Source: Candidatus Poribacteria bacterium
GTDB lineage: Bacteria; Poribacteria; WGA-4E; PCPOR2b
Direction: 5' to 3'
NCBI GenBank assembly: GCA_965215015.1
Contig: OZ244042.1
Coordinates: 2,272,001-2,336,000, forward strand
DNA length: 64,000 bases
In this document: one piece after another, positions 1-64,000 of the stretch
Numbering within the stretch: position 1 is the first letter of the stretch
How the letters are laid out: every line of letters starts with the position of its first letter
Translations under genes and position numbers: made by a program
Notes under the pieces: generated by a model
The model's database searches: none
What the model was told of the DNA's origin: nothing
Seen by the model: the letters and a program-made list of their open reading frames with translations, nothing else

Positions 1-387
1 CACACCGTTGAATACGGACCACCCCACGGCGTACACAGTATAGCTTTCTGCTTTTGCAATTTCAGCTGCCTGTGCCGTTGTTGCAATATAGTGGAGGGCA
101 TCAATCGGTGTCCTTTCATCCACGCAGCCGATATACTGTTTGAAACGTTCACGATTTGACGCAATTGAGGCAGTATAAGCCTCGTGTGAGTGATAATCTC
201 GCTGCCACAGTTGTTGCCGCGATTCGACAGAATCCGCCACTGCTTGCGCCACAAATTTGTCCAAACTCATTACCATTTGGGCGGCGAGATCGCCACCCAT
301 CGTTAAAGGATTTGTTCCCGGTAACGTATCAACTTCCGCCGATAATGCTGCAGCCAAAAACCCAAAACCAAATGTAGAAGTATTCAT
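1..387 (-). CDS. N-terminal part of a probable alpha/beta-hydrolase (dienelactone hydrolase-like); runs off the window edge
   Basis: Not in the ORF track. Translated by hand from ATG 387: MNTSTFGFGFLAAALSAEVDTLPGTNPLTMGGDLAAQMV...YTVYAVRWSVFNGV, open to base 1. It starts 20 bp downstream of the CoA-transferase stop on the same strand. Confidence 0.6.
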   Translation of the reverse strand, partial: MNTSTFGFGFLAAALSAEVDTLPGTNPLTMGGDLAAQMVMSLDKFVAQAVADSVESRQQLWQRDYHSHEAYTASIASNRERFKQYIGCVDERTPIDALHYIATTAQAAEIAKAESYTVYAVGWSVFNGV

Positions 388-407
388 AGAAGAGCCGCCT
401 CCACGTT

Positions 408-1595
408 TTATACAACCCCATCCTTTTTCAATTCATTAACCTCTTCCATTCCTAACCCCAACAAGCCGGTCAAAACCTCCGATGTATGCTCACCAAGGTG
501 TGGCGCGGGGACATCAATTTGACCCGGTGTCTCTGAAAGTTTGATCGGCATCCCCGGAATCTGAACGGTGCCGGTTGTGTCATGCTTGACTTCAGCGATC
601 ATATCTCGTGCCAGCACTTGAGGGTCGTTTGCCACCTTATCAACGGTATTTACCGGACCACACGGCACACCAATCGCCTCCAACGCTTCAACCCACGCCT
701 CAGTCGTGCGGCCGCGCATGATTTCAGCGAGAATTGGAAAAAGGGATTCATGATTCTCGGTGCGCAGCGCATTTGTATGGAACCGCTCATCGTTAATCAG
801 CTCGGGACGATTGACATGTTCACAAAACTTCCGCCACAGCTCATTGTTTCCGATTGCGATTACCACATAGCCATCGGCGGACTCAAAAATCTCAAACGGC
901 GTTATTGCCGGATGCCGTCTACCCAACGGGCGTGGAATGTCGCCGGTGGAGAAATAGCGAACCATTGCGTTTTCCAAGATTGCTACCTGACAATCTAGCA
1001 TCCCAACGTCAATAAGTTGTCCTTTACTAGTTTGATCGCGATGCCTAAGGGCGGAGAGAATCCCGATAGCGGTAAACAACGCCGACGTTATATCACCAAT
1101 CGAAGTCCCCACACGCACGGGTGGACGATCCGGCTCGCCGGTTATACTGATGATTCCTCCCATTCCTTGAATAATCATGTCGTATGCCCCCCGCATTGCA
1201 TACGGGCCCGTCTGGCCAAACCCTGAACAGGCGGCATAGAGCAGAGACGGGTGGTGTGTCTTGAGCGACTCGTAATCCAAGCCAAGTTTTTCCATTGTCC
1301 CAGGTCGAAAATTCTCGACAAGGATGTCCGATTGCTTGACCAATTTTAGGAAGAGCTCCTTACCACGTGGAGCCTTCAGGTTCAAAGTAACACTTTTTTT
1401 TCCTCGATTGACGCTCATAAAGTAGAGGCTGAAGTCGTTCTTGAAGGGACCGAAATCCCTTGCCTCATCTCCGCTCCCCGGCTGCTCGATCTTAACTACC
1501 TCCGCGCCAAGGTCCCGCAAGATCATTGTCGCGTAGGGGCCTGCTAAAATGCGCGTGAGATCTAAAACCCGTATTCCTTTTAATGGACCTGTCAT
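408..1595 (-). CDS. CaiB/BaiF family (class III) CoA-transferase
   Basis: PLKGIRVLDLTRILAGPYATMILRDLGAEVVKIE, NRGKKS, ENFRPG, AYDMIIQ and APHLGEHT motifs. Confidence 0.95.
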   Translation of the reverse strand: MTGPLKGIRVLDLTRILAGPYATMILRDLGAEVVKIEQPGSGDEARDFGPFKNDFSLYFMSVNRGKKSVTLNLKAPRGKELFLKLVKQSDILVENFRPGTMEKLGLDYESLKTHHPSLLYAACSGFGQTGPYAMRGAYDMIIQGMGGIISITGEPDRPPVRVGTSIGDITSALFTAIGILSALRHRDQTSKGQLIDVGMLDCQVAILENAMVRYFSTGDIPRPLGRRHPAITPFEIFESADGYVVIAIGNNELWRKFCEHVNRPELINDERFHTNALRTENHESLFPILAEIMRGRTTEAWVEALEAIGVPCGPVNTVDKVANDPQVLARDMIAEVKHDTTGTVQIPGMPIKLSETPGQIDVPAPHLGEHTSEVLTGLLGLGMEEVNELKKDGVV

Positions 1596-1867
1596 CTATT
1601 TTCCTTCCAACCATCATCTGGTCATTTAATAACCTAAGTTGCTGCCTATTCTCATCAGGCGGGTTTTTTATCTCCCCTCCGATAGTAAGTCAGGCGTCCT
1701 AGTCCGACCCTCAAAGCAATATGTCGTAATCTCCGCAAGAATTAAAAAAGGCTCAACGGCTTTTCTTTTTTCTCGATAAATCTGTCCCGATTTCGTTGAT
1801 GCGATTAGGGGCACTGAGGGGTTATGGGTCGGGCAATAGGTCTATATTCATAGCTCGACACAGAACT

Positions 1868-2006
1868 GTCGATTTTGGAAAATTGACCTAGAGCAAGGCA
1901 CTCACAAGGGTTGCCCCTACACACATTGACCCAATGTAGGAGCAGGTCCTGTGCCTGCCCAAAATACTCTCGGAACAGAGATAAGTTCAATTTGTCAAAT
2001 ATCAAC
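1868..2006. mobile_element. MITE-like element with imperfect terminal inverted repeats enclosing two GTAG REP-like palindromes
   Basis: Left end GTCGATTTTGGAAAATTGACCT matches the reverse complement of the right end AGTTCAATTTGTCAAATATCAAC. Inside: CACAAGGGTTGCCCCTAC and GTAGGAGCAGGTCCTGTGCCTGCCC. Confidence 0.45.
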
Positions 2007-2091
2007 GCGCCCTAGCAACTTGCGTTAAAATGATAACATTTTCGACAAAAAAGTCAAAAAAAATCGTGGCTCATTTAAATAAAAAGGAATA

Positions 2092-2205
2092 GGACTTACG
2101 CAGTTGAAGGCTCAAAGCCTTGTCGCCCGGTGATTTATCACCCCCTGACACCGTTGCCAACGCTCGATGAATCTGGCAACTCCAGCAGAGACTCCATAAG
2201 GAGGC
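2092..2205 (+). mobile_element. MITE family A copy (end motif AGGACTTACGCAGTT)
   Basis: About 110 bp near-identical to 3218-3330 and to the reverse complement of 7300-7416. Confidence 0.75.
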
Positions 2206-2236
2206 CGTTCGGTCATGAATTAAACAGATTTTGGGG

Positions 2237-2266
2237 TTGACGGAGGAGACAATGGTGTGTTAAGAT
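2237..2266 (+). promoter_or_regulatory. Candidate sigma70 promoter for coaD
   Basis: TTGACG-N18-TAAGAT with an extended -10 TG. Confidence 0.45.
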
Positions 2267-2331
2267 TCATAAAGTAAAGGCATTGACTGAGCATCGTTGA
2301 ATGGAGCTTATGTAAGAAAGGAAAGATATTC

Positions 2332-2850
2332 TTGCCAAAAAGAATTGCCGTTTACCCTGGCAGCTTTGATCCGCTCACCAATGGTCATGTGGATCTGATA
2401 GATCGAGTTTCCGCGCTCACTGTTTTCGATGAGTTGACTGTGTTAATCGGCATTAATCCCACCAAGAAGACGCGTTTCACATTGGCAGAACGGATTGAAA
2501 TGTTGGAAGGTGTCATCCAACCTTATCCGCACGTCACCATTGACCAGTATTCAGGACTCACGGCACAATATGCACAGGAGCGCGGTGCCTCCGCAATCAT
2601 TCGAGGGCTGCGAGCATTCTCGGATTTTGAAAACGAGTTTCAGATGTCACTGATGAATCGCCAAATCGCGCCACAGGTGGATACGCTGTTTATGATGGCA
2701 AATACTAAGTATGCCCATTTAAGTTCAACACTGGTCATGCAGGTGGCACAGATGGGAGGGCTCAAAGTGAGTAATGAAAAGCTGTTAGAAATGGTGCCGC
2801 CGGTTGTTGTTGAGATGCTAACCCAGAAATACGGCCCGCCGATAGATTAA
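2332..2850 (+). CDS. coaD: Pantetheine-phosphate adenylyltransferase
   Basis: AVYPGSFDPLTNGH, IIRGLRAFSDFENE and LSSTLV motifs; TTG start. Confidence 0.95.
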   Translation: MPKRIAVYPGSFDPLTNGHVDLIDRVSALTVFDELTVLIGINPTKKTRFTLAERIEMLEGVIQPYPHVTIDQYSGLTAQYAQERGASAIIRGLRAFSDFENEFQMSLMNRQIAPQVDTLFMMANTKYAHLSSTLVMQVAQMGGLKVSNEKLLEMVPPVVVEMLTQKYGPPID

Positions 2851-2889
2851 AAATGTCAATTTAAATAAATAGAGTGCAGGAACCATATC

Positions 2890-3180
2890 ATGCGATTTCT
2901 CCAACCTTGTCTATCTATTCTCGCGATTTTTATGCTACTGATTAGTCTATATCGATTTGTAGAAGGGTTTCAGAATTGGCAGGAAGCCCGCCAAATCAAA
3001 CGACGTTCTTTGGAAGAGTTAGCAGCACTCGAGCGTGAACGAGATCGTCTGAAAATTCGGGTGGAAAAATTGGAGACGGATGAACTCACGAAAGAGCGAT
3101 TGGCACGACGGCTTAGCTATATTAAGCCCGGCGAGATTGTATACAAGATTGTTCCATCTCCCGATACACCCCGCAAATAA
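2890..3180 (+). CDS. ftsB: Septum formation initiator, FtsB/DivIC family
   Basis: N-terminal TM helix, coiled coil, C-terminal ERLARRLSYIKPGEIVYKI. Confidence 0.8.
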   Translation: MRFLQPCLSILAIFMLLISLYRFVEGFQNWQEARQIKRRSLEELAALERERDRLKIRVEKLETDELTKERLARRLSYIKPGEIVYKIVPSPDTPRK

Positions 3181-3217
3181 AGCCACCCCATTGTGCGCCA
3201 AATCTTTTATTTTCTTT

Positions 3218-3330
3218 AGGGCTTACGCAGTTGAAGGCTCAAAGCCTTGTCGCCCGGCGATTTATCGCCACTGGGCACCATTGCCAACGCCCGATAAATC
3301 GGGCAACTCCAGCAGAGACTCCATAAGGAA
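3218..3330 (+). mobile_element. MITE family A copy
   Basis: AGGGCTTACGCAGTTGAAGGCTCAAAGCCTTGTCGCCCGG...CAGCAGAGACTCCATAAGGA, matching 2092-2205. Confidence 0.75.
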
Positions 3331-3384
3331 TCCGTAGGGAATAACTATCGGAATTGTCTCAGTAGCTCCCCTCTGAAATCTTGC

Positions 3385-4533
3385 TCACTGACCAATCCGT
3401 CGCAATGGATAAAACAGACAGGCAGCTACCGCAAGGAGGATGCCTGCGGAGATCCAGCAGAAGATTTGGAAGGTTTCAGGCGTATACAGTTCCCCAGCAA
3501 AAGGAGGTCCCAATACCCGGCCGAGGCTAAGAAAAGCGTCCATCACGCCGATTGTGGCACCTTGACCAAATTTGGTTTGCTTAGAAATCCACGAGGCATT
3601 TGTCGGGCGGATAAGTTGATTGCCGATTCCAGCAATTGACAGGTAAAGGGTGAGCATCGCCAATGCTTTGGGCCAAGGGAGTAGGGCCAGTCCCACAGCG
3701 TTAAGCAGCAACCCGATGATAATCAGTTTGAACTCCCCAAAAACGTTAATCAGTTTTCCTAAAACACTACCCTGTAGTAAGGCAATCAATGTCCCCATAA
3801 TGACTAACATCCCCCCTAGCTCTTTTGCACCGTAGTTCAGTCGATCTTTGATAGATAATGGAAGAATCGTCTCCAATCCTGAAAAGGTAAACGCTGAGAA
3901 AAAAGCAACGAGAAAGAGCGGTGTCAGAGGGTGATTCATCGCTGACCAAGGAGAGATAATTGCTTCCCGCGTATCGGGAAGTCCGGTGAGTTTGAGAGAT
4001 TCCGGCAAAAAGCGTAAGGCAAAGCAGAAAGTGGCTAAGGACAACCCACCGGCGAGGAAAAATGGTAGACTGTGGTTGCCGATAATCCCACCGATGCCGG
4101 GGCCCGCAATAAAACCTAACCCCATCGCAGCACCCATCAGGCCCATTCCTTTCCCCCGGTCCTCCTCTGCCGTGACATCCGCAACGTAAGCCATTACCGT
4201 TGGCAGGATAGCTGCAGAAAACACGCCGGATAAACCACGCGCGATGAATAGCCAAGGCAAACTCTGCACTGCACCAAACAGAACCAGCGCACCTGCATTA
4301 CCAACAAGCCCTATCAGGATTGCAGGCCTCCGACCATATTGATCTGAGAGACGCCCCCACACTGGCGCAAAAATTAATTTCATCGCTGAATAGATACTTA
4401 TCAGGAATCCAATCTGTGAGGCACTTGCCCCCAACTCCTCCGCGTAATACGCCAGATGTGGGAGGATGACACCTAAGCCAAGCATGACCAAGAACATGGT
4501 CAGAAATAGGGCTATTAAGGCACTTTTTTTCAT
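3385..4533 (-). CDS. MFS transporter, TetA/DHA1-like
   Basis: About 12 TM helices; motif A (GRLSDQYGRRP) and motif C (GFIAGPGIGG). Confidence 0.92.
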   Translation of the reverse strand: MKKSALIALFLTMFLVMLGLGVILPHLAYYAEELGASASQIGFLISIYSAMKLIFAPVWGRLSDQYGRRPAILIGLVGNAGALVLFGAVQSLPWLFIARGLSGVFSAAILPTVMAYVADVTAEEDRGKGMGLMGAAMGLGFIAGPGIGGIIGNHSLPFFLAGGLSLATFCFALRFLPESLKLTGLPDTREAIISPWSAMNHPLTPLFLVAFFSAFTFSGLETILPLSIKDRLNYGAKELGGMLVIMGTLIALLQGSVLGKLINVFGEFKLIIIGLLLNAVGLALLPWPKALAMLTLYLSIAGIGNQLIRPTNASWISKQTKFGQGATIGVMDAFLSLGRVLGPPFAGELYTPETFQIFCWISAGILLAVAACLFYPLRRIGQ

Positions 4534-4695
4534 TCGTTATACCACCTATAGTATGTAAACAGCTTCCAAATAGGTATTGGAAATAGTCAATTATAGAAGT
4601 TCGGGAAATGCACCTCAAGCCCAAAAATTTCGGGCTTTATTCCAAAGCAGAATTAGTGTAAAATTAAAGATAGAACGTAACATAAGGAGATAAGG

Positions 4696-5931
4696 ATGAC
4701 GGTTAATCAGTTAAAAGGCAAAACTGTTGGAGCAGCGGTCTCAGGTGGGCTTGATAGCTGTACCATCACACAGTGGCTAGTTAATAATGGGGTTAATGTG
4801 GTCTGCTTCACGGCAGATCTCGGGCAGCCCGATGAAAAAAACATGAACGAAATTTGTGAACGAATGCTTGCATGTGGTGCACAAGAGGCGGTTATCGTCG
4901 ATGCAAAGGATGAACTGGCAATGGCGGGGATCAAGGTCATCCAATCCCAAGCGAAATATGAAGGGGGATACTGGAATACGACCGGGATCGCTCGACATAT
5001 CACTGTAGAGGCACTCCTGCCCGAAATGGAGATGCGGAGTATCAATATATTGGGACACGGCTGCACCGGTCGAGGCAACGATCAGGTGCGGTTTCAGATT
5101 GCAACCAATATGTTGAATCCCGATTTTGAGGTTTATGCTCCGTGGCGCGATCCAGCATTCCTTGAACAGTTTGGCGGCAGGAGAGAGATGATCGACTTTT
5201 GTAATGCACACGGCCTGCCGATTCGAGCGACCCATGAAAAACCGTACTCCACCGATGCAAATATGCTCGGTTTAACCCATGAGGCGGGCAGATTAGAATC
5301 TCTCAAAACGCCTGCCGGCTTTATTACACCAGGCATGGGCGTTCACCCCAAGGACGCCTCCGATGAGATTGAACACTTCACGGTCACCTTTGATAGAGGG
5401 ATACCACTGGAGGTCAACGGGAGTCCGGTGATTCCCTTCCAGGCCCTCGCAGAAGCCAATCGCATCGCCGGAAGAAACGGTGTTGGCATCGGAATCCACA
5501 CTGTCGAAAATCGGTTCGTTGGAATTAAGAGCCGAGGGGTTTATGAATCGCCGGGGATGGAACTGCTTGGCCGGTGTTACGAGTTCCTGCTTCAACTCAT
5601 CTTGGATCGACGATCGCGGCGTGTTTTTGATCAGGTGTCAGGGGTTGTAGCTGAACAAATCTATCAAGGCTACTGGTTCGATACTGCCACCCAATCGATG
5701 CTCGCTTCCATTGAGCCTTTCACTCGCATGGCTTCTGGAGATATTACCGTTGCACTGTATAAGGGAAATATCGCATTCCACTCTGCTGTCGGTGTAACGC
5801 ATTCGCTCTATTCGGAGGAGACCTCCTCAATGGAAGCGATTGGCGACTTCAACCACGCGGATTCAGAGGGGTTCTTGTCTGTGCTCGGCCTCAGTGCGAA
5901 GGCGTTGTCTGCCGCGGGACAGACTAAGTAA
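4696..5931 (+). CDS. argG: Argininosuccinate synthase
   Basis: SGGLDS, HGCTGRGNDQVRF, YSTDANMLG and ENRFVGIKSRGVYESPG motifs; AAGGAG RBS. Confidence 0.95.
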   Translation: MTVNQLKGKTVGAAVSGGLDSCTITQWLVNNGVNVVCFTADLGQPDEKNMNEICERMLACGAQEAVIVDAKDELAMAGIKVIQSQAKYEGGYWNTTGIARHITVEALLPEMEMRSINILGHGCTGRGNDQVRFQIATNMLNPDFEVYAPWRDPAFLEQFGGRREMIDFCNAHGLPIRATHEKPYSTDANMLGLTHEAGRLESLKTPAGFITPGMGVHPKDASDEIEHFTVTFDRGIPLEVNGSPVIPFQALAEANRIAGRNGVGIGIHTVENRFVGIKSRGVYESPGMELLGRCYEFLLQLILDRRSRRVFDQVSGVVAEQIYQGYWFDTATQSMLASIEPFTRMASGDITVALYKGNIAFHSAVGVTHSLYSEETSSMEAIGDFNHADSEGFLSVLGLSAKALSAAGQTK

Positions 5932-6024
5932 CGGCATCGCCCGACAACCTTCGTTTATTGCTCGGCTAAAAATATCTCCCCCATTTTTTCCTTACCTGCA
6001 AGTTCACACATACCATGGGACCGA

Positions 6025-6507
6025 ATGACAACCATTAAAACAAAAATCACCGACATACTTGATGCACACAAAATCTCGTATCGATTGTTACGGCACAGTG
6101 AACCCGTTTTCACCGTTGAGGAAGCGGCAGCCCAACGCGGCGTGTCCAAAGACGAAATGGTCAAATCCCTCCTGCTCCGGGACAAAGATGAGCACTATGT
6201 CATGGCGTGTGTGCTGGGCTATTCACGCGTCAATCCGAAGGCTGTCCGTGCCTACGTCCCCAAGGAGTGGAGACGATTGAGCTTTGCTACAGCGGAGGAG
6301 ATTTTGTCTGTGACGGGCTGCGTCCAAGGTGCCGTTGCACCGTTGGGCCTGCATGATAGTGTGCCCGTTATCTTTGATGAAGCGATTGCACGATGCCAAA
6401 AAGTTAATATCAGCAGTGGCGATCCCGCGGCGGGTCTGGAACTTAACGCCCAAGACTTAATCAAGGCTACTGATGCTCAAATTGCCGCCATTGCAGACTA
6501 CCTGTGA
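6025..6507 (+). CDS. YbaK/EbsC family aminoacyl-tRNA deacylase
   Basis: TVEEAAAQRG, MVKSLLL, TGCVQGAVAPLG and ISSG motifs. Confidence 0.88.
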   Translation: MTTIKTKITDILDAHKISYRLLRHSEPVFTVEEAAAQRGVSKDEMVKSLLLRDKDEHYVMACVLGYSRVNPKAVRAYVPKEWRRLSFATAEEILSVTGCVQGAVAPLGLHDSVPVIFDEAIARCQKVNISSGDPAAGLELNAQDLIKATDAQIAAIADYL

Positions 6508-6558
6508 AAATCCGAGTGTCCTAGCACAGGCGCGGTGTTCCTACAGAGTGCCCCACCC

Positions 6559-6966
6559 CTACTCAATCGTGACCTTTACCTTCCGGTCCGGTCTCTCGTG
6601 CAGATGACCTCCCGTCCCGGGAAGCGCGACGCCTAAGCGCACAGATGGTTTACCGCCCTTGGGAAAGATGTGATGAAAGGTCATTGCGGGTACATAGACG
6701 AAATCCCCCGCCTTCGCGTGAACCGGTTGATCTTCACGCCCTTCGATGATCCAATCAATCTCCCCTTCAAGTACAACCCACCATTCGTCGTAGTTGTGGC
6801 AATGATTATCATTGATTTGACCCGAATTTTGATAAATGACTACACCTGCCACATGGTCGGCGAGGACAACCGAATGAGACCAAGGGGGTGGCCCCATTTC
6901 TTTCTTAATCTCTTCGAGACTAATACTGTTAAGCGTTGCATCTAGAATTGGATTGTTCAGTGCCAT
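6559..6966 (-). CDS. Cupin domain protein
   Basis: HCHNYDEWWVVLEGEI...AGDFVYVPAMTFH cupin motifs. Confidence 0.85.
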   Translation of the reverse strand: MALNNPILDATLNSISLEEIKKEMGPPPWSHSVVLADHVAGVVIYQNSGQINDNHCHNYDEWWVVLEGEIDWIIEGREDQPVHAKAGDFVYVPAMTFHHIFPKGGKPSVRLGVALPGTGGHLHERPDRKVKVTIE

Positions 6967-7189
6967 AGAATTTCTCCTTAAATTGAGATGTTTGAAAAGT
7001 CCAACTGCTTTGTTATACCTAAATTAGGGGCTGACTAGTGACGAGTTGATTCGTTGCATCAACAACCGAATTCATCTACATTTACGCGCCTCCCACTTTA
7101 GCAAGCATACACTTCAGTGTAACACTAAGTTCAGTCTAAATCAAGCAAAAGTTTGGCTCGATCGCAGCCGCAAGCCCACAGTTTTATTG

Positions 7190-7217
7190 TTGACAACGAA
7201 TTGATAACGCGTATAAT
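7190..7217 (+). promoter_or_regulatory. Consensus sigma70 promoter upstream of the enolase-superfamily gene pair
   Basis: TTGACA (7190-7195) - 16 bp - TATAAT (7212-7217). Confidence 0.7.
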
Positions 7218-7255
7218 GGAAAAATCACCCGCGATGGAAAAAGAAATTCTTTATT

Positions 7256-7416
7256 AGGAGTTACGCCCTTCAATAGGGAACACCGATTGTTATGCCCCGC
7301 GGCCTCCTTATGGAGTCTCTGCTGGAGTTGCCCGATTCATTGGGCGTTAGCAATGGTGTCCAGTGGCGATAAATCGCCGGGCGACAAGGCTTTGAGCCTT
7401 CAACTGCGTAAGTCCT
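7256..7416 (-). mobile_element. Complete MITE family A copy in the 5' UTR of the 7445 gene
   Basis: Inverted termini AGGAGTTACGC...GCGTAAGTCCT; body is the reverse complement of 2092-2205 and 3218-3330. Confidence 0.75.
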
Positions 7417-7444
7417 TAGAAAAATAAAAGAAGGAGACTAACGG

Positions 7445-8572
7445 ATGAAAATTGTTGATGTACAGACATTTCTGGTCGAGAACATTCCCCCCTATCAAGG
7501 CGGACGCCGCTGGCTGTTCGTAAAACTGATTACCGATGAAGGCATTGAGGGAATTGGAGAATGGTCAACCGGTCAGACTGGTAGAGAAAAATCGTCGATT
7601 GAGCTAATCAAGGATTTGGCAACACAGTTTGTCATTGGTGCTGACCCGTTCAAAATCGAATTGTTGTGGCAAAAAATCTATGCGACTGATCACGATTTCA
7701 GGCACCCCGGGTTGGCTCTGACGCCGGCCTTAAGTGCGATTGAGATGGCGTGTTGGGACATCGTGGGTAAAGCCCTAAATCAACCTGTCTATAATCTGCT
7801 CGGTGGTCAATATCATGAAAAATTGAGGGCTTATGCCTACATGCCGCACGGGGGGATATGGGAGAACCCCGAGAAGGCAGGCGAAATTGCCGCTGAATTG
7901 ATGGAAAAGGGCAACACCGCAATGAAGTTTGATCCGTTCCCAATCTTTCCCGCGCCGCGGGATATTCCGTTGAAAGATATCGCACATGTAGGCGAAATTT
8001 TTAGGTGCATCCGAGATGCGGTCGGTTATGAGGTGGAAGTTGGACTGGGCACCCATGGACAATTGACGACTTCCAGTGCAATTCGGATTGCACAGATGCT
8101 AGAACCATACTATCCTTTCTGGTTTGAGGAACCGGTGTCATTGGAAAACGTTGATGAGATGGCGCGAGTGGCATCGCATACCAGTATTCCGATTGCAACC
8201 GGCGAACGCCTGCTGACCAAATACGAGTTTGTCGAGGTCTTTCAGAAACAAGCAGCACAGATTATACAACTAGATGTGGGTCACTGCGGAGGTATTCTGG
8301 AGTCTAAGAAGATTGCCAGCATGGCGGAGGCACATTATGCAAGCATTGCACCCCACATGTACTGTGGGCCCGTTGCAGCAGCTGCCGCCGTTCAGGTGGC
8401 AACATGCAGTCCAAACTTCTTGATACTGGAGTTTAATCGGACCACTCTCCATGCCGACATTTTTCAGGAGCCTATAGTGTTTGACAACGGCTACGTTGCC
8501 CCACCAACGGCACCGGGGCTAGGAGCTGAGTTGAATGAGGAGGTTCTCGCGCGGCATATAGTTCAGTCTTAA
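7445..8572 (+). CDS. Mandelate racemase/muconate lactonizing enzyme family (galactonate dehydratase-like)
   Basis: AIEMACWDIVGK, KFD, WFEEP, IATGE, APH and PTAPGLG motifs. Confidence 0.9.
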   Translation: MKIVDVQTFLVENIPPYQGGRRWLFVKLITDEGIEGIGEWSTGQTGREKSSIELIKDLATQFVIGADPFKIELLWQKIYATDHDFRHPGLALTPALSAIEMACWDIVGKALNQPVYNLLGGQYHEKLRAYAYMPHGGIWENPEKAGEIAAELMEKGNTAMKFDPFPIFPAPRDIPLKDIAHVGEIFRCIRDAVGYEVEVGLGTHGQLTTSSAIRIAQMLEPYYPFWFEEPVSLENVDEMARVASHTSIPIATGERLLTKYEFVEVFQKQAAQIIQLDVGHCGGILESKKIASMAEAHYASIAPHMYCGPVAAAAAVQVATCSPNFLILEFNRTTLHADIFQEPIVFDNGYVAPPTAPGLGAELNEEVLARHIVQS

Positions 8573-8780
8573 TAATCAATGGTGTTAGTTTGCGGCTGTT
8601 GAGACACTCTCTGATCAGAGACTGGGAGTGAAATGTGAAGCATAGGGTAATACGTCAGATTAAAGACTCTCGGAACGGAGAGAAAATTTTACGCATTATT
8701 CCTTTGAATGAACCAATAAACTCAATATCCTCACCAACTTGTACCAAAGGTTAATATGTTTAGGGGGTAAAGAAACTTCT

Positions 8781-9968
8781 ATGACGACCTTAGAAGCACT
8801 TTCGGAATCCGAGAAAAACCGGGTGCGGGTTACAGATGTGAAAGCCATGCAGCTGAAAGACCAACTGGGTCAGTCCCTTGTAAAGGTTGAAACCGATGCG
8901 GGTGTTTACGGCATCGGCGAGGCAGGGGCTTCTGGGCCGATGGTGAGAGCGCATCTACAACATCTGCAAGCGACGCTCATCGGTCAGGATGTCTTTGAAA
9001 TCGATAAGCTGTACACCCGCATGGTAAACCTGCAACACCCCTACCGAGCAAACATCCCGACGGTCAGCGGCGTAGACATTGCGCTCTGGGATCTGGTGGG
9101 CAAGCTCTTGAATCGACCAATCTCAACGTTGCTCTCAGGAAGGTTTAGAGACGAAATCCCGCTATACATCAATACCCCTGGCCCTGACGACTGGTTTGAT
9201 CCCGTTTCGTGTCGAGACTGGTCGCAACGGATGAAGGAAGCCCCGCAAGGCTGGAATACCTTAAAATTCGGGTTTGAACGTTTGATGGGAAATGGACTGC
9301 CCGCAGGCCGCTACATTCCCGCCCAGATGTCCCAAACGCTGCGGGCAACTGAATTAGACCTAATCCGTCGGGGGTATGAGAACTGTCGAGAGGCGTTGGG
9401 GGTTGAGACCGATTTTATTGTCCATTGCCATAATGAATGGGATCTCGCCACTGCGATTGGATTGACACAGGCGGTTGCATCCAGCAACCCACTTTGGGTA
9501 GAGGATGCGCTGCCGGTGTGGTACTCAGACTCTTGGAAGGCACTGAAGCAGGCATCTCCGGTGCGGATTATCACCGGAGAGAAGCTCGAGCTGCCTCGTG
9601 AATTTCTACCATTTCTGATGAACGAGGCGTTGGACGCCATCCATCCAGACCTTGTTTTCGCAGGCGGCCTGACGGGATGCCGGAAAATTGCCGACCTTGC
9701 AGAGATGTTCTACATCCCCATTGCGACACATAACGTCGGCAGCTTGGTACAGAACATGGCGACAGCGCATTTCGGTGCCTCGGTCAGAAACTTCGTCATA
9801 ACGGAGACGCGGATTAGTCAAAACGCACTCATCGACGAAATGGCTGAAGAAAAAGTCCAAGTTGCCGATGGGAAATTGGCTGTGCCGAATGGGCCGGGAC
9901 TGGGGATTACATTGATTCCAGAAGTGCTGCACGAAAATCTAATCGAGGGCGAGCCGTATTGGGATTAA
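8781..9968 (+). CDS. Mandelate racemase/muconate lactonizing enzyme family
   Basis: GVDIALWDLVGK, WVED, TGEKL, HPD, ATHN and PNGPGLG motifs; ATG 8781 preferred over TTG 8739. Confidence 0.9.
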   Translation: MTTLEALSESEKNRVRVTDVKAMQLKDQLGQSLVKVETDAGVYGIGEAGASGPMVRAHLQHLQATLIGQDVFEIDKLYTRMVNLQHPYRANIPTVSGVDIALWDLVGKLLNRPISTLLSGRFRDEIPLYINTPGPDDWFDPVSCRDWSQRMKEAPQGWNTLKFGFERLMGNGLPAGRYIPAQMSQTLRATELDLIRRGYENCREALGVETDFIVHCHNEWDLATAIGLTQAVASSNPLWVEDALPVWYSDSWKALKQASPVRIITGEKLELPREFLPFLMNEALDAIHPDLVFAGGLTGCRKIADLAEMFYIPIATHNVGSLVQNMATAHFGASVRNFVITETRISQNALIDEMAEEKVQVADGKLAVPNGPGLGITLIPEVLHENLIEGEPYWD

Positions 9969-10049
9969 CGGACAGGAAATACTAATAGCCAATGATGCCA
10001 GTTTACAACTGTTGATACGCTGATTCAGGCAATAAGGAGGCCCCTGCCT

Positions 10050-10340
10050 CAGAGAGCAGATGAGGCAAGAGCCCCCCCTATGGTATTGGGGGTGGTTTGT
10101 TTTTTAGGTTATGGTTGGGATTTTAATAACGGTTGTGTGTTAGGCAAGCCATAAGGCCATAACGGTTATGGGGTTTACGGCCCGCGGCTCATAGCTGCCC
10201 CTTTTTTGAGTTTGTCGTAGCGCGTTCATTGCGCGCCAGAACGAGTGATCAATCTCCCTACTACATACCTAATGGGTGCTCATAATTGTTGTTTGAGTCG
10301 CAGATTCAGCCGATTGCACGGATACGGATACAGATAGAGG
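10050..10340. repeat. Composite intergenic repeat (REP doublet plus GCAGAT-type module) homologous to the units at 45345-45985
   Basis: Shares AGATGAGGCAAGAGCCCCC, GTAGCGCGTTCATTGCGCG...CCTACTACATACCT and TGCTCATAATT with the 45.3-46.0 kb units. Confidence 0.7.
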
Positions 10341-10471
10341 GCGCGGCGCAGACAATAGCTGAGATAAAACCCCACCTATGGGATTGGGATAGTCCAATGA
10401 TGCCCCAACCCCTCAAATCCTGCCGCATCCGTCCCAGCTCGCGTCGTTTTGACCCATCACTTAGGGACAGC

Positions 10472-10813
10472 CTAACCGACTGCCGCAGCGACAATGAGTC
10501 CCAACGCGATGATTACACCGGCAACGGCAATGCCCGCCGCCGTATTGTTATCTTCAGCGATCTGATGATCGAGGTCAAAGGGGGTAACCAGGTCAAAAAT
10601 TTTATAGCCGACCATCAAAACAATCACCCCGACGATGCTGAAAACAACGCTTTCGACGATAAGCAGCGCGAGATGTTTGAGATCAATGAACGTCGCGCCC
10701 GCTGCCGGGCCTTCACCTGTTTCCTGTGCATTGACCGGGGTTGACCACATTGATGCGGCAACGATGCAACCAATCGCTATACAAAAACTGAGCAGAACAA
10801 TTTTCTTTGCCAT
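10472..10813 (-). CDS. DUF350 family membrane protein
   Basis: Signal peptide, then TM-KIFDLVTPFDLDHQIAEDNNTAAGI-TM. Confidence 0.85.
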   Translation of the reverse strand: MAKKIVLLSFCIAIGCIVAASMWSTPVNAQETGEGPAAGATFIDLKHLALLIVESVVFSIVGVIVLMVGYKIFDLVTPFDLDHQIAEDNNTAAGIAVAGVIIALGLIVAAAVG

Positions 10814-10940
10814 TTGCTTTCTCCTTTTAATCTTCGTTTGGGGTGCGGAATCTCAAAACCTCGTAACAGATTCACACTCTATCATAGTGTTAAGTCCAAA
10901 AGCAACAGAAAAATCAAGAAAGTCTGGGGAAAATGGGGAA

Positions 10941-11960
10941 TTATCCCTTCACAATTTCCGCACGAACAAAGTGATAGCCAACCGCACCGGCGGGATCCTC
11001 ATCGAAGCCGGCCTCCTTTTGCGTCAACCCATCGGTGGCGATGGCTCTGGCGGAAATCTCTATCTCTCCCGGACTATCAGGCACCTGCCACCTATATTTC
11101 CAAAGATACCATGTCAGCGGCGAGTGGCTCCCCCAAATCTCCGTTGCCTCCCAAGTGTTGACATCATCGACGCTGGTGGTGATACCGTCATCGATGCTCA
11201 CTTCAACCCGCGCAATCCCTCCATGGTTGCCACTATCAAAGGCGGCACCGCTGATCGTACATGTCGCACCGGCTTGGATGGTCTCATCATTGCTGGGGGT
11301 GCCAATTACGGTTGCCAGTTTGACGCGCGCCACGGGATCCCAACCTCGTTCCTCCCAATACCCTACGTGCGATTCCGCTAGCATGATGTTCATAATCCAT
11401 TTCGGATTTTTCGTGCCGTAATGACCGGGGTTAAGCAAGCGAACCGGGAAGCCGTGCTCAGCGGGGAGGGGTTCGCCATTCATTTTGTATACCAAGAGCA
11501 CCTCCTCGCGAAGGGCGCGATCTATCGGGACCGCCGTATGATAATTGTCAGCACAGCGGAATACCACAACCTTTGCCGCTGCCTTGATTCCTGCCTTATC
11601 AAGGATATTCCGCAGGGGTACACCGGTCCACATCGCATTACTCATCTGCTCGGTGCCAATCGGATCGCCGATGCACTTAAGCGTCCGCATTGTCGTTACG
11701 GACTCCATGCCCGTTACATCCTCATAATTCAACATAATCGGCTTTTCGACTAACCCTGTTATCCCGATTTTCCAGTGCTCGGATGTGAGAGTTGGCACCT
11801 CTCCGATTTGAAGGACATAAAACTTGTCGTTTGGCGTAATCATCGATGCCGGTTTCAGTATCTCTTTAGGAATGTCGTTTTCAGGGTGCAGAGAGCGGAG
11901 CGGTAGCGTTAAACCTCCTACACCCACTGCGGCGACTTGAATGAATTTTCTGCGGTTCAT
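10941..11960 (-). CDS. Tat-exported molybdopterin-dependent oxidoreductase (sulfite oxidase family)
   Basis: MNRRKFI twin-arginine signal; TLKCIG Mo-ligand Cys; MNGEPLPAEHGFPVRLL, GTKNPKW and GYWEERGW motifs. Confidence 0.9.
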   Translation of the reverse strand: MNRRKFIQVAAVGVGGLTLPLRSLHPENDIPKEILKPASMITPNDKFYVLQIGEVPTLTSEHWKIGITGLVEKPIMLNYEDVTGMESVTTMRTLKCIGDPIGTEQMSNAMWTGVPLRNILDKAGIKAAAKVVVFRCADNYHTAVPIDRALREEVLLVYKMNGEPLPAEHGFPVRLLNPGHYGTKNPKWIMNIMLAESHVGYWEERGWDPVARVKLATVIGTPSNDETIQAGATCTISGAAFDSGNHGGIARVEVSIDDGITTSVDDVNTWEATEIWGSHSPLTWYLWKYRWQVPDSPGEIEISARAIATDGLTQKEAGFDEDPAGAVGYHFVRAEIVKG

Positions 11961-12013
11961 GGTCTTCTCCAGCGTCATTATTTATATGGAAAAAGGTCTC
12001 ATTCATCTATCAC

Positions 12014-13210
12014 TTAAGGCGAAGTTAAGCGTTCGAGGGCCGATGTTACCTCAGGGTCATCGGATAAAAGCTGGGCAAGTTCACGAAGATGTTCCAGTGC
12101 CGAATCCACATTCCCAATCTTTTCATGTGCAAGGGCAAGATTATACTTTGCGTCAAGCAGGGTCGCGTCTGCTTCTAGCGCACTTTCAAGGGCCTGAACT
12201 GCCAAATTCGGTTTGTTTATTGTCAAGTACAAAACTCCCAGATTGGAGTGTGGAGTTGCGGGTTTCCCGGAATGTGTTATCGCAAGCTCAAATTCGCTTT
12301 GGGCGCGCCTATCCTCTTCAACGATTAGGTAGATAAAGCCGAGGTTGTTGCGTAGTATGCCGTTTTTTGGTGAGGAGCTGATCCCCTGTCGCAGCGTTGA
12401 ACGAGCCTGATTTAATTCGTTGCGTTTGAAATGGATAATCGCTCGTTGATTCAGTAGATCCGGATTGTCGGGCTGCTGTGCGAGCTCTGATTGGATGTGT
12501 TTAAGCTCGGTTTCATAGCCGACCTTGGGCAGCATAACGTGCACCAATGTTGGAATACGAAATTCCGCACCAAGTTTCAACTCGTACTGGGGCGGACGTA
12601 TGCCGTTATACTGCGCCAATAGCTTCCAATCCCGATATTTTTTGGGAAAAATCCGATTTTCATATACCCGAATTAAATTATAGAGGGTATCGCCTTTGGA
12701 GACTTCATGCCGAATATCAGTGTACTCCCGCACCGGATAGCGTCCAACAAGCAGCCGTGGGTCTGGTTCCGGAATGGGGGTTACCTGTGCAGCTTCGATT
12801 GGCAGCGTTGCTGGGGTTGAAATCTCTGGAGTGGGGGTGGTTTCAACCGCTGATGTTTCCGGTGCTAAGACTTCTGAAGCTGGTGCAGTTTCATCTGTCA
12901 ATATCGCAGGTGCTGAAACCTCTGGCGGAGCAATCACTTTTTTGGGCTGTTTAACTTGGGAAAATTGGACTTTTTTGACTTGGGCGGCCAGCGAATCGAA
13001 AGAGTCTGTTAATGTCTGTGACACTAAGCTCCAAGGGACAGCAAAGATCAGGAGTGCAATCAACCCGCATCCTAACAGAGTCCCTATTATCGGCGGAACT
13101 CGGTTGGTTGATCGGGGGTGTGGCAGAGGGTATAACTGTATCGGCAGTGGTGGGAACGGCAACACGCCGATTTCATTTCGTTTGTGGTTGCTTGCTCTAT
13201 CTTTTTTCAC
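12014..13210 (-). CDS. Membrane-anchored LysM plus TPR repeat protein
   Basis: TM helix, Pro/Thr/Glu-rich linker, LysM (HEVSKGDTL...LAQYNGI...FRIP), then TPRs (RNNLG, HSNLG, KYNLA). Confidence 0.8.
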   Translation of the reverse strand: MKKDRASNHKRNEIGVLPFPPLPIQLYPLPHPRSTNRVPPIIGTLLGCGLIALLIFAVPWSLVSQTLTDSFDSLAAQVKKVQFSQVKQPKKVIAPPEVSAPAILTDETAPASEVLAPETSAVETTPTPEISTPATLPIEAAQVTPIPEPDPRLLVGRYPVREYTDIRHEVSKGDTLYNLIRVYENRIFPKKYRDWKLLAQYNGIRPPQYELKLGAEFRIPTLVHVMLPKVGYETELKHIQSELAQQPDNPDLLNQRAIIHFKRNELNQARSTLRQGISSSPKNGILRNNLGFIYLIVEEDRRAQSEFELAITHSGKPATPHSNLGVLYLTINKPNLAVQALESALEADATLLDAKYNLALAHEKIGNVDSALEHLRELAQLLSDDPEVTSALERLTSP

Positions 13211-13408
13211 AGGCTCCCTCTACGTCAAAGCGTCCTTCATCCGTAACATTCGCTAAATTATAGCAACCGCTAGCATGTGTGTCAAGAGTTTTGATCTTAT
13301 TAGTAGGGGCATTGAGTGCTCCTTTCTGAGGGATGTCCAAATCCCGATACACCCCTCAGACAGAGAGAAAACCGAAAACTAAATAGTCCTATTGTCTTAT
13401 TTTTTCTG

Positions 13409-13438
13409 TTGACAATCTAGAGGTGGATGGTGTATCTT
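13409..13438 (+). promoter_or_regulatory. Candidate sigma70 promoter for ffh
   Basis: TTGACA-N18-TATCTT. Confidence 0.5.
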
Positions 13439-13490
13439 AATCAACTTGTAAACCTGTGGTCATCTAAATAGGGATCAAGAACACCTGTTC

Positions 13491-13513
13491 GTAGTAGCGC
13501 GTTCATTGCGCGT
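13491..13513 (+). repeat. GTAG-family REP palindrome in the ffh leader
   Basis: GTAGTAGCGCGTTCATTGCGCGT. Confidence 0.7.
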
Positions 13514-13562
13514 AACAGGTTTTCATGCAGGCACACATTACGTCTCACGCAAAGGAAATGTC

Positions 13563-14957
13563 ATGTTTGAAAGTTTAACAGGCAAATTGCAAGGCATTCT
13601 CAAAACGCTACGAGGTCAGGGCAAACTAACCGAGAAAAACATATTTGATGCACTACGAGAGGTGCGGCTCGCATTGCTTGAGGCGGATGTTGATTACAAG
13701 ACTGTCCGCGAATTTATCAACGGGATCAGAGCACGATCTATCGGTCAGGAGATGCTCGGCAGCTTTACCTCAGATCTTCAGATAGCAAAGATTATTGGTG
13801 ATGAACTCACAAAACTGATGGGGGAGGCAGCCGCACCAATCACTATAGCACCAAGTGGGCCAACAATCATTTTGATGGTCGGTCTACAAGGTGGTGGGAA
13901 AACAACAGCTTCAGCCAAACTTGCACTGAGATTCAAATCAGAGGGTAGAAATCCCCTTTTGGTCGCAGCAGATATTTATCGCCCGGCGGCGATTAAACAG
14001 CTGCAATTGCTTGGAGAACAGATTGATGTCCCCGTATTTTCGATGGGCCCTGAGTTCCCCCCGACGACCATTATTCAAGCTGCTGTTAAGCAAGCCTTGA
14101 ATCGTCGGAATAATTTCGTCATCATCGACACAGCGGGGCGGCTACATATCAACGAAGAGTTGATGGATGAGTTGCGGGAGATTAAGGCCGCCGTCAATCC
14201 GACTGAAATTTTACTTGTCGTTGATGCGATGACCGGACAAGATGCGGTGAACGTTGCCCGACATTTTAACGACAACTTGCACATTGACGGTGTTATCCTG
14301 ACCAAGTTGGATGGCGATGCACGCGGTGGGGCAGCACTCTCCATTCGTTCCGTAACACAGAAACCGATCAAGTTTGTTGGCGTTGGCGAGAAGATTGATG
14401 CGACGACGTTGGAGGAGTTCCATCCAGATCGGATGGCTTCTCGGATACTCGGAGAGGGCGACTTTGCGACCCTGCTCGAAAGGGCTGAATCTGTTTTTAG
14501 CCAAGATCAAGCGGAAGAGCTAGAGCGTAAGCTGCTTGAGCAAGCGGGTTTAGATTTCAATGACCTGCTCATTCAGCTTGAGCAAATTAAGAATATGGGC
14601 CCATTGGACCAACTCATTGAGATGATCCCCGGTGTCAATAAGCTTCCAATGCAAAACATGCAGGTTGATGAATCGCAGTTAAAGTACACCAAAGCAATGA
14701 TTCAGTCGATGACGCCGATGGAACGTCGAAATTCACGTCTCCTGGATAGCAGCCGTCGGCTTCGGATTGCCAAGGGGAGTGGTACAACGGTCCGCCAAGT
14801 CAATCAATTGGTAGATCAACTTAAATTCATGAATCGCATGATGAAGCAACACCCGATGGTGGATGTGCCTCAACTTGGTGCCGGCGGCGGTGGTTCTACG
14901 AAAATTAAAGGAAAACCAAGAAAACGTAGAAAAAGGAAAAGGCGTAAATCACGCTAA
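13563..14957 (+). CDS. ffh: Signal recognition particle protein Ffh
   Basis: MFESL start, ALLEADV, GLQGGGKTT, DTAGR, TKLDGDARGGAALS, M-domain SRRLRIAKGSG. Confidence 0.97.
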   Translation: MFESLTGKLQGILKTLRGQGKLTEKNIFDALREVRLALLEADVDYKTVREFINGIRARSIGQEMLGSFTSDLQIAKIIGDELTKLMGEAAAPITIAPSGPTIILMVGLQGGGKTTASAKLALRFKSEGRNPLLVAADIYRPAAIKQLQLLGEQIDVPVFSMGPEFPPTTIIQAAVKQALNRRNNFVIIDTAGRLHINEELMDELREIKAAVNPTEILLVVDAMTGQDAVNVARHFNDNLHIDGVILTKLDGDARGGAALSIRSVTQKPIKFVGVGEKIDATTLEEFHPDRMASRILGEGDFATLLERAESVFSQDQAEELERKLLEQAGLDFNDLLIQLEQIKNMGPLDQLIEMIPGVNKLPMQNMQVDESQLKYTKAMIQSMTPMERRNSRLLDSSRRLRIAKGSGTTVRQVNQLVDQLKFMNRMMKQHPMVDVPQLGAGGGGSTKIKGKPRKRRKRKRRKSR

Positions 14958-15143
14958 GTTTGGGATATCGTTTATTTTATTTGTTATCGCTATCACTCGC
15001 TATAATTTGTGCAATCGTCACGGTCAAAATCGTAACAGGGAAAGTCTCAGTTATTTTTGGCGTTTTGCACTTCATGCCTGACCCAACTGGCTGGATATAG
15101 GGATAGCAGAAACTCTCACGAAACACGAAATAGGAGGTAACAT

Positions 15144-15518
15144 TTGGCAGTACGAATTAGGCTTCAGCGGCATGGCAAGAAAAGACGTCCCTTTTATCGG
15201 CTGGTCGCCGCTGACTCTCGAAGCCAAAGAGATGGACGTTTTATCGAACGGATCGGGTATTATGACCCGATGACTGATCCGGCAAACATCGTAATTGATG
15301 CGGAAAAGGCATTAAAATGGTTAAGAACTGGTGCACAACCTTCTGACACAGCCAAGAGCTTGATGTCAAAAGTTGGGGTTTGGGAACAATTTATAAACGA
15401 AAAACTGGGGAAGTCTATACCAACTCCAGAGACAGCAGCAACCCCTGCTTTAGAAGAGGCTTCCAGTGCAGCAGCAGAACCCGTCTCCACTGAAGAATCG
15501 GCAGAAGAGGCGAAATAG
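15144..15518 (+). CDS. rpsP: 30S ribosomal protein S16
   Basis: [18 protein letters not shown]...[14 protein letters not shown]...GAQPSDT; AGGAGG RBS, TTG start. Confidence 0.97.
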
Positions 15519-15544
15519 TATCATCGTGTTTTTAGGGGAGTCTC

Positions 15545-15796
15545 ATGCTCAAAGAGTTGATTGAATATCTCGCAAAATCCCTCGTTGATCACCCAGATCA
15601 GGTCAGTGTCAATGAAGTCGAGGGGAACACTGTGACCATTCTCGAACTGAGCGTTGTCCCTGAAGATTTGGGCAAAGTCATTGGGAAACAGGGACGGACA
15701 GCCAAGGCGATGCGATCTCTGCTGCTTGCTGCGGGAGTCAAAGCGCGTAAAAAGGCAATCCTTGAGATTGTAGAACAGCGTTCAGTAGCGGAGTAA
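15545..15796 (+). CDS. khpA: KH-domain RNA-binding protein KhpA (YlqC)
   Basis: EDLGKVIGKQGRTAKAMR motif; located directly after rpsP. Confidence 0.93.
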   Translation: MLKELIEYLAKSLVDHPDQVSVNEVEGNTVTILELSVVPEDLGKVIGKQGRTAKAMRSLLLAAGVKARKKAILEIVEQRSVAE

Positions 15797-15845
15797 GCAT
15801 TTTCAATTTACCGACCCACTATGATGATGAATGAGTGGAAGAGAT

Positions 15846-16253
15846 ATGTCTGTTATTGTCAAAAGACCTGTTATTTTGAAAAATATTGTGACCCCTGCTT
15901 TCAAGGAACAACTCACGAAAGAGTTACAACACGCAATCCGCCAGATTGAAACATGGCTGCAGCAAGAGGAATTCCAAAGCCGACGTTTGATTGCGGAAGC
16001 CCAAAAGCGGGAACCACGCCGCGTCAATCAGTTGCGCGAGGAGATTCACCAAGAACGCGAAAAACAGGAGCAGGTCAAAAGTAATCTTAGCCAGAAATTA
16101 GCGCAGGTCGAGCAACTTGAAATCGATTCCCTGTTTACGAGTGGAACCTATGATGCACCTGTCAAAATTGAGATAGGGAATGACATCCGCGCGAAGCTGT
16201 CTCAGGCAGAAATTATCGTCAAAGATGGAGTGGTCGTCCAGATTATTGAATGA
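15846..16253 (+). CDS. YlqD family protein
   Basis: [13 protein letters not shown]-terminus, coiled coil, [14 protein letters not shown]-terminus; the usual ylqD position. Confidence 0.8.
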
Positions 16254-16993
16254 GAATTGACATCATCACCATTTTTCCAGAGGTCATCCTGCCGGTGCTG
16301 CAAGCTGGCATCTTGAAGCGCGCACAAGCGAGAGACATATTGAGTGTCAATGTCTACAACCTGCGCGATTTTACGACAGACCGTCATCAATCGGTCGATG
16401 ACTATCCTTATGGGGGCGGCGCAGGTATGATTCTGAAACCGGAGCCGCTTTTTGCCGCAATTAGAACCCTGCATCCAGAATCAACTGCGCGTATCATTTA
16501 TTTAACTCCACAAGGAACGCCTTTTAATCAGTCATGTGCTGAAGCCCTGTCCCTTGAATCGCATCTTATCTTGATTTGTGGACGCTACAAAGGGATCGAT
16601 GAGCGGGTGCGTATTAAGCTGGTCACCGATGAGATTTCGATAGGCGATTATGTCCTCAGCGGCGGAGAAATTCCGGCACTGATTCTGGTTGATGCGATTG
16701 GTCGAGTTTTGCCGCGTGCACTAGGGAATTATGAATCGGCACAGGGGGATTCATTTAGCCAAGGTTTACTCGATTGCCCGCATTACACGCGCCCCGCTGA
16801 ATATGAGGGGATGAAAGTCCCTGACATCCTGTTGAGCGGGCACCATCAAAACATTACACTTTGGCAACATGAACAGTGCCTCAAGCGAACTGCTGAACGC
16901 CGTCCGGAATTGCTCAAAAACGTAGAACTCTCGGCCGAAGACATTGCCTACCTGAATTCTCTGAAAAATTCAGACGTGACAAGTCAGGTGTAA
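16250..16993 (+). CDS. trmD: tRNA (guanine-N1)-methyltransferase
   Basis: [33 protein letters not shown] and HYTRP motifs. Confidence 0.97.
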
Positions 16994-17063
16994 GAAGGAC
17001 TTTTGTCTCGATTTTTCCCGCGGCCCATCCCATACTACATCCCATACTAGCAGTAAAGGTGGA

Positions 17064-17230
17064 TTTGTAGTATCGCAATTTATTGCGCGTCCGGATGCCC
17101 AGTCCTCTCGTACGAGCATCAAAGACAGAGTTTGTAGTATCGCAATTTATTGCGCGTCCGGATACCCAGTCATCCCATACGAGCAAGCATCAAAGGCAGA
17201 GTTTGTAGTAGCGCAATTTATTGCGCGTCC
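17064..17230 (+). repeat. Three REP-containing tandem units (about 67-71 bp) between trmD and rplS
   Basis: GTAGTA[T/G]CGCAATTTATTGCGCGTCCG at 17067, 17134 and 17205 with homologous linkers. Confidence 0.85.
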
Positions 17231-17268
17231 GAGGCGATAAACACCCAAATGAAAGGAAGAATCAAGCA

Positions 17269-17610
17269 ATGAATCTTATTGAATCTGTTGAGAGCGAATA
17301 TACCAAAACCGATATCCCTAGTTTTGGACCTGGAGATCTCGTGCGGGTCAACACCCGTATCCGAGAAGGTTCAAAAGAACGTATCCAAGCTTATGAAGGA
17401 ACGGTCATTCGGCGGTCGAATGGTGGGTTGGGTGAGACATTTACTGTCCGTCGCGTTGCCTATGGCGAGGGGAGTGAAAGGACCTTTCCCGCACATTCAC
17501 CAAATATTGAAAGTATTCAAATTATTCGATACGGTGCCATCCGTCGAGCAAAATTGTACTATCTACGAAACCGCACCGGAAGATCTACACGAATCCGTGA
17601 GAAGAGGTAA
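17269..17610 (+). CDS. rplS: 50S ribosomal protein L19
   Basis: [27 protein letters not shown] and RRAKLYYLR motifs; ATG 17269 after AAGGAAG. Confidence 0.97.
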
Positions 17611-18262
17611 ATCACTGATAAGAAGTAAACGGGACTCTCCACTAGAAATACAACAGCTTGAACAAACTTTACGACAGCAGGGGTATCAGCGCATTGCAGG
17701 AATTGATGAAGCTGGACGAGGGGCATTAGCCGGTCCTGTTGTCGCAGCAGCCGTTATTCTGCCTATCAACTGTCAGATTTCAGGCGTGACAGATTCAAAG
17801 CAGCTGACACCCAAACAGCGGGCTCGATTGTTTGACGACATCCATCGCACAGCCGTAGCGGTGGAGGTTGGTTGCGTTGACAACAAGGAAATTGATCAGA
17901 TCAATATCCTCCAAGCCACAATGGGTGCGATGGCTCAAGCTATGGCACAAATCACGCCTTCTCCGGATTACGCGCTGGTGGATGGTACCCATCTACCTGA
18001 CATTTCGCTGCCTCGATGCTGCGATCGGGATTCAGAACAACCTGCCAAAGCAATTCCGAAGGGAGATACCCTCGTTCAGTCCATTGCCGCCGCATCGATT
18101 ATCGCAAAAGTCACGCGAGATCGTCTGATGATTGAGTTCGATAAAATCTATCCGGGCTACGACTTCCGAAGCCACAAAGGATACGGTACACTTCTGCATC
18201 GCCAGGCAATTGCCCAACTCGGACCTTGCCCTATCCATCGACATAGTTTTAAGCTTCAGTGA
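17597..18262 (+). CDS. rnhB: Ribonuclease HII (start uncertain: GTG 17597 or CTG 17615)
   Basis: [42 protein letters not shown] and HKGYGT motifs. Confidence 0.93.
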
Positions 18263-18263
18263 A

Positions 18264-18647
18264 ATGAGCCATTCCAGAATCAAGGTCGGAAAGATTGGCG
18301 AAGCACTTGCCATCGAGCACTTCAAAGCGCGAAGGTATGAAATTCGCGCCCAGAACTATCGCACGCGTTCAGGTGAGATTGACCTCATTGTTCAACGCGG
18401 CAAACGGGTTGTGTTCGTTGAAGTGAAGACGCGGCGGAGCAGCAAGTTCGGTGTGCCACAGGCGGCTGTCACTCCCGCCAAACAGGAGCAAATTTCTAAA
18501 ATTGCGCTGCATTATTTGCAAACACACAATCTCCTAGATGTCCCCTGCCAATTCGACGTTGTTGCCATTGTGCTATCGTGGAAATTTGAACTCATCAAAC
18601 TGTACCACATTGAAAATGCCTTTGAGTTCTGTGCGGACAAGAATTAA
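18264..18647 (+). CDS. yraN: YraN family (UPF0102) endonuclease-fold protein
   Basis: GKIGE, NYRTRSGEIDLI, VFVEVKTR, FDVVAI and HIENAF motifs. Confidence 0.9.
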   Translation: MSHSRIKVGKIGEALAIEHFKARRYEIRAQNYRTRSGEIDLIVQRGKRVVFVEVKTRRSSKFGVPQAAVTPAKQEQISKIALHYLQTHNLLDVPCQFDVVAIVLSWKFELIKLYHIENAFEFCADKN

Positions 18648-18785
18648 GCCCCCCCAACCCCCAAATACTCACGCGGTATCTCCTCCCCCTGCTTGCGGGG
18701 GGATTGAGGGGGGTAGGCTCAATGAGCCAGGAACTAACGGACAACCCGCCGGATATTTAGCGGGGAGGGCAAGAACGTAAGTCCT
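18648..18785 (+). repeat. Dispersed repeat family C copy carrying one unit of the 41.6-kb tandem repeat and ending in a family-A terminus
   Basis: AGGCTCAATGAGCCAGGAACTAACGGACAACCCGCCGG...GCGGGGAGGGCAAGAACG recurs inverted at 39510-39615 and 46027-46110. Confidence 0.75.
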
Positions 18786-18879
18786 TTCAGGCGGCGATAC
18801 AGGGCGACTCCTCGTGTTAACGTCTAAAAAAACGGTTGAAATTGTTGATTATATCGGGTATAGTTGTTTTGTCTTTCGC

Positions 18880-19030
18880 GAGGGATTTTCACCCTGCCGC
18901 TTGGGGGTGCCCCTCACACCCAAGTGAAAAGTACATGAAAGACACACCGATGAAGAGCTACAAGTTCAAAATGTATCGCCGTCACGGCAACCGTGAGTTA
19001 CGCCAGACCATAGACGGACACGCTGAGGTA
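18880..19030 (+). pseudogene. tnpB: IS200/IS605-family relic: hairpin end plus 5' fragment of tnpB
   Basis: From ATG 18950: MKSYKFKMYRRHGNRELRQTIDGHAEV, resembling the TnpB N-terminus, after which similarity is lost. Preceded by a TTTTCAC..CTTGGG..CCCAAGTGAAAA hairpin. Confidence 0.6.
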
Positions 19031-19129
19031 TCGAGAGAATTAGGTGGGGGGACCTGTCTATGGCACTTATGAACCAGAAGCTATCGCAAGAATTTTGAAA
19101 TAGAAGGGAATATGTTAAGCCTAAATCTT

Positions 19130-19219
19130 CGTTCATGTTAAGAAGTCATGCAACAGCAACCGAGTTTTTTCGGAAAAACTCGGTTGCTGTTACTGTTTTG
19201 CATTCTTTTTACATGAGCC
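19130..19219. mobile_element. MITE family B copy with an 8-bp target site duplication
   Basis: Termini GTTCATGTTAAGAA / TTCTTTTTACATGAGCC, flanked on both sides by TAAATCTT; internal palindrome AACAGCAACCGAGTTTTT..AAAAACTCGGTTGCTGTT. Confidence 0.7.
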
Positions 19220-19257
19220 TAAATCTTATAATTGCGTTTTGTAAAGGAGAACTCTCT

Positions 19258-22014
19258 ATGAAAATTAGACCTACCCTGTATGTGGGCCTAGGAACAACAG
19301 GGATGAAAATCCTCAACCATCTCCGGCTACTCAATTATAACGAATATGGTTCGGTGGAGTACCCTATTTTCCGGTATATATCAATTGAAACCGATACCAG
19401 CAACGATGGAATTGTGTCTGAAATTGATGGCGCCCTCAATTACATTCGGTATGAAAGGGGAGTGCCCACTGTTTATGATAGTGGACCCCGCCCAGAATCG
19501 GCCGGAAATAAAGTTATCCACACAACTATTCCGGCGACGGAGCCCATTCGGAATACGATAGATCCCAATCATTCATCGTACAACAGACATCTTGACGCGT
19601 GGTTAGATCCAAAAATATTGGATCTTGATGCAACAACGCGGGCCGGTGGTGCGGGTAATCTCCGAATGGTAGGAAGACTCTCACTCTGGGAAAACTGGGA
19701 TAAGCAGAGTCGTGTCCAACAAAACCTCCGGGAAGCCTATGACGCCGTTTGGGAAGACAGCAATAAGAAAAAAGCGGTGCAGGTTTTAAATAACCATTTT
19801 GGCAAGGAAATTACCGTTGATGAAGAGAATCGAAACGTTTTTATCGTTGGTACCCTCTGCGGTGGTACATGTAGCGGAATGCTGCTTGATATTGCTTACT
19901 ACTTCCGACACATTGGAAACGAAGATACCAAAATTTACGGTATATTTACCATGTACGATGAGGCACTTGCCTTAGAGGCACCAAAGATTCAATTGGCCAA
20001 CTGCTATGCCACCCTCGTTGAACTTGATTACTATAAACGGAGTGCCACAAAATATCGTGTCACGCTGCCTACCGGTCCCGCTATCAGCACAAACAAGCCC
20101 CCATTTGATGTAGCTACCTTCGTTTCAGCAACCAATATGGTAAGTGAGCGATTTATCAACGAAAATGGGCGGTTCGTTCAAGACGAGCTGGATCGGATGG
20201 TCGCCTCTGACCTCTTTGTAAGAAGCTTCGATGTTGATGCCCTGATTGATGCGGACCTCGTCAACACCCCCGGATTTGATGATCGATTTGAAAATGTGCG
20301 AGAAGACAATCAATTTGTCCAGTACATGTTCAGCTCGGGACTAGAAAAGATATGGTTTCCCAAAAATCAAATCGTTAAAGCAGCGGCTACGAAATTCATT
20401 GAAAAACTTCATTCAAAATGGAAAGAGATTCGTCCGGCAGATACCTCCGACCCTAACACGCTATTTGACAGAATTTTAGATGACATTAAAGATGGCCTCG
20501 TCAAGACACGGACTGGTTCGCTTGATACTCTGTTAAAGAGCGAAATTGCTACGCTTAATTCTAACACGGAGGCCTATAGTTGCCTTGAAGCTTTAGTCCC
20601 TGGGGGAAAACATTACAGGCTAATTGATGACAACAGCAAAGATTGTTTTCAGCACGCTGTGGAAAGCCTTCGGGGAGCATCTCAAACGGTGCTCAGTCAA
20701 GTTGATGAGTTAATTCAGTCTGAGTTGGGAAAACATAATTCGGACAAACTCGCATCTGATGGTGAGATACGCGAACGCGTGAAGCAGGCCGAATTGGGTG
20801 CACAGGATCCAATTGGAGGATTTTTCGGAAGAATTAGAGGCAGAACCGAACTCAACAACAGGAAGTTCAGAGATGGAATTTCTGAACAGCAAACCCAATT
20901 ACAGAATCAGTTGAGGAGCTACTTCGTTAAACGGGTCCTTACCGACCTCCGTGGCGAAATTCAGAATCTTATTGAGGATGGGAATAACGAAAGAAGTACG
21001 ATTGAAACAAAGTTTGCTGATGCTAAAAGGTATTCTAAGGTTGACGAAACCAGTCCGGAAGTAATAGAGGTAGCAAACCTCTTGAGTCAAAATTGCCAAG
21101 GTATGCTTGACACACAAGCACAAGTTGATAAACTGATTCGTATTCTGCGTCTCTCAGAAAGTGGATGTTTTCATTGGCACATTGCGAATCGATTGAGGGA
21201 GTTTTTTAATGACATCGTTGCCAGATTAACTCCGAATTTTGGCACACAGGCTGTCAGAAAATCCGGTCCCTATCAAGAATTCACGCACAGTTATATGGGA
21301 AATTACAGATTGAGGTTAGAACGCCCCGGAGGCGAAACGAGGCTTTTTCGATTCTTGCTCGCTAGCCGGCAACCGGAAAATGCCTCCAATCTTATGTTGG
21401 GAACCCAATCTAGAGAAGAAGAATTTTCTATACCGAATCTCAGTGTTCTTTATCAGATGGAAGTCGGCTTTACCGCTGATGACCTCCGCGTTGCGAAGCG
21501 ACTCAAGGAGGAGTATGATTCTTATATAGAAAGGGGTGATCCTATTCATATTGATAGGGATCCGACCCAGTTCAACCCAGACGCAATTCGCGCTACAATT
21601 GCAGCTGGCAACCGGATAGGAGAAATTCAGAGGGACTCAAAAGCTCTCAGAGAACTACTACCTAGGATCCGAGAGATATATGAAAATCGGTTTCAATATG
21701 TATCGCCCAACGGGAACATTAACGGAAATTCGCCACTAGGCGAATTGGAAGTTAGAATTCCTGACAGGGCAGGATACGAAAAAACTTTCAGAGTCGGGGT
21801 AGACAATGAAGAGTTGGCGCAAGATGAGGAGCGGTACGATTTTTTTATTAACACAACCCGGGCCGATTTTGGTAGTCTCCTAGATGAAAACCCTTCTCTT
21901 CCAGTGATTATTAATGGCTTCAATCAACAGATCGAATCCACCCTACGGAGAGAAAGCGAAAAATTCTATGAAAATTATATTGGTTTAGTGCGCGAGCACC
22001 ACAGATCCCATTAG
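19258..22014 (+). CDS. Tubulin-like (FtsZl1/Tubulin_2) GTPase domain protein with long helical C-terminus
   Basis: RPTLYVGLGTTG, SIETD, GAGNLRMVGRL, GTLCGGTCSGMLLDIAY and ANCYATLVELDY motifs; AAAGGAG RBS before ATG 19258. Confidence 0.85.
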   Translation: MKIRPTLYVGLGTTGMKILNHLRLLNYNEYGSVEYPIFRYISIETDTSNDGIVSEIDGALNYIRYERGVPTVYDSGPRPESAGNKVIHTTIPATEPIRNTIDPNHSSYNRHLDAWLDPKILDLDATTRAGGAGNLRMVGRLSLWENWDKQSRVQQNLREAYDAVWEDSNKKKAVQVLNNHFGKEITVDEENRNVFIVGTLCGGTCSGMLLDIAYYFRHIGNEDTKIYGIFTMYDEALALEAPKIQLANCYATLVELDYYKRSATKYRVTLPTGPAISTNKPPFDVATFVSATNMVSERFINENGRFVQDELDRMVASDLFVRSFDVDALIDADLVNTPGFDDRFENVREDNQFVQYMFSSGLEKIWFPKNQIVKAAATKFIEKLHSKWKEIRPADTSDPNTLFDRILDDIKDGLVKTRTGSLDTLLKSEIATLNSNTEAYSCLEALVPGGKHYRLIDDNSKDCFQHAVESLRGASQTVLSQVDELIQSELGKHNSDKLASDGEIRERVKQAELGAQDPIGGFFGRIRGRTELNNRKFRDGISEQQTQLQNQLRSYFVKRVLTDLRGEIQNLIEDGNNERSTIETKFADAKRYSKVDETSPEVIEVANLLSQNCQGMLDTQAQVDKLIRILRLSESGCFHWHIANRLREFFNDIVARLTPNFGTQAVRKSGPYQEFTHSYMGNYRLRLERPGGETRLFRFLLASRQPENASNLMLGTQSREEEFSIPNLSVLYQMEVGFTADDLRVAKRLKEEYDSYIERGDPIHIDRDPTQFNPDAIRATIAAGNRIGEIQRDSKALRELLPRIREIYENRFQYVSPNGNINGNSPLGELEVRIPDRAGYEKTFRVGVDNEELAQDEERYDFFINTTRADFGSLLDENPSLPVIINGFNQQIESTLRRESEKFYENYIGLVREHHRSH

Positions 22015-22081
22015 GATCGAATTCTGCTATCTTGTCAAAATGCCAATACAGATGAACTTTCTTTTGACTCAATTACCGAAC

Positions 22082-22502
22082 AATATCGTGTCACGCTACC
22101 TACCGGTCCCGCTATCAGCACAAACGAGCCCCCATTTGATGTAGCTACCTTCGTTTCAGCAACCGATATGGTAGGTGAGCGATTTATCAACGAAAATGGG
22201 CGATTCGTTCAGGACGAGCTGGATCGGATGGTCGCCTCTGACCTCTTTGTAAGAAGCTTCGGTGTTGATGCCCTGATTGATGCGGACCTCGTCAACACCC
22301 CCGGATTTGATGATCAGTTTGAAAATGAGCGAGGAGACAATCAAGTTGTCCAGTACATGTTCAGCTCCGGACTAGAAAAATTCTGGTTTCCTAAAGATGG
22401 CCTCGTCACGACGTGGACTCTGGTTCGCTTGATACTCTTTTAAAGTGCGAAATTGCTACGCTTAATTCTAACACAGAGGCCTATAATTACCTTGAAGCTT
22501 TA
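22082..22502 (+). pseudogene. Silent partial duplicate of the tubulin-like gene interior
   Basis: 22082-22391 copies 20051-20360 with about 16 substitutions; the remainder copies about 20487-20595 with indels. Confidence 0.85.
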
Positions 22503-22621
22503 TTTCTTAGGTGCTTGTTAGCTGATTGCCCTAGCTCTAACAAGCCGTTTAAAACCGCTAACAGGCACTGAATGTTATAAAATCTTGTTGAAGATCTTTT
22601 TCTATCAATAGGAGATGCCCC

Positions 22622-23007
22622 ATGGGATTTACAGACTGGAGCCCCTCACACACGATACTGGTGATATTCGGTATATTTTTTTTGTTGGTAATTTAGCGGT
22701 TATGTACTACCGCACTGGACAAAACGCCAAGAAGATAGATAAGCTGGGTGAGACCATCGTTCATGCGATAGAACGCCTCGAAGAACGGATGGATAAGCGA
22801 TTCGTTGAAATGAACAAACGTATTGATGATACAAATCAGCAAATCGCAGATTTCCGTGTTGAAGTGAATCAAGACTTTTCAGATTTCCGTGTTGAAATGA
22901 ATCAACGCTTTGTCCAAGTCCATTCGGAAATCAACCATGTTCGGGATGAACTGAGCAAACTCAACCAGAATCACATAGACCACTTGACACATCACAAAGA
23001 GAGATAA
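22622..23007 (+). pseudogene. Frameshifted paralog of the 23342 coiled-coil membrane protein
   Basis: ATG 22622 frame MGFTDWSPSHTILVIFGI aligns with the paralog. T8 at 22676-22683 replaces 9 nt (TTTGTTTTC), a -1 shift. Confidence 0.75.
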
Positions 23008-23104
23008 TGAAAACAATCGCCATGGGCAGGCTTGAATATATGTATCAAAAGTATCTTGGGAGGGCAGTCTCAAGAAAGAGGTGTGAACGACGATTACTCA
23101 ATGA

Positions 23105-23133
23105 TTGAAACACAACTTGAGGTTTGGTATAAT
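23105..23133 (+). promoter_or_regulatory. Strong sigma70 promoter
   Basis: TTGAAA-N17-TATAAT with an extended -10 TG. Confidence 0.7.
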
Positions 23134-23146
23134 AGAGGTGGCAACT

Positions 23147-23180
23147 AAAAAAGCCCCGTAGGTCGGGAAACCCACGGGGC
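23147..23180 (-). terminator. Intrinsic terminator-like hairpin on the minus strand
   Basis: Minus strand reads AGCCCCGT...ACGGGGCT followed by a T run. Confidence 0.5.
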
Positions 23181-23341
23181 TAAACAACAAATGGGATTTG
23201 TGGGATTGTTAGGTTGCCCCTAACAATCTTCATTCATTTTGGAAACATGAATGTTATGAATTTCTCTCTTGCCGTTACAGACCTCCGCTAAGCTGAACGT
23301 GCGAACCGTTCACACCGCGGTCAATCAATAGGAGATGCCCT

Positions 23342-23794
23342 ATGGAATTTGCAGCCTGGAGCCCCTCACACGCGATACTGGTGATATTCGGTATCTTTGT
23401 TTTCGTTGGTAATTTAGCTGTTATGTACTACCGGATTGGACAAAACGCCAAGAAGATAGACAAGCTGGGTGAGACCGTCGTTCATACGATGGAACGCCTC
23501 GAAGAACGGATGGATAAGCGATTCGTTGAAATGAACAAACGTATTGATGATACAAATCAGCAAATCGCAGATGTCCGAACAGAGATGAATCAAGGCTTTT
23601 CAGATTTCCGTGCTGAAATGAATCAACGCTTTTCAGATTTCCGTGTTGAAATGAATCAACACTTTTCAGATTTCCGTGTTGAAATGAATCAACGCTTTGT
23701 CCAAGTCCATTCGGAAATCAACCATGTTCGGGATGAACTGAGCAAACTCAACCAGAATCACATAGACCACTTGACACATCACAAAGAGAGATAA
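23342..23794 (+). CDS. Membrane-anchored coiled-coil protein with 11-aa repeats and a His-rich tail
   Basis: N-terminal TM, about four (FSDFRVEMNQR)-type repeats, C-terminal NQNHIDHLTHHKER; AGGAG RBS. Confidence 0.8.
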   Translation: MEFAAWSPSHAILVIFGIFVFVGNLAVMYYRIGQNAKKIDKLGETVVHTMERLEERMDKRFVEMNKRIDDTNQQIADVRTEMNQGFSDFRAEMNQRFSDFRVEMNQHFSDFRVEMNQRFVQVHSEINHVRDELSKLNQNHIDHLTHHKER

Positions 23795-23923
23795 TGAAAA
23801 CAATCGCCATGGGCAGGCTTGAATATATGTATCAAAAGTATCTTGGGAGGGAGGTCTCAAGAAAGAGGTGTGAACGATGATTACGGAATGATTGAAACAT
23901 AACAGGGGAGCAATTTGGGAAAT

Positions 23924-24784
23924 TCATTTCACGCCTAAATTGGATAGCACATTTCGGAGATAAACGACGTCCTCTTTCGCCCACCGCTCCAGATTCGGGG
24001 GCGTGGTCTCCGCATATCCCACCTGACGAATAATCGATTCATCAAAGCGGTACTCCGTATGCACCGTTAGGGGGCCATTAAAACCGCTTTTGCATAGAAG
24101 CCCCAAATAACGCTGCCAATCAACACACCCATCTCCTACTTTCACAAAACAGGGAACATAAGGTGGGGTGCGATCCGGCTGCGGGAGGTAGAGAGCATCT
24201 TTGATTCCGACAATGGACAGATAATCCCCGACCATCGCCAGTCCCATCGCCCAATCCTCGCCATCAAGCGCAAGATGCCCCGGATCCGGATAGGCACCGA
24301 TGTGCTGCGGATCGAAACCTCTAATGAGGTGCATCAACCCTGCACAGTTGGATCCAATACAGGGCCCGCTGTGGATTTGATAGCAGGTTTGCACCCCATA
24401 TTTTTCACTGAATGCGTCAAATTCCTCAAGTTCCCTACGCGCGGCATCAATCACCTGCCAATAATCATCTTCCTCGTTAAACCGCCAGAACCCGATTTTG
24501 AGGCGGGGTATGCCCGCTTCCGCACACGCTGCATATAGCCTCTCTACCTCTGGTGCATTTGGATTTGTTATATCCGTCGCCGCTGTCGCCAGAGGACAAG
24601 TGAGGTGCTGTCCACGCCAAACCTTCATTGCTTTGGGGAGTGCTTCAATGACGTTATCAACATGGATAGGGTGTCCCGGGCGGACGCAGATATCTACACC
24701 ATCGTAGCCGAGTTCGATGGCTTTCTCGCCAAGTTGTTCAACAGATAGCTCCGTAAAGAACTTAGAATTGAGTACGATTTCCAT
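23924..24784 (-). CDS. Sugar phosphate isomerase/epimerase (xylose isomerase-like TIM barrel)
   Basis: ELGYDGVDICVRPG, DPGH, GIKD, VGDGCVDW and GFNGPLTVHTE motifs. Confidence 0.85.
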   Translation of the reverse strand: MEIVLNSKFFTELSVEQLGEKAIELGYDGVDICVRPGHPIHVDNVIEALPKAMKVWRGQHLTCPLATAATDITNPNAPEVERLYAACAEAGIPRLKIGFWRFNEEDDYWQVIDAARRELEEFDAFSEKYGVQTCYQIHSGPCIGSNCAGLMHLIRGFDPQHIGAYPDPGHLALDGEDWAMGLAMVGDYLSIVGIKDALYLPQPDRTPPYVPCFVKVGDGCVDWQRYLGLLCKSGFNGPLTVHTEYRFDESIIRQVGYAETTPPNLERWAKEDVVYLRNVLSNLGVK

Positions 24785-24828
24785 TGGGGGTTCCTCCTGA
24801 CGAAATTATTCATGACTTAGTGTAGTTC

Positions 24829-25191
24829 GTAGTAGCGCAATTTATTGCGCGTGGTTCCTCCTGACGAATTATTGTAGATCCCTTCACTTACGATAACCGA
24901 TTCTGTGGTCAGTCTGTGGTCAGGATGAGTAAATCCCTATTTTGCCACGATACCCTTCCAAAAGTCAAGGAGATACCCCGTTAGTAGTATCGCGTTCATT
25001 GCGCGTCCTCCCTCCTGTTTCTTTCCCCCTCCCTGCTTTCGGGGGGCTAAGTGCGGCTTGGGTTTTGTATTTCCATGATGTTTGGTTGTTATCCTGTTTG
25101 TCGTAGCGCAATTGATTGGGCGTCGTCCTCCTGTTTCTTCTCCCCTCCCTACTTGGGGGGAGGGTTTGTAGTAGCGCAATTTATTGCGCGT
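24829..25191 (+). repeat. REP cluster; left direct repeat of the coiled-coil gene cassette
   Basis: REPs at 24829, 24984, 25100 and 25168; 25008-25166 recurs at 26728-26880. Confidence 0.75.
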
Positions 25192-25333
25192 CTAGTGTCT
25201 ATTGCTGCAGTGCCCCCAACAGCAATCCAGCTGGGGAAGAAAAGCCCCTAGACAATGAACCAAAAAGGTCTTGATAAATCCCCCCAACCGTGATACTATA
25301 TCCCATTATTTCCCGAAAAGGTGGCAATTAACC

Positions 25334-25822
25334 ATGAAAATGCTAATCATCTTGTTCCTCCTTCTGCTTCAAGTTTCCTCTACGTTTGGTGAATTGACGA
25401 AAGACGATCTACGTACCATTATTAAAGAGGAAATCACAGCGTCCGAAAAGCGTATGCAGGAGTATATCGATCTTAAAATCGAGACGGTAAACGCCCGAAT
25501 TGATTCGACAAACGCCCGCATTGATGCGTTAGATAAAAATCTGAACGACAAAATTGATGCGTTAGATAAAAGCCTGAATACCAAAATTGATGTGACAAAC
25601 GCCCGAATTGATGCGTTAGGTAAAAACCTGAACGACGAAATAGGATTTATGAGGTTGCTGTTGATTGCGCTGATTGGGTTAATTGCTGTGGCGATTGTGG
25701 TTCCTCCAATTATCATTGAGTACAGGGGTCATAAGGAAGTCAAAAAACGACAGGCAGATTTCCAGACCGAGCTCCGGCAGCTTCGTGAAAAAATTGAATC
25801 GATGGAGAACACCCCATCATAA
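25334..25822 (+). CDS. Secreted/membrane coiled-coil protein with KID-like repeats (Bdr/DUF1640-like architecture), copy 1
   Basis: Signal peptide, ELTKDDL neck-like motif, IDALDKNLNDK and IDSTNAR repeats, C-terminal TM. Confidence 0.75.
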   Translation: MKMLIILFLLLLQVSSTFGELTKDDLRTIIKEEITASEKRMQEYIDLKIETVNARIDSTNARIDALDKNLNDKIDALDKSLNTKIDVTNARIDALGKNLNDEIGFMRLLLIALIGLIAVAIVVPPIIIEYRGHKEVKKRQADFQTELRQLREKIESMENTPS

Positions 25823-26097
25823 TCCCGGTATAATCCCTGTTTGCGTGTCAACCGATAGAGGCTTCTTTCCCCTCCCACTTACGGAGTGTTGGTTGATTCT
25901 TCTTCCCTCCCTGCTTGCGGGGTAGGGTTTGTCGTAGCGCAATTGATTGGGCGTCTATGTGCATATTGCTGCGGTGCCCCCAACAGCAATCCAGCTGGGG
26001 AAGAAAAGCCCCTAGACAATGAACCAAAAAGGTCTTGATAAATCACCCCAACCGTGATACCATATCCCATTATCTCGCACAAAGGTAGCAATTAACC

Positions 26098-26595
26098 ATG
26101 AAAATGCTAATCATCTTGTTCCTCCTTCTGCTTCTGGTTTCTTCTGCGTTTGGTGAATTGACGAAAGACGATCTACGTACCATTATTGATGCAATCACAG
26201 CGTCCGAGAAGCGTATGAAAGAGTATATCGATCTCAAAATTGATGCCGTAGAGAAAAACCTGAATACCAAAATTGATGCGTTAGATAAAAATCTGAATGA
26301 CAAAATTGATTCGACAAACACCCGAATTGACGAGTTAGGTAAAAATCTGAATGACAAAATTGAGGCGTCAGATAAAAACCTGGATGACAGAATAGGATTT
26401 ATGAGATTGCTATTGATTGCACTGATTGGGTTAATTGCTGCGGCGATTGTGGTTCCTCCAATTATCATTGAGTACAGGAGTCAGAAGGAAGAGTACAGGA
26501 GTCAGAAGGAAGTCGAAAAACGACAGGCAGATTTCCAGACCGAGCTCCGGCAGCTTCGTGAAAAAGTTGAAGCGATGGAAAACACCCCATCATAA
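26098..26595 (+). CDS. Secreted/membrane coiled-coil protein with KID-like repeats, copy 2
   Basis: Tandem paralog 764 bp downstream, with a different repeat composition and an exact 21-bp duplication at 26470-26511. Confidence 0.75.
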   Translation: MKMLIILFLLLLLVSSAFGELTKDDLRTIIDAITASEKRMKEYIDLKIDAVEKNLNTKIDALDKNLNDKIDSTNTRIDELGKNLNDKIEASDKNLDDRIGFMRLLLIALIGLIAAAIVVPPIIIEYRSQKEEYRSQKEVEKRQADFQTELRQLREKVEAMENTPS

Positions 26596-26702
26596 TCCCT
26601 GTATAATCCCTGTTTGCGTACCAACCGGTAGGGGTTTCTTTCCCCTCCCACTTACGGAGTGTTGGGTGATTCTTCTTCCCTCGCTGCTTGCGGGGAGGGT
26701 TT

Positions 26703-26890
26703 GTCGTAGCGCAATTGATTGGGTGTCCTGCTCCTGTTTCTTCTGCCCTTCCTACTTTCGGGGGGGTTGAGTGTGGCTTGTGTTTTTTATTTGAATGATG
26801 TTTGGTTGTTCTCCTGTTTGTCGTAGTGCAATTGATTGGGTGTCCTGTTTCTTCTCCCCTCCCCGCTTGCGGGGAGGGCTAGGGTGGGGT
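26703..26890 (+). repeat. REP cluster; right direct repeat of the cassette
   Basis: REPs at 26703 and 26820 plus a CCCCGCTTGCGGGGAGGG palindrome; homologous to 25008-25166. Confidence 0.7.
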
Positions 26891-27005
26891 AAAAACCTGA
26901 AACCCCCCGAACCCTACCATCGTATTATCTTTCCGCATAATCGTCGCAGATCTATCTATAGACGGGGGCTATGCACAAATACAAATTTTGAGTTCCGGCG
27001 GCTTG

Positions 27006-27059
27006 TGTGAAATTTTTCACAAAAAAAATCTTGACAGATGTTTCAATCTGTTGTATCAT
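27006..27059 (+). promoter_or_regulatory. Sigma70 promoter with an upstream CRP/Rex-like operator
   Basis: TGTGA-AATTTT-TCACA (27006-27021); TTGACA (27031)-N17-TATCAT (27054); ACAGAT-N6-ATCTGT inverted repeat in the spacer. Confidence 0.65.
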
Positions 27060-27124
27060 AAAATGCTAATTACAGGGTATTTGGAAATTAATGTAATGCT
27101 AAAGTAAAAAGTAAGGAGATATAC

Positions 27125-27223
27125 ATGTGTAAAGAAATGAATTTTCGGAAACTAAGTGTGTTTTTTGTTATCAGTTTGATGTTGGCTGTAGGGTTGTTCA
27201 TTAACGACGCTGCGCCACTCTGA
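27125..27223 (+). CDS. 32-aa signal-peptide-only ORF (or truncated paralog of the giant protein)
   Basis: AAGGAG RBS; MCKEMNFRKLSVFFVISLMLAVGLFINDAAPL*, resembling the signal peptide of the 27759 protein. Confidence 0.5.
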   Translation: MCKEMNFRKLSVFFVISLMLAVGLFINDAAPL

Positions 27224-27580
27224 AGTAACCTTGGTGATGCCTCCCCTACCAAGTCTTTCGTAGGTGGGGCATCTTCCTGACTTAGATATAGCTGTTGAAT
27301 GCCTCTTCGCAATGAGGCATTCAACGGCTATTTTTTGTGTAAACATCTTTTGGTTACAGTTACCACTATAATAATATATAATAATAAAGGAAACTGATAC
27401 AGGACAAATGGTTTCATCTATTAATTTATACTGGCACCTTGATAAAATAGGGGGATCCCGATGAAATTGGGATCTACACCCATGTACTCCAAAGAGGATG
27501 GAAACCGAGTAGGAGCTGGCTTCTTGGCCCCGACGCAGAAGCCTATCCAATCAATACTCGGTTTCTCTAATTACAAGTTA

Positions 27581-27720
27581 GGTTCATGTTAAGAAATGGT
27601 GCAACGGAACTTCCTCAATCCCCTCTTCCTGTTCGTAGTAGTGCAATTTATTGCACGTTTAGGCAGGGAGATTAAGGGGGGGAAAGGGTCGTAACTTTGT
27701 ACCTTCTTTTCACATGAGCC
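27581..27720. mobile_element. MITE family B copy carrying a REP
   Basis: GGTTCATGTTAAGAA...TTCTTTTCACATGAGCC; flanks ACAAGTTA/AAAAATTA; REP at 27635. Confidence 0.7.
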
Positions 27721-27758
27721 AAAAATTATACGAAGGGAATTTTTAGGAGGATAGATAC

Positions 27759-30700
27759 ATGAGTAGCAAGAAGTTGATTTACTTTTTAGTAATATCGCTT
27801 ATCTGTGGGTTAATTGTAGGAGATGTTGCCCATGCCACGATTATCGGAATTAAAGGTACAGTCAGTCATGCCGACGGTGCACCTGTGGTTGGCGCGACGG
27901 TGACAGCCCCTGGTTTTGGTAGTCTAGAGGTATCTTCTACTACCGACACGGGCGGGGGTTACAGAATCCCCTATATCTCTTTTGCCAATGTTGTAATAAA
28001 GGTTGGGGATAAAATCACGGTACAAGTTACCGACACTGAAGGAAAGGTTATTGAAAAAACACACACTGTCACAGCAGCAGATATCAGTGTAGGAGAGGCG
28101 ACGTTTGATATCACCCTTGTTTCAACAACTGTTACGGTTACTGTTGTCCCGAATAGCTTTAGTGCCGAGACATCAGGCACAGGGATTGTCACCGTCACCG
28201 TTGCGGAAGAAGAACCGGTGACCGATGAAATCGTCACGTTTCAACTCTCACCTAATGTTGGAACGGTTAGTTCGGCGACGAACAACGGCGACGGAACGTA
28301 CACTGCAAACTACACCTCCGGTGTGACTGCTGGGAATGTAACGCTTATCGCGACAGCGACCCAAGCGAACGCTTCCGGAACGGGTCCCATAACAATCAAC
28401 GCCGGCCCGCCGGCCTCGCTCGATCTCAGCGCAGCCCCGAGGACCGTCTCGAGTGGGGGAAGAGTGACTATCACCGCGATGGTCAGTGATAGCAACGGTA
28501 ACGGGGTCGGCGGTGCCAGTTTGACCGGGACCTCGGCGAGCGGTGCCCCCCTGACCAACTTCGCATCGGCTACGGCTTTGGGTGCCTACACAGCGACCTA
28601 TACCGCACCCACGGTTGACACCGAAGGGACCGAAACCGTAACGGTTATGGGAGATGGCCTTTCGGCACAATTGACCCTGAACCTGACCCCTGTTCCGCCA
28701 CGAGAGGTCCTCATTCTAGTTGTAGAGGGAACTGTATTCAAAGAGGACGGTGAAATTCCCGCCGATGACGTTCAGGTGGCAGTTACGGTTGGGGCAAACC
28801 CACCGCAGATGACCACCACCGATAGCGATGGGAACTACTCGGCAACGACCGTTAATCTAGGAGGCATCGCTGCAAGTACCGGCGATCCAGTTTTGGTTGT
28901 TGTTACAGACGCTGCCAGCGTGGAACGCGGTAGGGCGAATCTTACCCTGACAAATGACCACCTCGGCGAAGACAATGCTGCGACTGTCATACTCAATGTA
29001 GAAACTGATATTGTGATTCCTCCCAGATCTGTCAACATCTTGGTCTTGGATGGGATCGCGTATAAAGAGGATGGGACAACGCCTGTGGGCGAAGGGCTTG
29101 ACGTAACGGTTACCGTCGGCGCACAGCCACCAGAGACGATCCAAACCGCGTCGGATGGCTCCTTTTCAACCACAATTATTAATCTGCTGGGGCCGGCCGC
29201 AACCACCGGCGACATGGTCTCCATCGCTGTTGCTGATAGCAGCGGCGAGCGTGGGACGGATAATTTTAATTTAAGCAATTCACAACTCGGCGAAGAAGAC
29301 TCTACGACTGTCACCAGGAGCGTGGGTACCAATATTGGTCTCACTTCGGGGCTACTCGCCGTTACGGGAACAGTTTATCTTAAAAACGGTGATACCGAGA
29401 GTGTACCGGCGATTAGCTTTCTCAGGGCGGACGATCTGACCGTTGTTGTGACCAATACCACCCGTGATCTCCAGATGAGCAGATTGGTTGATGATGATGG
29501 TGGCTATTCTGTGACCTTCCTTGACCTGCTCGGCACCGTTGTTGAAACAGGCGATGCCCTCACCATTGCGGTCCAAAACGAGGCGGGTGAGACGGTTGGC
29601 ACGGTGGACCATATCCTCAGCATACCGGATGTTAAGGCATCGAAGGCAGAAGTTGACATTCATACAACAGTTCCTGCCGAAGTCACGGCACTTAATATAA
29701 CAGGTAACGTCGTCGAGATAGGCGGCAGCTCCGCAGGTTCCGGGCTTGAAGTGACCCTCACGCTTGCGATGAATGGGCATACCCTGGGAGCGGAGACCCG
29801 CACCGATGCTGCCGGCGACTATGGATATACCTTTGTCGACCTCATCACCCCAGTCGCAGCCACAGGCGATATTTTGATGGTTGACGTGCTACGAGCGGCC
29901 GATCAGTTCCACGGCCATGCGGTCATCGAATTGCGGTCCTACGAGCTCGTAGACCAACAGATCACCGTTGACCCGATAACGCTGATTCCGCCACGGTTGG
30001 AGCTGGGTGGACTTTCCATTAACCCCCATTATACAGGCGACATCCATGATTCAGTCGTTGAGCAACTGCTCAGTATAGATCTTGCCGCTGCAGGGGGTAA
30101 CATCATTGATCCATCAGGAAATCTATTGGCTCTGCTCCCGCCACTCCTGAGTTTCATAGGTGCTTACCAGATTGAGCTACCGTCCGGGTTTGAGCCAACC
30201 GACGAGCATATCGCTCAAGAGAGTTTCGGTAACGCCATAACCACTAGACCGACAGCGTGGGCAACCTTACCCGCAGCTGAACGCCACCCCGGCCGATGGG
30301 TTAACGGAGACCAACTGAATCTATATTTGGTCGGCGCGCCGACCATCAACGGTGTAACCTTCACGCTCAACGGTTCACCTATATCAGGGACCTCCATCCC
30401 TGCCGGTGGCTCCTTTATGTATAACTTCCAACTGGAAGAGGAGCTGATCGCCCTCTTCTCCGGAAATATGCCGGTCTTTAGGGCTGTCCAGCTGATGATT
30501 GACGGACAACCCCCACTCGATATGGCCCGCAACGGTATGGGCGTATGGTCGGTGGACGCACCCGTGTCCCCCGGTTCCACAGTCTCATACTACTATATGA
30601 TTGAGTTGTCTGAGCCGTATTACGATTCAATAACAGGTTTAACCATCGCCCGGTTCCCGCTCATCGATCCACGAAACCGACAGGTTAATACGGCTGGACT

Positions 30701-33700
30701 CAGCCAAACCATTGAGGGCCTCCTTGAATCAGGGCTCGATGCGTTGGACCCGGGTGTCCGATCTGTGTTTAGCGTCCCAGAGGTGAATTATCAACAGGCA
30801 CTCTGGGTTGGCACGTTCAATCTTGATGCCGATGGTATGTATCAGTTGGATGTCAATGTGAGCTATCGCGGCGGCCACCAAGAAGGTATCACAGGTAAGA
30901 TGTTCTATGTGGACCGGACTGCACCGACCGCTGATGTTGCGCTCAATCTGGACGCACCGGGGATGAATGCGGGCATGTATATGCGCGCAGATGGCACCTA
31001 CGTCGCAACGGGGCCGATGCCGGGACAGGCAAGCTTAACTGTCTCTGCAATCCCAGACGCGACCTCAGAGGATGCGGGTTATATGTATCAGTTGGGTAAG
31101 TTAGATAACTTAGGCCAGGTGGACGCATGGAATCCAGTGGTAACCGCGAATCTGCTGCCGTTAAACTTGGGGCAACTTCTCATGGACCCCGCTAGCGTGC
31201 TGCCAATGACCCTCATGCCACCACATGAACTCCAGATGCTCATCCGCAATTCAGAGGGCGAGGCACTAATCGGGACATACGGACTCCGCACTGTCGGTAT
31301 TGATAGTCTCTTAAATATGGACTCAAGCAGCGCAGCCGGTGTCATACTGGAATTCGTTCCGCCGGACCCCGATCGCTCGATGATTTCCTCCGTCCAAGCA
31401 GACTTCGATGGCAATGGCTTCATCGAGGGGCTTGAAACGCAGTCCGCAGCCGGTGATGTGGCTATCTTCTCCGACTCGGTGGTAACGCTCGTCGTTGACG
31501 TGATAGAGCGTACGACGCACCCATTGGCTTCAATCGCTGTGGAGTACCAGCTACCGGGCGGTGATTGGAACCCAATCGCCGTGTTTGACGCGGATATGCT
31601 GCTCAATACCGCGCTGGGCGACCAACTGATAGTCAATTGGGATGTTGCTGATTACGCAGCCCTCCCGGATAGGGGCAGCACCGTGATGGTGCGTACTGTT
31701 ACAACCAACGCACTGAATGTCGTTGACGGGGAGGATAGAGGGATGCCGATGGCATACCAGCGGCGTCTACCCCCTGAAGTGACAGCGATTCACATGCAGG
31801 CGATGGAACTTCACCCCGACAGTGGTGCGCCGCAAGGGACAATCACCGTCAGTGCATTCACACAGGCGATGACATCGCCGGATACAGCCGCGGTTCAGTT
31901 GGAGATTCGCCGATCCGCAGATGCAGCTGACGCTTGGCAGCCACTGGGTATCGTACAATTAGCCGATACAACGGTTACCTCTCACGTTCAAATCGCTATT
32001 ATTGAAGATTTGGTCAGTGCGGTTATCAACGGTTCACCGACCGCCCCAATTGATCTGCTCTATCGAGAATGGCAACTCTCCGTAGATAGCGCGATACTTG
32101 AAGATACCATCTTAGATGATAGCCCCGCTGCAAGCGATGCAAGTCTAGATGACAATCCTTATGTCCTTCGAGCTATTGCTGTTGATACAGCTAGCACAGG
32201 GTACCCATCAGCAGAGGGAGTAACGGATAGCTTCTCTACCGATAACTACTCACCCACAGCGATTACTCAAATCGCCAACGAGGTTGAGATGGTTGCTCCA
32301 CGCGAAGATGGCAGCTACTATGTTAGCGGCTTACTTGCTGAGAATGTACCCGATCCGATGCTAACCCTGACCGCATGGACAGGCGCGCATCCAAGTGCCT
32401 TCACCGGCGGCATCAAGCTCACCGTTACCGATACCGTTTCCGGTGCATCGATTGGCATCCCAGAGACCGGCTTCAATGACTCCGGTAATTATACCTACAC
32501 AGGTAACTTTAATCTGGGGTCAATCCCGAATGGGACGTATACCTTCATGGCAGTGGCACACGCCGCCGACGGTTCGACAGAAGAAAGAATTGTCGCTATG
32601 GAGATCACCGTTGAGGTGGGTAACTTCACACCACCTGAAAATTTCGCGGACCCGTCAGTTGATATCCTCAGTGTGATTGACACCGAGAATGAGGTACGTA
32701 GTCCAAGTGAAATTGATACAATGTATCCGATTGGGTTCCCCGCGATTAGCGATAAAATTACCTTTACGCTGACCGTGCCGAATGTCGCCGCAAGCGACCT
32801 CGACGTCCTGATTGGAGATGGTGCAATTTCTGGACGGATGTCAGGTGCCCTCACTGAGGACGGGATGATGGTCACGGCTAACGCCGATGGAACTACCAGT
32901 TTTGAAATTACGCTGGATACCACCCAATTTGATGAGGGTATGTTGAACCTCGTGGGAACAGTGACCAAGCCAAACGGGAGTGTTCCATTCGGTTTGCCAT
33001 CAATCCGAGTTGATAGGTCAGGGCCTGTTCTTGAGATTGTATCGCCATTGGCACGGCATCAAGTGACTACGTTGCCGACCATTCAAGTGGCCTATACCGA
33101 TGCGACCGGGTTCGATCCAAACGATATGGCGATGGAGCCGATGCCCGTTGTCATCAGCTTGACCCGCTTGGCGGATACCAAGGAGATTGATGTTACCGAA
33201 ACCCTGATTCGCATAACCGCAGCAGCTCCAGGCGAGGTCTTGACCCAGAGCGGTAACATTGTCTACACACACGATGATCCGGTGGTTGGCGGTGCATACC
33301 GCATCGAGGTTGCCGTGACGGATGTGCTTGGCAATGCCAGTACCGCAGCACCCGTTGAATTTACCGTCGAAGGTGTGCAGCCGACAGTCTCAATCGTATC
33401 GCCGCTGGCAGGGCGTATTATCGATCCGAGACAGCCTTTGATTGTCAGTGTCGCGCTTACGGGTAACGGTAATATAACGGTTACTGAGTTCCAAATCAAC
33501 GGTACTGATATGGAGGGTACCCTAGAGAATAACTGGCTGAACTACACCATGCAGCCGCCCCTTGTTGACGGAGATAATTCGATTCTCCAACGCGGAAGTG
33601 ATAACACCATTTCTGTCAAGATTGTTGATAGCGAAGGGCGAACCGCTGAAGGGTCCACTAGTTTCGCAGTTTCCTTGGATGACACTCCACCAGTGATTTC

Positions 33701-35177
33701 GGGACCGGCTCCGAAGGGTGAGGTTACTCGGAAACTCGGTAGAATCACCGCACGGGTCACCGATAATGAATCGAACATCACCCGCATTATGTTGGGGATT
33801 GATGACAATCCACTTAAGGAGATCTCGTTCTCAGCCGGTAGAGACATAGAAGTGGGACGAGGGACCGAGGTACAAGGTCAGACAAACTTTAACTTTACCG
33901 ACGCCCCCCTCGGAACTCACACTGTGACAATTGTGGCAGAAAGTACCGGTGGGGCTTCAACCTTAACGTGGGAATTCACCATAGTGAATCCGGATAACAC
34001 TCCCCCGAAGGTTGTTACCTACTCGCCGCTCGGGATCATTCGGACGGATAGACCGGTACTCGCTGCAACGGTGAGCGATGAATCCGGCTTCCAGAGGGAT
34101 GGCATCACGCTTATCCTCGCCGGTGTTCCGGGAAATCAAGGGTCAGGTAGACGCTCAAGCCCGACCTCTACAACTGTTACATTCACGCCAAGCATTTCGG
34201 TAACCCCGGGGCCCTACACTGCAAGGCTTACGGTGATAGATAGATACAACAACCGAACCGAAGCGGAATGGCAGTTCACGGTTGAACTCGATGAGACGCC
34301 ACCAGCAATTACGACCACCTCTCCGCACGGGGTCATCCATTTGGATAAACCGATTATCTCGGTCTCCGCCAGTGATGACATGTCCGGTGTGGATAGCATC
34401 GAAATTGCTGTCAAAGATGGCAGGAATCTAGCCGTTAACGGTGTTACCACTGTGCGTTCTGATAAGACAGCAGCGACCTTTACGCCAGCCAGTGCCTTGA
34501 AGGATGGTACGCATACCGTTGATGTTACAGTAACTGATATGCGTGGAAATCAGGCCGCAAGCAAATGGCAATTTACCGTTGAGCTTGACCAGATACCGCC
34601 GAGTGTTCTCATTACCCGACCATCTCAGGAACACACCGAACATCGACGTCCCATCATTTCAGCAGCCTACACGGATAACCTGTCGGGTGTGGACGTGGAA
34701 TCGGTGAAGCTGTTACTTGATGGTACACCCGTTGAGCCGGACGAATTGTCAGAAACTCAGGTGGTGTTCACACCTACCTTTGACCTGCCATTTGGTGAGC
34801 ATACGGTGAAGCTGGAGGTTTCCGACTTGGCACCGAAGGCGAACTCGACAGTTCATGAGTGGACCTTCTATGTCGAACGGATCGGGATTGCAAATGCGCG
34901 GAATTATCCGAATCCATTTGAAGATGAGACCACGATTGGCTTTAGGCTTTCGAGGCAAGCCCGCATCACAATCCAGATTTACGATTTCACCGGTAGGCTT
35001 GTCGCACAACCCGTCGCCAATTCAATCAGAGAGGCAGGACTCGTTAAGATAGAATGGGATGGCGAAACCAGTTCGGGCGATAACCTCGCACGCGGCGTTT
35101 ACTTCTGCCATATTCTCATGGAAAGCGAGCTAGAACCTCAATCTACTATTCTGAAGATGGCAATTATAAGCGACTAG
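27759..35177 (+). CDS. Giant secreted Ig-like repeat surface protein with C-terminal T9SS-CTD/FlgD-Ig-like domain
   Basis: Signal peptide; invasin-like (NNGDGTYTANYT) and repeated beta-sandwich domains; D-x-T-P-P-bounded Big domains; tail NYPNPF..TTI.F.L..ITIQIYDFTGRLV..WDG..LARGVYF; AGGAGG RBS. Confidence 0.88.
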   Translation: MSSKKLIYFLVISLICGLIVGDVAHATIIGIKGTVSHADGAPVVGATVTAPGFGSLEVSSTTDTGGGYRIPYISFANVVIKVGDKITVQVTDTEGKVIEKTHTVTAADISVGEATFDITLVSTTVTVTVVPNSFSAETSGTGIVTVTVAEEEPVTDEIVTFQLSPNVGTVSSATNNGDGTYTANYTSGVTAGNVTLIATATQANASGTGPITINAGPPASLDLSAAPRTVSSGGRVTITAMVSDSNGNGVGGASLTGTSASGAPLTNFASATALGAYTATYTAPTVDTEGTETVTVMGDGLSAQLTLNLTPVPPREVLILVVEGTVFKEDGEIPADDVQVAVTVGANPPQMTTTDSDGNYSATTVNLGGIAASTGDPVLVVVTDAASVERGRANLTLTNDHLGEDNAATVILNVETDIVIPPRSVNILVLDGIAYKEDGTTPVGEGLDVTVTVGAQPPETIQTASDGSFSTTIINLLGPAATTGDMVSIAVADSSGERGTDNFNLSNSQLGEEDSTTVTRSVGTNIGLTSGLLAVTGTVYLKNGDTESVPAISFLRADDLTVVVTNTTRDLQMSRLVDDDGGYSVTFLDLLGTVVETGDALTIAVQNEAGETVGTVDHILSIPDVKASKAEVDIHTTVPAEVTALNITGNVVEIGGSSAGSGLEVTLTLAMNGHTLGAETRTDAAGDYGYTFVDLITPVAATGDILMVDVLRAADQFHGHAVIELRSYELVDQQITVDPITLIPPRLELGGLSINPHYTGDIHDSVVEQLLSIDLAAAGGNIIDPSGNLLALLPPLLSFIGAYQIELPSGFEPTDEHIAQESFGNAITTRPTAWATLPAAERHPGRWVNGDQLNLYLVGAPTINGVTFTLNGSPISGTSIPAGGSFMYNFQLEEELIALFSGNMPVFRAVQLMIDGQPPLDMARNGMGVWSVDAPVSPGSTVSYYYMIELSEPYYDSITGLTIARFPLIDPRNRQVNTAGLSQTIEGLLESGLDALDPGVRSVFSVPEVNYQQALWVGTFNLDADGMYQLDVNVSYRGGHQEGITGKMFYVDRTAPTADVALNLDAPGMNAGMYMRADGTYVATGPMPGQASLTVSAIPDATSEDAGYMYQLGKLDNLGQVDAWNPVVTANLLPLNLGQLLMDPASVLPMTLMPPHELQMLIRNSEGEALIGTYGLRTVGIDSLLNMDSSSAAGVILEFVPPDPDRSMISSVQADFDGNGFIEGLETQSAAGDVAIFSDSVVTLVVDVIERTTHPLASIAVEYQLPGGDWNPIAVFDADMLLNTALGDQLIVNWDVADYAALPDRGSTVMVRTVTTNALNVVDGEDRGMPMAYQRRLPPEVTAIHMQAMELHPDSGAPQGTITVSAFTQAMTSPDTAAVQLEIRRSADAADAWQPLGIVQLADTTVTSHVQIAIIEDLVSAVINGSPTAPIDLLYREWQLSVDSAILEDTILDDSPAASDASLDDNPYVLRAIAVDTASTGYPSAEGVTDSFSTDNYSPTAITQIANEVEMVAPREDGSYYVSGLLAENVPDPMLTLTAWTGAHPSAFTGGIKLTVTDTVSGASIGIPETGFNDSGNYTYTGNFNLGSIPNGTYTFMAVAHAADGSTEERIVAMEITVEVGNFTPPENFADPSVDILSVIDTENEVRSPSEIDTMYPIGFPAISDKITFTLTVPNVAASDLDVLIGDGAISGRMSGALTEDGMMVTANADGTTSFEITLDTTQFDEGMLNLVGTVTKPNGSVPFGLPSIRVDRSGPVLEIVSPLARHQVTTLPTIQVAYTDATGFDPNDMAMEPMPVVISLTRLADTKEIDVTETLIRITAAAPGEVLTQSGNIVYTHDDPVVGGAYRIEVAVTDVLGNASTAAPVEFTVEGVQPTVSIVSPLAGRIIDPRQPLIVSVALTGNGNITVTEFQINGTDMEGTLENNWLNYTMQPPLVDGDNSILQRGSDNTISVKIVDSEGRTAEGSTSFAVSLDDTPPVISGPAPKGEVTRKLGRITARVTDNESNITRIMLGIDDNPLKEISFSAGRDIEVGRGTEVQGQTNFNFTDAPLGTHTVTIVAESTGGASTLTWEFTIVNPDNTPPKVVTYSPLGIIRTDRPVLAATVSDESGFQRDGITLILAGVPGNQGSGRRSSPTSTTVTFTPSISVTPGPYTARLTVIDRYNNRTEAEWQFTVELDETPPAITTTSPHGVIHLDKPIISVSASDDMSGVDSIEIAVKDGRNLAVNGVTTVRSDKTAATFTPASALKDGTHTVDVTVTDMRGNQAASKWQFTVELDQIPPSVLITRPSQEHTEHRRPIISAAYTDNLSGVDVESVKLLLDGTPVEPDELSETQVVFTPTFDLPFGEHTVKLEVSDLAPKANSTVHEWTFYVERIGIANARNYPNPFEDETTIGFRLSRQARITIQIYDFTGRLVAQPVANSIREAGLVKIEWDGETSSGDNLARGVYFCHILMESELEPQSTILKMAIISD

Positions 35178-35183
35178 TAACCA

Positions 35184-35229
35184 TTCATTGGTACATTGGT
35201 TTCATTAATGAAACCAATGTACCAATGAA
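35184..35229. repeat. Perfect 46-bp palindrome with no spacer
   Basis: TTCATTGGTACATTGGTTTCATT|AATGAAACCAATGTACCAATGAA. Confidence 0.9.
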
Positions 35230-35263
35230 CCAACTGTATTTGCCTTCATAAAGGAGGGAGACA

Positions 35264-36193
35264 ATGTTTCAACTTAGGCGTAAATTACTATTCAGTTCAA
35301 TCGGGCTAGTTGCCCTCGGTGTTTTGCTTGCACCCGTCTGCTTCGCCGGTGTGAATGCTGCACCCCATCTCGGAATGGGTAGCGGGGCGCGGCCCCTCGG
35401 AATGGGCGGTGCCTTTACCGCCATCGCGGACGATGCGACTTCAACAATATGGAATCCCGCCGGGATACCGGCTGTGGATGATTTAACTCTAACACTATCT
35501 TCGGCACGGCTATCTCTTGATAGAAAACACAGCTTTATCGGCTTAATCAAAAAGGTCGGTGCCAATGGCGGATTGGGTTTGGCTGTGGTCAATGCCGGCC
35601 TCGATGATATGCCTTCCAGAACCGCCGCGGATGTCGGGACTGGTGCATTTAACTGGAATTTCAACGCCTATTCCCTTTCCTACGGCCATGATCTCGGTGC
35701 CGTAGGTCTCGGTATAAGCGGACGTTTACTTATGGATAGCTTCGGAGATCATTCGAGCAAAAGCGGTTTCGGCGGTGTTGATGTGGGGCTTCTCGGGCAC
35801 AACAAAGCCAGTACCTTCAGCTATGGCCTCGCAGGTAGAAATATCGGTGGTACAATCGCTGGAAGCGAGTTATCTCCTCTCATCGCTGGGGGTCTCGCCT
35901 ATCGAGTCCTCCACAAGCACGTGGCGACCTTCGCCGTTGATGTCCAACACGAGATCGTTGACCTGTCAGAGTCCACAACCAGCCTCCATCTTGGTACCGA
36001 GTACCTGATAGCAAAAACCTTTGCCATTCGGGGCGGCAGCAAACTGACCACTGATCGCCGTCAGTTCTTCGTTGGATTTGGTGCCAATGTCGGTGGACTT
36101 CAACTCGATTATGCCTTGAAAGCTGCTGATAGTGCTGTCAATAACCTCGACGACGACAACACACATTTCGTATCACTCTCTTATAGCTATTAA
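35264..36193 (+). CDS. PorV/PorQ-like (FadL-fold, UPF0164) outer-membrane beta-barrel
   Basis: Signal peptide; GARPLGMGGAFTAIADDATSTIWNPAG signature; amphipathic strands; C-terminal THFVSLSYSY beta-signal. Confidence 0.85.
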   Translation: MFQLRRKLLFSSIGLVALGVLLAPVCFAGVNAAPHLGMGSGARPLGMGGAFTAIADDATSTIWNPAGIPAVDDLTLTLSSARLSLDRKHSFIGLIKKVGANGGLGLAVVNAGLDDMPSRTAADVGTGAFNWNFNAYSLSYGHDLGAVGLGISGRLLMDSFGDHSSKSGFGGVDVGLLGHNKASTFSYGLAGRNIGGTIAGSELSPLIAGGLAYRVLHKHVATFAVDVQHEIVDLSESTTSLHLGTEYLIAKTFAIRGGSKLTTDRRQFFVGFGANVGGLQLDYALKAADSAVNNLDDDNTHFVSLSYSY

Positions 36194-36391
36194 TTTTTGC
36201 AATGAGTGGATAAGGGCTTTTCGATAAATTTAACGCCAAGGCGTTCCCCCCACTCCCGAATACCCCCAGTACCCTCCAATATTCTTCCCTCCCCGCTTGC
36301 GGGGAGGGTTAGGGTGGAGTTCTTGCGGGGGCGGGCTTCCCACTACTTATTTCCTTAATTTTAACGAACCGATTCTACAAAGGAGCATCCT

Positions 36392-37264
36392 ATGAAGACG
36401 ATGAAATCAATCCTACGCTTCTCGCTTATCCTTTCTCTCTGTCTAGCTTTGACTGGGGCAGCCTATATCCTCACTGCCTCTGCCAAAATTGTTCCCAAGC
36501 CGGACATGGAGGGCACAAAGCTCATTACCCTTGTTGAGGGGGATACCCTGTGGGATCTCGCTGCAGAACATCTCGAAGATCCGCTTAGATGGCCAGAATT
36601 CAAAGAGTACAACGATTTTACCAATCCTGACCGAATCTACCCCGACGAGATGATGCGAGTCCCTGTCAAAATGGTGATGGAGATGGTACAGGAAGCTGTT
36701 GCGGAAGAAATGGTAACCTTGTCAGAGCTTGAGATGATTCAAGAAGAACTGGCTGCTACGGCAGAGAAGCTCGCTGCCACGGAAGCCGAAGCGATGGCCG
36801 CAAAAGAGGCTGTGGGGGTTACCGCAGCCGATGTAACCGCCATCAAAATGATGGTTGAAGACCTAATCGCGAGGCAGAAAATGGTCGAAGGCGGTCTCCA
36901 AGATGTACAAGGTCAGTTGACAGAAGCCGCTGCCAAACTTAATGTTTCCCTGATGGAACACGCTGAAGCCAGCAAAAAGAAAATCTCAAAGGCTCATAAA
37001 GAGGTCGAAGCGGCGCGGGAAGATATCAAAAAACTCCGCAAGACGGTAAAGGAGAATCACAAAGCAGGTATGGAGTCGCTCAAAGCCTCCGAAGAGATAC
37101 TTGCGGCAGGCATTAAGGCGAATGCAGAAAGCCTCGACAAGCTCCACGCAATTGAGCGGGGCGCAACAGAAGAACCGAACCAATCAAAACGGACGCTCGC
37201 ATTCCTAACTACGTTGGCGGGTGGAGCCGCTTGGTTTGCCATCAATGCCATAGGTTCGGATTAG
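36392..37264 (+). CDS. LysM-domain coiled-coil protein with C-terminal hydrophobic anchor
   Basis: Signal peptide; LVEGDTLWDLA..W..N..NPDRIYP LysM; long heptad-rich helix; hydrophobic tail. Confidence 0.8.
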   Translation: MKTMKSILRFSLILSLCLALTGAAYILTASAKIVPKPDMEGTKLITLVEGDTLWDLAAEHLEDPLRWPEFKEYNDFTNPDRIYPDEMMRVPVKMVMEMVQEAVAEEMVTLSELEMIQEELAATAEKLAATEAEAMAAKEAVGVTAADVTAIKMMVEDLIARQKMVEGGLQDVQGQLTEAAAKLNVSLMEHAEASKKKISKAHKEVEAAREDIKKLRKTVKENHKAGMESLKASEEILAAGIKANAESLDKLHAIERGATEEPNQSKRTLAFLTTLAGGAAWFAINAIGSD

Positions 37265-37295
37265 CTCTTCTAAAAAACAACACATTTTTATTTTG

Positions 37296-37332
37296 AGCAG
37301 GGATAGTGCACTTATCTATCCCTGCTTTTTTT
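37296..37332 (+). terminator. Intrinsic terminator
   Basis: AGCAGGGATAG-loop-CTATCCCTGCT followed by a T run. Confidence 0.8.
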
Positions 37333-37354
37333 ATCTAATCTTGCTGGCACGTTC

Positions 37355-37515
37355 GTAGTAGTGCAATTCATTGCACGTCAACATTGGCTTAAAACGGTAG
37401 ATGGGGCAAGATTCCCCGTATACGGGGTTGGAAGTACTTTGTTTTTCAAGTTATAGAGTTTTAGTCATAGCGACTTCATTGCACGTGGTTAGTAGTAGTG
37501 CAATTCATTGCACGT
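37355..37515 (+). repeat. GTAG REP copies
   Basis: GTAGTAGTGCAATTCATTGCACGT at 37355 and 37492, plus a degenerate copy near 37465. Confidence 0.75.
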
Positions 37516-37626
37516 CTAGATTGTGCGTTTCTTACGGGTTCTTCCTCCCCTTGCGATTGAATGGTTGGGAGTTTAATGGCAGTCGCGTCTTAAAACTAGT
37601 AACGACTTATCCCCTTAGTTTTCACT

Positions 37627-38226
37627 ATGATTGACTCCAAACAATTCCAAGACACAATCCATCATTTCATTGAGCTCTACGGAGACCGCACCGAAGCAAT
37701 TGGCGATGAAATCCACGCCGGACTGGCATGGATAGAAAAAAAACAGTTGGTTCTGATCGTAGGAGGTGAAGCAGCCACACTCCAGCCCCCCAGTTGGCGT
37801 CGTGTATCACGGCTGTTCGATCTTGCCAAACAATTCCGGCGACCCGTACTGCTGTGGGATGTTCCATTCCGGGCGGACGCAACCGGTCCAGCCACCACCC
37901 TACTCGACAAGCATGCGGCACAAAATAGTCACCTACACCTACTGAAGCTACCCGTCCCCATCATCGGTATCTTTGATCAATTACCTCTCGAGCCCAACTT
38001 TGCCCCGCTTGATGCGGCGGTCCTCTTACAACAGCCGGAGGCAAATCCCCGGTCACAATCTTCAGGGGGTGAAACTTCCACAATTGTAGTCAAGGTAGCA
38101 GACAGTCCTGCCCACCTCAAATCAGATATTCTAGAACTACTCAGCTATCTGTCAACCTTACCGGTCAAAAGGTTGGTCAACCAACGATTGGACACCCTCC
38201 GCCACGCCGTTGGGGGACGCCGCTAA
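37627..38226 (+). CDS. Divergent, shortened acetyl-CoA carboxylase carboxyltransferase alpha (AccA)-like protein
   Basis: FIELYGDR, RLFDLAKQFRRPVLLWD, LKLPVPII and LSTLPVKRLVNQRLDTLR are colinear with AccA motifs; GEGGSGGA is missing. Confidence 0.6.
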   Translation: MIDSKQFQDTIHHFIELYGDRTEAIGDEIHAGLAWIEKKQLVLIVGGEAATLQPPSWRRVSRLFDLAKQFRRPVLLWDVPFRADATGPATTLLDKHAAQNSHLHLLKLPVPIIGIFDQLPLEPNFAPLDAAVLLQQPEANPRSQSSGGETSTIVVKVADSPAHLKSDILELLSYLSTLPVKRLVNQRLDTLRHAVGGRR

Positions 38227-38260
38227 TATATGTGTACGCGGGGGGCAATCAGCCTGGCTC

Positions 38261-38372
38261 GTAGTAGTGCAATTCATTACGCGTTGTTCGTAGTAGTGCA
38301 ATTCATTGCACGTCTGTTTTGTCGTAGCGACTTCATTGTGTGTTGTTGGTAGTAGCGCAATTCATTACGCAT
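38261..38372 (+). repeat. Four tandem GTAG REP copies
   Basis: Copies at 38261, 38290, 38321 and 38349. Confidence 0.8.
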
Positions 38373-38411
38373 CAGTCATATAGAGGAAGGAGGCTCTTAG
38401 AAAAAAATAAC

Positions 38412-38440
38412 TTGACATCTATAGCACAATAGCGTAAAAT
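38412..38440 (+). promoter_or_regulatory. Sigma70 promoter
   Basis: TTGACA-N17-TAAAAT. Confidence 0.7.
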
Positions 38441-38505
38441 TAACTAAGATTTGACGGTTCTAAGAGTGTTGAATAGCTGCAACTTCAAAAAAGGAGAGAC
38501 ACATC

Positions 38506-39258
38506 ATGAAAATCCAATCACTTTTTACCCTGTTGCTGGCATGTGCATTCGCTTTTCTGAGCGTATATCCGGCGGATGCCGTCATCTACGGCAAACGAGG
38601 GGACGACGAAGCCACCATCCCTTGGGCAGAAGGAATCAAGCATTGGGAACCGGGGCCCGGTGCACAGGCAGAAGTTAAAGGAGATGTACTTGAGCTGCAA
38701 TCTCAAGGGAACACCGGGCTCTTTTTCAATCACCCGGACGTCACCCCTGCAGAGTTGACTGACTATGAGTTAGAAGTGTCTGCGCGAAAAATCGGAGACG
38801 ATAGCAAATACTTCCATCTCTTTACCCGGACCGTTGTACCGACCAAAGACTTCTATTTTGTCGAGGTCAGCTACAACTCCAACACCATCTCAATGTATGA
38901 ATTTAACGACGGTGCAGCCCATGAAATTACCCCCGGCGGTAACGCTGGACGCCCCAAACGACCTGATTCAAAGGACACCAAGGGCGGCGAGCACTATGTT
39001 CTCACATTTTCGGTTGAAAAGAATATCCTCAAGTACTCCGTTGATGGTAGATTATCAATCGTCGTGCAAAACAATAAATGGGCAAAAGGCCCTCCAGGAA
39101 TTGGTGGACGTGGCGGCCAAGTGAATTACTATTGGGTCCGTGTTGATTCTTTGCCGGAGCAGGGATTGCAGAACATCCCCTCAACGGACAAACAATTGTC
39201 AGTCGATAGCGCGGGCAAGCTGGCCACAACGTGGGCAAAGCTGAAACGTGGTTTCTAA
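38506..39258 (+). CDS. Secreted beta-jelly-roll (ConA/DUF1080-like) protein with KLATxW-type C-terminal tail
   Basis: Signal peptide; TDYELEV, HYVLTFSVE..LKYSVDG and KGPPGIG strands; tail LSVDSAGKLATTWAKLKRGF. Confidence 0.75.
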   Translation: MKIQSLFTLLLACAFAFLSVYPADAVIYGKRGDDEATIPWAEGIKHWEPGPGAQAEVKGDVLELQSQGNTGLFFNHPDVTPAELTDYELEVSARKIGDDSKYFHLFTRTVVPTKDFYFVEVSYNSNTISMYEFNDGAAHEITPGGNAGRPKRPDSKDTKGGEHYVLTFSVEKNILKYSVDGRLSIVVQNNKWAKGPPGIGGRGGQVNYYWVRVDSLPEQGLQNIPSTDKQLSVDSAGKLATTWAKLKRGF

Positions 39259-39431
39259 GAATTAATATATTTCAGAGGGTGGGGCTGTGCAGGCCAGGCG
39301 GTCATCGGTTTGGCAAGCCAACTCCATCCCGATAGGCACAAGACGGGCGTGCCTTGGACATAGGGAAGCGAGTCCTTGAGCACCGGAGCGTGCCTGCTAC
39401 TATGTAAGAAAGACAAGGTCTCTAGCATAAC

Positions 39432-39469
39432 AGGGGTGGGGCATCAATGAATGTCTCGCCCCTTTTTTT
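39432..39469 (+). terminator. Intrinsic terminator
   Basis: AGGGGTGGGGCAT-loop-ATGTCTCGCCCCT followed by a T run. Confidence 0.65.
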
Positions 39470-39504
39470 ATCAAAAATCCTTTAGAGGCAATCCCCATTC
39501 CCCT

Positions 39505-39615
39505 CCGCTTTCGTTCTTGCCCTCCCCGCTAAATACCCGGCGGGTTGTCCGTTAGTTCCTCGCTCATTGAGCCTAGAAAGGTCTGATACCGTGTGGGTAT
39601 TTGGGGATTGGGGGA
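39505..39615 (-). repeat. Dispersed repeat family C copy
   Basis: Reverse complement of 18648-18780, but without the 34-bp GC-rich insert. Confidence 0.75.
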
Positions 39616-39617
39616 CT

Positions 39618-41540
39618 TTAACGATAGAACGAATAGACCTCAATCCCCCAAAAGACACGGATGAGCACCCAACCCCCACCGACTATATACTCTCCGAACA
39701 GCAACCCCAAGAAAAAAGGCAATGTCTTCCGATAGAGCCGAATCCCACCGACCTTCAACACCGTCGCTTTTACCGCCCAACTGATAAATACCGAAAACCA
39801 TACCCAGCCGAAAGTCCAAGGGCTGCTGGCAATCGCGTAACCAGCGGGATGGAAGGGCCACAGTGGAAAGCGCACACGAATCGCCCAGAGGAACCCGGTA
39901 AAGAGGAAGCCGACCCCCATAAAAAGCACTGCGGGCACATCGGTCCCCGTTGGATTGTAGAGCCAGTTCCGCATATTGGCATACGCCCCGTTTCCCAACC
40001 CCACATTAATATTATCGCCACCGCTGCTGTAGGCGAGCGTAAGGTATGCCCAAAAGGTGGTCAAGATACCCGCCACAGTCGCCAAAACCATTATACCAAT
40101 TAAGCGGCGATGCGCCATCTGCGTCGCGTCCGCTACCTTGAATGCTTCCAGTGTGTGTGGCATCGGGTGGGCGCGATAACCGCGGTTGAAGGTGTAGTAA
40201 AACCCCATCATAACCAAACTCGGCGGCGGAATTCGACGAGTACCGATTGCGTCTGTGATGAAAAGACGGGGATTGACAAGGAACATCTCATTCGTCGGCG
40301 GCCCCACTTCCGCGCGGATGCGCCCTACAGCAATGGCCAAAAGGTAGTAGGTCAGAAAGTAGAGACCCGCCATCCAGAGCGTCATCCCACCGTAGTAGGA
40401 AAAAGCGAATAAGAAGATTACCCCGCCCGTCAATCCCAACACCGCCCACCGATACTTCATCGGTTCGTTCTCTTCGCCGGGTTGATCGCGCCAAAGGTTC
40501 TTGAAGATCGAAATAAAGTAGCGGCGCCCGCCGTATAGGGCAAAACAGGCGATGGCGAAAAAGGCACCGATACTTTGGGGACCCTCATAGGGGAAGCCCG
40601 GAAAACTGGCAAGCCCCAACGCCCGTCCCAAGATACGCTCTGCCTTCCAAAAAAGAAAGAAAAACCACAGCGAGAAGGACATCTCCAGCGGCATCAGAAA
40701 CCCCAATCCAAGTCCGAAGGGTAGTGTATAGAGCGGTGTCCACCCCATCGCGTTCCACGGCTTTTCGGTGAAGAACTGACCTATCTCCGCTTTGCGCACG
40801 GGGATCTCCGGGAACGCAGGAAACAAGACATGCAGGCCGTTGATTAGGTCAATACCGCCTGCAACAGCAAAACCAAGCCACATCATTTTAGATTTGAAAA
40901 GCGTCCCATCGGAGCGGGTCATCTCCAACGGCAGCTGAACGATTGGATACGCCAGCCGCTCTCTGACAATCCACTGCCGTCGCAGGATGGCATCCATACA
41001 AATCATCACCCAGATCAGAACCGATAAAAGCACTGTCCACCACAAAATCGGGCGTAGCCACGGTTGGAAGTGTGCTCTTGTATAGGGGGTACTCTGCCCC
41101 TCATAGAAATCGAGCAGGCTTAATGGATCTCTCACCGTCAACCACGGGGGCAGGTATCGCCAGAAAAGTGCCTTCCATTCGTTCTCAGGGGTGGCGAACC
41201 AAAAACCGTGCGGAAGAGTCGGCACGACAGTTTGCATAACATCGTGACCCGCAATTGCTGAGGAGATCGAGAGCATCATATAGATAGTCATGAGCTCCCC
41301 TTGTTGCAGCACGAAACGCGGGAGAAAACGCTTGATCAGCGAGTTTATGATGATCAACACCGTAAGGCTGATAACCACGTTGTAGATCAGCGACATCGTT
41401 GTGGCCAGTGTGCCGATGTACTTGACCTCGTTCGTGATAATAAAATAGGTGTTGACCGGCATCAGTGCCAATGCAAGTATGACCGCACGAAACGTTAATC
41501 CTGTGTGTGGGGTTTTACTACCAATTGATTGTTCAGTCAT
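39618..41540 (-). CDS. Large polytopic membrane protein (DUF6785/DUF6784-type, putative transporter)
   Basis: About 15 TM segments; LRRQWIVRERLAYPIVQLP, RIRAEVG, WPFHPAGY and GGIRLYRKTLPFFLGL motifs. Confidence 0.75.
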   Translation of the reverse strand: MTEQSIGSKTPHTGLTFRAVILALALMPVNTYFIITNEVKYIGTLATTMSLIYNVVISLTVLIIINSLIKRFLPRFVLQQGELMTIYMMLSISSAIAGHDVMQTVVPTLPHGFWFATPENEWKALFWRYLPPWLTVRDPLSLLDFYEGQSTPYTRAHFQPWLRPILWWTVLLSVLIWVMICMDAILRRQWIVRERLAYPIVQLPLEMTRSDGTLFKSKMMWLGFAVAGGIDLINGLHVLFPAFPEIPVRKAEIGQFFTEKPWNAMGWTPLYTLPFGLGLGFLMPLEMSFSLWFFFLFWKAERILGRALGLASFPGFPYEGPQSIGAFFAIACFALYGGRRYFISIFKNLWRDQPGEENEPMKYRWAVLGLTGGVIFLFAFSYYGGMTLWMAGLYFLTYYLLAIAVGRIRAEVGPPTNEMFLVNPRLFITDAIGTRRIPPPSLVMMGFYYTFNRGYRAHPMPHTLEAFKVADATQMAHRRLIGIMVLATVAGILTTFWAYLTLAYSSGGDNINVGLGNGAYANMRNWLYNPTGTDVPAVLFMGVGFLFTGFLWAIRVRFPLWPFHPAGYAIASSPWTFGWVWFSVFISWAVKATVLKVGGIRLYRKTLPFFLGLLFGEYIVGGGWVLIRVFWGIEVYSFYR

Positions 41541-41600
41541 AATAAGAGTTCATGAGTCCATTGGTTCACGCAATGGAGCGCAAAACCGCCCCCTCTCCGC

Positions 41601-42022
41601 CCCTCCCCCTGTTGCGGGGGGATTGAGGGGGGTGCCTTCCCTCCCCCTGTTGCGGGGGGATTGAGGGGGGTGCCTCCCCTCCCCCTGCTTGCGAGGGGAT
41701 TGAGGGGGGTGCCTCCCCTCCCCCTACTTACGTGGAGACTGAGGGGGGTGCCTTCCCTCCCCCTACTTACGTGGAGACTGAGGGGGGTGCCTTCCCTCCC
41801 CCTGCTTGCGTGGAGACTGAGGGGGGTGCCTTCCCTCCCCCTGCTTGCGTGGAGACTGAGGGGGGTGCCTTCCCTCCCCCTGCTTGCGGGGGGACCGAGG
41901 GGGGCGCCTCCCCTCCCCCTACTTACGTGGAGACTGAGGGGGGTGCCTCCCCTCCCCCTGTTGCGGGGGGATTGAGGGGGGTGCCTTCCCTCCCCCTGCT
42001 TGCGGGGGGACCGAGGGGGGTG
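41601..42022 (+). repeat. Tandem array of 11 GC-rich palindromic units of 38-39 bp
   Basis: Unit CCCTCCCCCTGCTTGCGGGGGGATTGAGGGGGGTGCCTT with about 5 variants and no spacers. Confidence 0.92.
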
Positions 42023-42068
42023 AGGCTAGAGAGTGAGAGAGGATTCGACAGCACCAGCATACTGGTGA

Positions 42069-42854
42069 TTATGCGAGTGCCTTCAGGCGGTCGTTATCAA
42101 TCGGTTGTAGCGGTGTGAAATCGCGGTTGTTGTGATACCAGGCACGCTCCGTGCCCGTACAAGCGTTGCTGACAGCATTATAGTTCAAATACATAATCGC
42201 GCGTTGCCAAGGAGAGACATTGTTGGCTGAACCGTGTACGACATTGCAATGGCAAAAGCAGACAGATCCTGCGGGCCCTATCAATGCTTCGATACCACTT
42301 GCTCCAGCCAGCTGCTCTAGGGTGGGATGATCAATATGGTGCAAGGCATACCCCTTCGCGTCCTTATGGGGTGTGGAGTCGAGGAGGCCATACGTATGTG
42401 AGCCCGGCACGACCAGTAACGGCGACGTAACCGCTGTGCAATCGTCTATAAACACGGAGGCCATAATACACTTCGGTTCCGTCATCCCGTCAATGCGATG
42501 CCACGGTGGGAAATCTTGGTGCCAGTCCCAAGACGCACCACCCCCAAAGCCCTGTTTGGGATTGAGACGGCTCTGATGGAGATACACATCATCAGCCAAC
42601 AGTTGGCGGACCGGGTTCAGTAGGCGTGGAAGCAGCGGGAGATACCGGAACGGTTCAGAGTAGACATGCGCTCCAAAGGCAAGCCTGACGGAGTTCGGAT
42701 CATCTTTCTCAGGTATTACCTCCGGGCCCCGGCGACTGAGGATTTGCGGCATCGCCCGCTGCAAAATCTTCACCTCATCGGCCTCTAGTAGACTTGGAAA
42801 AAGCAGGTAGCCCTGTTGATTGAAGCGGGCGATTTGGGCGTCGTTCAGTCTCAT
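42069..42854 (-). CDS. Phytanoyl-CoA dioxygenase family 2OG-Fe(II) oxygenase (ectoine/proline hydroxylase-like)
   Basis: YLHQSRLNPK, WHQDF, VPGSH and HGSANN...R motifs. Confidence 0.9.
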   Translation of the reverse strand: MRLNDAQIARFNQQGYLLFPSLLEADEVKILQRAMPQILSRRGPEVIPEKDDPNSVRLAFGAHVYSEPFRYLPLLPRLLNPVRQLLADDVYLHQSRLNPKQGFGGGASWDWHQDFPPWHRIDGMTEPKCIMASVFIDDCTAVTSPLLVVPGSHTYGLLDSTPHKDAKGYALHHIDHPTLEQLAGASGIEALIGPAGSVCFCHCNVVHGSANNVSPWQRAIMYLNYNAVSNACTGTERAWYHNNRDFTPLQPIDNDRLKALA

Positions 42855-42941
42855 GGTATCTATTCCGTATACCGAGAATTACTATTAGCCCCATCCTCAC
42901 AAAGGAAGAGACTGGGGAGGTTCAACCTCCCCAACCTGTTT

Positions 42942-44021
42942 TCACCGTTGACTCTTTAACGCGCCCCATTTCGTAGCTAACTTTTCCCGTGGATCAACCG
43001 AGAATTTCGCAGGGAAGGGCCAACCGGGTGGCTGATAGACCTCATTTTCTATCTCCTGTGCACCCGCACCGCCGTTCCAACCGCCAATGGTATAGATCTT
43101 TCCATTGGTGACAGCGACTCCAAAACTTCCCCTCGCAGTGGGCATCGGGTCCATGCGACGGAATTTATCCTCCTCTGGCGAGTATTCCCAGACATCGTGG
43201 TAAAAGACAAGATCCGGATCGTTGCCGCCCCCCTTAATTCCGCCTTTGCCCTTAAATTTCTCACCGCCCATGACATAAATTTTACCGCTATTGACAAAGG
43301 CGGCAGCGAAATTGTGAACGGGCCTCTGTATCTTTGCTTTGGGGGCCCATGTTTCTGTTTTGGTATCGTATTCGTCCACGTCCGTGGTTGACTCCTTATG
43401 GGTGAAATCGGTCGCGCCGCCAAAGATATAGATTTTCCCTTTGCCCGGCACAGCGGCACCCGCCGCTCCCCATCTTGGATTCGGCATGTCCTTTTTCTGC
43501 TCCCAAGTGTCGGTCACGGGGTTGTATACCTCGATCGCCGGAGACGGGAAAAAGACATCGGTTGCACCACCAACAGTATAAATCTTGCCACTCAACACGA
43601 CGGTTACCGGAGCGATTCGCGGCGTTGGCATGTCCGCTTTCCTCGACCAGGTGTCCGTCTTCGGGTCATACATTTCTACCGCTGCCACAGGTGCAATTCC
43701 GTCACGGGTCCCACCGATGACATAAACCTTCCCATCGTAAGAGACGGCGGTGTGACGCACCCGACCTGTAGGTATCGGCTTCTTTTCGACCCAGCTATCC
43801 TTATCTATGTTGTACTCTTCATTTTTGGAGATCTGGGGTGTATCATCTTGTCCGCCGATGGCGTAAACCTTGTTACCGACAGCGGCGGCTTCGACTCCCC
43901 ATCTATGCGTTGGCATCGGCTTCAATTTACGCCAGGCTGCGGAGCTGACCGTAGTGAAGCAAAAACTAAACAGTCCACATAGGATCAACCCTGCTAACAT
44001 TTGATAGCTTGTTCGCTTCAT
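42942..44021 (-). CDS. Secreted Kelch-repeat beta-propeller 1 with C-terminal tail
   Basis: Signal peptide; six GKIYxxGG...EYD...W repeats; tail FSVDPREKLATKWGALKSQR. Confidence 0.92.
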   Translation of the reverse strand: MKRTSYQMLAGLILCGLFSFCFTTVSSAAWRKLKPMPTHRWGVEAAAVGNKVYAIGGQDDTPQISKNEEYNIDKDSWVEKKPIPTGRVRHTAVSYDGKVYVIGGTRDGIAPVAAVEMYDPKTDTWSRKADMPTPRIAPVTVVLSGKIYTVGGATDVFFPSPAIEVYNPVTDTWEQKKDMPNPRWGAAGAAVPGKGKIYIFGGATDFTHKESTTDVDEYDTKTETWAPKAKIQRPVHNFAAAFVNSGKIYVMGGEKFKGKGGIKGGGNDPDLVFYHDVWEYSPEEDKFRRMDPMPTARGSFGVAVTNGKIYTIGGWNGGAGAQEIENEVYQPPGWPFPAKFSVDPREKLATKWGALKSQR

Positions 44022-44055
44022 CGTAATACCTCCTTGTTATTGCAAAACAGATTTG

Positions 44056-45126
44056 CTATTGATAGTTTTTAATCTCTCCCCATATCGTCGCTAGCTTGTC
44101 TTGGGGCTCGACCGAGAATTTCTCAGGGAAGGGCCAACCGGGCGGCTGATAAACGTGCATGCCATTTTCGTCACCGGCACCGCCCGCCCAGCCGGCGATG
44201 ACATAGATACGCCCATCCTCAACGGCAGATCCATAACTCGACTTTGCCTTGGGCATGGCTTGCATGCGACTCCACTTATCCTTTTCTGGTGAGTATTCCC
44301 AGACATCGTCATAGAAGGTCCAATCCGGGTCGTTAGCACCCCCATCAACGCCCCCTTTACCTTTCCATTTCTGACCGCCCATGACATAAATCATGCCACT
44401 GTTCACAAAGCTAGCGGAAAAATTATGAAGAGGCCGCTGCAACTTGGATTTGGGCGTCCAAGTCTCCGTTCTCGTATCGTATTCATCCACATCCGTGGTG
44501 GAGTTTTCGTGGGTGAAATCGGTTGCACCGCCAAAAATATAAATCTTCCCTTTGGTTGCGATGCCAGCACTAGCTGCCCCCCATCTTGGATTCGGCATAT
44601 CTGCCTTCTTCTCCCAAATGTCCGTCGTGGGGTTGTATACCTCGATCACCGGAGAGGGAAAGTAGAGGTCGGTTGCGCCGCCGATAACATAAATATTTGA
44701 ACTCATTGCGACCACCATCGGAGCAATCCTCGGGGTCGGCATATCCGCCTTCATTTTCCAGACATCGTTTTTGGGGTCATATTCCTCGACCCGCCCCACG
44801 GCACCAATCCCATCGAAGGTGCCCCCAAAGACATAAATCTTACCCTTGAAAGTGACCGCAGCGTGCCGCACTCGACCGCTCGGTATCTCCTTTCTCTCCT
44901 CCCATTTGCCCTGTCCTATATCAAATGCTTCTACTTTTGAAATCTTGGGGCTATCATCCTGTCCTGCGATGGCGTAAACTGTGCCACCGACAGCGGCAGC
45001 GGCTAACCCCCATCGACCCGTTGGGATAGGTCTCAACTCTCTCCAGGCTCCAAAGCCTGCCGCCGAAAAGCCGAACAGACTACATAACAACAATCCCGCT
45101 AACATTTGATATCTTGCCCGTTTCAT
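44056..45126 (-). CDS. Secreted Kelch-repeat beta-propeller 2
   Basis: Same architecture as propeller 1; tail FSVEPQDKLATIWGEIKNYQ. Confidence 0.92.
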   Translation of the reverse strand: MKRARYQMLAGLLLCSLFGFSAAGFGAWRELRPIPTGRWGLAAAAVGGTVYAIAGQDDSPKISKVEAFDIGQGKWEERKEIPSGRVRHAAVTFKGKIYVFGGTFDGIGAVGRVEEYDPKNDVWKMKADMPTPRIAPMVVAMSSNIYVIGGATDLYFPSPVIEVYNPTTDIWEKKADMPNPRWGAASAGIATKGKIYIFGGATDFTHENSTTDVDEYDTRTETWTPKSKLQRPLHNFSASFVNSGMIYVMGGQKWKGKGGVDGGANDPDWTFYDDVWEYSPEKDKWSRMQAMPKAKSSYGSAVEDGRIYVIAGWAGGAGDENGMHVYQPPGWPFPEKFSVEPQDKLATIWGEIKNYQ

Positions 45127-45151
45127 GTTACAGACCTCCTGTAAAAATTGA

Positions 45152-45271
45152 GACTCATGTTAAGAAATCGTGCAGCAGAAACCGTTAAAGCAGTAGGCAC
45201 GCTCCACGTGCCGTAAAATGAACCTATGAACCAATGGTTTTCGCGCTTCGCACTTTCTTTTAACATGAGTC
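45152..45271. mobile_element. MITE family B copy
   Basis: GACTCATGTTAAGAA...TTCTTTTAACATGAGTC; flanks AAAATTGA/AAGATTCA; internal GTAGGCACGCTCCACGTGCC. Confidence 0.7.
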
Positions 45272-45344
45272 AAGATTCAATTTGGCTCCCCTTCAGAGAA
45301 CCCGACGCTTTCCCGGTTGAGTGATAGTTGTCTCCAAAATAGAT

Positions 45345-45985
45345 GAGGGGTGCTCATAATTATTGGTTGTGTGTTTTCCTGCCCGCGGCGTGTGCCTACT
45401 CCCTTTTTCAGTTTGTAGTAGCGTGTTCATTGCGCGTCCCAACGGGTGATGAATCCCCCTACTACATACCTGAGGAGTATTCATACATAATTATCTGAAT
45501 CGCAGATGCAGCAGATGACACAGATACAGATATGAATCTCAGACGGTAGATGAGGCAAGAGCCCCCACCTACGGGGGGTGGAGATATTTTGTTTTTCGCC
45601 ATTATGATTGGGATTTTAGTTGTGTATTTTCCTTCCCGCGGCGTGTGCCTACTCCTTTTTTCAGTTTGTAGTAGCGCGTTCATTGCGCGTCCCAACGGGT
45701 GATTAATCCCCCTACTACATACCTGAGGGCTGCTCATAATTATTGTCTGAATCGCAGATGACACAGATACAGATATGAATCTCAGACGGTAGATGAGGCA
45801 AGAGCCCCCACCTACAGGGGGTGGAGATATTTTGTTTTTCCTAATGCCGTAACGATAGTGTGTTTTCCGGCCCGTGAATCGTGCCTACTCCTTTTTTTCA
45901 GTTTGTAGTAGCGCAATTCATTGCGCGTCCCAACGGGTGATTAATCCCCCTACTACATACCTGAGGGCTGCTCATAATTATTGTC
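45345..45985 (+). repeat. About 2.5-3 tandem units of about 240 bp, each with an inverted REP doublet (BIME-like)
   Basis: GTAGTAGCG..CATTGCGCGTCCCAACGGGTGAT.AATCCCCCTACTACATACCTGAGG at 45415, 45668 and 45905. Confidence 0.85.
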
Positions 45986-46026
45986 TTGTCTGAATCACGG
46001 AATTTAACGCAAAGTCACACCCCTTT

Positions 46027-46115
46027 CCCTCCCCGCTAAATACCCGGTGGGTTGTCCGTCAGTTCCTGGCTCATTGAGCCTAGAACGGTCTGATACCGTG
46101 TGGGTATTCGGGACT
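46027..46115 (-). repeat. Dispersed repeat family C copy
   Basis: Matches 39520-39605. Confidence 0.7.
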
Positions 46116-46132
46116 GAGTGGGGTTCTTGGAG

Positions 46133-47221
46133 CTACCGACGCCGTTTAATATCCCCCCATATCGTCGCTAGCTTGTCCTTGGGTGTGACCGAAAACGCTT
46201 TGGGGAAGGGCCAACCCTCAGGCGTATAGACTTCCGTCTCTCTCCGAGGGCCTCCGCCCCCGTGCCCACCGACCGCATAAATCTTCCCATTTAAGACAGC
46301 AGTTGCCAAAGTTGCCCGTGGGGTTGGCAGCTGATCCTTTAGCCTGGCCCATTTATTCTTCTCTAAGTCATATTCAAAGACAGTCCAATGCAAGATCCAC
46401 CCCTCAATCGGTTGACCATCTCTTTCGTTGCCGTTAAAGGTCCTCCCTCCAATGGCGTAAGCCTTTCCATTGTTGACAAAACCCACTGACATATCGTAAT
46501 AGGCGAGCGGCATGTTCGCTTTCTTGGTCCAAGTATCTGTCTTCGGGTCATATTCCTCGGTCAGGTCAGTATACTTTTGATGGGTGTTATCCACAGCACC
46601 GCCACAGATGTAAATCTTACCCCTAGCCGAAAAAACACCCGCACCCCATCTTGGGTTAGGCATATCCGCCTTCTTCTCCCATGTGTCGGTTACAGGGTCA
46701 TAGACCTCGACAGCAGCAGAGGGGAAAAAGAAGGAGTCCGCGCCACCGATGACATAAATCTTGCCACCCACTACCGCGGTAAGCGTTGACATCCTCGGGG
46801 TGAGCATATCCGCTTTGGCAGTCCATGTATCTGTCTTGAGATCGTATTCATCTACCAACGGAACCGCTTGGAAATTATCCTCCGTTCCCCCAAAAGCGTA
46901 AATCTTCCCTCTGACGAGGGCACTACTTACCCGAAATCTGCCTCGCTGCCATTTCTGTTTTACCTCCCACGCATCACGCACGGGATCATATTCTCCCACA
47001 AATCTACCCGGAGGTTTCAAATCATCCTGCCCGCCAAAGCCGTAAAGCTTATCGTTAAACGCTTCGACGCCTAACCCCCAGATACCTACAGCACGCGGGC
47101 CTAATTGTGGCAGATTGACTTTTTTCTCCCATTCTCCCGCGAAGCTGACCGCTGAAAAGCCGAACAGTCCGCACACTATCAAGCTTGTTAAAATGCTATA
47201 TGTAATATCGTGTTTTCTCAT
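46133..47221 (-). CDS. Secreted Kelch-repeat beta-propeller 3
   Basis: AGGAG RBS, signal peptide, six Kelch repeats, tail FSVTPKDKLATIWGDIKRRR. Confidence 0.92.
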   Translation of the reverse strand: MRKHDITYSILTSLIVCGLFGFSAVSFAGEWEKKVNLPQLGPRAVGIWGLGVEAFNDKLYGFGGQDDLKPPGRFVGEYDPVRDAWEVKQKWQRGRFRVSSALVRGKIYAFGGTEDNFQAVPLVDEYDLKTDTWTAKADMLTPRMSTLTAVVGGKIYVIGGADSFFFPSAAVEVYDPVTDTWEKKADMPNPRWGAGVFSARGKIYICGGAVDNTHQKYTDLTEEYDPKTDTWTKKANMPLAYYDMSVGFVNNGKAYAIGGRTFNGNERDGQPIEGWILHWTVFEYDLEKNKWARLKDQLPTPRATLATAVLNGKIYAVGGHGGGGPRRETEVYTPEGWPFPKAFSVTPKDKLATIWGDIKRRR

Positions 47222-47238
47222 GAGCAACTCCTAGTTTT

Positions 47239-48318
47239 TTATTGACTACGTTTAATTTTTCCCCATATCGCCGCTAGCTTGTCTTGAGGATCGACCGAAA
47301 AGCCGGCGGGGAAGGGCCAACCGTCGGCGGTGTATACCTCTGTAATTCCGGGGATGCCATTATGCCCCGCGATGGCATAAATCTTCCCATCTAGAACGGT
47401 TGAGGCTAAGCTCGCCCGTGGGGTTGGCATCTGATCCTTTAACCTGGCCCATCTATTCTTCTCCAAGTCGTATTCAAAAACGGTCCAATGATAGGTCCAA
47501 CCGTCAATTAGGCGTCCATCTCTGTCGTTACCGTCAAATGTCCTGCCCCCGATGGCATAAGCCTTTCCACTGTTGACAAAGCTCACCGCCATATCGTAAT
47601 AGGCGACTGGCATGTCTGCTTTCTCCGTCCAGGTGTCCGTCTTCGGATCGTATTCTTCCGTCAGGTCGGTATACTTTTGATGGCTCTGATCCACGGCACC
47701 ACCACAAACGTAAATCTTCCCCCTAGCAGCAAAAACGCCCGCCCCCCATCTCGGGTTAGGCATATCTGCCTTCTTCTCCCATGTGTCGGTTACGGGGTCA
47801 TATACTTCGACAGCGGCTGACGGAAAGTAGAAGGATTCCGCACCGCCAATGACATAAATCTTCCCACCCACCACGGCGGTTGCTGTCATCATTCTGGCGG
47901 TTGGCATATCGGCTTTAGGGGTCCACGTGTCCGTCTTCGGGTCGTACTGGTCCAAGAATGGGACCGCCTGAAAATTATCCTCTGTTCCTCCAACGGCATA
48001 GATTTTCCCTCTCACCAAAGCACTGCCCAACCGAAATCTGCCCCTTGGCCATTTCTTAAGTCTAATCCATTTGTCTCGATCTGGGTCGTATACATGCACC
48101 AATTTGCCCGCAGGCTGCAAATCATCTTGTCCGCCAAAGACATAAATTTGCCCATTGACCGCCTCGGCACCCAACCACCAAGCACCGCCTGAAATAGCAC
48201 CCATTTTGGGCAGCGTGGCTTTCTCTTCCCATTTTCCCCCCAAAGCCATTGTCGACAACCCAAATATTCCACACGCTACCAATCCCGGTATCAGGTAATG
48301 TAGTATCCGATGCTTCAT
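47239..48318 (-). CDS. Secreted Kelch-repeat beta-propeller 4
   Basis: GGAGG RBS before ATG 48318; tail FSVDPQDKLAAIWGKIKRSQ. Confidence 0.92.
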   Translation of the reverse strand: MKHRILHYLIPGLVACGIFGLSTMALGGKWEEKATLPKMGAISGGAWWLGAEAVNGQIYVFGGQDDLQPAGKLVHVYDPDRDKWIRLKKWPRGRFRLGSALVRGKIYAVGGTEDNFQAVPFLDQYDPKTDTWTPKADMPTARMMTATAVVGGKIYVIGGAESFYFPSAAVEVYDPVTDTWEKKADMPNPRWGAGVFAARGKIYVCGGAVDQSHQKYTDLTEEYDPKTDTWTEKADMPVAYYDMAVSFVNSGKAYAIGGRTFDGNDRDGRLIDGWTYHWTVFEYDLEKNRWARLKDQMPTPRASLASTVLDGKIYAIAGHNGIPGITEVYTADGWPFPAGFSVDPQDKLAAIWGKIKRSQ

Positions 48319-48338
48319 GATATACACCTCCATCTTTT

Positions 48339-49421
48339 TTATCGTTTCTGCTTAATCGCTCCCCATCTTGTTGCTAACTTGTCTTGAGGATCGACCGAAA
48401 AGCCGGCGGGGAAGGGCCAACCGTCAGGGGTATATACCTCTACTTCTCTGCGTGGACCGTTGTGATGTCCCCCAATAGCGTAAATCTTCCCATCCACAAC
48501 GCTTGTCGCTAAGGTGCCCCGGCCAGTTGGCATCTGATCGTTTAGCCTTTGCCACCTATTCTTTTCGACATCATATTCCAATACCGTCCAATGAAGAACC
48601 CAGCCTTGGAACTTGGGGCCATCTTTTTCTCTTCCATCGATAGTCTTCCCACCGATGATATACGTCTTCCCACTGTTGACAAAACTGGCTGCCATGTCGA
48701 AAAATGCAATCGGCATATCGGCTTTCTTGGTCCAAGTATCTGTCTTCGGGTCGTACTCCTCGGTCAGGTCGGTATACTTTTGATGGGTGTTATCCACAGC
48801 ACCGCCAAAGATATAAATCTTACTTTTAACCACCACGGCCGGCATCCCCCATCTCGGATTGGGCATGTCTGCTTTCTTTTCCCACGTATCCGTTACAGGA
48901 TCATAGACCTCGACAACAGGGCTTGGAAAGAAGAAAGATTCCGCGCCGCCAATAGTATAAATTTTTCCACCCACCGCGGCGGTGGCGAATCCCATTCTTG
49001 CCGTTGGCATCGCCGCCTTAGCAGTCCATGTGTCCGTTTTAGGATCATACTCATCAACATTGGGAAGGGCTTCAAAGTTATTCGCTGTGCCACCAAAGGC
49101 GTAAATCTTACCTCTCACCGTGGCGGTGCCGAGCCGAAATCTGCCCTGTGACAATTTCTTCTTATCCACCCAGTCATCCTTTACGGGGTCATATTCTTTC
49201 ACAACTTTGCCCGGATTTTCCAAATCATCTTGGCCTCCAATGGTATAAATCTTTCCATTCAGCACTTCGGTGCCTAACCCCCATAACCCGCCGGAAAGGG
49301 CACCGATTTTCGGCATATCCGCTTTCTCTTCCCACTCTCCCGCAAAGCTGATTGTCGAGAAACCGAACATCCCGCACACTATCCAGCCTGTTAGGAGGTA
49401 ACGTAATCTCTGATATTTCAT
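48339..49421 (-). CDS. Secreted Kelch-repeat beta-propeller 5
   Basis: GGAG RBS before ATG 49421; tail FSVDPQDKLATRWGAIKQKR. Confidence 0.92.
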   Translation of the reverse strand: MKYQRLRYLLTGWIVCGMFGFSTISFAGEWEEKADMPKIGALSGGLWGLGTEVLNGKIYTIGGQDDLENPGKVVKEYDPVKDDWVDKKKLSQGRFRLGTATVRGKIYAFGGTANNFEALPNVDEYDPKTDTWTAKAAMPTARMGFATAAVGGKIYTIGGAESFFFPSPVVEVYDPVTDTWEKKADMPNPRWGMPAVVVKSKIYIFGGAVDNTHQKYTDLTEEYDPKTDTWTKKADMPIAFFDMAASFVNSGKTYIIGGKTIDGREKDGPKFQGWVLHWTVLEYDVEKNRWQRLNDQMPTGRGTLATSVVDGKIYAIGGHHNGPRREVEVYTPDGWPFPAGFSVDPQDKLATRWGAIKQKR

Positions 49422-49451
49422 AATGTACATCTCCATCCGCTTACTGCCTCC

Positions 49452-49523
49452 GTGAATTCTCACACACTTAGTCCCTAGCTTGTCGTAGGGAAAAATAGCA
49501 AATTTCTCAGGGAATGGTCAATC
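49452..49523 (-). pseudogene. Relic 3' end of a sixth, deleted Kelch gene
   Basis: Translates D*PFPEKFAIFPYDKLGTKCVRIH, matching GWPFPEKFSVEPQDKLATIWGEIK. Confidence 0.7.
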
Positions 49524-49612
49524 CACTTCCACTACTAGTGTGGGCGAACAACAACCATCTTCCCAACCCCGGTTACAGTATCCACCCATGTTTTGTCAAA
49601 AAAATCAAAATC

Positions 49613-49641
49613 ATTCTATCAGACATTGTTATTTTTGTCAA
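49613..49641 (-). promoter_or_regulatory. Sigma70 promoter for the Kelch array
   Basis: Minus strand TTGACA-N17-TAGAAT with an extended -10 TG. Confidence 0.65.
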
Positions 49642-49679
49642 GTTAAAATCTCCCCCTAAATAGGGACATTTAATTCTCT

Positions 49680-49930
49680 TGAGGAGGGACTTCCGAATCC
49701 CGACGCTTGGTTCATCGGTTGATTACCCCCTTAACCCCAAATCCCCACACGGTATCAGCCCCCTAAGGACCCTCACCCCCCGCAAGCAGGGGGCAATCGG
49801 CTCAATGCACCTGACTCCCTCCACTTGTGGGGGGTGAGGGGAGGCTTAAGCGTTTTGCCCCTTCCGCTTTCGTCCTTCCCCCTCCGCTTACAAATTCCCC
49901 CCTGCTTGCGGGGGGGTTAGGGGGGAGGAT
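49680..49930. repeat. Cluster of GC-rich palindromic repeats (REP, family C fragments, CCCCCTGCTTGCGGGGGG units)
   Basis: GAGGGACTTCCGAATCCCGAC; CCCCACACGGTATCAG; CCCCCCGCAAGCAGGGGG; CCCCCTGCTTGCGGGGGGTTAGGGGGG. Confidence 0.65.
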
Positions 49931-50036
49931 TCTTTTTCAACTGTTCAAAGGGATTGATTTATAACTTGGTTTATGCTAAACTTAGGTTTGCAATCGAAAA
50001 ATATCCACATCACGAGATAGAGGATGGATCTGATCC

Positions 50037-50663
50037 ATGTTTGAAGCAAAGCTAAGATCAAAAATCAGTGCGATGCTCTCACCCATCGCACGGAAAATTG
50101 TATCGATCGGCATCACTGCGAATATGGTCACGATGTTTGGTTTGCTAGTTAATTTGGTGGCTGCCTGCTGTTTAGCGACAGAACGGTTGATAGCGGCAGG
50201 GGTATTGATTTTATTCGGGGCGAGTTTTGATATGATAGATGGTGCGGTTGCGCGTGCGAGAACGTTGACCAATTCTTCGGGAGCACTGCTGGACTCGGTG
50301 ATTGATCGGTATTCGGAGGCGGTGATATTCCTTGGTGCCCTTATCTATTTTCATCATTTACAGAACTTCTTCGGGGTGGTATTGGTTTTTGCAGCGGTGA
50401 TTGGATCGATACTTGTCAGCTACGTGCGTGCCAAAGCGGAGGGGCTTCAAATTGAGTGTAAGGTCGGACTGATGCAACGACCCGAACGGATTATTTTATT
50501 AGCGTTGGGGGTTATAGGGCAAGGGATAATCCCAGACCAATATACCTTTTTGCAATCAAAGGGAATTATCCTCTTCGGCGTATTTGCAATTCTTGCTGTC
50601 ACCGCACATATCACCGCTATCCATCGACTCGTCTTCTCTTTTTACAAACTGAGTGATCATTGA
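50037..50663 (+). CDS. CDP-alcohol phosphatidyltransferase
   Basis: ANMVT, DMIDGAVAR...GALLDSVIDRYSE, VSYVRAKAE and GLMQRPER motifs (PI/PIP synthase-like subfamily). Confidence 0.92.
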   Translation: MFEAKLRSKISAMLSPIARKIVSIGITANMVTMFGLLVNLVAACCLATERLIAAGVLILFGASFDMIDGAVARARTLTNSSGALLDSVIDRYSEAVIFLGALIYFHHLQNFFGVVLVFAAVIGSILVSYVRAKAEGLQIECKVGLMQRPERIILLALGVIGQGIIPDQYTFLQSKGIILFGVFAILAVTAHITAIHRLVFSFYKLSDH

Positions 50664-50710
50664 GTTGATAGAGATATGATACCTCTATGGGTGTTGCCAC
50701 CCCACACCGA

Positions 50711-51388
50711 TCACATCACCTCCGGCTGTCGCTTGCGGATCAAGTTCGGGAGCAGCGATACCAAAACGATAAAGATACCGGCACCAGCGAGGTAGATTAA
50801 CGTTTTCTTGATATCCCCTTCGCCAAGGTTCACCGCGGCACCCAACTGGACATACGCGGCGGTGCCGGGCAGCATACAGACCCATGAAACGAAAAAGTAA
50901 GTTGAAAACCTTATCTTCGTGAGTCCATAAGCGTAGTTCTGCAGGTTGAATGGAAAAAGCGGGATGAGCCGGGTAATCATCAGCATCCGCCAGCCCTGCC
51001 GTTGCACCCCCTCATCTATCCGTCGAAACTGCGCGTTACCTTGCACCCATCCCTCTACCATACCACGAGCGACGTAACGCGCAATCAGAAAGGCACACGA
51101 AACGCCAATGACTGCCCCGATGGAGGCGTAGACAACCCCCCAGATGGGACCGAAGGCAAGTCCAGAGAGCATTGTGACCGGCAAACCGGGCAGAAAGAAA
51201 ACGGTCGCAACAATGTAAAAACTGATGTACACCAAAGGGGCAATGACGCCGTAGCTGTCGATTTTCTCTTTGATCTTGGGGATATTGTCGCGCTTGAGAT
51301 AGTCTGTCACGCCGTAATGACTTAATAGGCTATACACACCAACAATAATAATGATAGCAATGGTAATCTTCACAAGGTTCCGCTTCAT
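50711..51388 (-). CDS. TVP38/TMEM64 (DedA superfamily) membrane protein
   Basis: GLAFG, AFLIARY and RLIPLFPFNLQNYAYGLT motifs. Confidence 0.9.
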   Translation of the reverse strand: MKRNLVKITIAIIIIVGVYSLLSHYGVTDYLKRDNIPKIKEKIDSYGVIAPLVYISFYIVATVFFLPGLPVTMLSGLAFGPIWGVVYASIGAVIGVSCAFLIARYVARGMVEGWVQGNAQFRRIDEGVQRQGWRMLMITRLIPLFPFNLQNYAYGLTKIRFSTYFFVSWVCMLPGTAAYVQLGAAVNLGEGDIKKTLIYLAGAGIFIVLVSLLPNLIRKRQPEVM

Positions 51389-51611
51389 AGTGTTTTAATC
51401 TCTTCTTAAGTAGTTGTTTTAGTGGTTGTTAAATCTAACGCACGTTGCTAGATTCTGTTGACATTTGACAGGGGCGTAGGTTGGATTGACCAGGAACTGT
51501 GAAACCCAACATCATACCCAAAATTCCAACGATTCAACACAGCGGGGTTTATTCGTAGGGAACGCAAATCTGTTTTCAGTTTATTCCTTGCGCTAAATAC
51601 GGAGATACAAC

Positions 51612-52739
51612 ATGTCCAAAACCTACAGTGCAGCCGTCATCGGCTCGACCGGCAAGGGAGGCTATGGGCATCGCCTAGATACTGCATTCGATATTGCTGA
51701 CGTCGAACTCGTCGCTATCGCTGACCATGACCCCGAAGGGCTTGCCGATGCCGGCAAACGGTTGGGGGTTTCCCGACTCTACCCCGACTACCGGCAAATG
51801 CTTAAGACCGAAAAACCTGACTTCGTCAGTATCGCGCCGAGCTGGATCACGGAGCGTGTGCCGATGATTGAAGCCGCGACAGCGGCGGGGTGCCACATCT
51901 ATTGTGAAAAACCTGTCGCAGGTAGTCTCACCGAGGTGGATGCAATCGTTGCTGCGTGCCAAAGTGCACGGGTGAAGATGGCGGTTGCCCATCAGTGGCG
52001 TGCAATGCGTCCGATTCAGAAGATAATCACAGAAGTGAAAGCCGGGAAGTTCGGAAAATTACTTCGCATCCGCACCCGTCCGAAAGACGACAGCCGAGGC
52101 GGTGGGGAAGAATTGCTCCTACACGGGACACATCTGTTCGATCTCATGATGGCTTTTGCCGGTGAACCGCGCTGGGTGAGCGGACATGTCACCCTCAGCG
52201 ACCGAGAGGCCACAACGGACGATACAGGACAGGGTACTGCTCCTGTCGGTCCTATCATCGGCGATTCCATCTCGGCGGTGTTCGGCTTTGATAACGGGCT
52301 CCGAGGGTTCTTCGACTCCACCGCTGGTTTGGCTATTCCCGGCGAATCAAATTTTGATAACCTCTACGGGTTGTCTCTTGAATGCGAGCGGGCAGCATTG
52401 GAACTCCGCGAACCGGGCGATGTCTACATCTATCCAGCACCGCGGGTATTGCCTGACCTTCAAGAGCTCGCTTGGGAACGGATTTGGATGCCAGAATGGC
52501 ATGAGCTTCCCGAACATGCACCGCCGCTGCTACGGAAGAACTGGCTGTCTATAGGAAACAAAACCCTTGCTCGGGACCTAATCGATGCCGCCGCGAACGA
52601 CCGCGAACCGCTATCGAGTATCTCGGCAGTCCGCTTCGTAAATGAAATGGTTCAGGGAGTTTACAGCTCACACCTACTCGCCGGTAGTCGAATCACCATT
52701 CCTCTGACTGAACGCGCCCATCCACTCGGTGAATCCTAG
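51612..52739 (+). CDS. Gfo/Idh/MocA family oxidoreductase
   Basis: AAVIGSTGKGGYGH, HIYCEKP and GTHLFD motifs. Confidence 0.9.
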   Translation: MSKTYSAAVIGSTGKGGYGHRLDTAFDIADVELVAIADHDPEGLADAGKRLGVSRLYPDYRQMLKTEKPDFVSIAPSWITERVPMIEAATAAGCHIYCEKPVAGSLTEVDAIVAACQSARVKMAVAHQWRAMRPIQKIITEVKAGKFGKLLRIRTRPKDDSRGGGEELLLHGTHLFDLMMAFAGEPRWVSGHVTLSDREATTDDTGQGTAPVGPIIGDSISAVFGFDNGLRGFFDSTAGLAIPGESNFDNLYGLSLECERAALELREPGDVYIYPAPRVLPDLQELAWERIWMPEWHELPEHAPPLLRKNWLSIGNKTLARDLIDAAANDREPLSSISAVRFVNEMVQGVYSSHLLAGSRITIPLTERAHPLGES

Positions 52740-52759
52740 GTGAATCCTAAAAGAAGAGC

Positions 52760-53857
52760 CTATCCCGCCCCTCTATTTTTAGTGAACCCTTCGGCACAGA
52801 CAATTAGTAGGATCAGTACGCCTTGGATAATCAGAAATAGCTCCCCCGGTACGTTCGTTAAAATCTCGATATCTAGTGCGCCTTTGTTCAATGCTCCGAA
52901 CAGGAGCGCAGCAAACAGGATGCCATAGGGATGGTTCCTCCCAAGCAATGCAACCGCAATACCGGTGAACCCGAAACCAGGGGAAAAGTTGTCGAGAAAA
53001 CGATAGCGATACCCCATCACCTCCCAAACCCCGGCAAAACCCGCAACCGCCCCGCTCAACGCCATCGTCCAGACCGTCACACGGCGCGCATCAATCCCCC
53101 CGTAAGTCGCGACCTCTGCAGCATTACCGACAAACCGAATCTCATATCCCCATTTGGTCCGTGTCAATAAAAACTGGGTCAGTCCAATCAGTCCAAGCGC
53201 AATGAACAGCGTGACGTTTAAGGGGTTACTCGGCAGAAACGCTGAGATGAAAGCCGCTAAACGTGGTAAACGCGCTGCTTCATGAATCAGGGGGGTGTGT
53301 GGCGTCATCTGATCCGGTGCTTTATAGACCCCCGTGACAAGGTAATTCGTCAACGCAATTGCGATGAAGTTCAGCATGATAGTGTTGATGACCTCATGCA
53401 CACCGTAACGCGCTTTGAGTATCCCCGGTATAGTGCCCCACAGGCCCCCTGCGAGGGCTGCGGAAACCAAACAGGCAGGTATGATAACCCAGCCACCGCC
53501 CCATTTCAGGTGAAACCCTACCCATGCCGCGGCGAATCCTGCGAGGTAGAGTTGTCCTTCACAGCCTATATTGAAAAGGCCTCCCTTAAACCCAAGCATA
53601 ACCGCAAGGCCGGTAAAGATCAAGGGAGTTGCGTTAAATAGAACGTAACCAAAATCGTCAAGACTGCCGAACACGCTCTGCCATAAGAGTCCGTAAACTT
53701 CAAATGGCCGCTCACCGAGAAACAGGACGAAAATGCCGCCGAGCAGGAATACAGCACACAGGGCAAGAATAGTGGGTAGCAGGCGAGGCGACGCATCGCC
53801 TGTAAAATGTGAAAGGTGAGACGTTAGACGCGATACGTAATTTGTAAGTTTGCTCAT
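52760..53857 (-). CDS. ABC transporter permease (nucleoside/sugar type)
   Basis: ATPLIFTGLA, FNIGCEGQ, HEVINTIMLNFIA and GFTGIAVALLGRNHP motifs. Confidence 0.9.
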   Translation of the reverse strand: MSKLTNYVSRLTSHLSHFTGDASPRLLPTILALCAVFLLGGIFVLFLGERPFEVYGLLWQSVFGSLDDFGYVLFNATPLIFTGLAVMLGFKGGLFNIGCEGQLYLAGFAAAWVGFHLKWGGGWVIIPACLVSAALAGGLWGTIPGILKARYGVHEVINTIMLNFIAIALTNYLVTGVYKAPDQMTPHTPLIHEAARLPRLAAFISAFLPSNPLNVTLFIALGLIGLTQFLLTRTKWGYEIRFVGNAAEVATYGGIDARRVTVWTMALSGAVAGFAGVWEVMGYRYRFLDNFSPGFGFTGIAVALLGRNHPYGILFAALLFGALNKGALDIEILTNVPGELFLIIQGVLILLIVCAEGFTKNRGAG

Positions 53858-53883
53858 TCTCCGTTCCGCGAGTCTCCAACCTG

Positions 53884-55023
53884 TTACTTTGATAACACCG
53901 CTAACAAGCGTGCCACATCCGCGCTCCCATTGTAGAGATGGGTTGAAATCCGCATCCGACCGAATTCGCCCCAACACAATATACCTAGCTCAGCTAACCG
54001 CACCTGCATAGGGTGTGCACCTTCGACGAGAAAGCAGGTGTTCCCCGATCGTGCCGATCGGGTCCGTGGACTGATAACCGTAAACCCCAATTTTTCCAAT
54101 CCAGCACTCACCAATTCAGACAGCGTGCGCGCGTGGTCGGAGATTCGCGCGATTCCAATCGAGAGCAGAACCTCCAATGCCCGGTCCAGGTGCATTATCA
54201 CCAGCATCGATGGATTACCCGGTTCCAGACGTTCAGGCATCGGCTGCTCCTCGACTTCCGGGGCACGTTCCGCCTCTTGGGGAGGCCATACCACTAGGTT
54301 ATGCCAGCCGAAAGAGGTTGCTGCAATCTGTCCCTCCGCCTGATCGCTCAAGTACATAGGGGCCACGCCATGGGTGGCTAGCAACCACTTGTAGCTGCTG
54401 CTCACCGTCAAATCGGTCAGCTTCGCGGGGACATCAACAACCCCCGCAGCATGGGTCGCATCCACCGCAAAAAGTGTGTTTCTCCATCGGATCCCGTCCG
54501 AGAGCTGTTCTAGGTTCAGACACTGCCCTGTATAAAAACTGACATGGCTCACCGCCAAGACCCGCGTCCGTTCATCCACTGCATCCAGCAAATCTGTCTC
54601 GTGCACAAGCCAGTTCCGATGGGGCACCAGTCGCACGTCTACCCCCCGTGCACGAAGATCTTTCCAAGCGTAGGCGACCGAGGGAAATTCCAAATTGGTC
54701 GTTACTACATTATCACCCTCCCGCCAATCCAGACCGCGGGCCAGCCAACTCATCCCCTCTGCCGCCGATGGCATAAATGCAATCCGATCCGACGGCACAC
54801 GCCACAGTTCTCCCATCCGGCTTCTACAGCGTTCTCCATGTGCATAGATTTCCTCTCGTCCATTGTGGCCCCCGCTCTTTAAACTGGCAAATTCCAGATA
54901 CACCGCTTCTTGTGCCTTCAGCCAAGGTGCCTCGCCCCCTGTACAGAGATGCGTTACGCCTTCTAGTCCCACAAATTGATCGGGAGAGATAAGCGGTTCG
55001 ATATGTATGTCCGAATAATTCAT
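53884..55023 (-). CDS. PLP-dependent aminotransferase class V
   Basis: EFPS, VSHVSFYTG, VDATHAAG, SSYKWLL and MRISTHLYN motifs. Confidence 0.9.
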   Translation of the reverse strand: MNYSDIHIEPLISPDQFVGLEGVTHLCTGGEAPWLKAQEAVYLEFASLKSGGHNGREEIYAHGERCRSRMGELWRVPSDRIAFMPSAAEGMSWLARGLDWREGDNVVTTNLEFPSVAYAWKDLRARGVDVRLVPHRNWLVHETDLLDAVDERTRVLAVSHVSFYTGQCLNLEQLSDGIRWRNTLFAVDATHAAGVVDVPAKLTDLTVSSSYKWLLATHGVAPMYLSDQAEGQIAATSFGWHNLVVWPPQEAERAPEVEEQPMPERLEPGNPSMLVIMHLDRALEVLLSIGIARISDHARTLSELVSAGLEKLGFTVISPRTRSARSGNTCFLVEGAHPMQVRLAELGILCWGEFGRMRISTHLYNGSADVARLLAVLSK

Positions 55024-55244
55024 GTCCACCCCCTTTGCGTTTCGCAGCGTTCTCGGATATGGATATATCAACGTTGGGATTATAGCAATAGTTCACTAGG
55101 AATACAACGCAAAAGTTCAACGGGACGGCCTCCGTTCTTCCGAAATCCAGCACTTTAGCGTTGAGGGAATTTTGGGATTCTGCTAAAATAGCGAGGCCCA
55201 TGCCAAAAGAAAGTGCAAGGCACGAAGTGGGAGGGGCAATCGGG

Positions 55245-55410
55245 TCTCCCCCCGCTTGCGGGGGCTCATACCGTGTAGGTATTCGAGATTAGAGAGGGGA
55301 TGACACGCGAAGCGTGCCGCCTACTTTGGGATTCACTTTGGCTCAACCAAGAATGAACATCGCGCGCCCTTTTCTAGTCTTGGCTTGGAGGGTTTAACTG
55401 CGTAAATCCT
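55245..55410. repeat. Composite repeat ending in a family-A terminus
   Basis: CCCCCCGCTTGCGGGGG, a family C fragment, a REP, then ...TTGGCTTGGAGGGTTTAACTGCGTAAATCCT, shared with 57680-57751. Confidence 0.6.
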
Positions 55411-55506
55411 AACACAATCAAAAAGAGTTGAAAATTCTTACCATCTCTCTGAAAGTCCTAAAACTTCGGGAGGTAAGCCATCTAAAAAGTGAAAGGGATA
55501 CCTGAC

Positions 55507-56430
55507 ATGCAATCCTTCTCTATTGAAAGCGATGCGATATCGCTTCCGCGAGGAGCGTGGGCAAAAGCACATCGGTTGAATGTGAGCTGGCGTGGGAGAC
55601 CCATTGCCGCGCTGAGTCAAGGCGAATATCGTGCCTATCTGTTCCCCGTATATACCCCGGCGGGTTTCGCCGTAACCGCCGAGAGCCCGATAGACCACCC
55701 GCACCACAATTCGCTCTGGATCGGGGCTGATCATTTCCATTGCCACTTGCCCTTTTCGACCAACGCCTATGAGGAAGCCACCTATAACTTCTATGTCAAC
55801 GATACCTTTCAGGGACGGGCACCGGGATACATCATCAGCGTATCGGTGGAAGAGATGGAGGTATCAGAAAACCATCTCCGACTCATACAAACGCTTAACT
55901 GGCAAGGCCCGTCCGAATGGGGGGCACCTCAAGGGCGTATCCTCGCGGTCGAAACCCGCACCATCGATCTCTATCCTGGCGAAACGGCGAACCTAATTGA
56001 CCTCCGCTCGCAGTTGAGCCCCACCGATTGGGATATCAACATTGGACCCACACGCCACGCCTATTTTGGCGTTCGTATGGTCGAATCCCTACGTGCCACG
56101 GCCGGCGCAACCCTTATCGATTCTGCCAATCGCTCCGGCGGCGCAGGGATAAGCGGCGGAGACGCCGATTGGGTAGACTGTTCGGGACAACTTGCTGCGG
56201 ACAGGGCCGCAGGTGTGGCGGTATTTCGATACCCTTCTACGGTTAATGCGTCGTGGTATATCGCTGATTGGGGAACACTGGCGGTGAATCCGTTTGCACG
56301 AGCGGGACGAATGATAAGAAGTGGCGAGGTACTCGACTTGGGGGTGCGGGTCGTTGTTCACGATGGGGACGCACAAACGGCGGGGGTTGAGGGGTTATAT
56401 CAACATTTTATCCAAGAGGTGCGGCACTAA
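55507..56430 (+). CDS. DUF6807 / so-called 'PmoA family' beta-sandwich protein
   Basis: YLFPVYTPAG, P.DHPHHNSLW, FGVR, ADWVDCSG and AVNPF motifs. Confidence 0.75.
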   Translation: MQSFSIESDAISLPRGAWAKAHRLNVSWRGRPIAALSQGEYRAYLFPVYTPAGFAVTAESPIDHPHHNSLWIGADHFHCHLPFSTNAYEEATYNFYVNDTFQGRAPGYIISVSVEEMEVSENHLRLIQTLNWQGPSEWGAPQGRILAVETRTIDLYPGETANLIDLRSQLSPTDWDINIGPTRHAYFGVRMVESLRATAGATLIDSANRSGGAGISGGDADWVDCSGQLAADRAAGVAVFRYPSTVNASWYIADWGTLAVNPFARAGRMIRSGEVLDLGVRVVVHDGDAQTAGVEGLYQHFIQEVRH

Positions 56431-56540
56431 AGTGGCTGAAATGCGAGCGGCGACGCAGCCTGCTTTTTTTGTTGACGCATTGGCATATTTTTGACTACAA
56501 TCTTTGGGTAGTTCTTTTTTATATTCGCAGTTATCATCTT

Positions 56541-56677
56541 AGGGCTTACGCAGTTGAACGCTCAAAGCCAACTCCCCTGCGCCCTTATCAGGAGGGAAAT
56601 TCGACAATTCATCGCCGATGGACATGCCTCTTGCCGCCCGAGGGTCAGGCAACTACAATCTGAAGGACGTAAGTCCT
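56541..56677. mobile_element. Complete MITE family A copy
   Basis: AGGGCTTACGCAGTTGAA...GGACGTAAGTCCT inverted termini. Confidence 0.7.
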
Positions 56678-56744
56678 GCATCTAATTCTTTACATCGAAC
56701 TAACGTTACCTAAATGTTTATCAACCTCTAGGAGGACATTGATT

Positions 56745-57476
56745 ATGGCAGCAAACGGACCTGTACCGAAAACCCGTTCCGAAGGTCGCGGCCCCACAAT
56801 CTGGCTCGCTGGTACTCCCGAAGAGTTGGAGCCATGGATGCCGCTGGGCATTGCCGGAATTGTCACCAATACTGTCGTGCTTAATCAGTACGCTAAACAA
56901 TACGGTTCAGTCATCAACCTGATTGAGAGATATCTTGATATGACCGACAAACCTGTGGTCATGGAAATCGATGGGCACACGGTCGAGGAATTGCTTGCGG
57001 TTGGGAAGGTGTTCACTGACCTGTCGGATCAAATTATCCTGAAAATTCCCTGCACGGTGAACGGGCTCAAAGCCTTTAGCATCCTCAAAGAAGAGGGGGT
57101 CGAGACCTTCTGCACAACGGTTTTCTCCCTAACCCAAGCCGCCGCCGTTGCCCAAGCCGGGGTCGATCACATCCTGCCGTTCTGTGATCCGGTCAAGGCG
57201 GTGGGCGGGGATCCAACCCAACTGATACGTGAATGTGTGCAGATGTTCAGTGGCTGGGAACAGCGCCCCTTTATCATGGCGGCACTCATCCGCTCGGTGG
57301 AGACAGCCCATGCTGCCTTCCGTGATGGTGCCGATGAACTGGTCACCATGTGGACGGTCTACCGCGACATGATGGACCATCCTCTTACTGATCAATGGAA
57401 CCAAACCTTCATGGATGAGTGGGTCGATATGCACGAGAATGGGTTGTTGGAAGGTGTGCCGGTCACACTCGATTGA
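56745..57476 (+). CDS. Divergent transaldolase/fructose-6-phosphate aldolase family protein
   Basis: GIVTN, ILKIPCT (Schiff-base Lys), TTVFSLTQA and HPLTD motifs; AGGAGG RBS. Confidence 0.8.
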   Translation: MAANGPVPKTRSEGRGPTIWLAGTPEELEPWMPLGIAGIVTNTVVLNQYAKQYGSVINLIERYLDMTDKPVVMEIDGHTVEELLAVGKVFTDLSDQIILKIPCTVNGLKAFSILKEEGVETFCTTVFSLTQAAAVAQAGVDHILPFCDPVKAVGGDPTQLIRECVQMFSGWEQRPFIMAALIRSVETAHAAFRDGADELVTMWTVYRDMMDHPLTDQWNQTFMDEWVDMHENGLLEGVPVTLD

Positions 57477-57559
57477 AGCTGAACCTTCAATTCTGTGTGC
57501 ACCCCTTCATTACCATCGGCGATTAGCGAATCTTGCTGGCAAGACCCCTTCAAATACCC

Positions 57560-57751
57560 GGAATATCACGCAACTGTATAAGGTAAATTGAAAACCCCCG
57601 GACCCTCGCCCAATGTTCCGAGCGGATTGCGTCAATCGTGGGGCGCAACTGCGTCTGGTATTCTCTTGCGCTAGAGTCCGAGCTCAACCAAGGATAAACA
57701 TTGTGCGCCCTTTTCTGGTGTTGGCTTGGAGGGTTCAACTGTATAAGTCCT
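57560..57751. mobile_element. MITE family A-related element
   Basis: Right end CAACTGTATAAGTCCT and about 70 bp shared with 55340-55410. Confidence 0.5.
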
Positions 57752-57767
57752 ACCTGAGAAAGTAAGC

Positions 57768-58079
57768 CTAACGCTGTTGAGCTTCCATATACGCCCGCAA
57801 GACTGCGTTCATACGTGTCTGATAGCCGCTCCCATGGGATTTGAACCACTCTAAAACGTCACTATCCACGCGCAAGGATACGGCGCGTTTCGATTGTGGC
57901 GTCGCGGCTTCAACATTTGCCCAAAATGTCTCATCCGTTGGGTGGGGTCCCCACCTGATGCAGCTGCCTCTTCAATCTGGGACTCAGTCATATTTTTGAC
58001 GCGCTTCCAATCTGTCTGTGAATTCTTCGGGGGGTATTTGGGGTATTTAGGGAATATTTCAAAATATTTTTTCTTTCAC
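57768..58079 (-). pseudogene. brnA: BrnA antitoxin, frameshifted
   Basis: SQTDWKRV...FWAN...KRAVSLRVDSDVLEWFKSHGSGYQTRMNAVLRAYM, spread over three frames. Confidence 0.8.
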
Positions 58080-58316
58080 GATGATTTGCCCCCTTGCTGA
58101 GATGGTACGCCGAACGCTGCCTCGAACGGTGTAGACGACATACAAGGTGATGCCCTCAATCGTGCCCATCGCGACGCTTCATTTTTCGCCATAGTCCCGA
58201 CGATTATCAACTACTGTGCGCGTTGGACGTTCAAAGATACGTACCGCATCCCTACAATTGATGCCATGCTTTTCAATATTACGCTGGTTTTTAACCGAAT
58301 CCCATTCAAATTCCAT
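58050..58316 (-). pseudogene. brnT: BrnT toxin with a premature stop and a frameshift
   Basis: MEFEWDSVKNQRNIEKHGI...DYGEK*SVAMG...VVYT.R...RTISAR/ANHRERKKY; TGA at 58179-58181. Confidence 0.85.
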
Positions 58317-58321
58317 CACAT

Positions 58322-58350
58322 AATATATATTCTGTACATACAAATGTCAA
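58322..58350 (-). promoter_or_regulatory. Promoter of the brnTA operon
   Basis: Minus strand TTGACA-N17-TATATT, with a TGTATGTACA near-palindrome in the spacer. Confidence 0.55.
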
Positions 58351-58432
58351 AAAAGATTGGCAACTCAGGGGGAACTCTACTTATTTAATTGGTTTTTGCT
58401 AAATTTTATGGTTGATGAAAGGGAGGTACAAA

Positions 58433-59294
58433 ATGGCGGAATCTTTACGGATACTCTCAATTGGAGCACATCCGGCGGATATTTTCGATCAATCCGGCCA
58501 CTATGGCACATCACGCGAGTCGGGGAGACTATGTCGGTTGTGTCGTATTGACCCATGGTGCCCGTGTGCATGACGCAGTGATCAGCGACTCAATGTTTCA
58601 TCGCGAGGAGGTGCCAGACGAATCTGACCTGCTCGCGTTGATGGAAGAACGCTCAGATGTTAAGGCGGAAGAGGTACGTAAGGGATGCCAGATTTTGGGT
58701 GTCGAAGATATCTACTTCTTCGGTGCAGATGACGCCGTGCTGCTGGTCACGGAGGAAACGGTGAAACGGCTCGCACGATTGTTGCGCGAGATACGTCCCG
58801 ACATTATCCTGACCCACTTTCCCAAAGAGGGAGATGGGCTAACCAACGCACACGCCATTGCGGGACAGATTGCGCTCCACGCCATTTCACATGCTGGCAG
58901 CGTCGATCCGGGCGATCGAAATACGCCCCACAAGGTAGCGCAGGTCTTTTTCTTTGGGGCCGGTGCGGCGGCTGTGCCGCGAAATGTATGGCAGTCTGAG
59001 GGCGGCTATTATAACGATGTGTTTATCGACATCACGGATGTAGCTGATAAAAAACTGGCGGCATTGGATTGTCTGGTGAGCCAAGGGTACGGGGGGACTT
59101 ATGCCCGCAAACGAATCGAAACCAGCGATGGGGCGTTTGGAAGCGCAGGCGGCTGCGCCTATGCGGAAGGGTTTATCTCATTAAATGCCGAGACACACTA
59201 CTACCTGCCCGTCACCGAACACGCGCTCAAAAATGCCCGCTCATCCGACCATGAGCGGATAGCGGAAAATTCCTATCGGATTGCAGTTGATTGA
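58433..59294 (+). pseudogene. PIG-L/LmbE family deacetylase, frameshifted near 58496-58500 (or a sequencing error)
   Basis: GGAGG RBS plus ATG 58433 gives MAESLRILSIGAHPADIFDQSG; homology continues in another frame as TMAHHASRGD..LTHG..IRPDIILTH..IDITD..YAEGF. Confidence 0.75.
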
Positions 59295-59363
59295 CAGGTG
59301 TGGGGGCGGGTTTGCAATTCTCCCGCCCCTATTGTGCGGTTGAAGTGAGGATTTGGAAGTTCC

Positions 59364-60722
59364 TCAATAACCGCTTTCTCGTGTGGTTGATGCACACCAC
59401 CGTGATTTCATCAGGAAGCGCATCAAGATATCCCGCGCTGCTGTAGTTCCAATCTGGTGCAGTGTATGCGCGGCATTGGCGCGGACATACCGGTTCTCAT
59501 CCCTCAGCGCGACCTTCAAGGCAGGAAGTGCCTCCTCCGCTTTTGGACCAATTCGCGCTAACGCAAGCGAGGCATTTCGACGGACCCACTCATCTGCATC
59601 GTCCAGTAGCTGTACCAACGCGGAAACCGCTGTTGAGGAAGATTGTGCGACGATGCCCAACCCTTCCGCGGCAACTTTCCGAACCTCCGCCGCTTGGTCT
59701 TGCGTCGTTCGGATTAACGTGGGTACGGCTTCCTGAGCGGTGGATCCCATGTCTCCCAACGCGTCAACCGCAATTACGCGTAACCCTTCGTTTGCATCGT
59801 TCGCAGCTTCTATCAGTGCTGGTACAGCGGGGGCACCAATTACACTCAAGGCATAGCTGGCATTTCGACGCACCATCTCAGATTCATCGTGCAAGGTCTC
59901 AATCAGTGCCGGCACAGCGGAGGTGCCCACCGCACCCAGCGCATAGGCGGCGTTGAGACATGCCGATTCCGACTCACTTCGCAATAGGTTGATTAGTTCA
60001 GGGATAGAGCTGTCTTCTGAGGCACCTACCCCGTTCCTCGTTCCCAAATGCCATGCCCATAGGTGTTTCCACATCAACCTTTGTCCATCATCGCTATGCC
60101 CCCACTCCGCTCCTTCATTATTCCAAGAGGGGCCGTTAGGCTCCTCCATGCGCGTAAAGAGGAACTTCATCATATACCGATTTGTCTCGGTGTGGTTCGG
60201 CATAGCGCGATGCCAGAGGTCGTAATGGACGATGGTTATTGATCCTGCCTCCCCGGCAAGCGGTAGCTCTTCCTGCCCATTATCCGGTTGGCTGTTGTAG
60301 CACTGGCTCTGCGGCAGAATCCCCGTCGGTCCCCGTACTTCGGGGGTATCTTGCGGATAATAGAATGCCATCACCCAACGGGTCGGATGCCGTCGGCGCG
60401 TCCAACTGTCCTTGTGTAATCTCTGTCCACTGCTGCCCGGCGGGTTGTAATGACAGTGGCGGTGCGGATGCGTGTAATAATTTGGGCCTACAAGACCAGC
60501 CAGCGCCCCATCAACAACGGGATGGTCAAAGATTTCTTGAATATCCGGAATTCTGGGTATCAGGTTGTTCCCTGGGTTGCCTTCCTTCTCAAACACCGCT
60601 TCAGTCTGTTGGAAAATGGCTTCGTGAAAATCAGCGGGAAGGTCGGTTTTGATGTTGATATACCCGTTGACAATAAAGTGTTGCATCTGCTCGTCGTTGA
60701 GCAAATGTTTGCTATCAGCCAT
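59364..60722 (-). CDS. Phytanoyl-CoA dioxygenase (PhyH) domain fused to HEAT repeats
   Basis: LHKDS, FYYPQD..GPTG and HYDLWHRA motifs, then about six AVPALI..L.D....VR..A..AL repeats. Confidence 0.88.
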   Translation of the reverse strand: MADSKHLLNDEQMQHFIVNGYINIKTDLPADFHEAIFQQTEAVFEKEGNPGNNLIPRIPDIQEIFDHPVVDGALAGLVGPNYYTHPHRHCHYNPPGSSGQRLHKDSWTRRRHPTRWVMAFYYPQDTPEVRGPTGILPQSQCYNSQPDNGQEELPLAGEAGSITIVHYDLWHRAMPNHTETNRYMMKFLFTRMEEPNGPSWNNEGAEWGHSDDGQRLMWKHLWAWHLGTRNGVGASEDSSIPELINLLRSESESACLNAAYALGAVGTSAVPALIETLHDESEMVRRNASYALSVIGAPAVPALIEAANDANEGLRVIAVDALGDMGSTAQEAVPTLIRTTQDQAAEVRKVAAEGLGIVAQSSSTAVSALVQLLDDADEWVRRNASLALARIGPKAEEALPALKVALRDENRYVRANAAHTLHQIGTTAARDILMRFLMKSRWCASTTRESGY

Positions 60723-60757
60723 CTTGAAAAACTCCTTTCCAAGTGTATCGGAGAATC

Positions 60758-61759
60758 CTACCACCGAAATAGGTGAGGGCCAAAGTCTGCCCTGTAGTAT
60801 TGTCTGATTGCCTCACCGGGAGGGGCGACTTCATCGATTCGCGCCCGTTCTTCATCCGTCACCTGCACGTTGATTGCCCCTAGATTGTCTTCCAGTTGTT
60901 CCATCGTGCGGACGCCGACAATGGGACTGGTAATTCCCGGCTGCTGGGCACACCACGCTAACGCAAACTGACTTGGTGTACACCCCCTCTCCGCTGCAAT
61001 CGCCAAGACAACGTCTAAGACGTTGAACGCTGCATCTGAGAACAGATCCGTATTTTGGCTCTCATCTTGATAGCGTGCGTCCGCCGGACGCGCCTCGCCA
61101 CGTCGGTACTTCCCGGTGAGGAATCCACCTGCCATCGGCGACCACGGAATAAGGGCCGTTCCATACGTCAGTGCCATCGGGACCAACTCCCGCTCGATGC
61201 TCCGATCCAGCAGGTGATAGGGTGGCTGCTCGCAGATAAACCGATTGAGCCCCAGCTCTTTTGAAGCCCACAGGGATTCAACGACCTGCCACGCAGCGAA
61301 GGTGCTGCTGCCGATGTAGCGTACTTTGCCCGCCCGAATTAAATCGTCCAACGCCCGGAGCGTTTCATCAATCGGTATATCTGAGCAGGGGCGATGAATC
61401 TGGTAGAGGTCAATATAATCGGTTTGCAAGCGTTGCAGCGATGCCTCGCACTGCTCGATGATGTGACGACGGCTGTTGCCCTGTGCGTTTGGGTCTTCGT
61501 CGTCCATGCGGAAGTGGACTTTGGTCGCTAATACGATTCGCTCCCGTTTCCCATTCCGCTTGAACGCCTTCCCTACCATCTCCTCACTTCTGCCGCGGAC
61601 GTACATATTCGCGGTGTCAAAGAAATTGATGCCCCCCTCAATCGCTCGATCGATGATGTCCATAGAGTCAGACTCGTTTGTTCGACCGCCGAACATCAAG
61701 CACCCCAGACAGAGCGGGCTCACCTTTGTTCCTGTCCTACCAAGACTGCGATATTCCAT
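60758..61759 (-). CDS. Aldo/keto reductase
   Basis: FFDTANMY, LATK, SLQRLQTDYIDLYQIH, GKVRYIG and PWSPMAGG motifs. Confidence 0.93.
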   Translation of the reverse strand: MEYRSLGRTGTKVSPLCLGCLMFGGRTNESDSMDIIDRAIEGGINFFDTANMYVRGRSEEMVGKAFKRNGKRERIVLATKVHFRMDDEDPNAQGNSRRHIIEQCEASLQRLQTDYIDLYQIHRPCSDIPIDETLRALDDLIRAGKVRYIGSSTFAAWQVVESLWASKELGLNRFICEQPPYHLLDRSIERELVPMALTYGTALIPWSPMAGGFLTGKYRRGEARPADARYQDESQNTDLFSDAAFNVLDVVLAIAAERGCTPSQFALAWCAQQPGITSPIVGVRTMEQLEDNLGAINVQVTDEERARIDEVAPPGEAIRQYYRADFGPHLFRW

Positions 61760-61855
61760 CTGCGTCTCCTCCTCTTCTCTTAATCCCTAATTCGTCTTCC
61801 GCAGAAGGGCAGGTACAAGACCTACCCCTACTAAATCGGGTCAACTCCGAAAATC

Positions 61856-62629
61856 TTACGCTTCCGCAACCACCGGATTACGTAGGACACCGACGCCTGA
61901 AATCTCAATTTCAACGGTGTCACCGGGAGCGATGGGGCCCACGCCGGAGGGTGTACCGGTCATAATCACATCGCCGGGCAGAAGGGTCATCACCGCACTG
62001 ATGTAGGAAACCAGGTGAGCGACAGAAAACAGCAGATCGGAGGTGTTAGAATCCTGCTTCACTTCACCGTTCAACCGCGTTTTTATATCAAGGTTGGTCG
62101 GATCTAAATCGGTGGCAATCACAGGTCCGAGCGGACAGAAGGTGTCGAATCCCTTCCCAAGCAGCATACACCCCATCTCCATCTCAGCGAACTGGATAAC
62201 CCGCTCGCTGATATCGTTACCACAGGTGTAACCCAGCACATAGTCGAGGGCTTCTGTTTCCGAAACCCGTCGTGTCTGTTTGCCCATAACGACCGCCAAT
62301 TCACACTCGTAATGCACCTCTTTGCCTTGGTGGGGGTAGATAATCGGCTCCTCGGGACCGATAGCTGTCAGGGTCGGTTTCATGAAAAGCATTGGAAAGG
62401 CAGGAGGCTCTTTGCCTGCCTCGCGGGCGTGTAGGGCATAGTTCAACCCGACACCGATGATTCTAGGGGATTCGACCGGCGCGAGGACAGTTACCTGATC
62501 TATGTGTGTGACAGCACCACTCGTATCCAAACTGTCGAAAGGTGAACCAGCCAATTGGCGGATGCTCCCCTCATTCTCTAGAATACCGTGGCTTGCATCT
62601 CCATTACTGCGATACCGTAGGATTTTCAT
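61856..62629 (-). CDS. Fumarylacetoacetate hydrolase family protein
   Basis: GLNYALH, FMKP, HYECEL, NDISER, KGFDTFCPLGP and GDVIMTGTPSGV motifs. Confidence 0.93.
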   Translation of the reverse strand: MKILRYRSNGDASHGILENEGSIRQLAGSPFDSLDTSGAVTHIDQVTVLAPVESPRIIGVGLNYALHAREAGKEPPAFPMLFMKPTLTAIGPEEPIIYPHQGKEVHYECELAVVMGKQTRRVSETEALDYVLGYTCGNDISERVIQFAEMEMGCMLLGKGFDTFCPLGPVIATDLDPTNLDIKTRLNGEVKQDSNTSDLLFSVAHLVSYISAVMTLLPGDVIMTGTPSGVGPIAPGDTVEIEISGVGVLRNPVVAEA

Positions 62630-62660
62630 GTTTTGTCTCTCCTTGTGGTGTTCAGAATAA

Positions 62661-63785
62661 TTACAACTGTGAGCGTGGAATATCCCCACCCGCTGCATAT
62701 TTCTCTACAGCTTCAGGATCCAACTCCAACCCCAAGCCCGGTTTGTTTGGGTCTGGCGACCACATGCCATCTTTGGGCTCCGACCATTCTTTGTAGACAA
62801 TCTTGTCGGATGCTTCAGCCATCCCAAGGTACTCCACCACTTTCAGGTTTGGCGTGGCACAGGTCAGGTGTAGGTGGATAAGTTGATAGGCGTGTGGTGC
62901 TACCGGGAGGTTGAAAGCGTGCGCTAAGTGAGCCACCTTCATCCACTCCGTGATTCCGCCTACTCGCCCGACATCCGGCTGAACGATGTCCGCTCCGCCG
63001 CGAGAGATGAGCTCTTTAAAACCGAACTTGGTATATTCATGCTCGCCGGTGGCGACGGGTATGTTGATTGCTTTGGCGATGGCTGCCAATCCTTCGATGT
63101 CGTCAGCTAACACAGGCTCTTCAAACCAACCGACGCGATATTCTTCAAAGGCTTTACCCATATAAATCGCCTGTTTGGCGTAATAGCCGTTGTTGGCATC
63201 GATATAGATTTCGATAGCGTCCCCAACCGCTTCGCGGACAGCGGCGAGTCGTTGGATATCTTCCCGCTCGCTTTTGCCGAAATCCTTGCCGACCTTCATT
63301 TTGATAGCTTTGAAACCACGTTCAACATAACCGGTCTGTTCCGCCACCAATTCCTCTAGGTTGAAGTTTGTCCAACCGCCGCTGCCGTAGACTGGGACAG
63401 AATCGGTGTAGGGCCCCAACAGCTGATAGAGCGGGACGTTAAAGTACTTTGCTTTCAAATCCCATAGCGCGATATCAACAGCGGACAGCGCGCAGAATGC
63501 GAGGCCTTTGCGACCTACCCCTCGGACGCACCAGAAGATATCGTCCCAAATCTTTTCGATGTTTAATGGGTCTTGACCCACCAACAACTCCTTGAAGGTA
63601 CCCTCTATGAGTGTCTGGCCCGCGCGGCCACCGCCCGACGGGCTCAACCCTTCGAGACCTGAATCGGTTATAATATGCACAAAGCACGCGGAACGCCCTC
63701 TGGCTACATGGCGGATGGTGGCGTCCTGAATCCCGCCGAGATCTGGCAAGGACAGCAACGTCGTTTTGACATCTGTTATTTTCAT
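62661..63785 (-). CDS. Mandelate racemase/muconate lactonizing enzyme family (acid-sugar dehydratase-like)
   Basis: AVDIALWDLKAK, KMK, IDANN, WFEEP, ATGEHE, QPD and APH motifs. Confidence 0.92.
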   Translation of the reverse strand: MKITDVKTTLLSLPDLGGIQDATIRHVARGRSACFVHIITDSGLEGLSPSGGGRAGQTLIEGTFKELLVGQDPLNIEKIWDDIFWCVRGVGRKGLAFCALSAVDIALWDLKAKYFNVPLYQLLGPYTDSVPVYGSGGWTNFNLEELVAEQTGYVERGFKAIKMKVGKDFGKSEREDIQRLAAVREAVGDAIEIYIDANNGYYAKQAIYMGKAFEEYRVGWFEEPVLADDIEGLAAIAKAINIPVATGEHEYTKFGFKELISRGGADIVQPDVGRVGGITEWMKVAHLAHAFNLPVAPHAYQLIHLHLTCATPNLKVVEYLGMAEASDKIVYKEWSEPKDGMWSPDPNKPGLGLELDPEAVEKYAAGGDIPRSQL

Positions 63786-63830
63786 ATGAATTTCCTCTAT
63801 AATGTTTCGAGAACTAGGTTCTGTATCATT

Positions 63831-64000
63831 TCATCCTCTTTCGAGCACAATGCTTTCCCGTTCAATCCGTGCGAACATTTCTTGATACGCTGGTGTGCCA
63901 TCGTTGTCCCAATACTCCGTGGAGATGGGCGAGGCGTAGCTCATGGGGATGAGACGACTCCGGTCGGGCCGCACCATGAAGATGGAATTTTGGGGATCGG
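63831..64000 (-). CDS. C-terminal end of an unidentified protein entering from the right edge
   Basis: Open frame DPQNSIFMVRPDRSRLIPMSYASP...ERESIVLERG*, co-oriented with the downstream genes. Confidence 0.45.
   Translation of the reverse strand, partial: DPQNSIFMVRPDRSRLIPMSYASPISTEYWDNDGTPAYQEMFARIERESIVLERG

What the first reader, a model, noticed from the sequence alone, without database searches (positions are those of the whole stretch)
38506..49523. Shared fixed-length C-terminal tail on unrelated secreted proteins: candidate lineage-specific sorting/secretion system
Seen: six proteins with N-terminal signal peptides end in [FL]SVx[PS]xxKLA[TA]xW[GA]x[IL]K followed by exactly three residues and a stop. 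The tails are LSVDSAGKLATTWAKLKRGF, FSVDPREKLATKWGALKSQR, FSVEPQDKLATIWGEIKNYQ, FSVTPKDKLATIWGDIKRRR, FSVDPQDKLAAIWGKIKRSQ and FSVDPQDKLATRWGAIKQKR. Five are Kelch propellers, but the 38506 protein has a different fold, so the tail is a portable module. It follows a Pro-rich linker, looks amphipathic and has no TM helix. Known: that differs from LPXTG, PEP-CTERM and GlyGly-CTERM signals, which have a TM, and from the roughly 70-80 aa T9SS CTD. Inference: a second-step export or surface-anchoring signal read by an unidentified receptor or protease. I recall the motif being common in Poribacteria proteomes, but I know of no characterised machinery for it. The nearby PorV-like barrel (35264) is one candidate partner.
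Basis: partly seen in the sequence, partly recalled or inferred. Interest (0 to 1): 0.85.

Follow-up and report, generated by a model that had tools for sequence, protein, structure and literature searches.

The report
Poribacteria-wide C-terminal tag on secreted proteins
A conserved peptide of about 20 residues ends many unrelated small secreted binding proteins of the sponge-associated phylum Poribacteria and almost nowhere else, which marks it as an undescribed address or docking tag whose reader is still unknown.

Summary
All six window ORFs end in the motif (6 matches, 0.00 expected by chance). Five are Kelch propellers. The sixth is a divergent DUF1080-type jelly roll.

130 carry the motif at a C-terminus; 112 of these are labelled Poribacteria, 16 'uncultured bacterium', 2 other phyla. 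The other 4 loci are chance hits.

Positions outside the pattern are conserved (V at -5 in 97%). All synonymous codons are used, so selection acts on the peptide. Hosts span Laminin_G_3, DUF1080, Kelch, CBM9, F5/8-C, DUF3108-like, DUF4960 and ankyrin. 73 of 79 and 37 of 44 have signal-peptide-like N-termini.

Three descriptors fail:
- The trailing length is not fixed (1-8 residues, mode 3).
- The tail is not amphipathic.
- The PorV-like barrel belongs with the adjacent T9SS-CTD giant protein.

No Pfam, NCBIfam, PDB or literature match exists. Best reading: a linear tag read by a shared envelope protein that tethers or sorts these modules. An OPT-like DUF6785 transporter recurs beside tail genes, but the significance of that is unresolved.

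The parts
38506..39258 (+). Secreted 250-aa DUF1080-type (concanavalin-like) jelly-roll protein carrying the tail
   Evidence: ORF. No Pfam or NCBIfam hit. hhalign against DUF1080-tail proteins 98.5%, E 3e-15. Atlas nearest clusters are Poribacteria 3keto-disac_hyd. 12 of its 13 relatives are close orthologues of 230-251 aa, and 11 of those 12 were aligned and keep the tail. The AF2 model is too poor to use (pLDDT 37).
39196..39255 (+). Tail LSVDSAGKLATTWAKLKRGF (variant with A in place of G after W)
42942..44021 (-). Secreted Kelch propeller 1 (359 aa) with tail
   Evidence: Kelch_1 E 3e-47; ORF
42945..43004 (-). Tail FSVDPREKLATKWGALKSQR
44056..45126 (-). Secreted Kelch propeller 2 (356 aa) with tail
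   Evidence: Kelch_1 E 7e-46
44059..44118 (-). Tail FSVEPQDKLATIWGEIKNYQ
46133..47227 (-). Secreted Kelch propeller 3 (364 aa) with tail
   Evidence: Kelch_1 E 1e-43
46136..46195 (-). Tail FSVTPKDKLATIWGDIKRRR
47239..48333 (-). Secreted Kelch propeller 4 (364 aa) with tail
   Evidence: Kelch_1 E 1e-48
47242..47301 (-). Tail FSVDPQDKLAAIWGKIKRSQ (variant with A in place of T)
48339..49463 (-). Secreted Kelch propeller 5 (374 aa from the GTG; the true start is probably one of the internal Met codons just before the signal peptide) with tail
   Evidence: Kelch_1 E 1e-45; N-terminus read
48342..48401 (-). Tail FSVDPQDKLATRWGAIKQKR
39618..41540 (-). DUF6785/DUF6784 polytopic membrane protein with an OPT/Yellow-Stripe-like transporter fold. 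It lies between the 38506 tail gene and the Kelch array, and is a candidate associate by gene neighbourhood only.
   Evidence: Pfam DUF6785 E 1.5e-166 and DUF6784 E 8e-31. AF2 pLDDT 87.7. Foldseek top hit is barley YS1, TM 0.67/0.71, E 2e-7. Homologues lie beside tail genes in L043, L045, L065 and L119.

Best explanation
The tail is a portable C-terminal peptide tag found, on present evidence, almost only in Poribacteria. Its consensus is [LF]-[APS]-V-[ED]-[PA]-x-[GD]-K-L-A-T-T-W-G-x-[LI]-K, followed by 1-8 mostly basic or polar residues. A short linker joins it to the end of small (median about 262 aa), acidic, Sec-exported, single-domain ligand-binding modules: Laminin_G_3, DUF1080, Kelch, CBM9, F5/8-C, DUF3108-like, DUF4960 and ankyrin.

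Most likely mechanism: after Sec export and signal-peptide removal, the tail acts as a linear recognition motif that is bound by one common envelope protein. That protein holds or delivers these otherwise effector-less binding modules at a shared destination, such as the cell surface, an envelope scaffold or a transporter. It is read by sequence, not by membrane partitioning.

Shown here: strict C-terminal position, portability across folds, linkage to signal peptides, peptide-level selection, restriction to Poribacteria in the sample returned, and absence of a TM segment or of amphipathicity.

For: 1. Position. The stop codon was not part of the DNA pattern, yet 135 of 141 distinct matches have 8 or fewer residues after the core, 2 have 12, and 4 are chance hits with tiny ORFs. 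The exhaustive tail-profile search of 1.84 billion cluster representatives gives 295 hits at E<=0.001. Of the best 150, 143 have 8 or fewer trailing residues, 7 have 10-24, and none is followed by another domain.

2. Portability. Among 79 complete host ORFs, top hits at E<=0.001 (some below the curated cutoffs) are: Laminin_G_3 44, 3keto-disac_hyd 4, CBM9_1 2, DUF3108_like 2, F5_F8_type_C 1, DUF4960 1, ankyrin 1, DUF7383 1 (weak), none 23. Among 44 independent representatives: Laminin_G_3 13 (one weak), 3keto-disac_hyd 6, Kelch 6, DUF4960 1, F5/8-C 1, ankyrin 1, DUF5074 1 (weak), none 15.

3. Export. 73 of 79 and 37 of 44 have signal-peptide-like N-termini. In one search, five of the six exceptions are fragments of 53-97 aa and the sixth is 168 aa. 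In one search, five of the seven exceptions look truncated. Only 3 of 116 have a lipobox-like sequence.

4. Peptide-level, sequence-specific selection. Positions not in the search pattern are conserved: V-5 97%, P/A-3 91%, A/P/S-6 87%. Every synonymous codon is used at the invariant K, L, A, T and G positions. In the five Kelch paralogues (45-67% identical), 10 of the last 20 residues are invariant against 110 of 359 overall.

5. Not a lipid anchor by physics. Helical hydrophobic moment is 0.285 against 0.285 for shuffles, strand moment 0.260 against 0.283, mean hydrophobicity -0.11, no TM-like window. Conservation of small and polar residues (A, T, T, G and V-E-P) fits recognition by a protein.

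6. Lineage restriction. Of 134 loci returned from the genomes of 185,579 species, 130 carry real tails: 112 labelled Poribacteria, 16 'uncultured bacterium', 1 Planctomycetota and 1 Deltaproteobacteria, the last two on contigs of 2.7 and 3.8 kb.

7. The hosts are binding modules with no other conserved element, so the tail is the only candidate for connecting them to anything. This last point is inference.
Against: No reader protein was identified, so nothing shows binding, localisation or processing.

Signal peptides were judged by a hydrophobicity heuristic, and the start codon was chosen to maximise that score, which inflates the count somewhat.

The near-invariance of K, L, A, T, W, G and K is partly built in by the search pattern, and by taking the best-scoring hits. 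Neighbouring paralogues show variants (KLT, KLS, KVA, KIA; WA, WS).

One host, P0279, is an ECF sigma factor fused through a signal/anchor-like segment to a tailed DUF1080 domain. If that fusion is real, the module stays tethered to the inner membrane, which would not fit a pure secretion signal.

One ankyrin host, P0229, lacks a recognisable signal peptide.
Confidence: 0.45

Rival explanations
1. It is a second-step export signal. After Sec transport, the tail is read by an outer-membrane translocon or a processing protease that moves the modules across or onto the outer membrane and may remove the tail. This would be functionally analogous to the T9SS CTD or to PEP-CTERM-type signals, but short and without a TM segment.
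For: It shares the strict C-terminal position, Sec linkage, portability and lineage restriction listed for the main explanation. The layout of a V-[ED]-P signature, then a conserved segment, then a basic end echoes the order of tripartite CTERM signals; that architecture was seen only in the abstracts listed. Ankyrin and Kelch 'eukaryote-like' hosts are the kind of protein thought to act outside the symbiont (passages of PMC3909097).
Against: No TM segment is present to hold the substrate for an intramembrane sortase. No CTERM or CTD model matches, even at E<=10. No candidate translocon or protease was found in the window or recurring in the tail loci. The sigma-factor fusion P0279 would keep its tailed domain at the inner membrane.
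Confidence: 0.2
2. It is a self-sufficient envelope anchor. The basic, Trp-containing tail binds an anionic envelope component (lipid headgroups, LPS, peptidoglycan or exopolysaccharide) directly, without a protein receptor.
For: Tail net charge is about +2.1 to +2.2 on strongly acidic domains with mean charge -12.9. It has an invariant Trp flanked by Lys. Short C-terminal membrane-targeting segments on otherwise soluble proteins are an established mechanism (PBP5 and MinD types; recalled, not tested here).
Against: It is not amphipathic in either helical or strand register: moments equal those of shuffled tails and mean hydrophobicity is negative. Physicochemical anchors usually conserve a pattern and not exact residues, whereas here A, T, T, G and V-E-P are conserved at the residue level.
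Confidence: 0.15
3. It is a transporter-docking tail. This is a specific form of the main explanation in which the tail docks the binding modules onto OPT-like DUF6785/DUF6784 transporters, making them substrate-capture proteins for uptake.
For: DUF6785/6784 homologues at only 38-42% identity lie directly beside tail genes with different host folds in L043 (F5/8-C), L045 and L065 (LamG, DUF4960) and L119, as well as in the window. In the window, L043 and L065 the transporter gene lies downstream on the same strand as a tail gene. The protein has the fold of the barley YS1 OPT-family transporter. If there are 5 or fewer copies per genome, this adjacency is unlikely by chance (P 0.002-0.015).
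Against: The family is large (757 clusters at E<=1e-10) with at least 3 paralogues on what appears to be one contig. At 20 or more copies per genome the adjacency is not significant (P 0.15-0.33), and at 10 it is marginal (P 0.02-0.08). L045 and L065 are orthologous contexts. The family also occurs in Armatimonadota and Bathyarchaeota, where the tail was not seen. No OPT-family transporter is known to use a binding protein (recalled).
Confidence: 0.07
4. It is a site of post-translational modification or the source of a released peptide, for example glycosylation of the Thr-Thr pair, a Lys-Trp crosslink, or cleavage to free a C-terminal peptide.
For: K, T, T and W are invariant at fixed spacing. 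An oligopeptide-transporter-like gene lies nearby.
Against: No modifying enzyme (radical SAM enzyme, glycosyltransferase or peptidase) was seen next to tail genes in the window or recurring in the loci. Many hosts carrying near-identical tails would give no signal specificity.
Confidence: 0.05
5. It is an intrinsic structural or oligomerisation element of the host domains, or a DNA-level element, with no sorting role.
For: Most hosts are beta-sandwich or propeller folds that could in principle accept an extra strand.
Against: The same tail sits on unrelated folds, including alpha-solenoid ankyrin repeats. It begins several residues after the Pfam domain ends; for example, Laminin_G_3 matches end 26-32 residues before the C-terminus. 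Use of all synonymous codons rules out a DNA-level element.
Confidence: 0.03

Closest known systems
Tripartite C-terminal sorting domains (LPXTG/sortase, PEP-CTERM/exosortase, GlyGly-CTERM/rhombosortase, MYXO-CTERM/myxosortase)
   Same: A short, portable, strictly C-terminal tag on Sec-exported proteins of many folds. The V-[ED]-P signature loosely recalls PEP.
   Different: There is no hydrophobic TM helix between signature and basic end, no invariant Cys and no LPXTG or GlyGly. No NCBIfam CTERM model matches, even at E<=10. No sortase-type enzyme has been identified.
T9SS C-terminal domain (Por_Secre_tail, PF18962/TIGR04183) with PorV
   Same: It works like a second address on Sec substrates of a diderm. 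A true example (giant protein 27759-35177 plus PorV/PorQ-family barrel 35264-36193) lies next door in the window.
   Different: The T9SS CTD is a folded domain of about 75 positions in the Pfam model, whereas this tail has about 20 residues. No tail protein matches the CTD model, and no PorV-like gene accompanies tail genes in the 134 loci.
Dockerin-cohesin type docking of secreted modules onto a scaffold
   Same: Many different secreted modules share one small C-terminal element that could plug into a common receptor. This is the functional picture favoured here.
   Different: Dockerins are Ca-binding domains of about 70 aa (recalled). No dockerin or cohesin model matches, and no scaffold has been identified.
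C-terminal amphipathic membrane-targeting segments (PBP5/DacA, MinD type)
   Same: A short C-terminal segment on an otherwise soluble protein, with basic residues and an aromatic residue.
   Different: The tail shows no amphipathic periodicity and has net negative hydrophobicity. Its conservation is residue-specific and not pattern-based.

Membership tests
PEP-CTERM / exosortase substrates | Match to the PEP-CTERM HMM (NCBIfam TIGR02595 and relatives) | tested here: not met
   No NCBIfam hit on the six whole proteins at E<=0.1 or on six isolated tails at E<=10.
PEP-CTERM / exosortase substrates | Hydrophobic transmembrane helix after the signature motif | tested here: not met
   Highest 15-residue Kyte-Doolittle mean over the last 28-37 residues of 134 tails is 1.27, and the mean is 0.30.
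PEP-CTERM / exosortase substrates | Co-occurrence with an exosortase (EpsH/Xrt) gene | not testable with these tools
   Whole Poribacteria genomes could not be fetched. None was seen in the window.
LPXTG / sortase substrates | [quoted passage not shown] | tested here: not met
   No LPXTG in the tails and no TM. Only the basic end is shared.
GlyGly-CTERM and MYXO-CTERM type signals | GlyGly or invariant Cys signature plus a TM helix | tested here: not met
   The residue profile shows no Cys and no GlyGly at any conserved position, and there is no TM.
T9SS C-terminal domain | Folded CTD of about 70-100 aa matching PF18962/TIGR04183 | tested here: not met
   No such hit on the 6 window hosts, the 79 locus hosts or the 44 representatives. 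The neighbouring giant protein does match (32.9 bits, cutoff 27).
C-terminal amphipathic membrane anchor | Significant helical hydrophobic moment | tested here: not met
   Moment at 100 degrees is 0.285 against 0.285 for shuffles; on average 50% of shuffles reach the observed value.
Bacterial microcompartment encapsulation peptide | Terminal helix on cytoplasmic cargo | tested here: not met
   Hosts carry signal-peptide-like N-termini: 73 of 79 and 37 of 44.
Kelch-repeat beta-propeller (five window hosts) | Multiple Kelch motif matches above the Pfam cutoff | tested here: met
   Kelch_1 146.8-162.5 bits against a cutoff of 20.1, with 4-6 stretches each.
DUF1080 / 3keto-disac_hyd jelly roll (38506 protein) | Match to PF06439 or to a profile of family members | tested here: inconclusive
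   No Pfam hit. However, hhalign against tailed DUF1080 proteins gives 98.5%, E 3e-15 over 152 columns, and the Atlas scores 0.98. Part of both scores comes from the shared tail. The AF2 model is unusable.
OPT (oligopeptide transporter) superfamily (DUF6785/6784 protein) | OPT/YSL transporter fold | tested here: met
   AF2 pLDDT 87.7, pTM 0.89. Foldseek against barley YS1 gives probability 1.00, E 2e-7, TM 0.67/0.71, and the next hits have E>0.1. Transport activity was not tested.

The most novel reading that the evidence does not exclude
Poribacteria possess a previously unrecognised protein-sorting or display system. Its address is a TM-less linear C-terminal peptide of about 20 residues, read in the periplasm by a dedicated and still unidentified receptor or translocon. 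This system places many lectin-like, Kelch and ankyrin modules on the symbiont surface or releases them into the sponge matrix. It would be a new class of second-step targeting signal in diderm bacteria, distinct from both the TM-containing CTERM/sortase signals and the folded T9SS CTD.
Probability: 0.3. Interest if true: 0.9.

Novelty: new variant of a known kind. Interest (0 to 1): 0.72.

Why it matters
Each short C-terminal sorting tag found so far, from LPXTG to MYXO-CTERM, has led to a new sorting enzyme and a defined surface proteome (abstracts listed). This tag has the same genomic signature: it is portable, strictly terminal, linked to Sec signals and restricted to one lineage. It lacks the membrane-spanning segment those systems depend on, so its reader should be of a different kind.

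It marks a coherent set of secreted carbohydrate- and ligand-binding modules and 'eukaryote-like' Kelch and ankyrin proteins in one of the dominant, uncultured sponge-symbiont phyla. How such proteins reach the host interface is an open question; passages of PMC3909097 note that CTD-bearing proteins in Poribacteria have no known secretion route.

The tail profile is specific enough (E down to 7e-8 against 1.84 billion proteins) to annotate this set automatically and to serve as bait in partner searches.

Tried and rejected
1. Word-indexed search with the tail region of the 38506 protein. It returned 12 close orthologues of 230-251 aa, one 290-aa relative (P0013) and one weak Laminin_G_3 hit, so it was too insensitive for a 20-residue motif. 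It was replaced by the DNA-pattern scan and the profile searches.

2. AF2 model of the 38506 protein from 13 near-identical sequences. Mean pLDDT was 37 and it was not used. The short helix it draws over the tail has pLDDT below 30 and says nothing.

3. Complex prediction of the DUF6785/6784 transporter (alignment A4) with the 42-residue tail segment (alignment A3). The verdict was 'no answer': score 0.00 in both runs, and the controls were not run.

4. PorV-like barrel as partner. This was rejected on context and not tested by folding. It sits directly after a giant protein with a T9SS-type CTD, and no homologue occurs in the 134 tail loci.

5. Amphipathic helix or strand reading: rejected.

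6. DNA-level element: rejected by codon usage.

7. Neighbour clustering in the 4-kb loci. The commonest neighbours are further tail genes with variant tails. The other recurrent neighbours are confined to syntenic loci of related genomes, and no protease, sortase or barrel recurs.

8. Rfam scan of 35000-50500: nothing.

9. PDB sequence search with the tail profile: one hit at E 0.099, at the N-terminus of an adhesin, judged to be chance.

10. Literature:
- Motif strings: the only paper returned is irrelevant.
- DUF6785/DUF6784: 0 papers.
- Poribacteria with 'C-terminal' and 'signal peptide' and Poribacteria with 'sorting': both required 'Poribacteria'; no listed title or abstract mentions the tail.
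- Looser two-of-N term searches: the listings show nothing on the tail. In one search none of the 12 listed papers contains 'Poribacteria'.
- Term searches inside PMC3909097 and PMC8546597: no description of the tail.

Unchecked:
- The genome scan was cut at 134 rows.
- The PDF supplements of PMC3909097 (Tables S8 and S9, which list repeat-protein genes with their TMH and signal-peptide calls) could not be read.
- The Podell et al. pangenome paper (recalled) did not appear in the library search.

Full report
OBSERVATION

In a six-frame translation of the whole 64-kb window, the strict motif occurs six times and only there, each time three residues before a stop. Looser versions add nothing. 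A degenerate DNA pattern for the core gives 6 matches against 0.00 expected, with 0 of 100 dinucleotide-preserving shuffles giving any match.

Five hosts are Kelch beta-propellers (Kelch_1 E 1e-43 to 1e-48). The sixth (38506-39258) has no Pfam or NCBIfam hit. It aligns to a profile of tailed DUF1080/3keto-disac_hyd proteins at 98.5% probability, E 3e-15, over 152 columns that include the domain core. Its nearest Atlas clusters are Poribacteria 3keto-disac_hyd families. It is therefore a divergent concanavalin-like jelly roll, a different fold from Kelch. An AF2 model of it was too poor to use (pLDDT 37).

The window is from a Poribacteria genome:
- Several homologues of its DUF6785 protein at 50-69% identity are named Candidatus Poribacteria by their sources.
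- Locus L125, from a chromosome labelled Poribacteria, encodes a match 88% identical over the first 65 residues of the window's PhyH protein, next to Kelch genes with the same tails.

HOW GENERAL IS IT

I back-translated only the core K-L-A-T-x-W-G-x-[ILMF]-K, left the stop codon and the upstream residues out, and scanned one genome for each of 185,579 bacterial and archaeal species.

Four loci are chance hits: tiny ORFs with 17-43 residues downstream, labelled Prevotella, Hyphomicrobiales, Gemmataceae and Acutalibacteraceae. The other 130 carry the motif at the end of an ORF. Of these, 112 are labelled Poribacteria, 16 only 'uncultured bacterium', and 2 sit on short contigs labelled Planctomycetota (2.7 kb) and Deltaproteobacteria (3.8 kb).

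Residues between the core and the stop, among 141 distinct matches:

| Residues after core | Matches |
|---|---|
| 1 | 10 |
| 2 | 33 |
| 3 | 63 |
| 4 | 14 |
| 5 | 8 |
| 6 | 5 |
| 7 | 1 |
| 8 | 1 |
| 12 | 2 |
| 17-43 (chance hits) | 4 |

The tag is therefore strictly C-terminal but not of fixed length.

Positions that were not part of the pattern are strongly conserved: V at -5 in 97%, P/A at -3 in 91%, A/P/S at -6 in 87%, E/D at -4 in 72%, G/D at -1 in 68%, T at core position 5 in 59%. All synonymous codons are used at the invariant positions. Selection therefore acts on the peptide and not on the DNA.

A 22-position profile of 134 tails (alignment A1) was run without any word index against 1.84 billion cluster representatives. 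It found 295 proteins at E<=0.001, the best at 7e-8. Among the best 150, 143 have 8 or fewer residues after the core (76 have 3), 7 have 10-24, and none is followed by another domain. Many of these hits are short; 70 are under 100 aa, which I take to be gene fragments from contig ends (inference).

The same profile against the 5.8-billion-protein set reached E 7e-7. No source gave any hit a name.

WHAT CARRIES IT

Top Pfam hit of the host proteins at E<=0.001; some hits are below the curated cutoffs:

| Host family | 79 complete ORFs from loci | 44 independent representatives of 190 aa or more |
|---|---|---|
| Laminin_G_3 | 44 | 13 (one weak) |
| 3keto-disac_hyd | 4 | 6 |
| Kelch | 0 | 6 |
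| CBM9_1 | 2 | 0 |
| DUF3108_like | 2 | 0 |
| F5/8 type C | 1 | 1 |
| DUF4960 | 1 | 1 |
| Ankyrin | 1 | 1 |
| DUF7383 (weak) | 1 | 0 |
| DUF5074 (weak) | 0 | 1 |
| No hit | 23 | 15 |

The hosts are small (median 262 aa, interquartile range 249-279) and acidic (mean net charge -12.9), while the last 20 residues are basic (+2.2). Only 3 of 116 have a lipobox-like sequence.

Signal-peptide-like N-termini occur in 73 of 79 and 37 of 44. One search has a caveat: the start codon was chosen to maximise the hydrophobicity score. Five of its six exceptions are 53-97-aa fragments and the sixth is 168 aa.

Among the seven exceptions:
- Five look N-terminally truncated.
- One ankyrin protein (P0229) may be a true exception.
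- One (P0279) is an ECF sigma factor joined through a signal/anchor-like segment to a tailed DUF1080 domain.

The Pfam domain ends 26-32 residues before the C-terminus in typical LamG hosts, so the linker is short. The 'Pro-rich linker' is a feature of the Kelch hosts only.

In the five Kelch paralogues (45-67% identical), 10 of the last 20 residues are invariant against 110 of 359 overall.

The commonest neighbour of a tail gene is another tail gene, often with a variant tail such as KLT, KLS, KVA, KIA or WA. The family is therefore broader than the strict pattern and tends to form tandem arrays, like the Kelch array here.

WHAT IT IS NOT

- No Pfam or NCBIfam model covers the tail, on the whole proteins or on six isolated tails at E<=10.
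- It has no TM-like stretch (highest 15-residue Kyte-Doolittle mean 1.27, mean 0.30).
- It is not amphipathic: helical moment 0.285 against 0.285 for shuffles, strand moment 0.260 against 0.283, mean hydrophobicity -0.11.

That excludes membership of the tripartite CTERM/sortase signals. It also argues against a self-inserting amphipathic anchor and fails the T9SS CTD test. No PDB chain carries a similar peptide.

The PorV/PorQ-family barrel at 35264 (NF033709, 95.4 bits against a cutoff of 90) follows directly after the 2472-aa protein. That protein's C-terminus matches FlgD_ig and Por_Secre_tail (32.9 bits, cutoff 27). The pairing explains the barrel, and no PorV-like gene occurs in the 134 tail loci.

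CANDIDATE ASSOCIATE

The window's DUF6785/DUF6784 membrane protein (39618-41540) lies between the 38506 gene and the Kelch array. Among the window's candidate partner genes, it is the only one with a full-length homologue beside tail genes of other host folds. Homologues at 38-42% identity lie directly next to tail genes in L043 (F5/8-C host), L045 and L065 (LamG and DUF4960 hosts; these two loci are orthologous) and L119.

Its AF2 model is confident (pLDDT 87.7, pTM 0.89). The model matches only the barley Yellow Stripe 1 transporter of the OPT family (probability 1.00, E 2e-7, TM 0.67/0.71; the next hits have E>0.1). It is therefore a secondary transporter and not a protease, sortase or glycosyltransferase.

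The family also occurs in Armatimonadota and Bathyarchaeota. It is large (757 clusters at E<=1e-10), with at least three paralogues sharing one contig length.

Whether the adjacency exceeds chance depends on copy number:

| Copies per genome | P for 4 or more loci | P for 3 or more independent contexts |
|---|---|---|
| 3 | 0.0003 | 0.004 |
| 5 | 0.002 | 0.015 |
| 10 | 0.02 | 0.08 |
| 20 | 0.15 | 0.33 |

The link stays a lead and is not a result.

MECHANISM

The tail is a residue-specific linear motif. It has no membrane-partitioning character, lies at the free C-terminus of exported modules, and is the only conserved element on them besides the binding domain.

The best-supported reading (0.45) is a docking or address tag bound by one shared envelope protein, which tethers or delivers these modules. 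Rivals, in order:
- A true second-step export signal, cleaved or not (0.20).
- A direct electrostatic and aromatic anchor to an anionic envelope polymer or lipid (0.15).
- Docking specifically to the OPT-like transporters (0.07).
- A modification or peptide-release site (0.05).
- A structural or DNA-level element (0.03, largely refuted).

Position, portability, Sec linkage, peptide-level selection and lineage restriction are shown.

NOVELTY

- Searches for motif strings returned only one irrelevant paper, and DUF6785/DUF6784 returned 0 papers.
- The two searches that required 'Poribacteria' listed no title or abstract about the tail.
- The looser term searches listed nothing on it either.
- Term searches inside PMC3909097 and PMC8546597 found no description of this tail.
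- PMC3909097 notes only T9SS-type CTDs in Poribacteria, without a known secretion route.

I rate it a new variant of a known kind (a C-terminal sorting or docking tag). I give a 0.3 chance that it marks a categorically new TM-less second-step targeting system.

LIMITS

- No SignalP was available.
- PDF supplements of PMC3909097 were not readable.
- Whole genomes could not be fetched for phylogenetic profiling.

Noticed in passing
window 27759-35177 (+) and 35264-36193 (+): A 2472-aa Ig-repeat giant protein ends in a T9SS-type CTD (FlgD_ig 36.7 bits, Por_Secre_tail 32.9 bits) and is followed after 86 bases by a PorV/PorQ-family barrel (NF033709, 95.4 bits, cutoff 90). PMC3909097 (passages) reported CTD-bearing proteins in Poribacteria but no T9SS structural genes, so this pairing may be a remnant or a minimal CTD-handling module.
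   Followed up: partly
window 39618-41540 (-); L043:2398-4029, L045:2973-4007, L065:3-1775, L119:4-216: DUF6785/DUF6784, a family with no literature, has the fold of the OPT-family transporter barley YS1. It is greatly expanded (757 clusters, at least 3 paralogues on what appears to be one contig) and recurs beside tail genes.
   Followed up: yes
P0279 (database protein, 445 aa): An ECF sigma factor (Sigma70_r2 and r4) is fused through a signal-peptide or TM-like segment (about residues 184-206) to a DUF1080 domain that ends in the tail. This could be a real membrane-tethered sigma factor with a tailed sensor domain or a fused gene call.
   Followed up: partly
window 41600-42022: A G+C-rich tandem array (39-nt unit, 10.9 copies, 90% matches; also read as a 117-nt unit x 3.6) lies in the gap between the PhyH gene and the DUF6785 gene. 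The spurious ORFs at 41661-42118 come from it. There is no Rfam match.
   Followed up: no
window 45369-45997 and 38259-38370: Two more intergenic tandem repeats: a 253-nt unit x 2.6 in the 1-kb gap that splits the Kelch array, and a 29-nt unit x 3.8 just upstream of the 38506 gene.
   Followed up: no
window 19135-22014 (+): A 959-aa protein with an N-terminal bacterial tubulin-like domain (Tubulin_2, E 1e-43).
   Followed up: no
L098 and L105: Real-looking tails (three residues, then a stop) on short contigs of 2.7 and 3.8 kb in bins labelled Planctomycetota and Deltaproteobacteria. This could be mis-binning of Poribacteria DNA or rare occurrence outside the phylum. In L105 the ORF upstream of the tail is only 15 codons long.
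   Followed up: no
P0013 (database protein, 290 aa): A relative of the 38506 protein in which the tail is degenerate (ETLATIWDTLK) and is followed by about 40 further residues. It may be a decaying or read-through copy.
   Followed up: no
window 42069-42854 (-) and 59364-60764 (-): Two PhyH-domain dioxygenases. One lies between the Kelch array and the transporter gene and best matches ectoine hydroxylase (TIGR02408, E 2e-45, below the cutoff). The other is fused to HEAT repeats. PhyH expansion in Poribacteria is indicated by the titles of two supplementary tables of PMC3909097 (S10, S11; seen).
   Followed up: no
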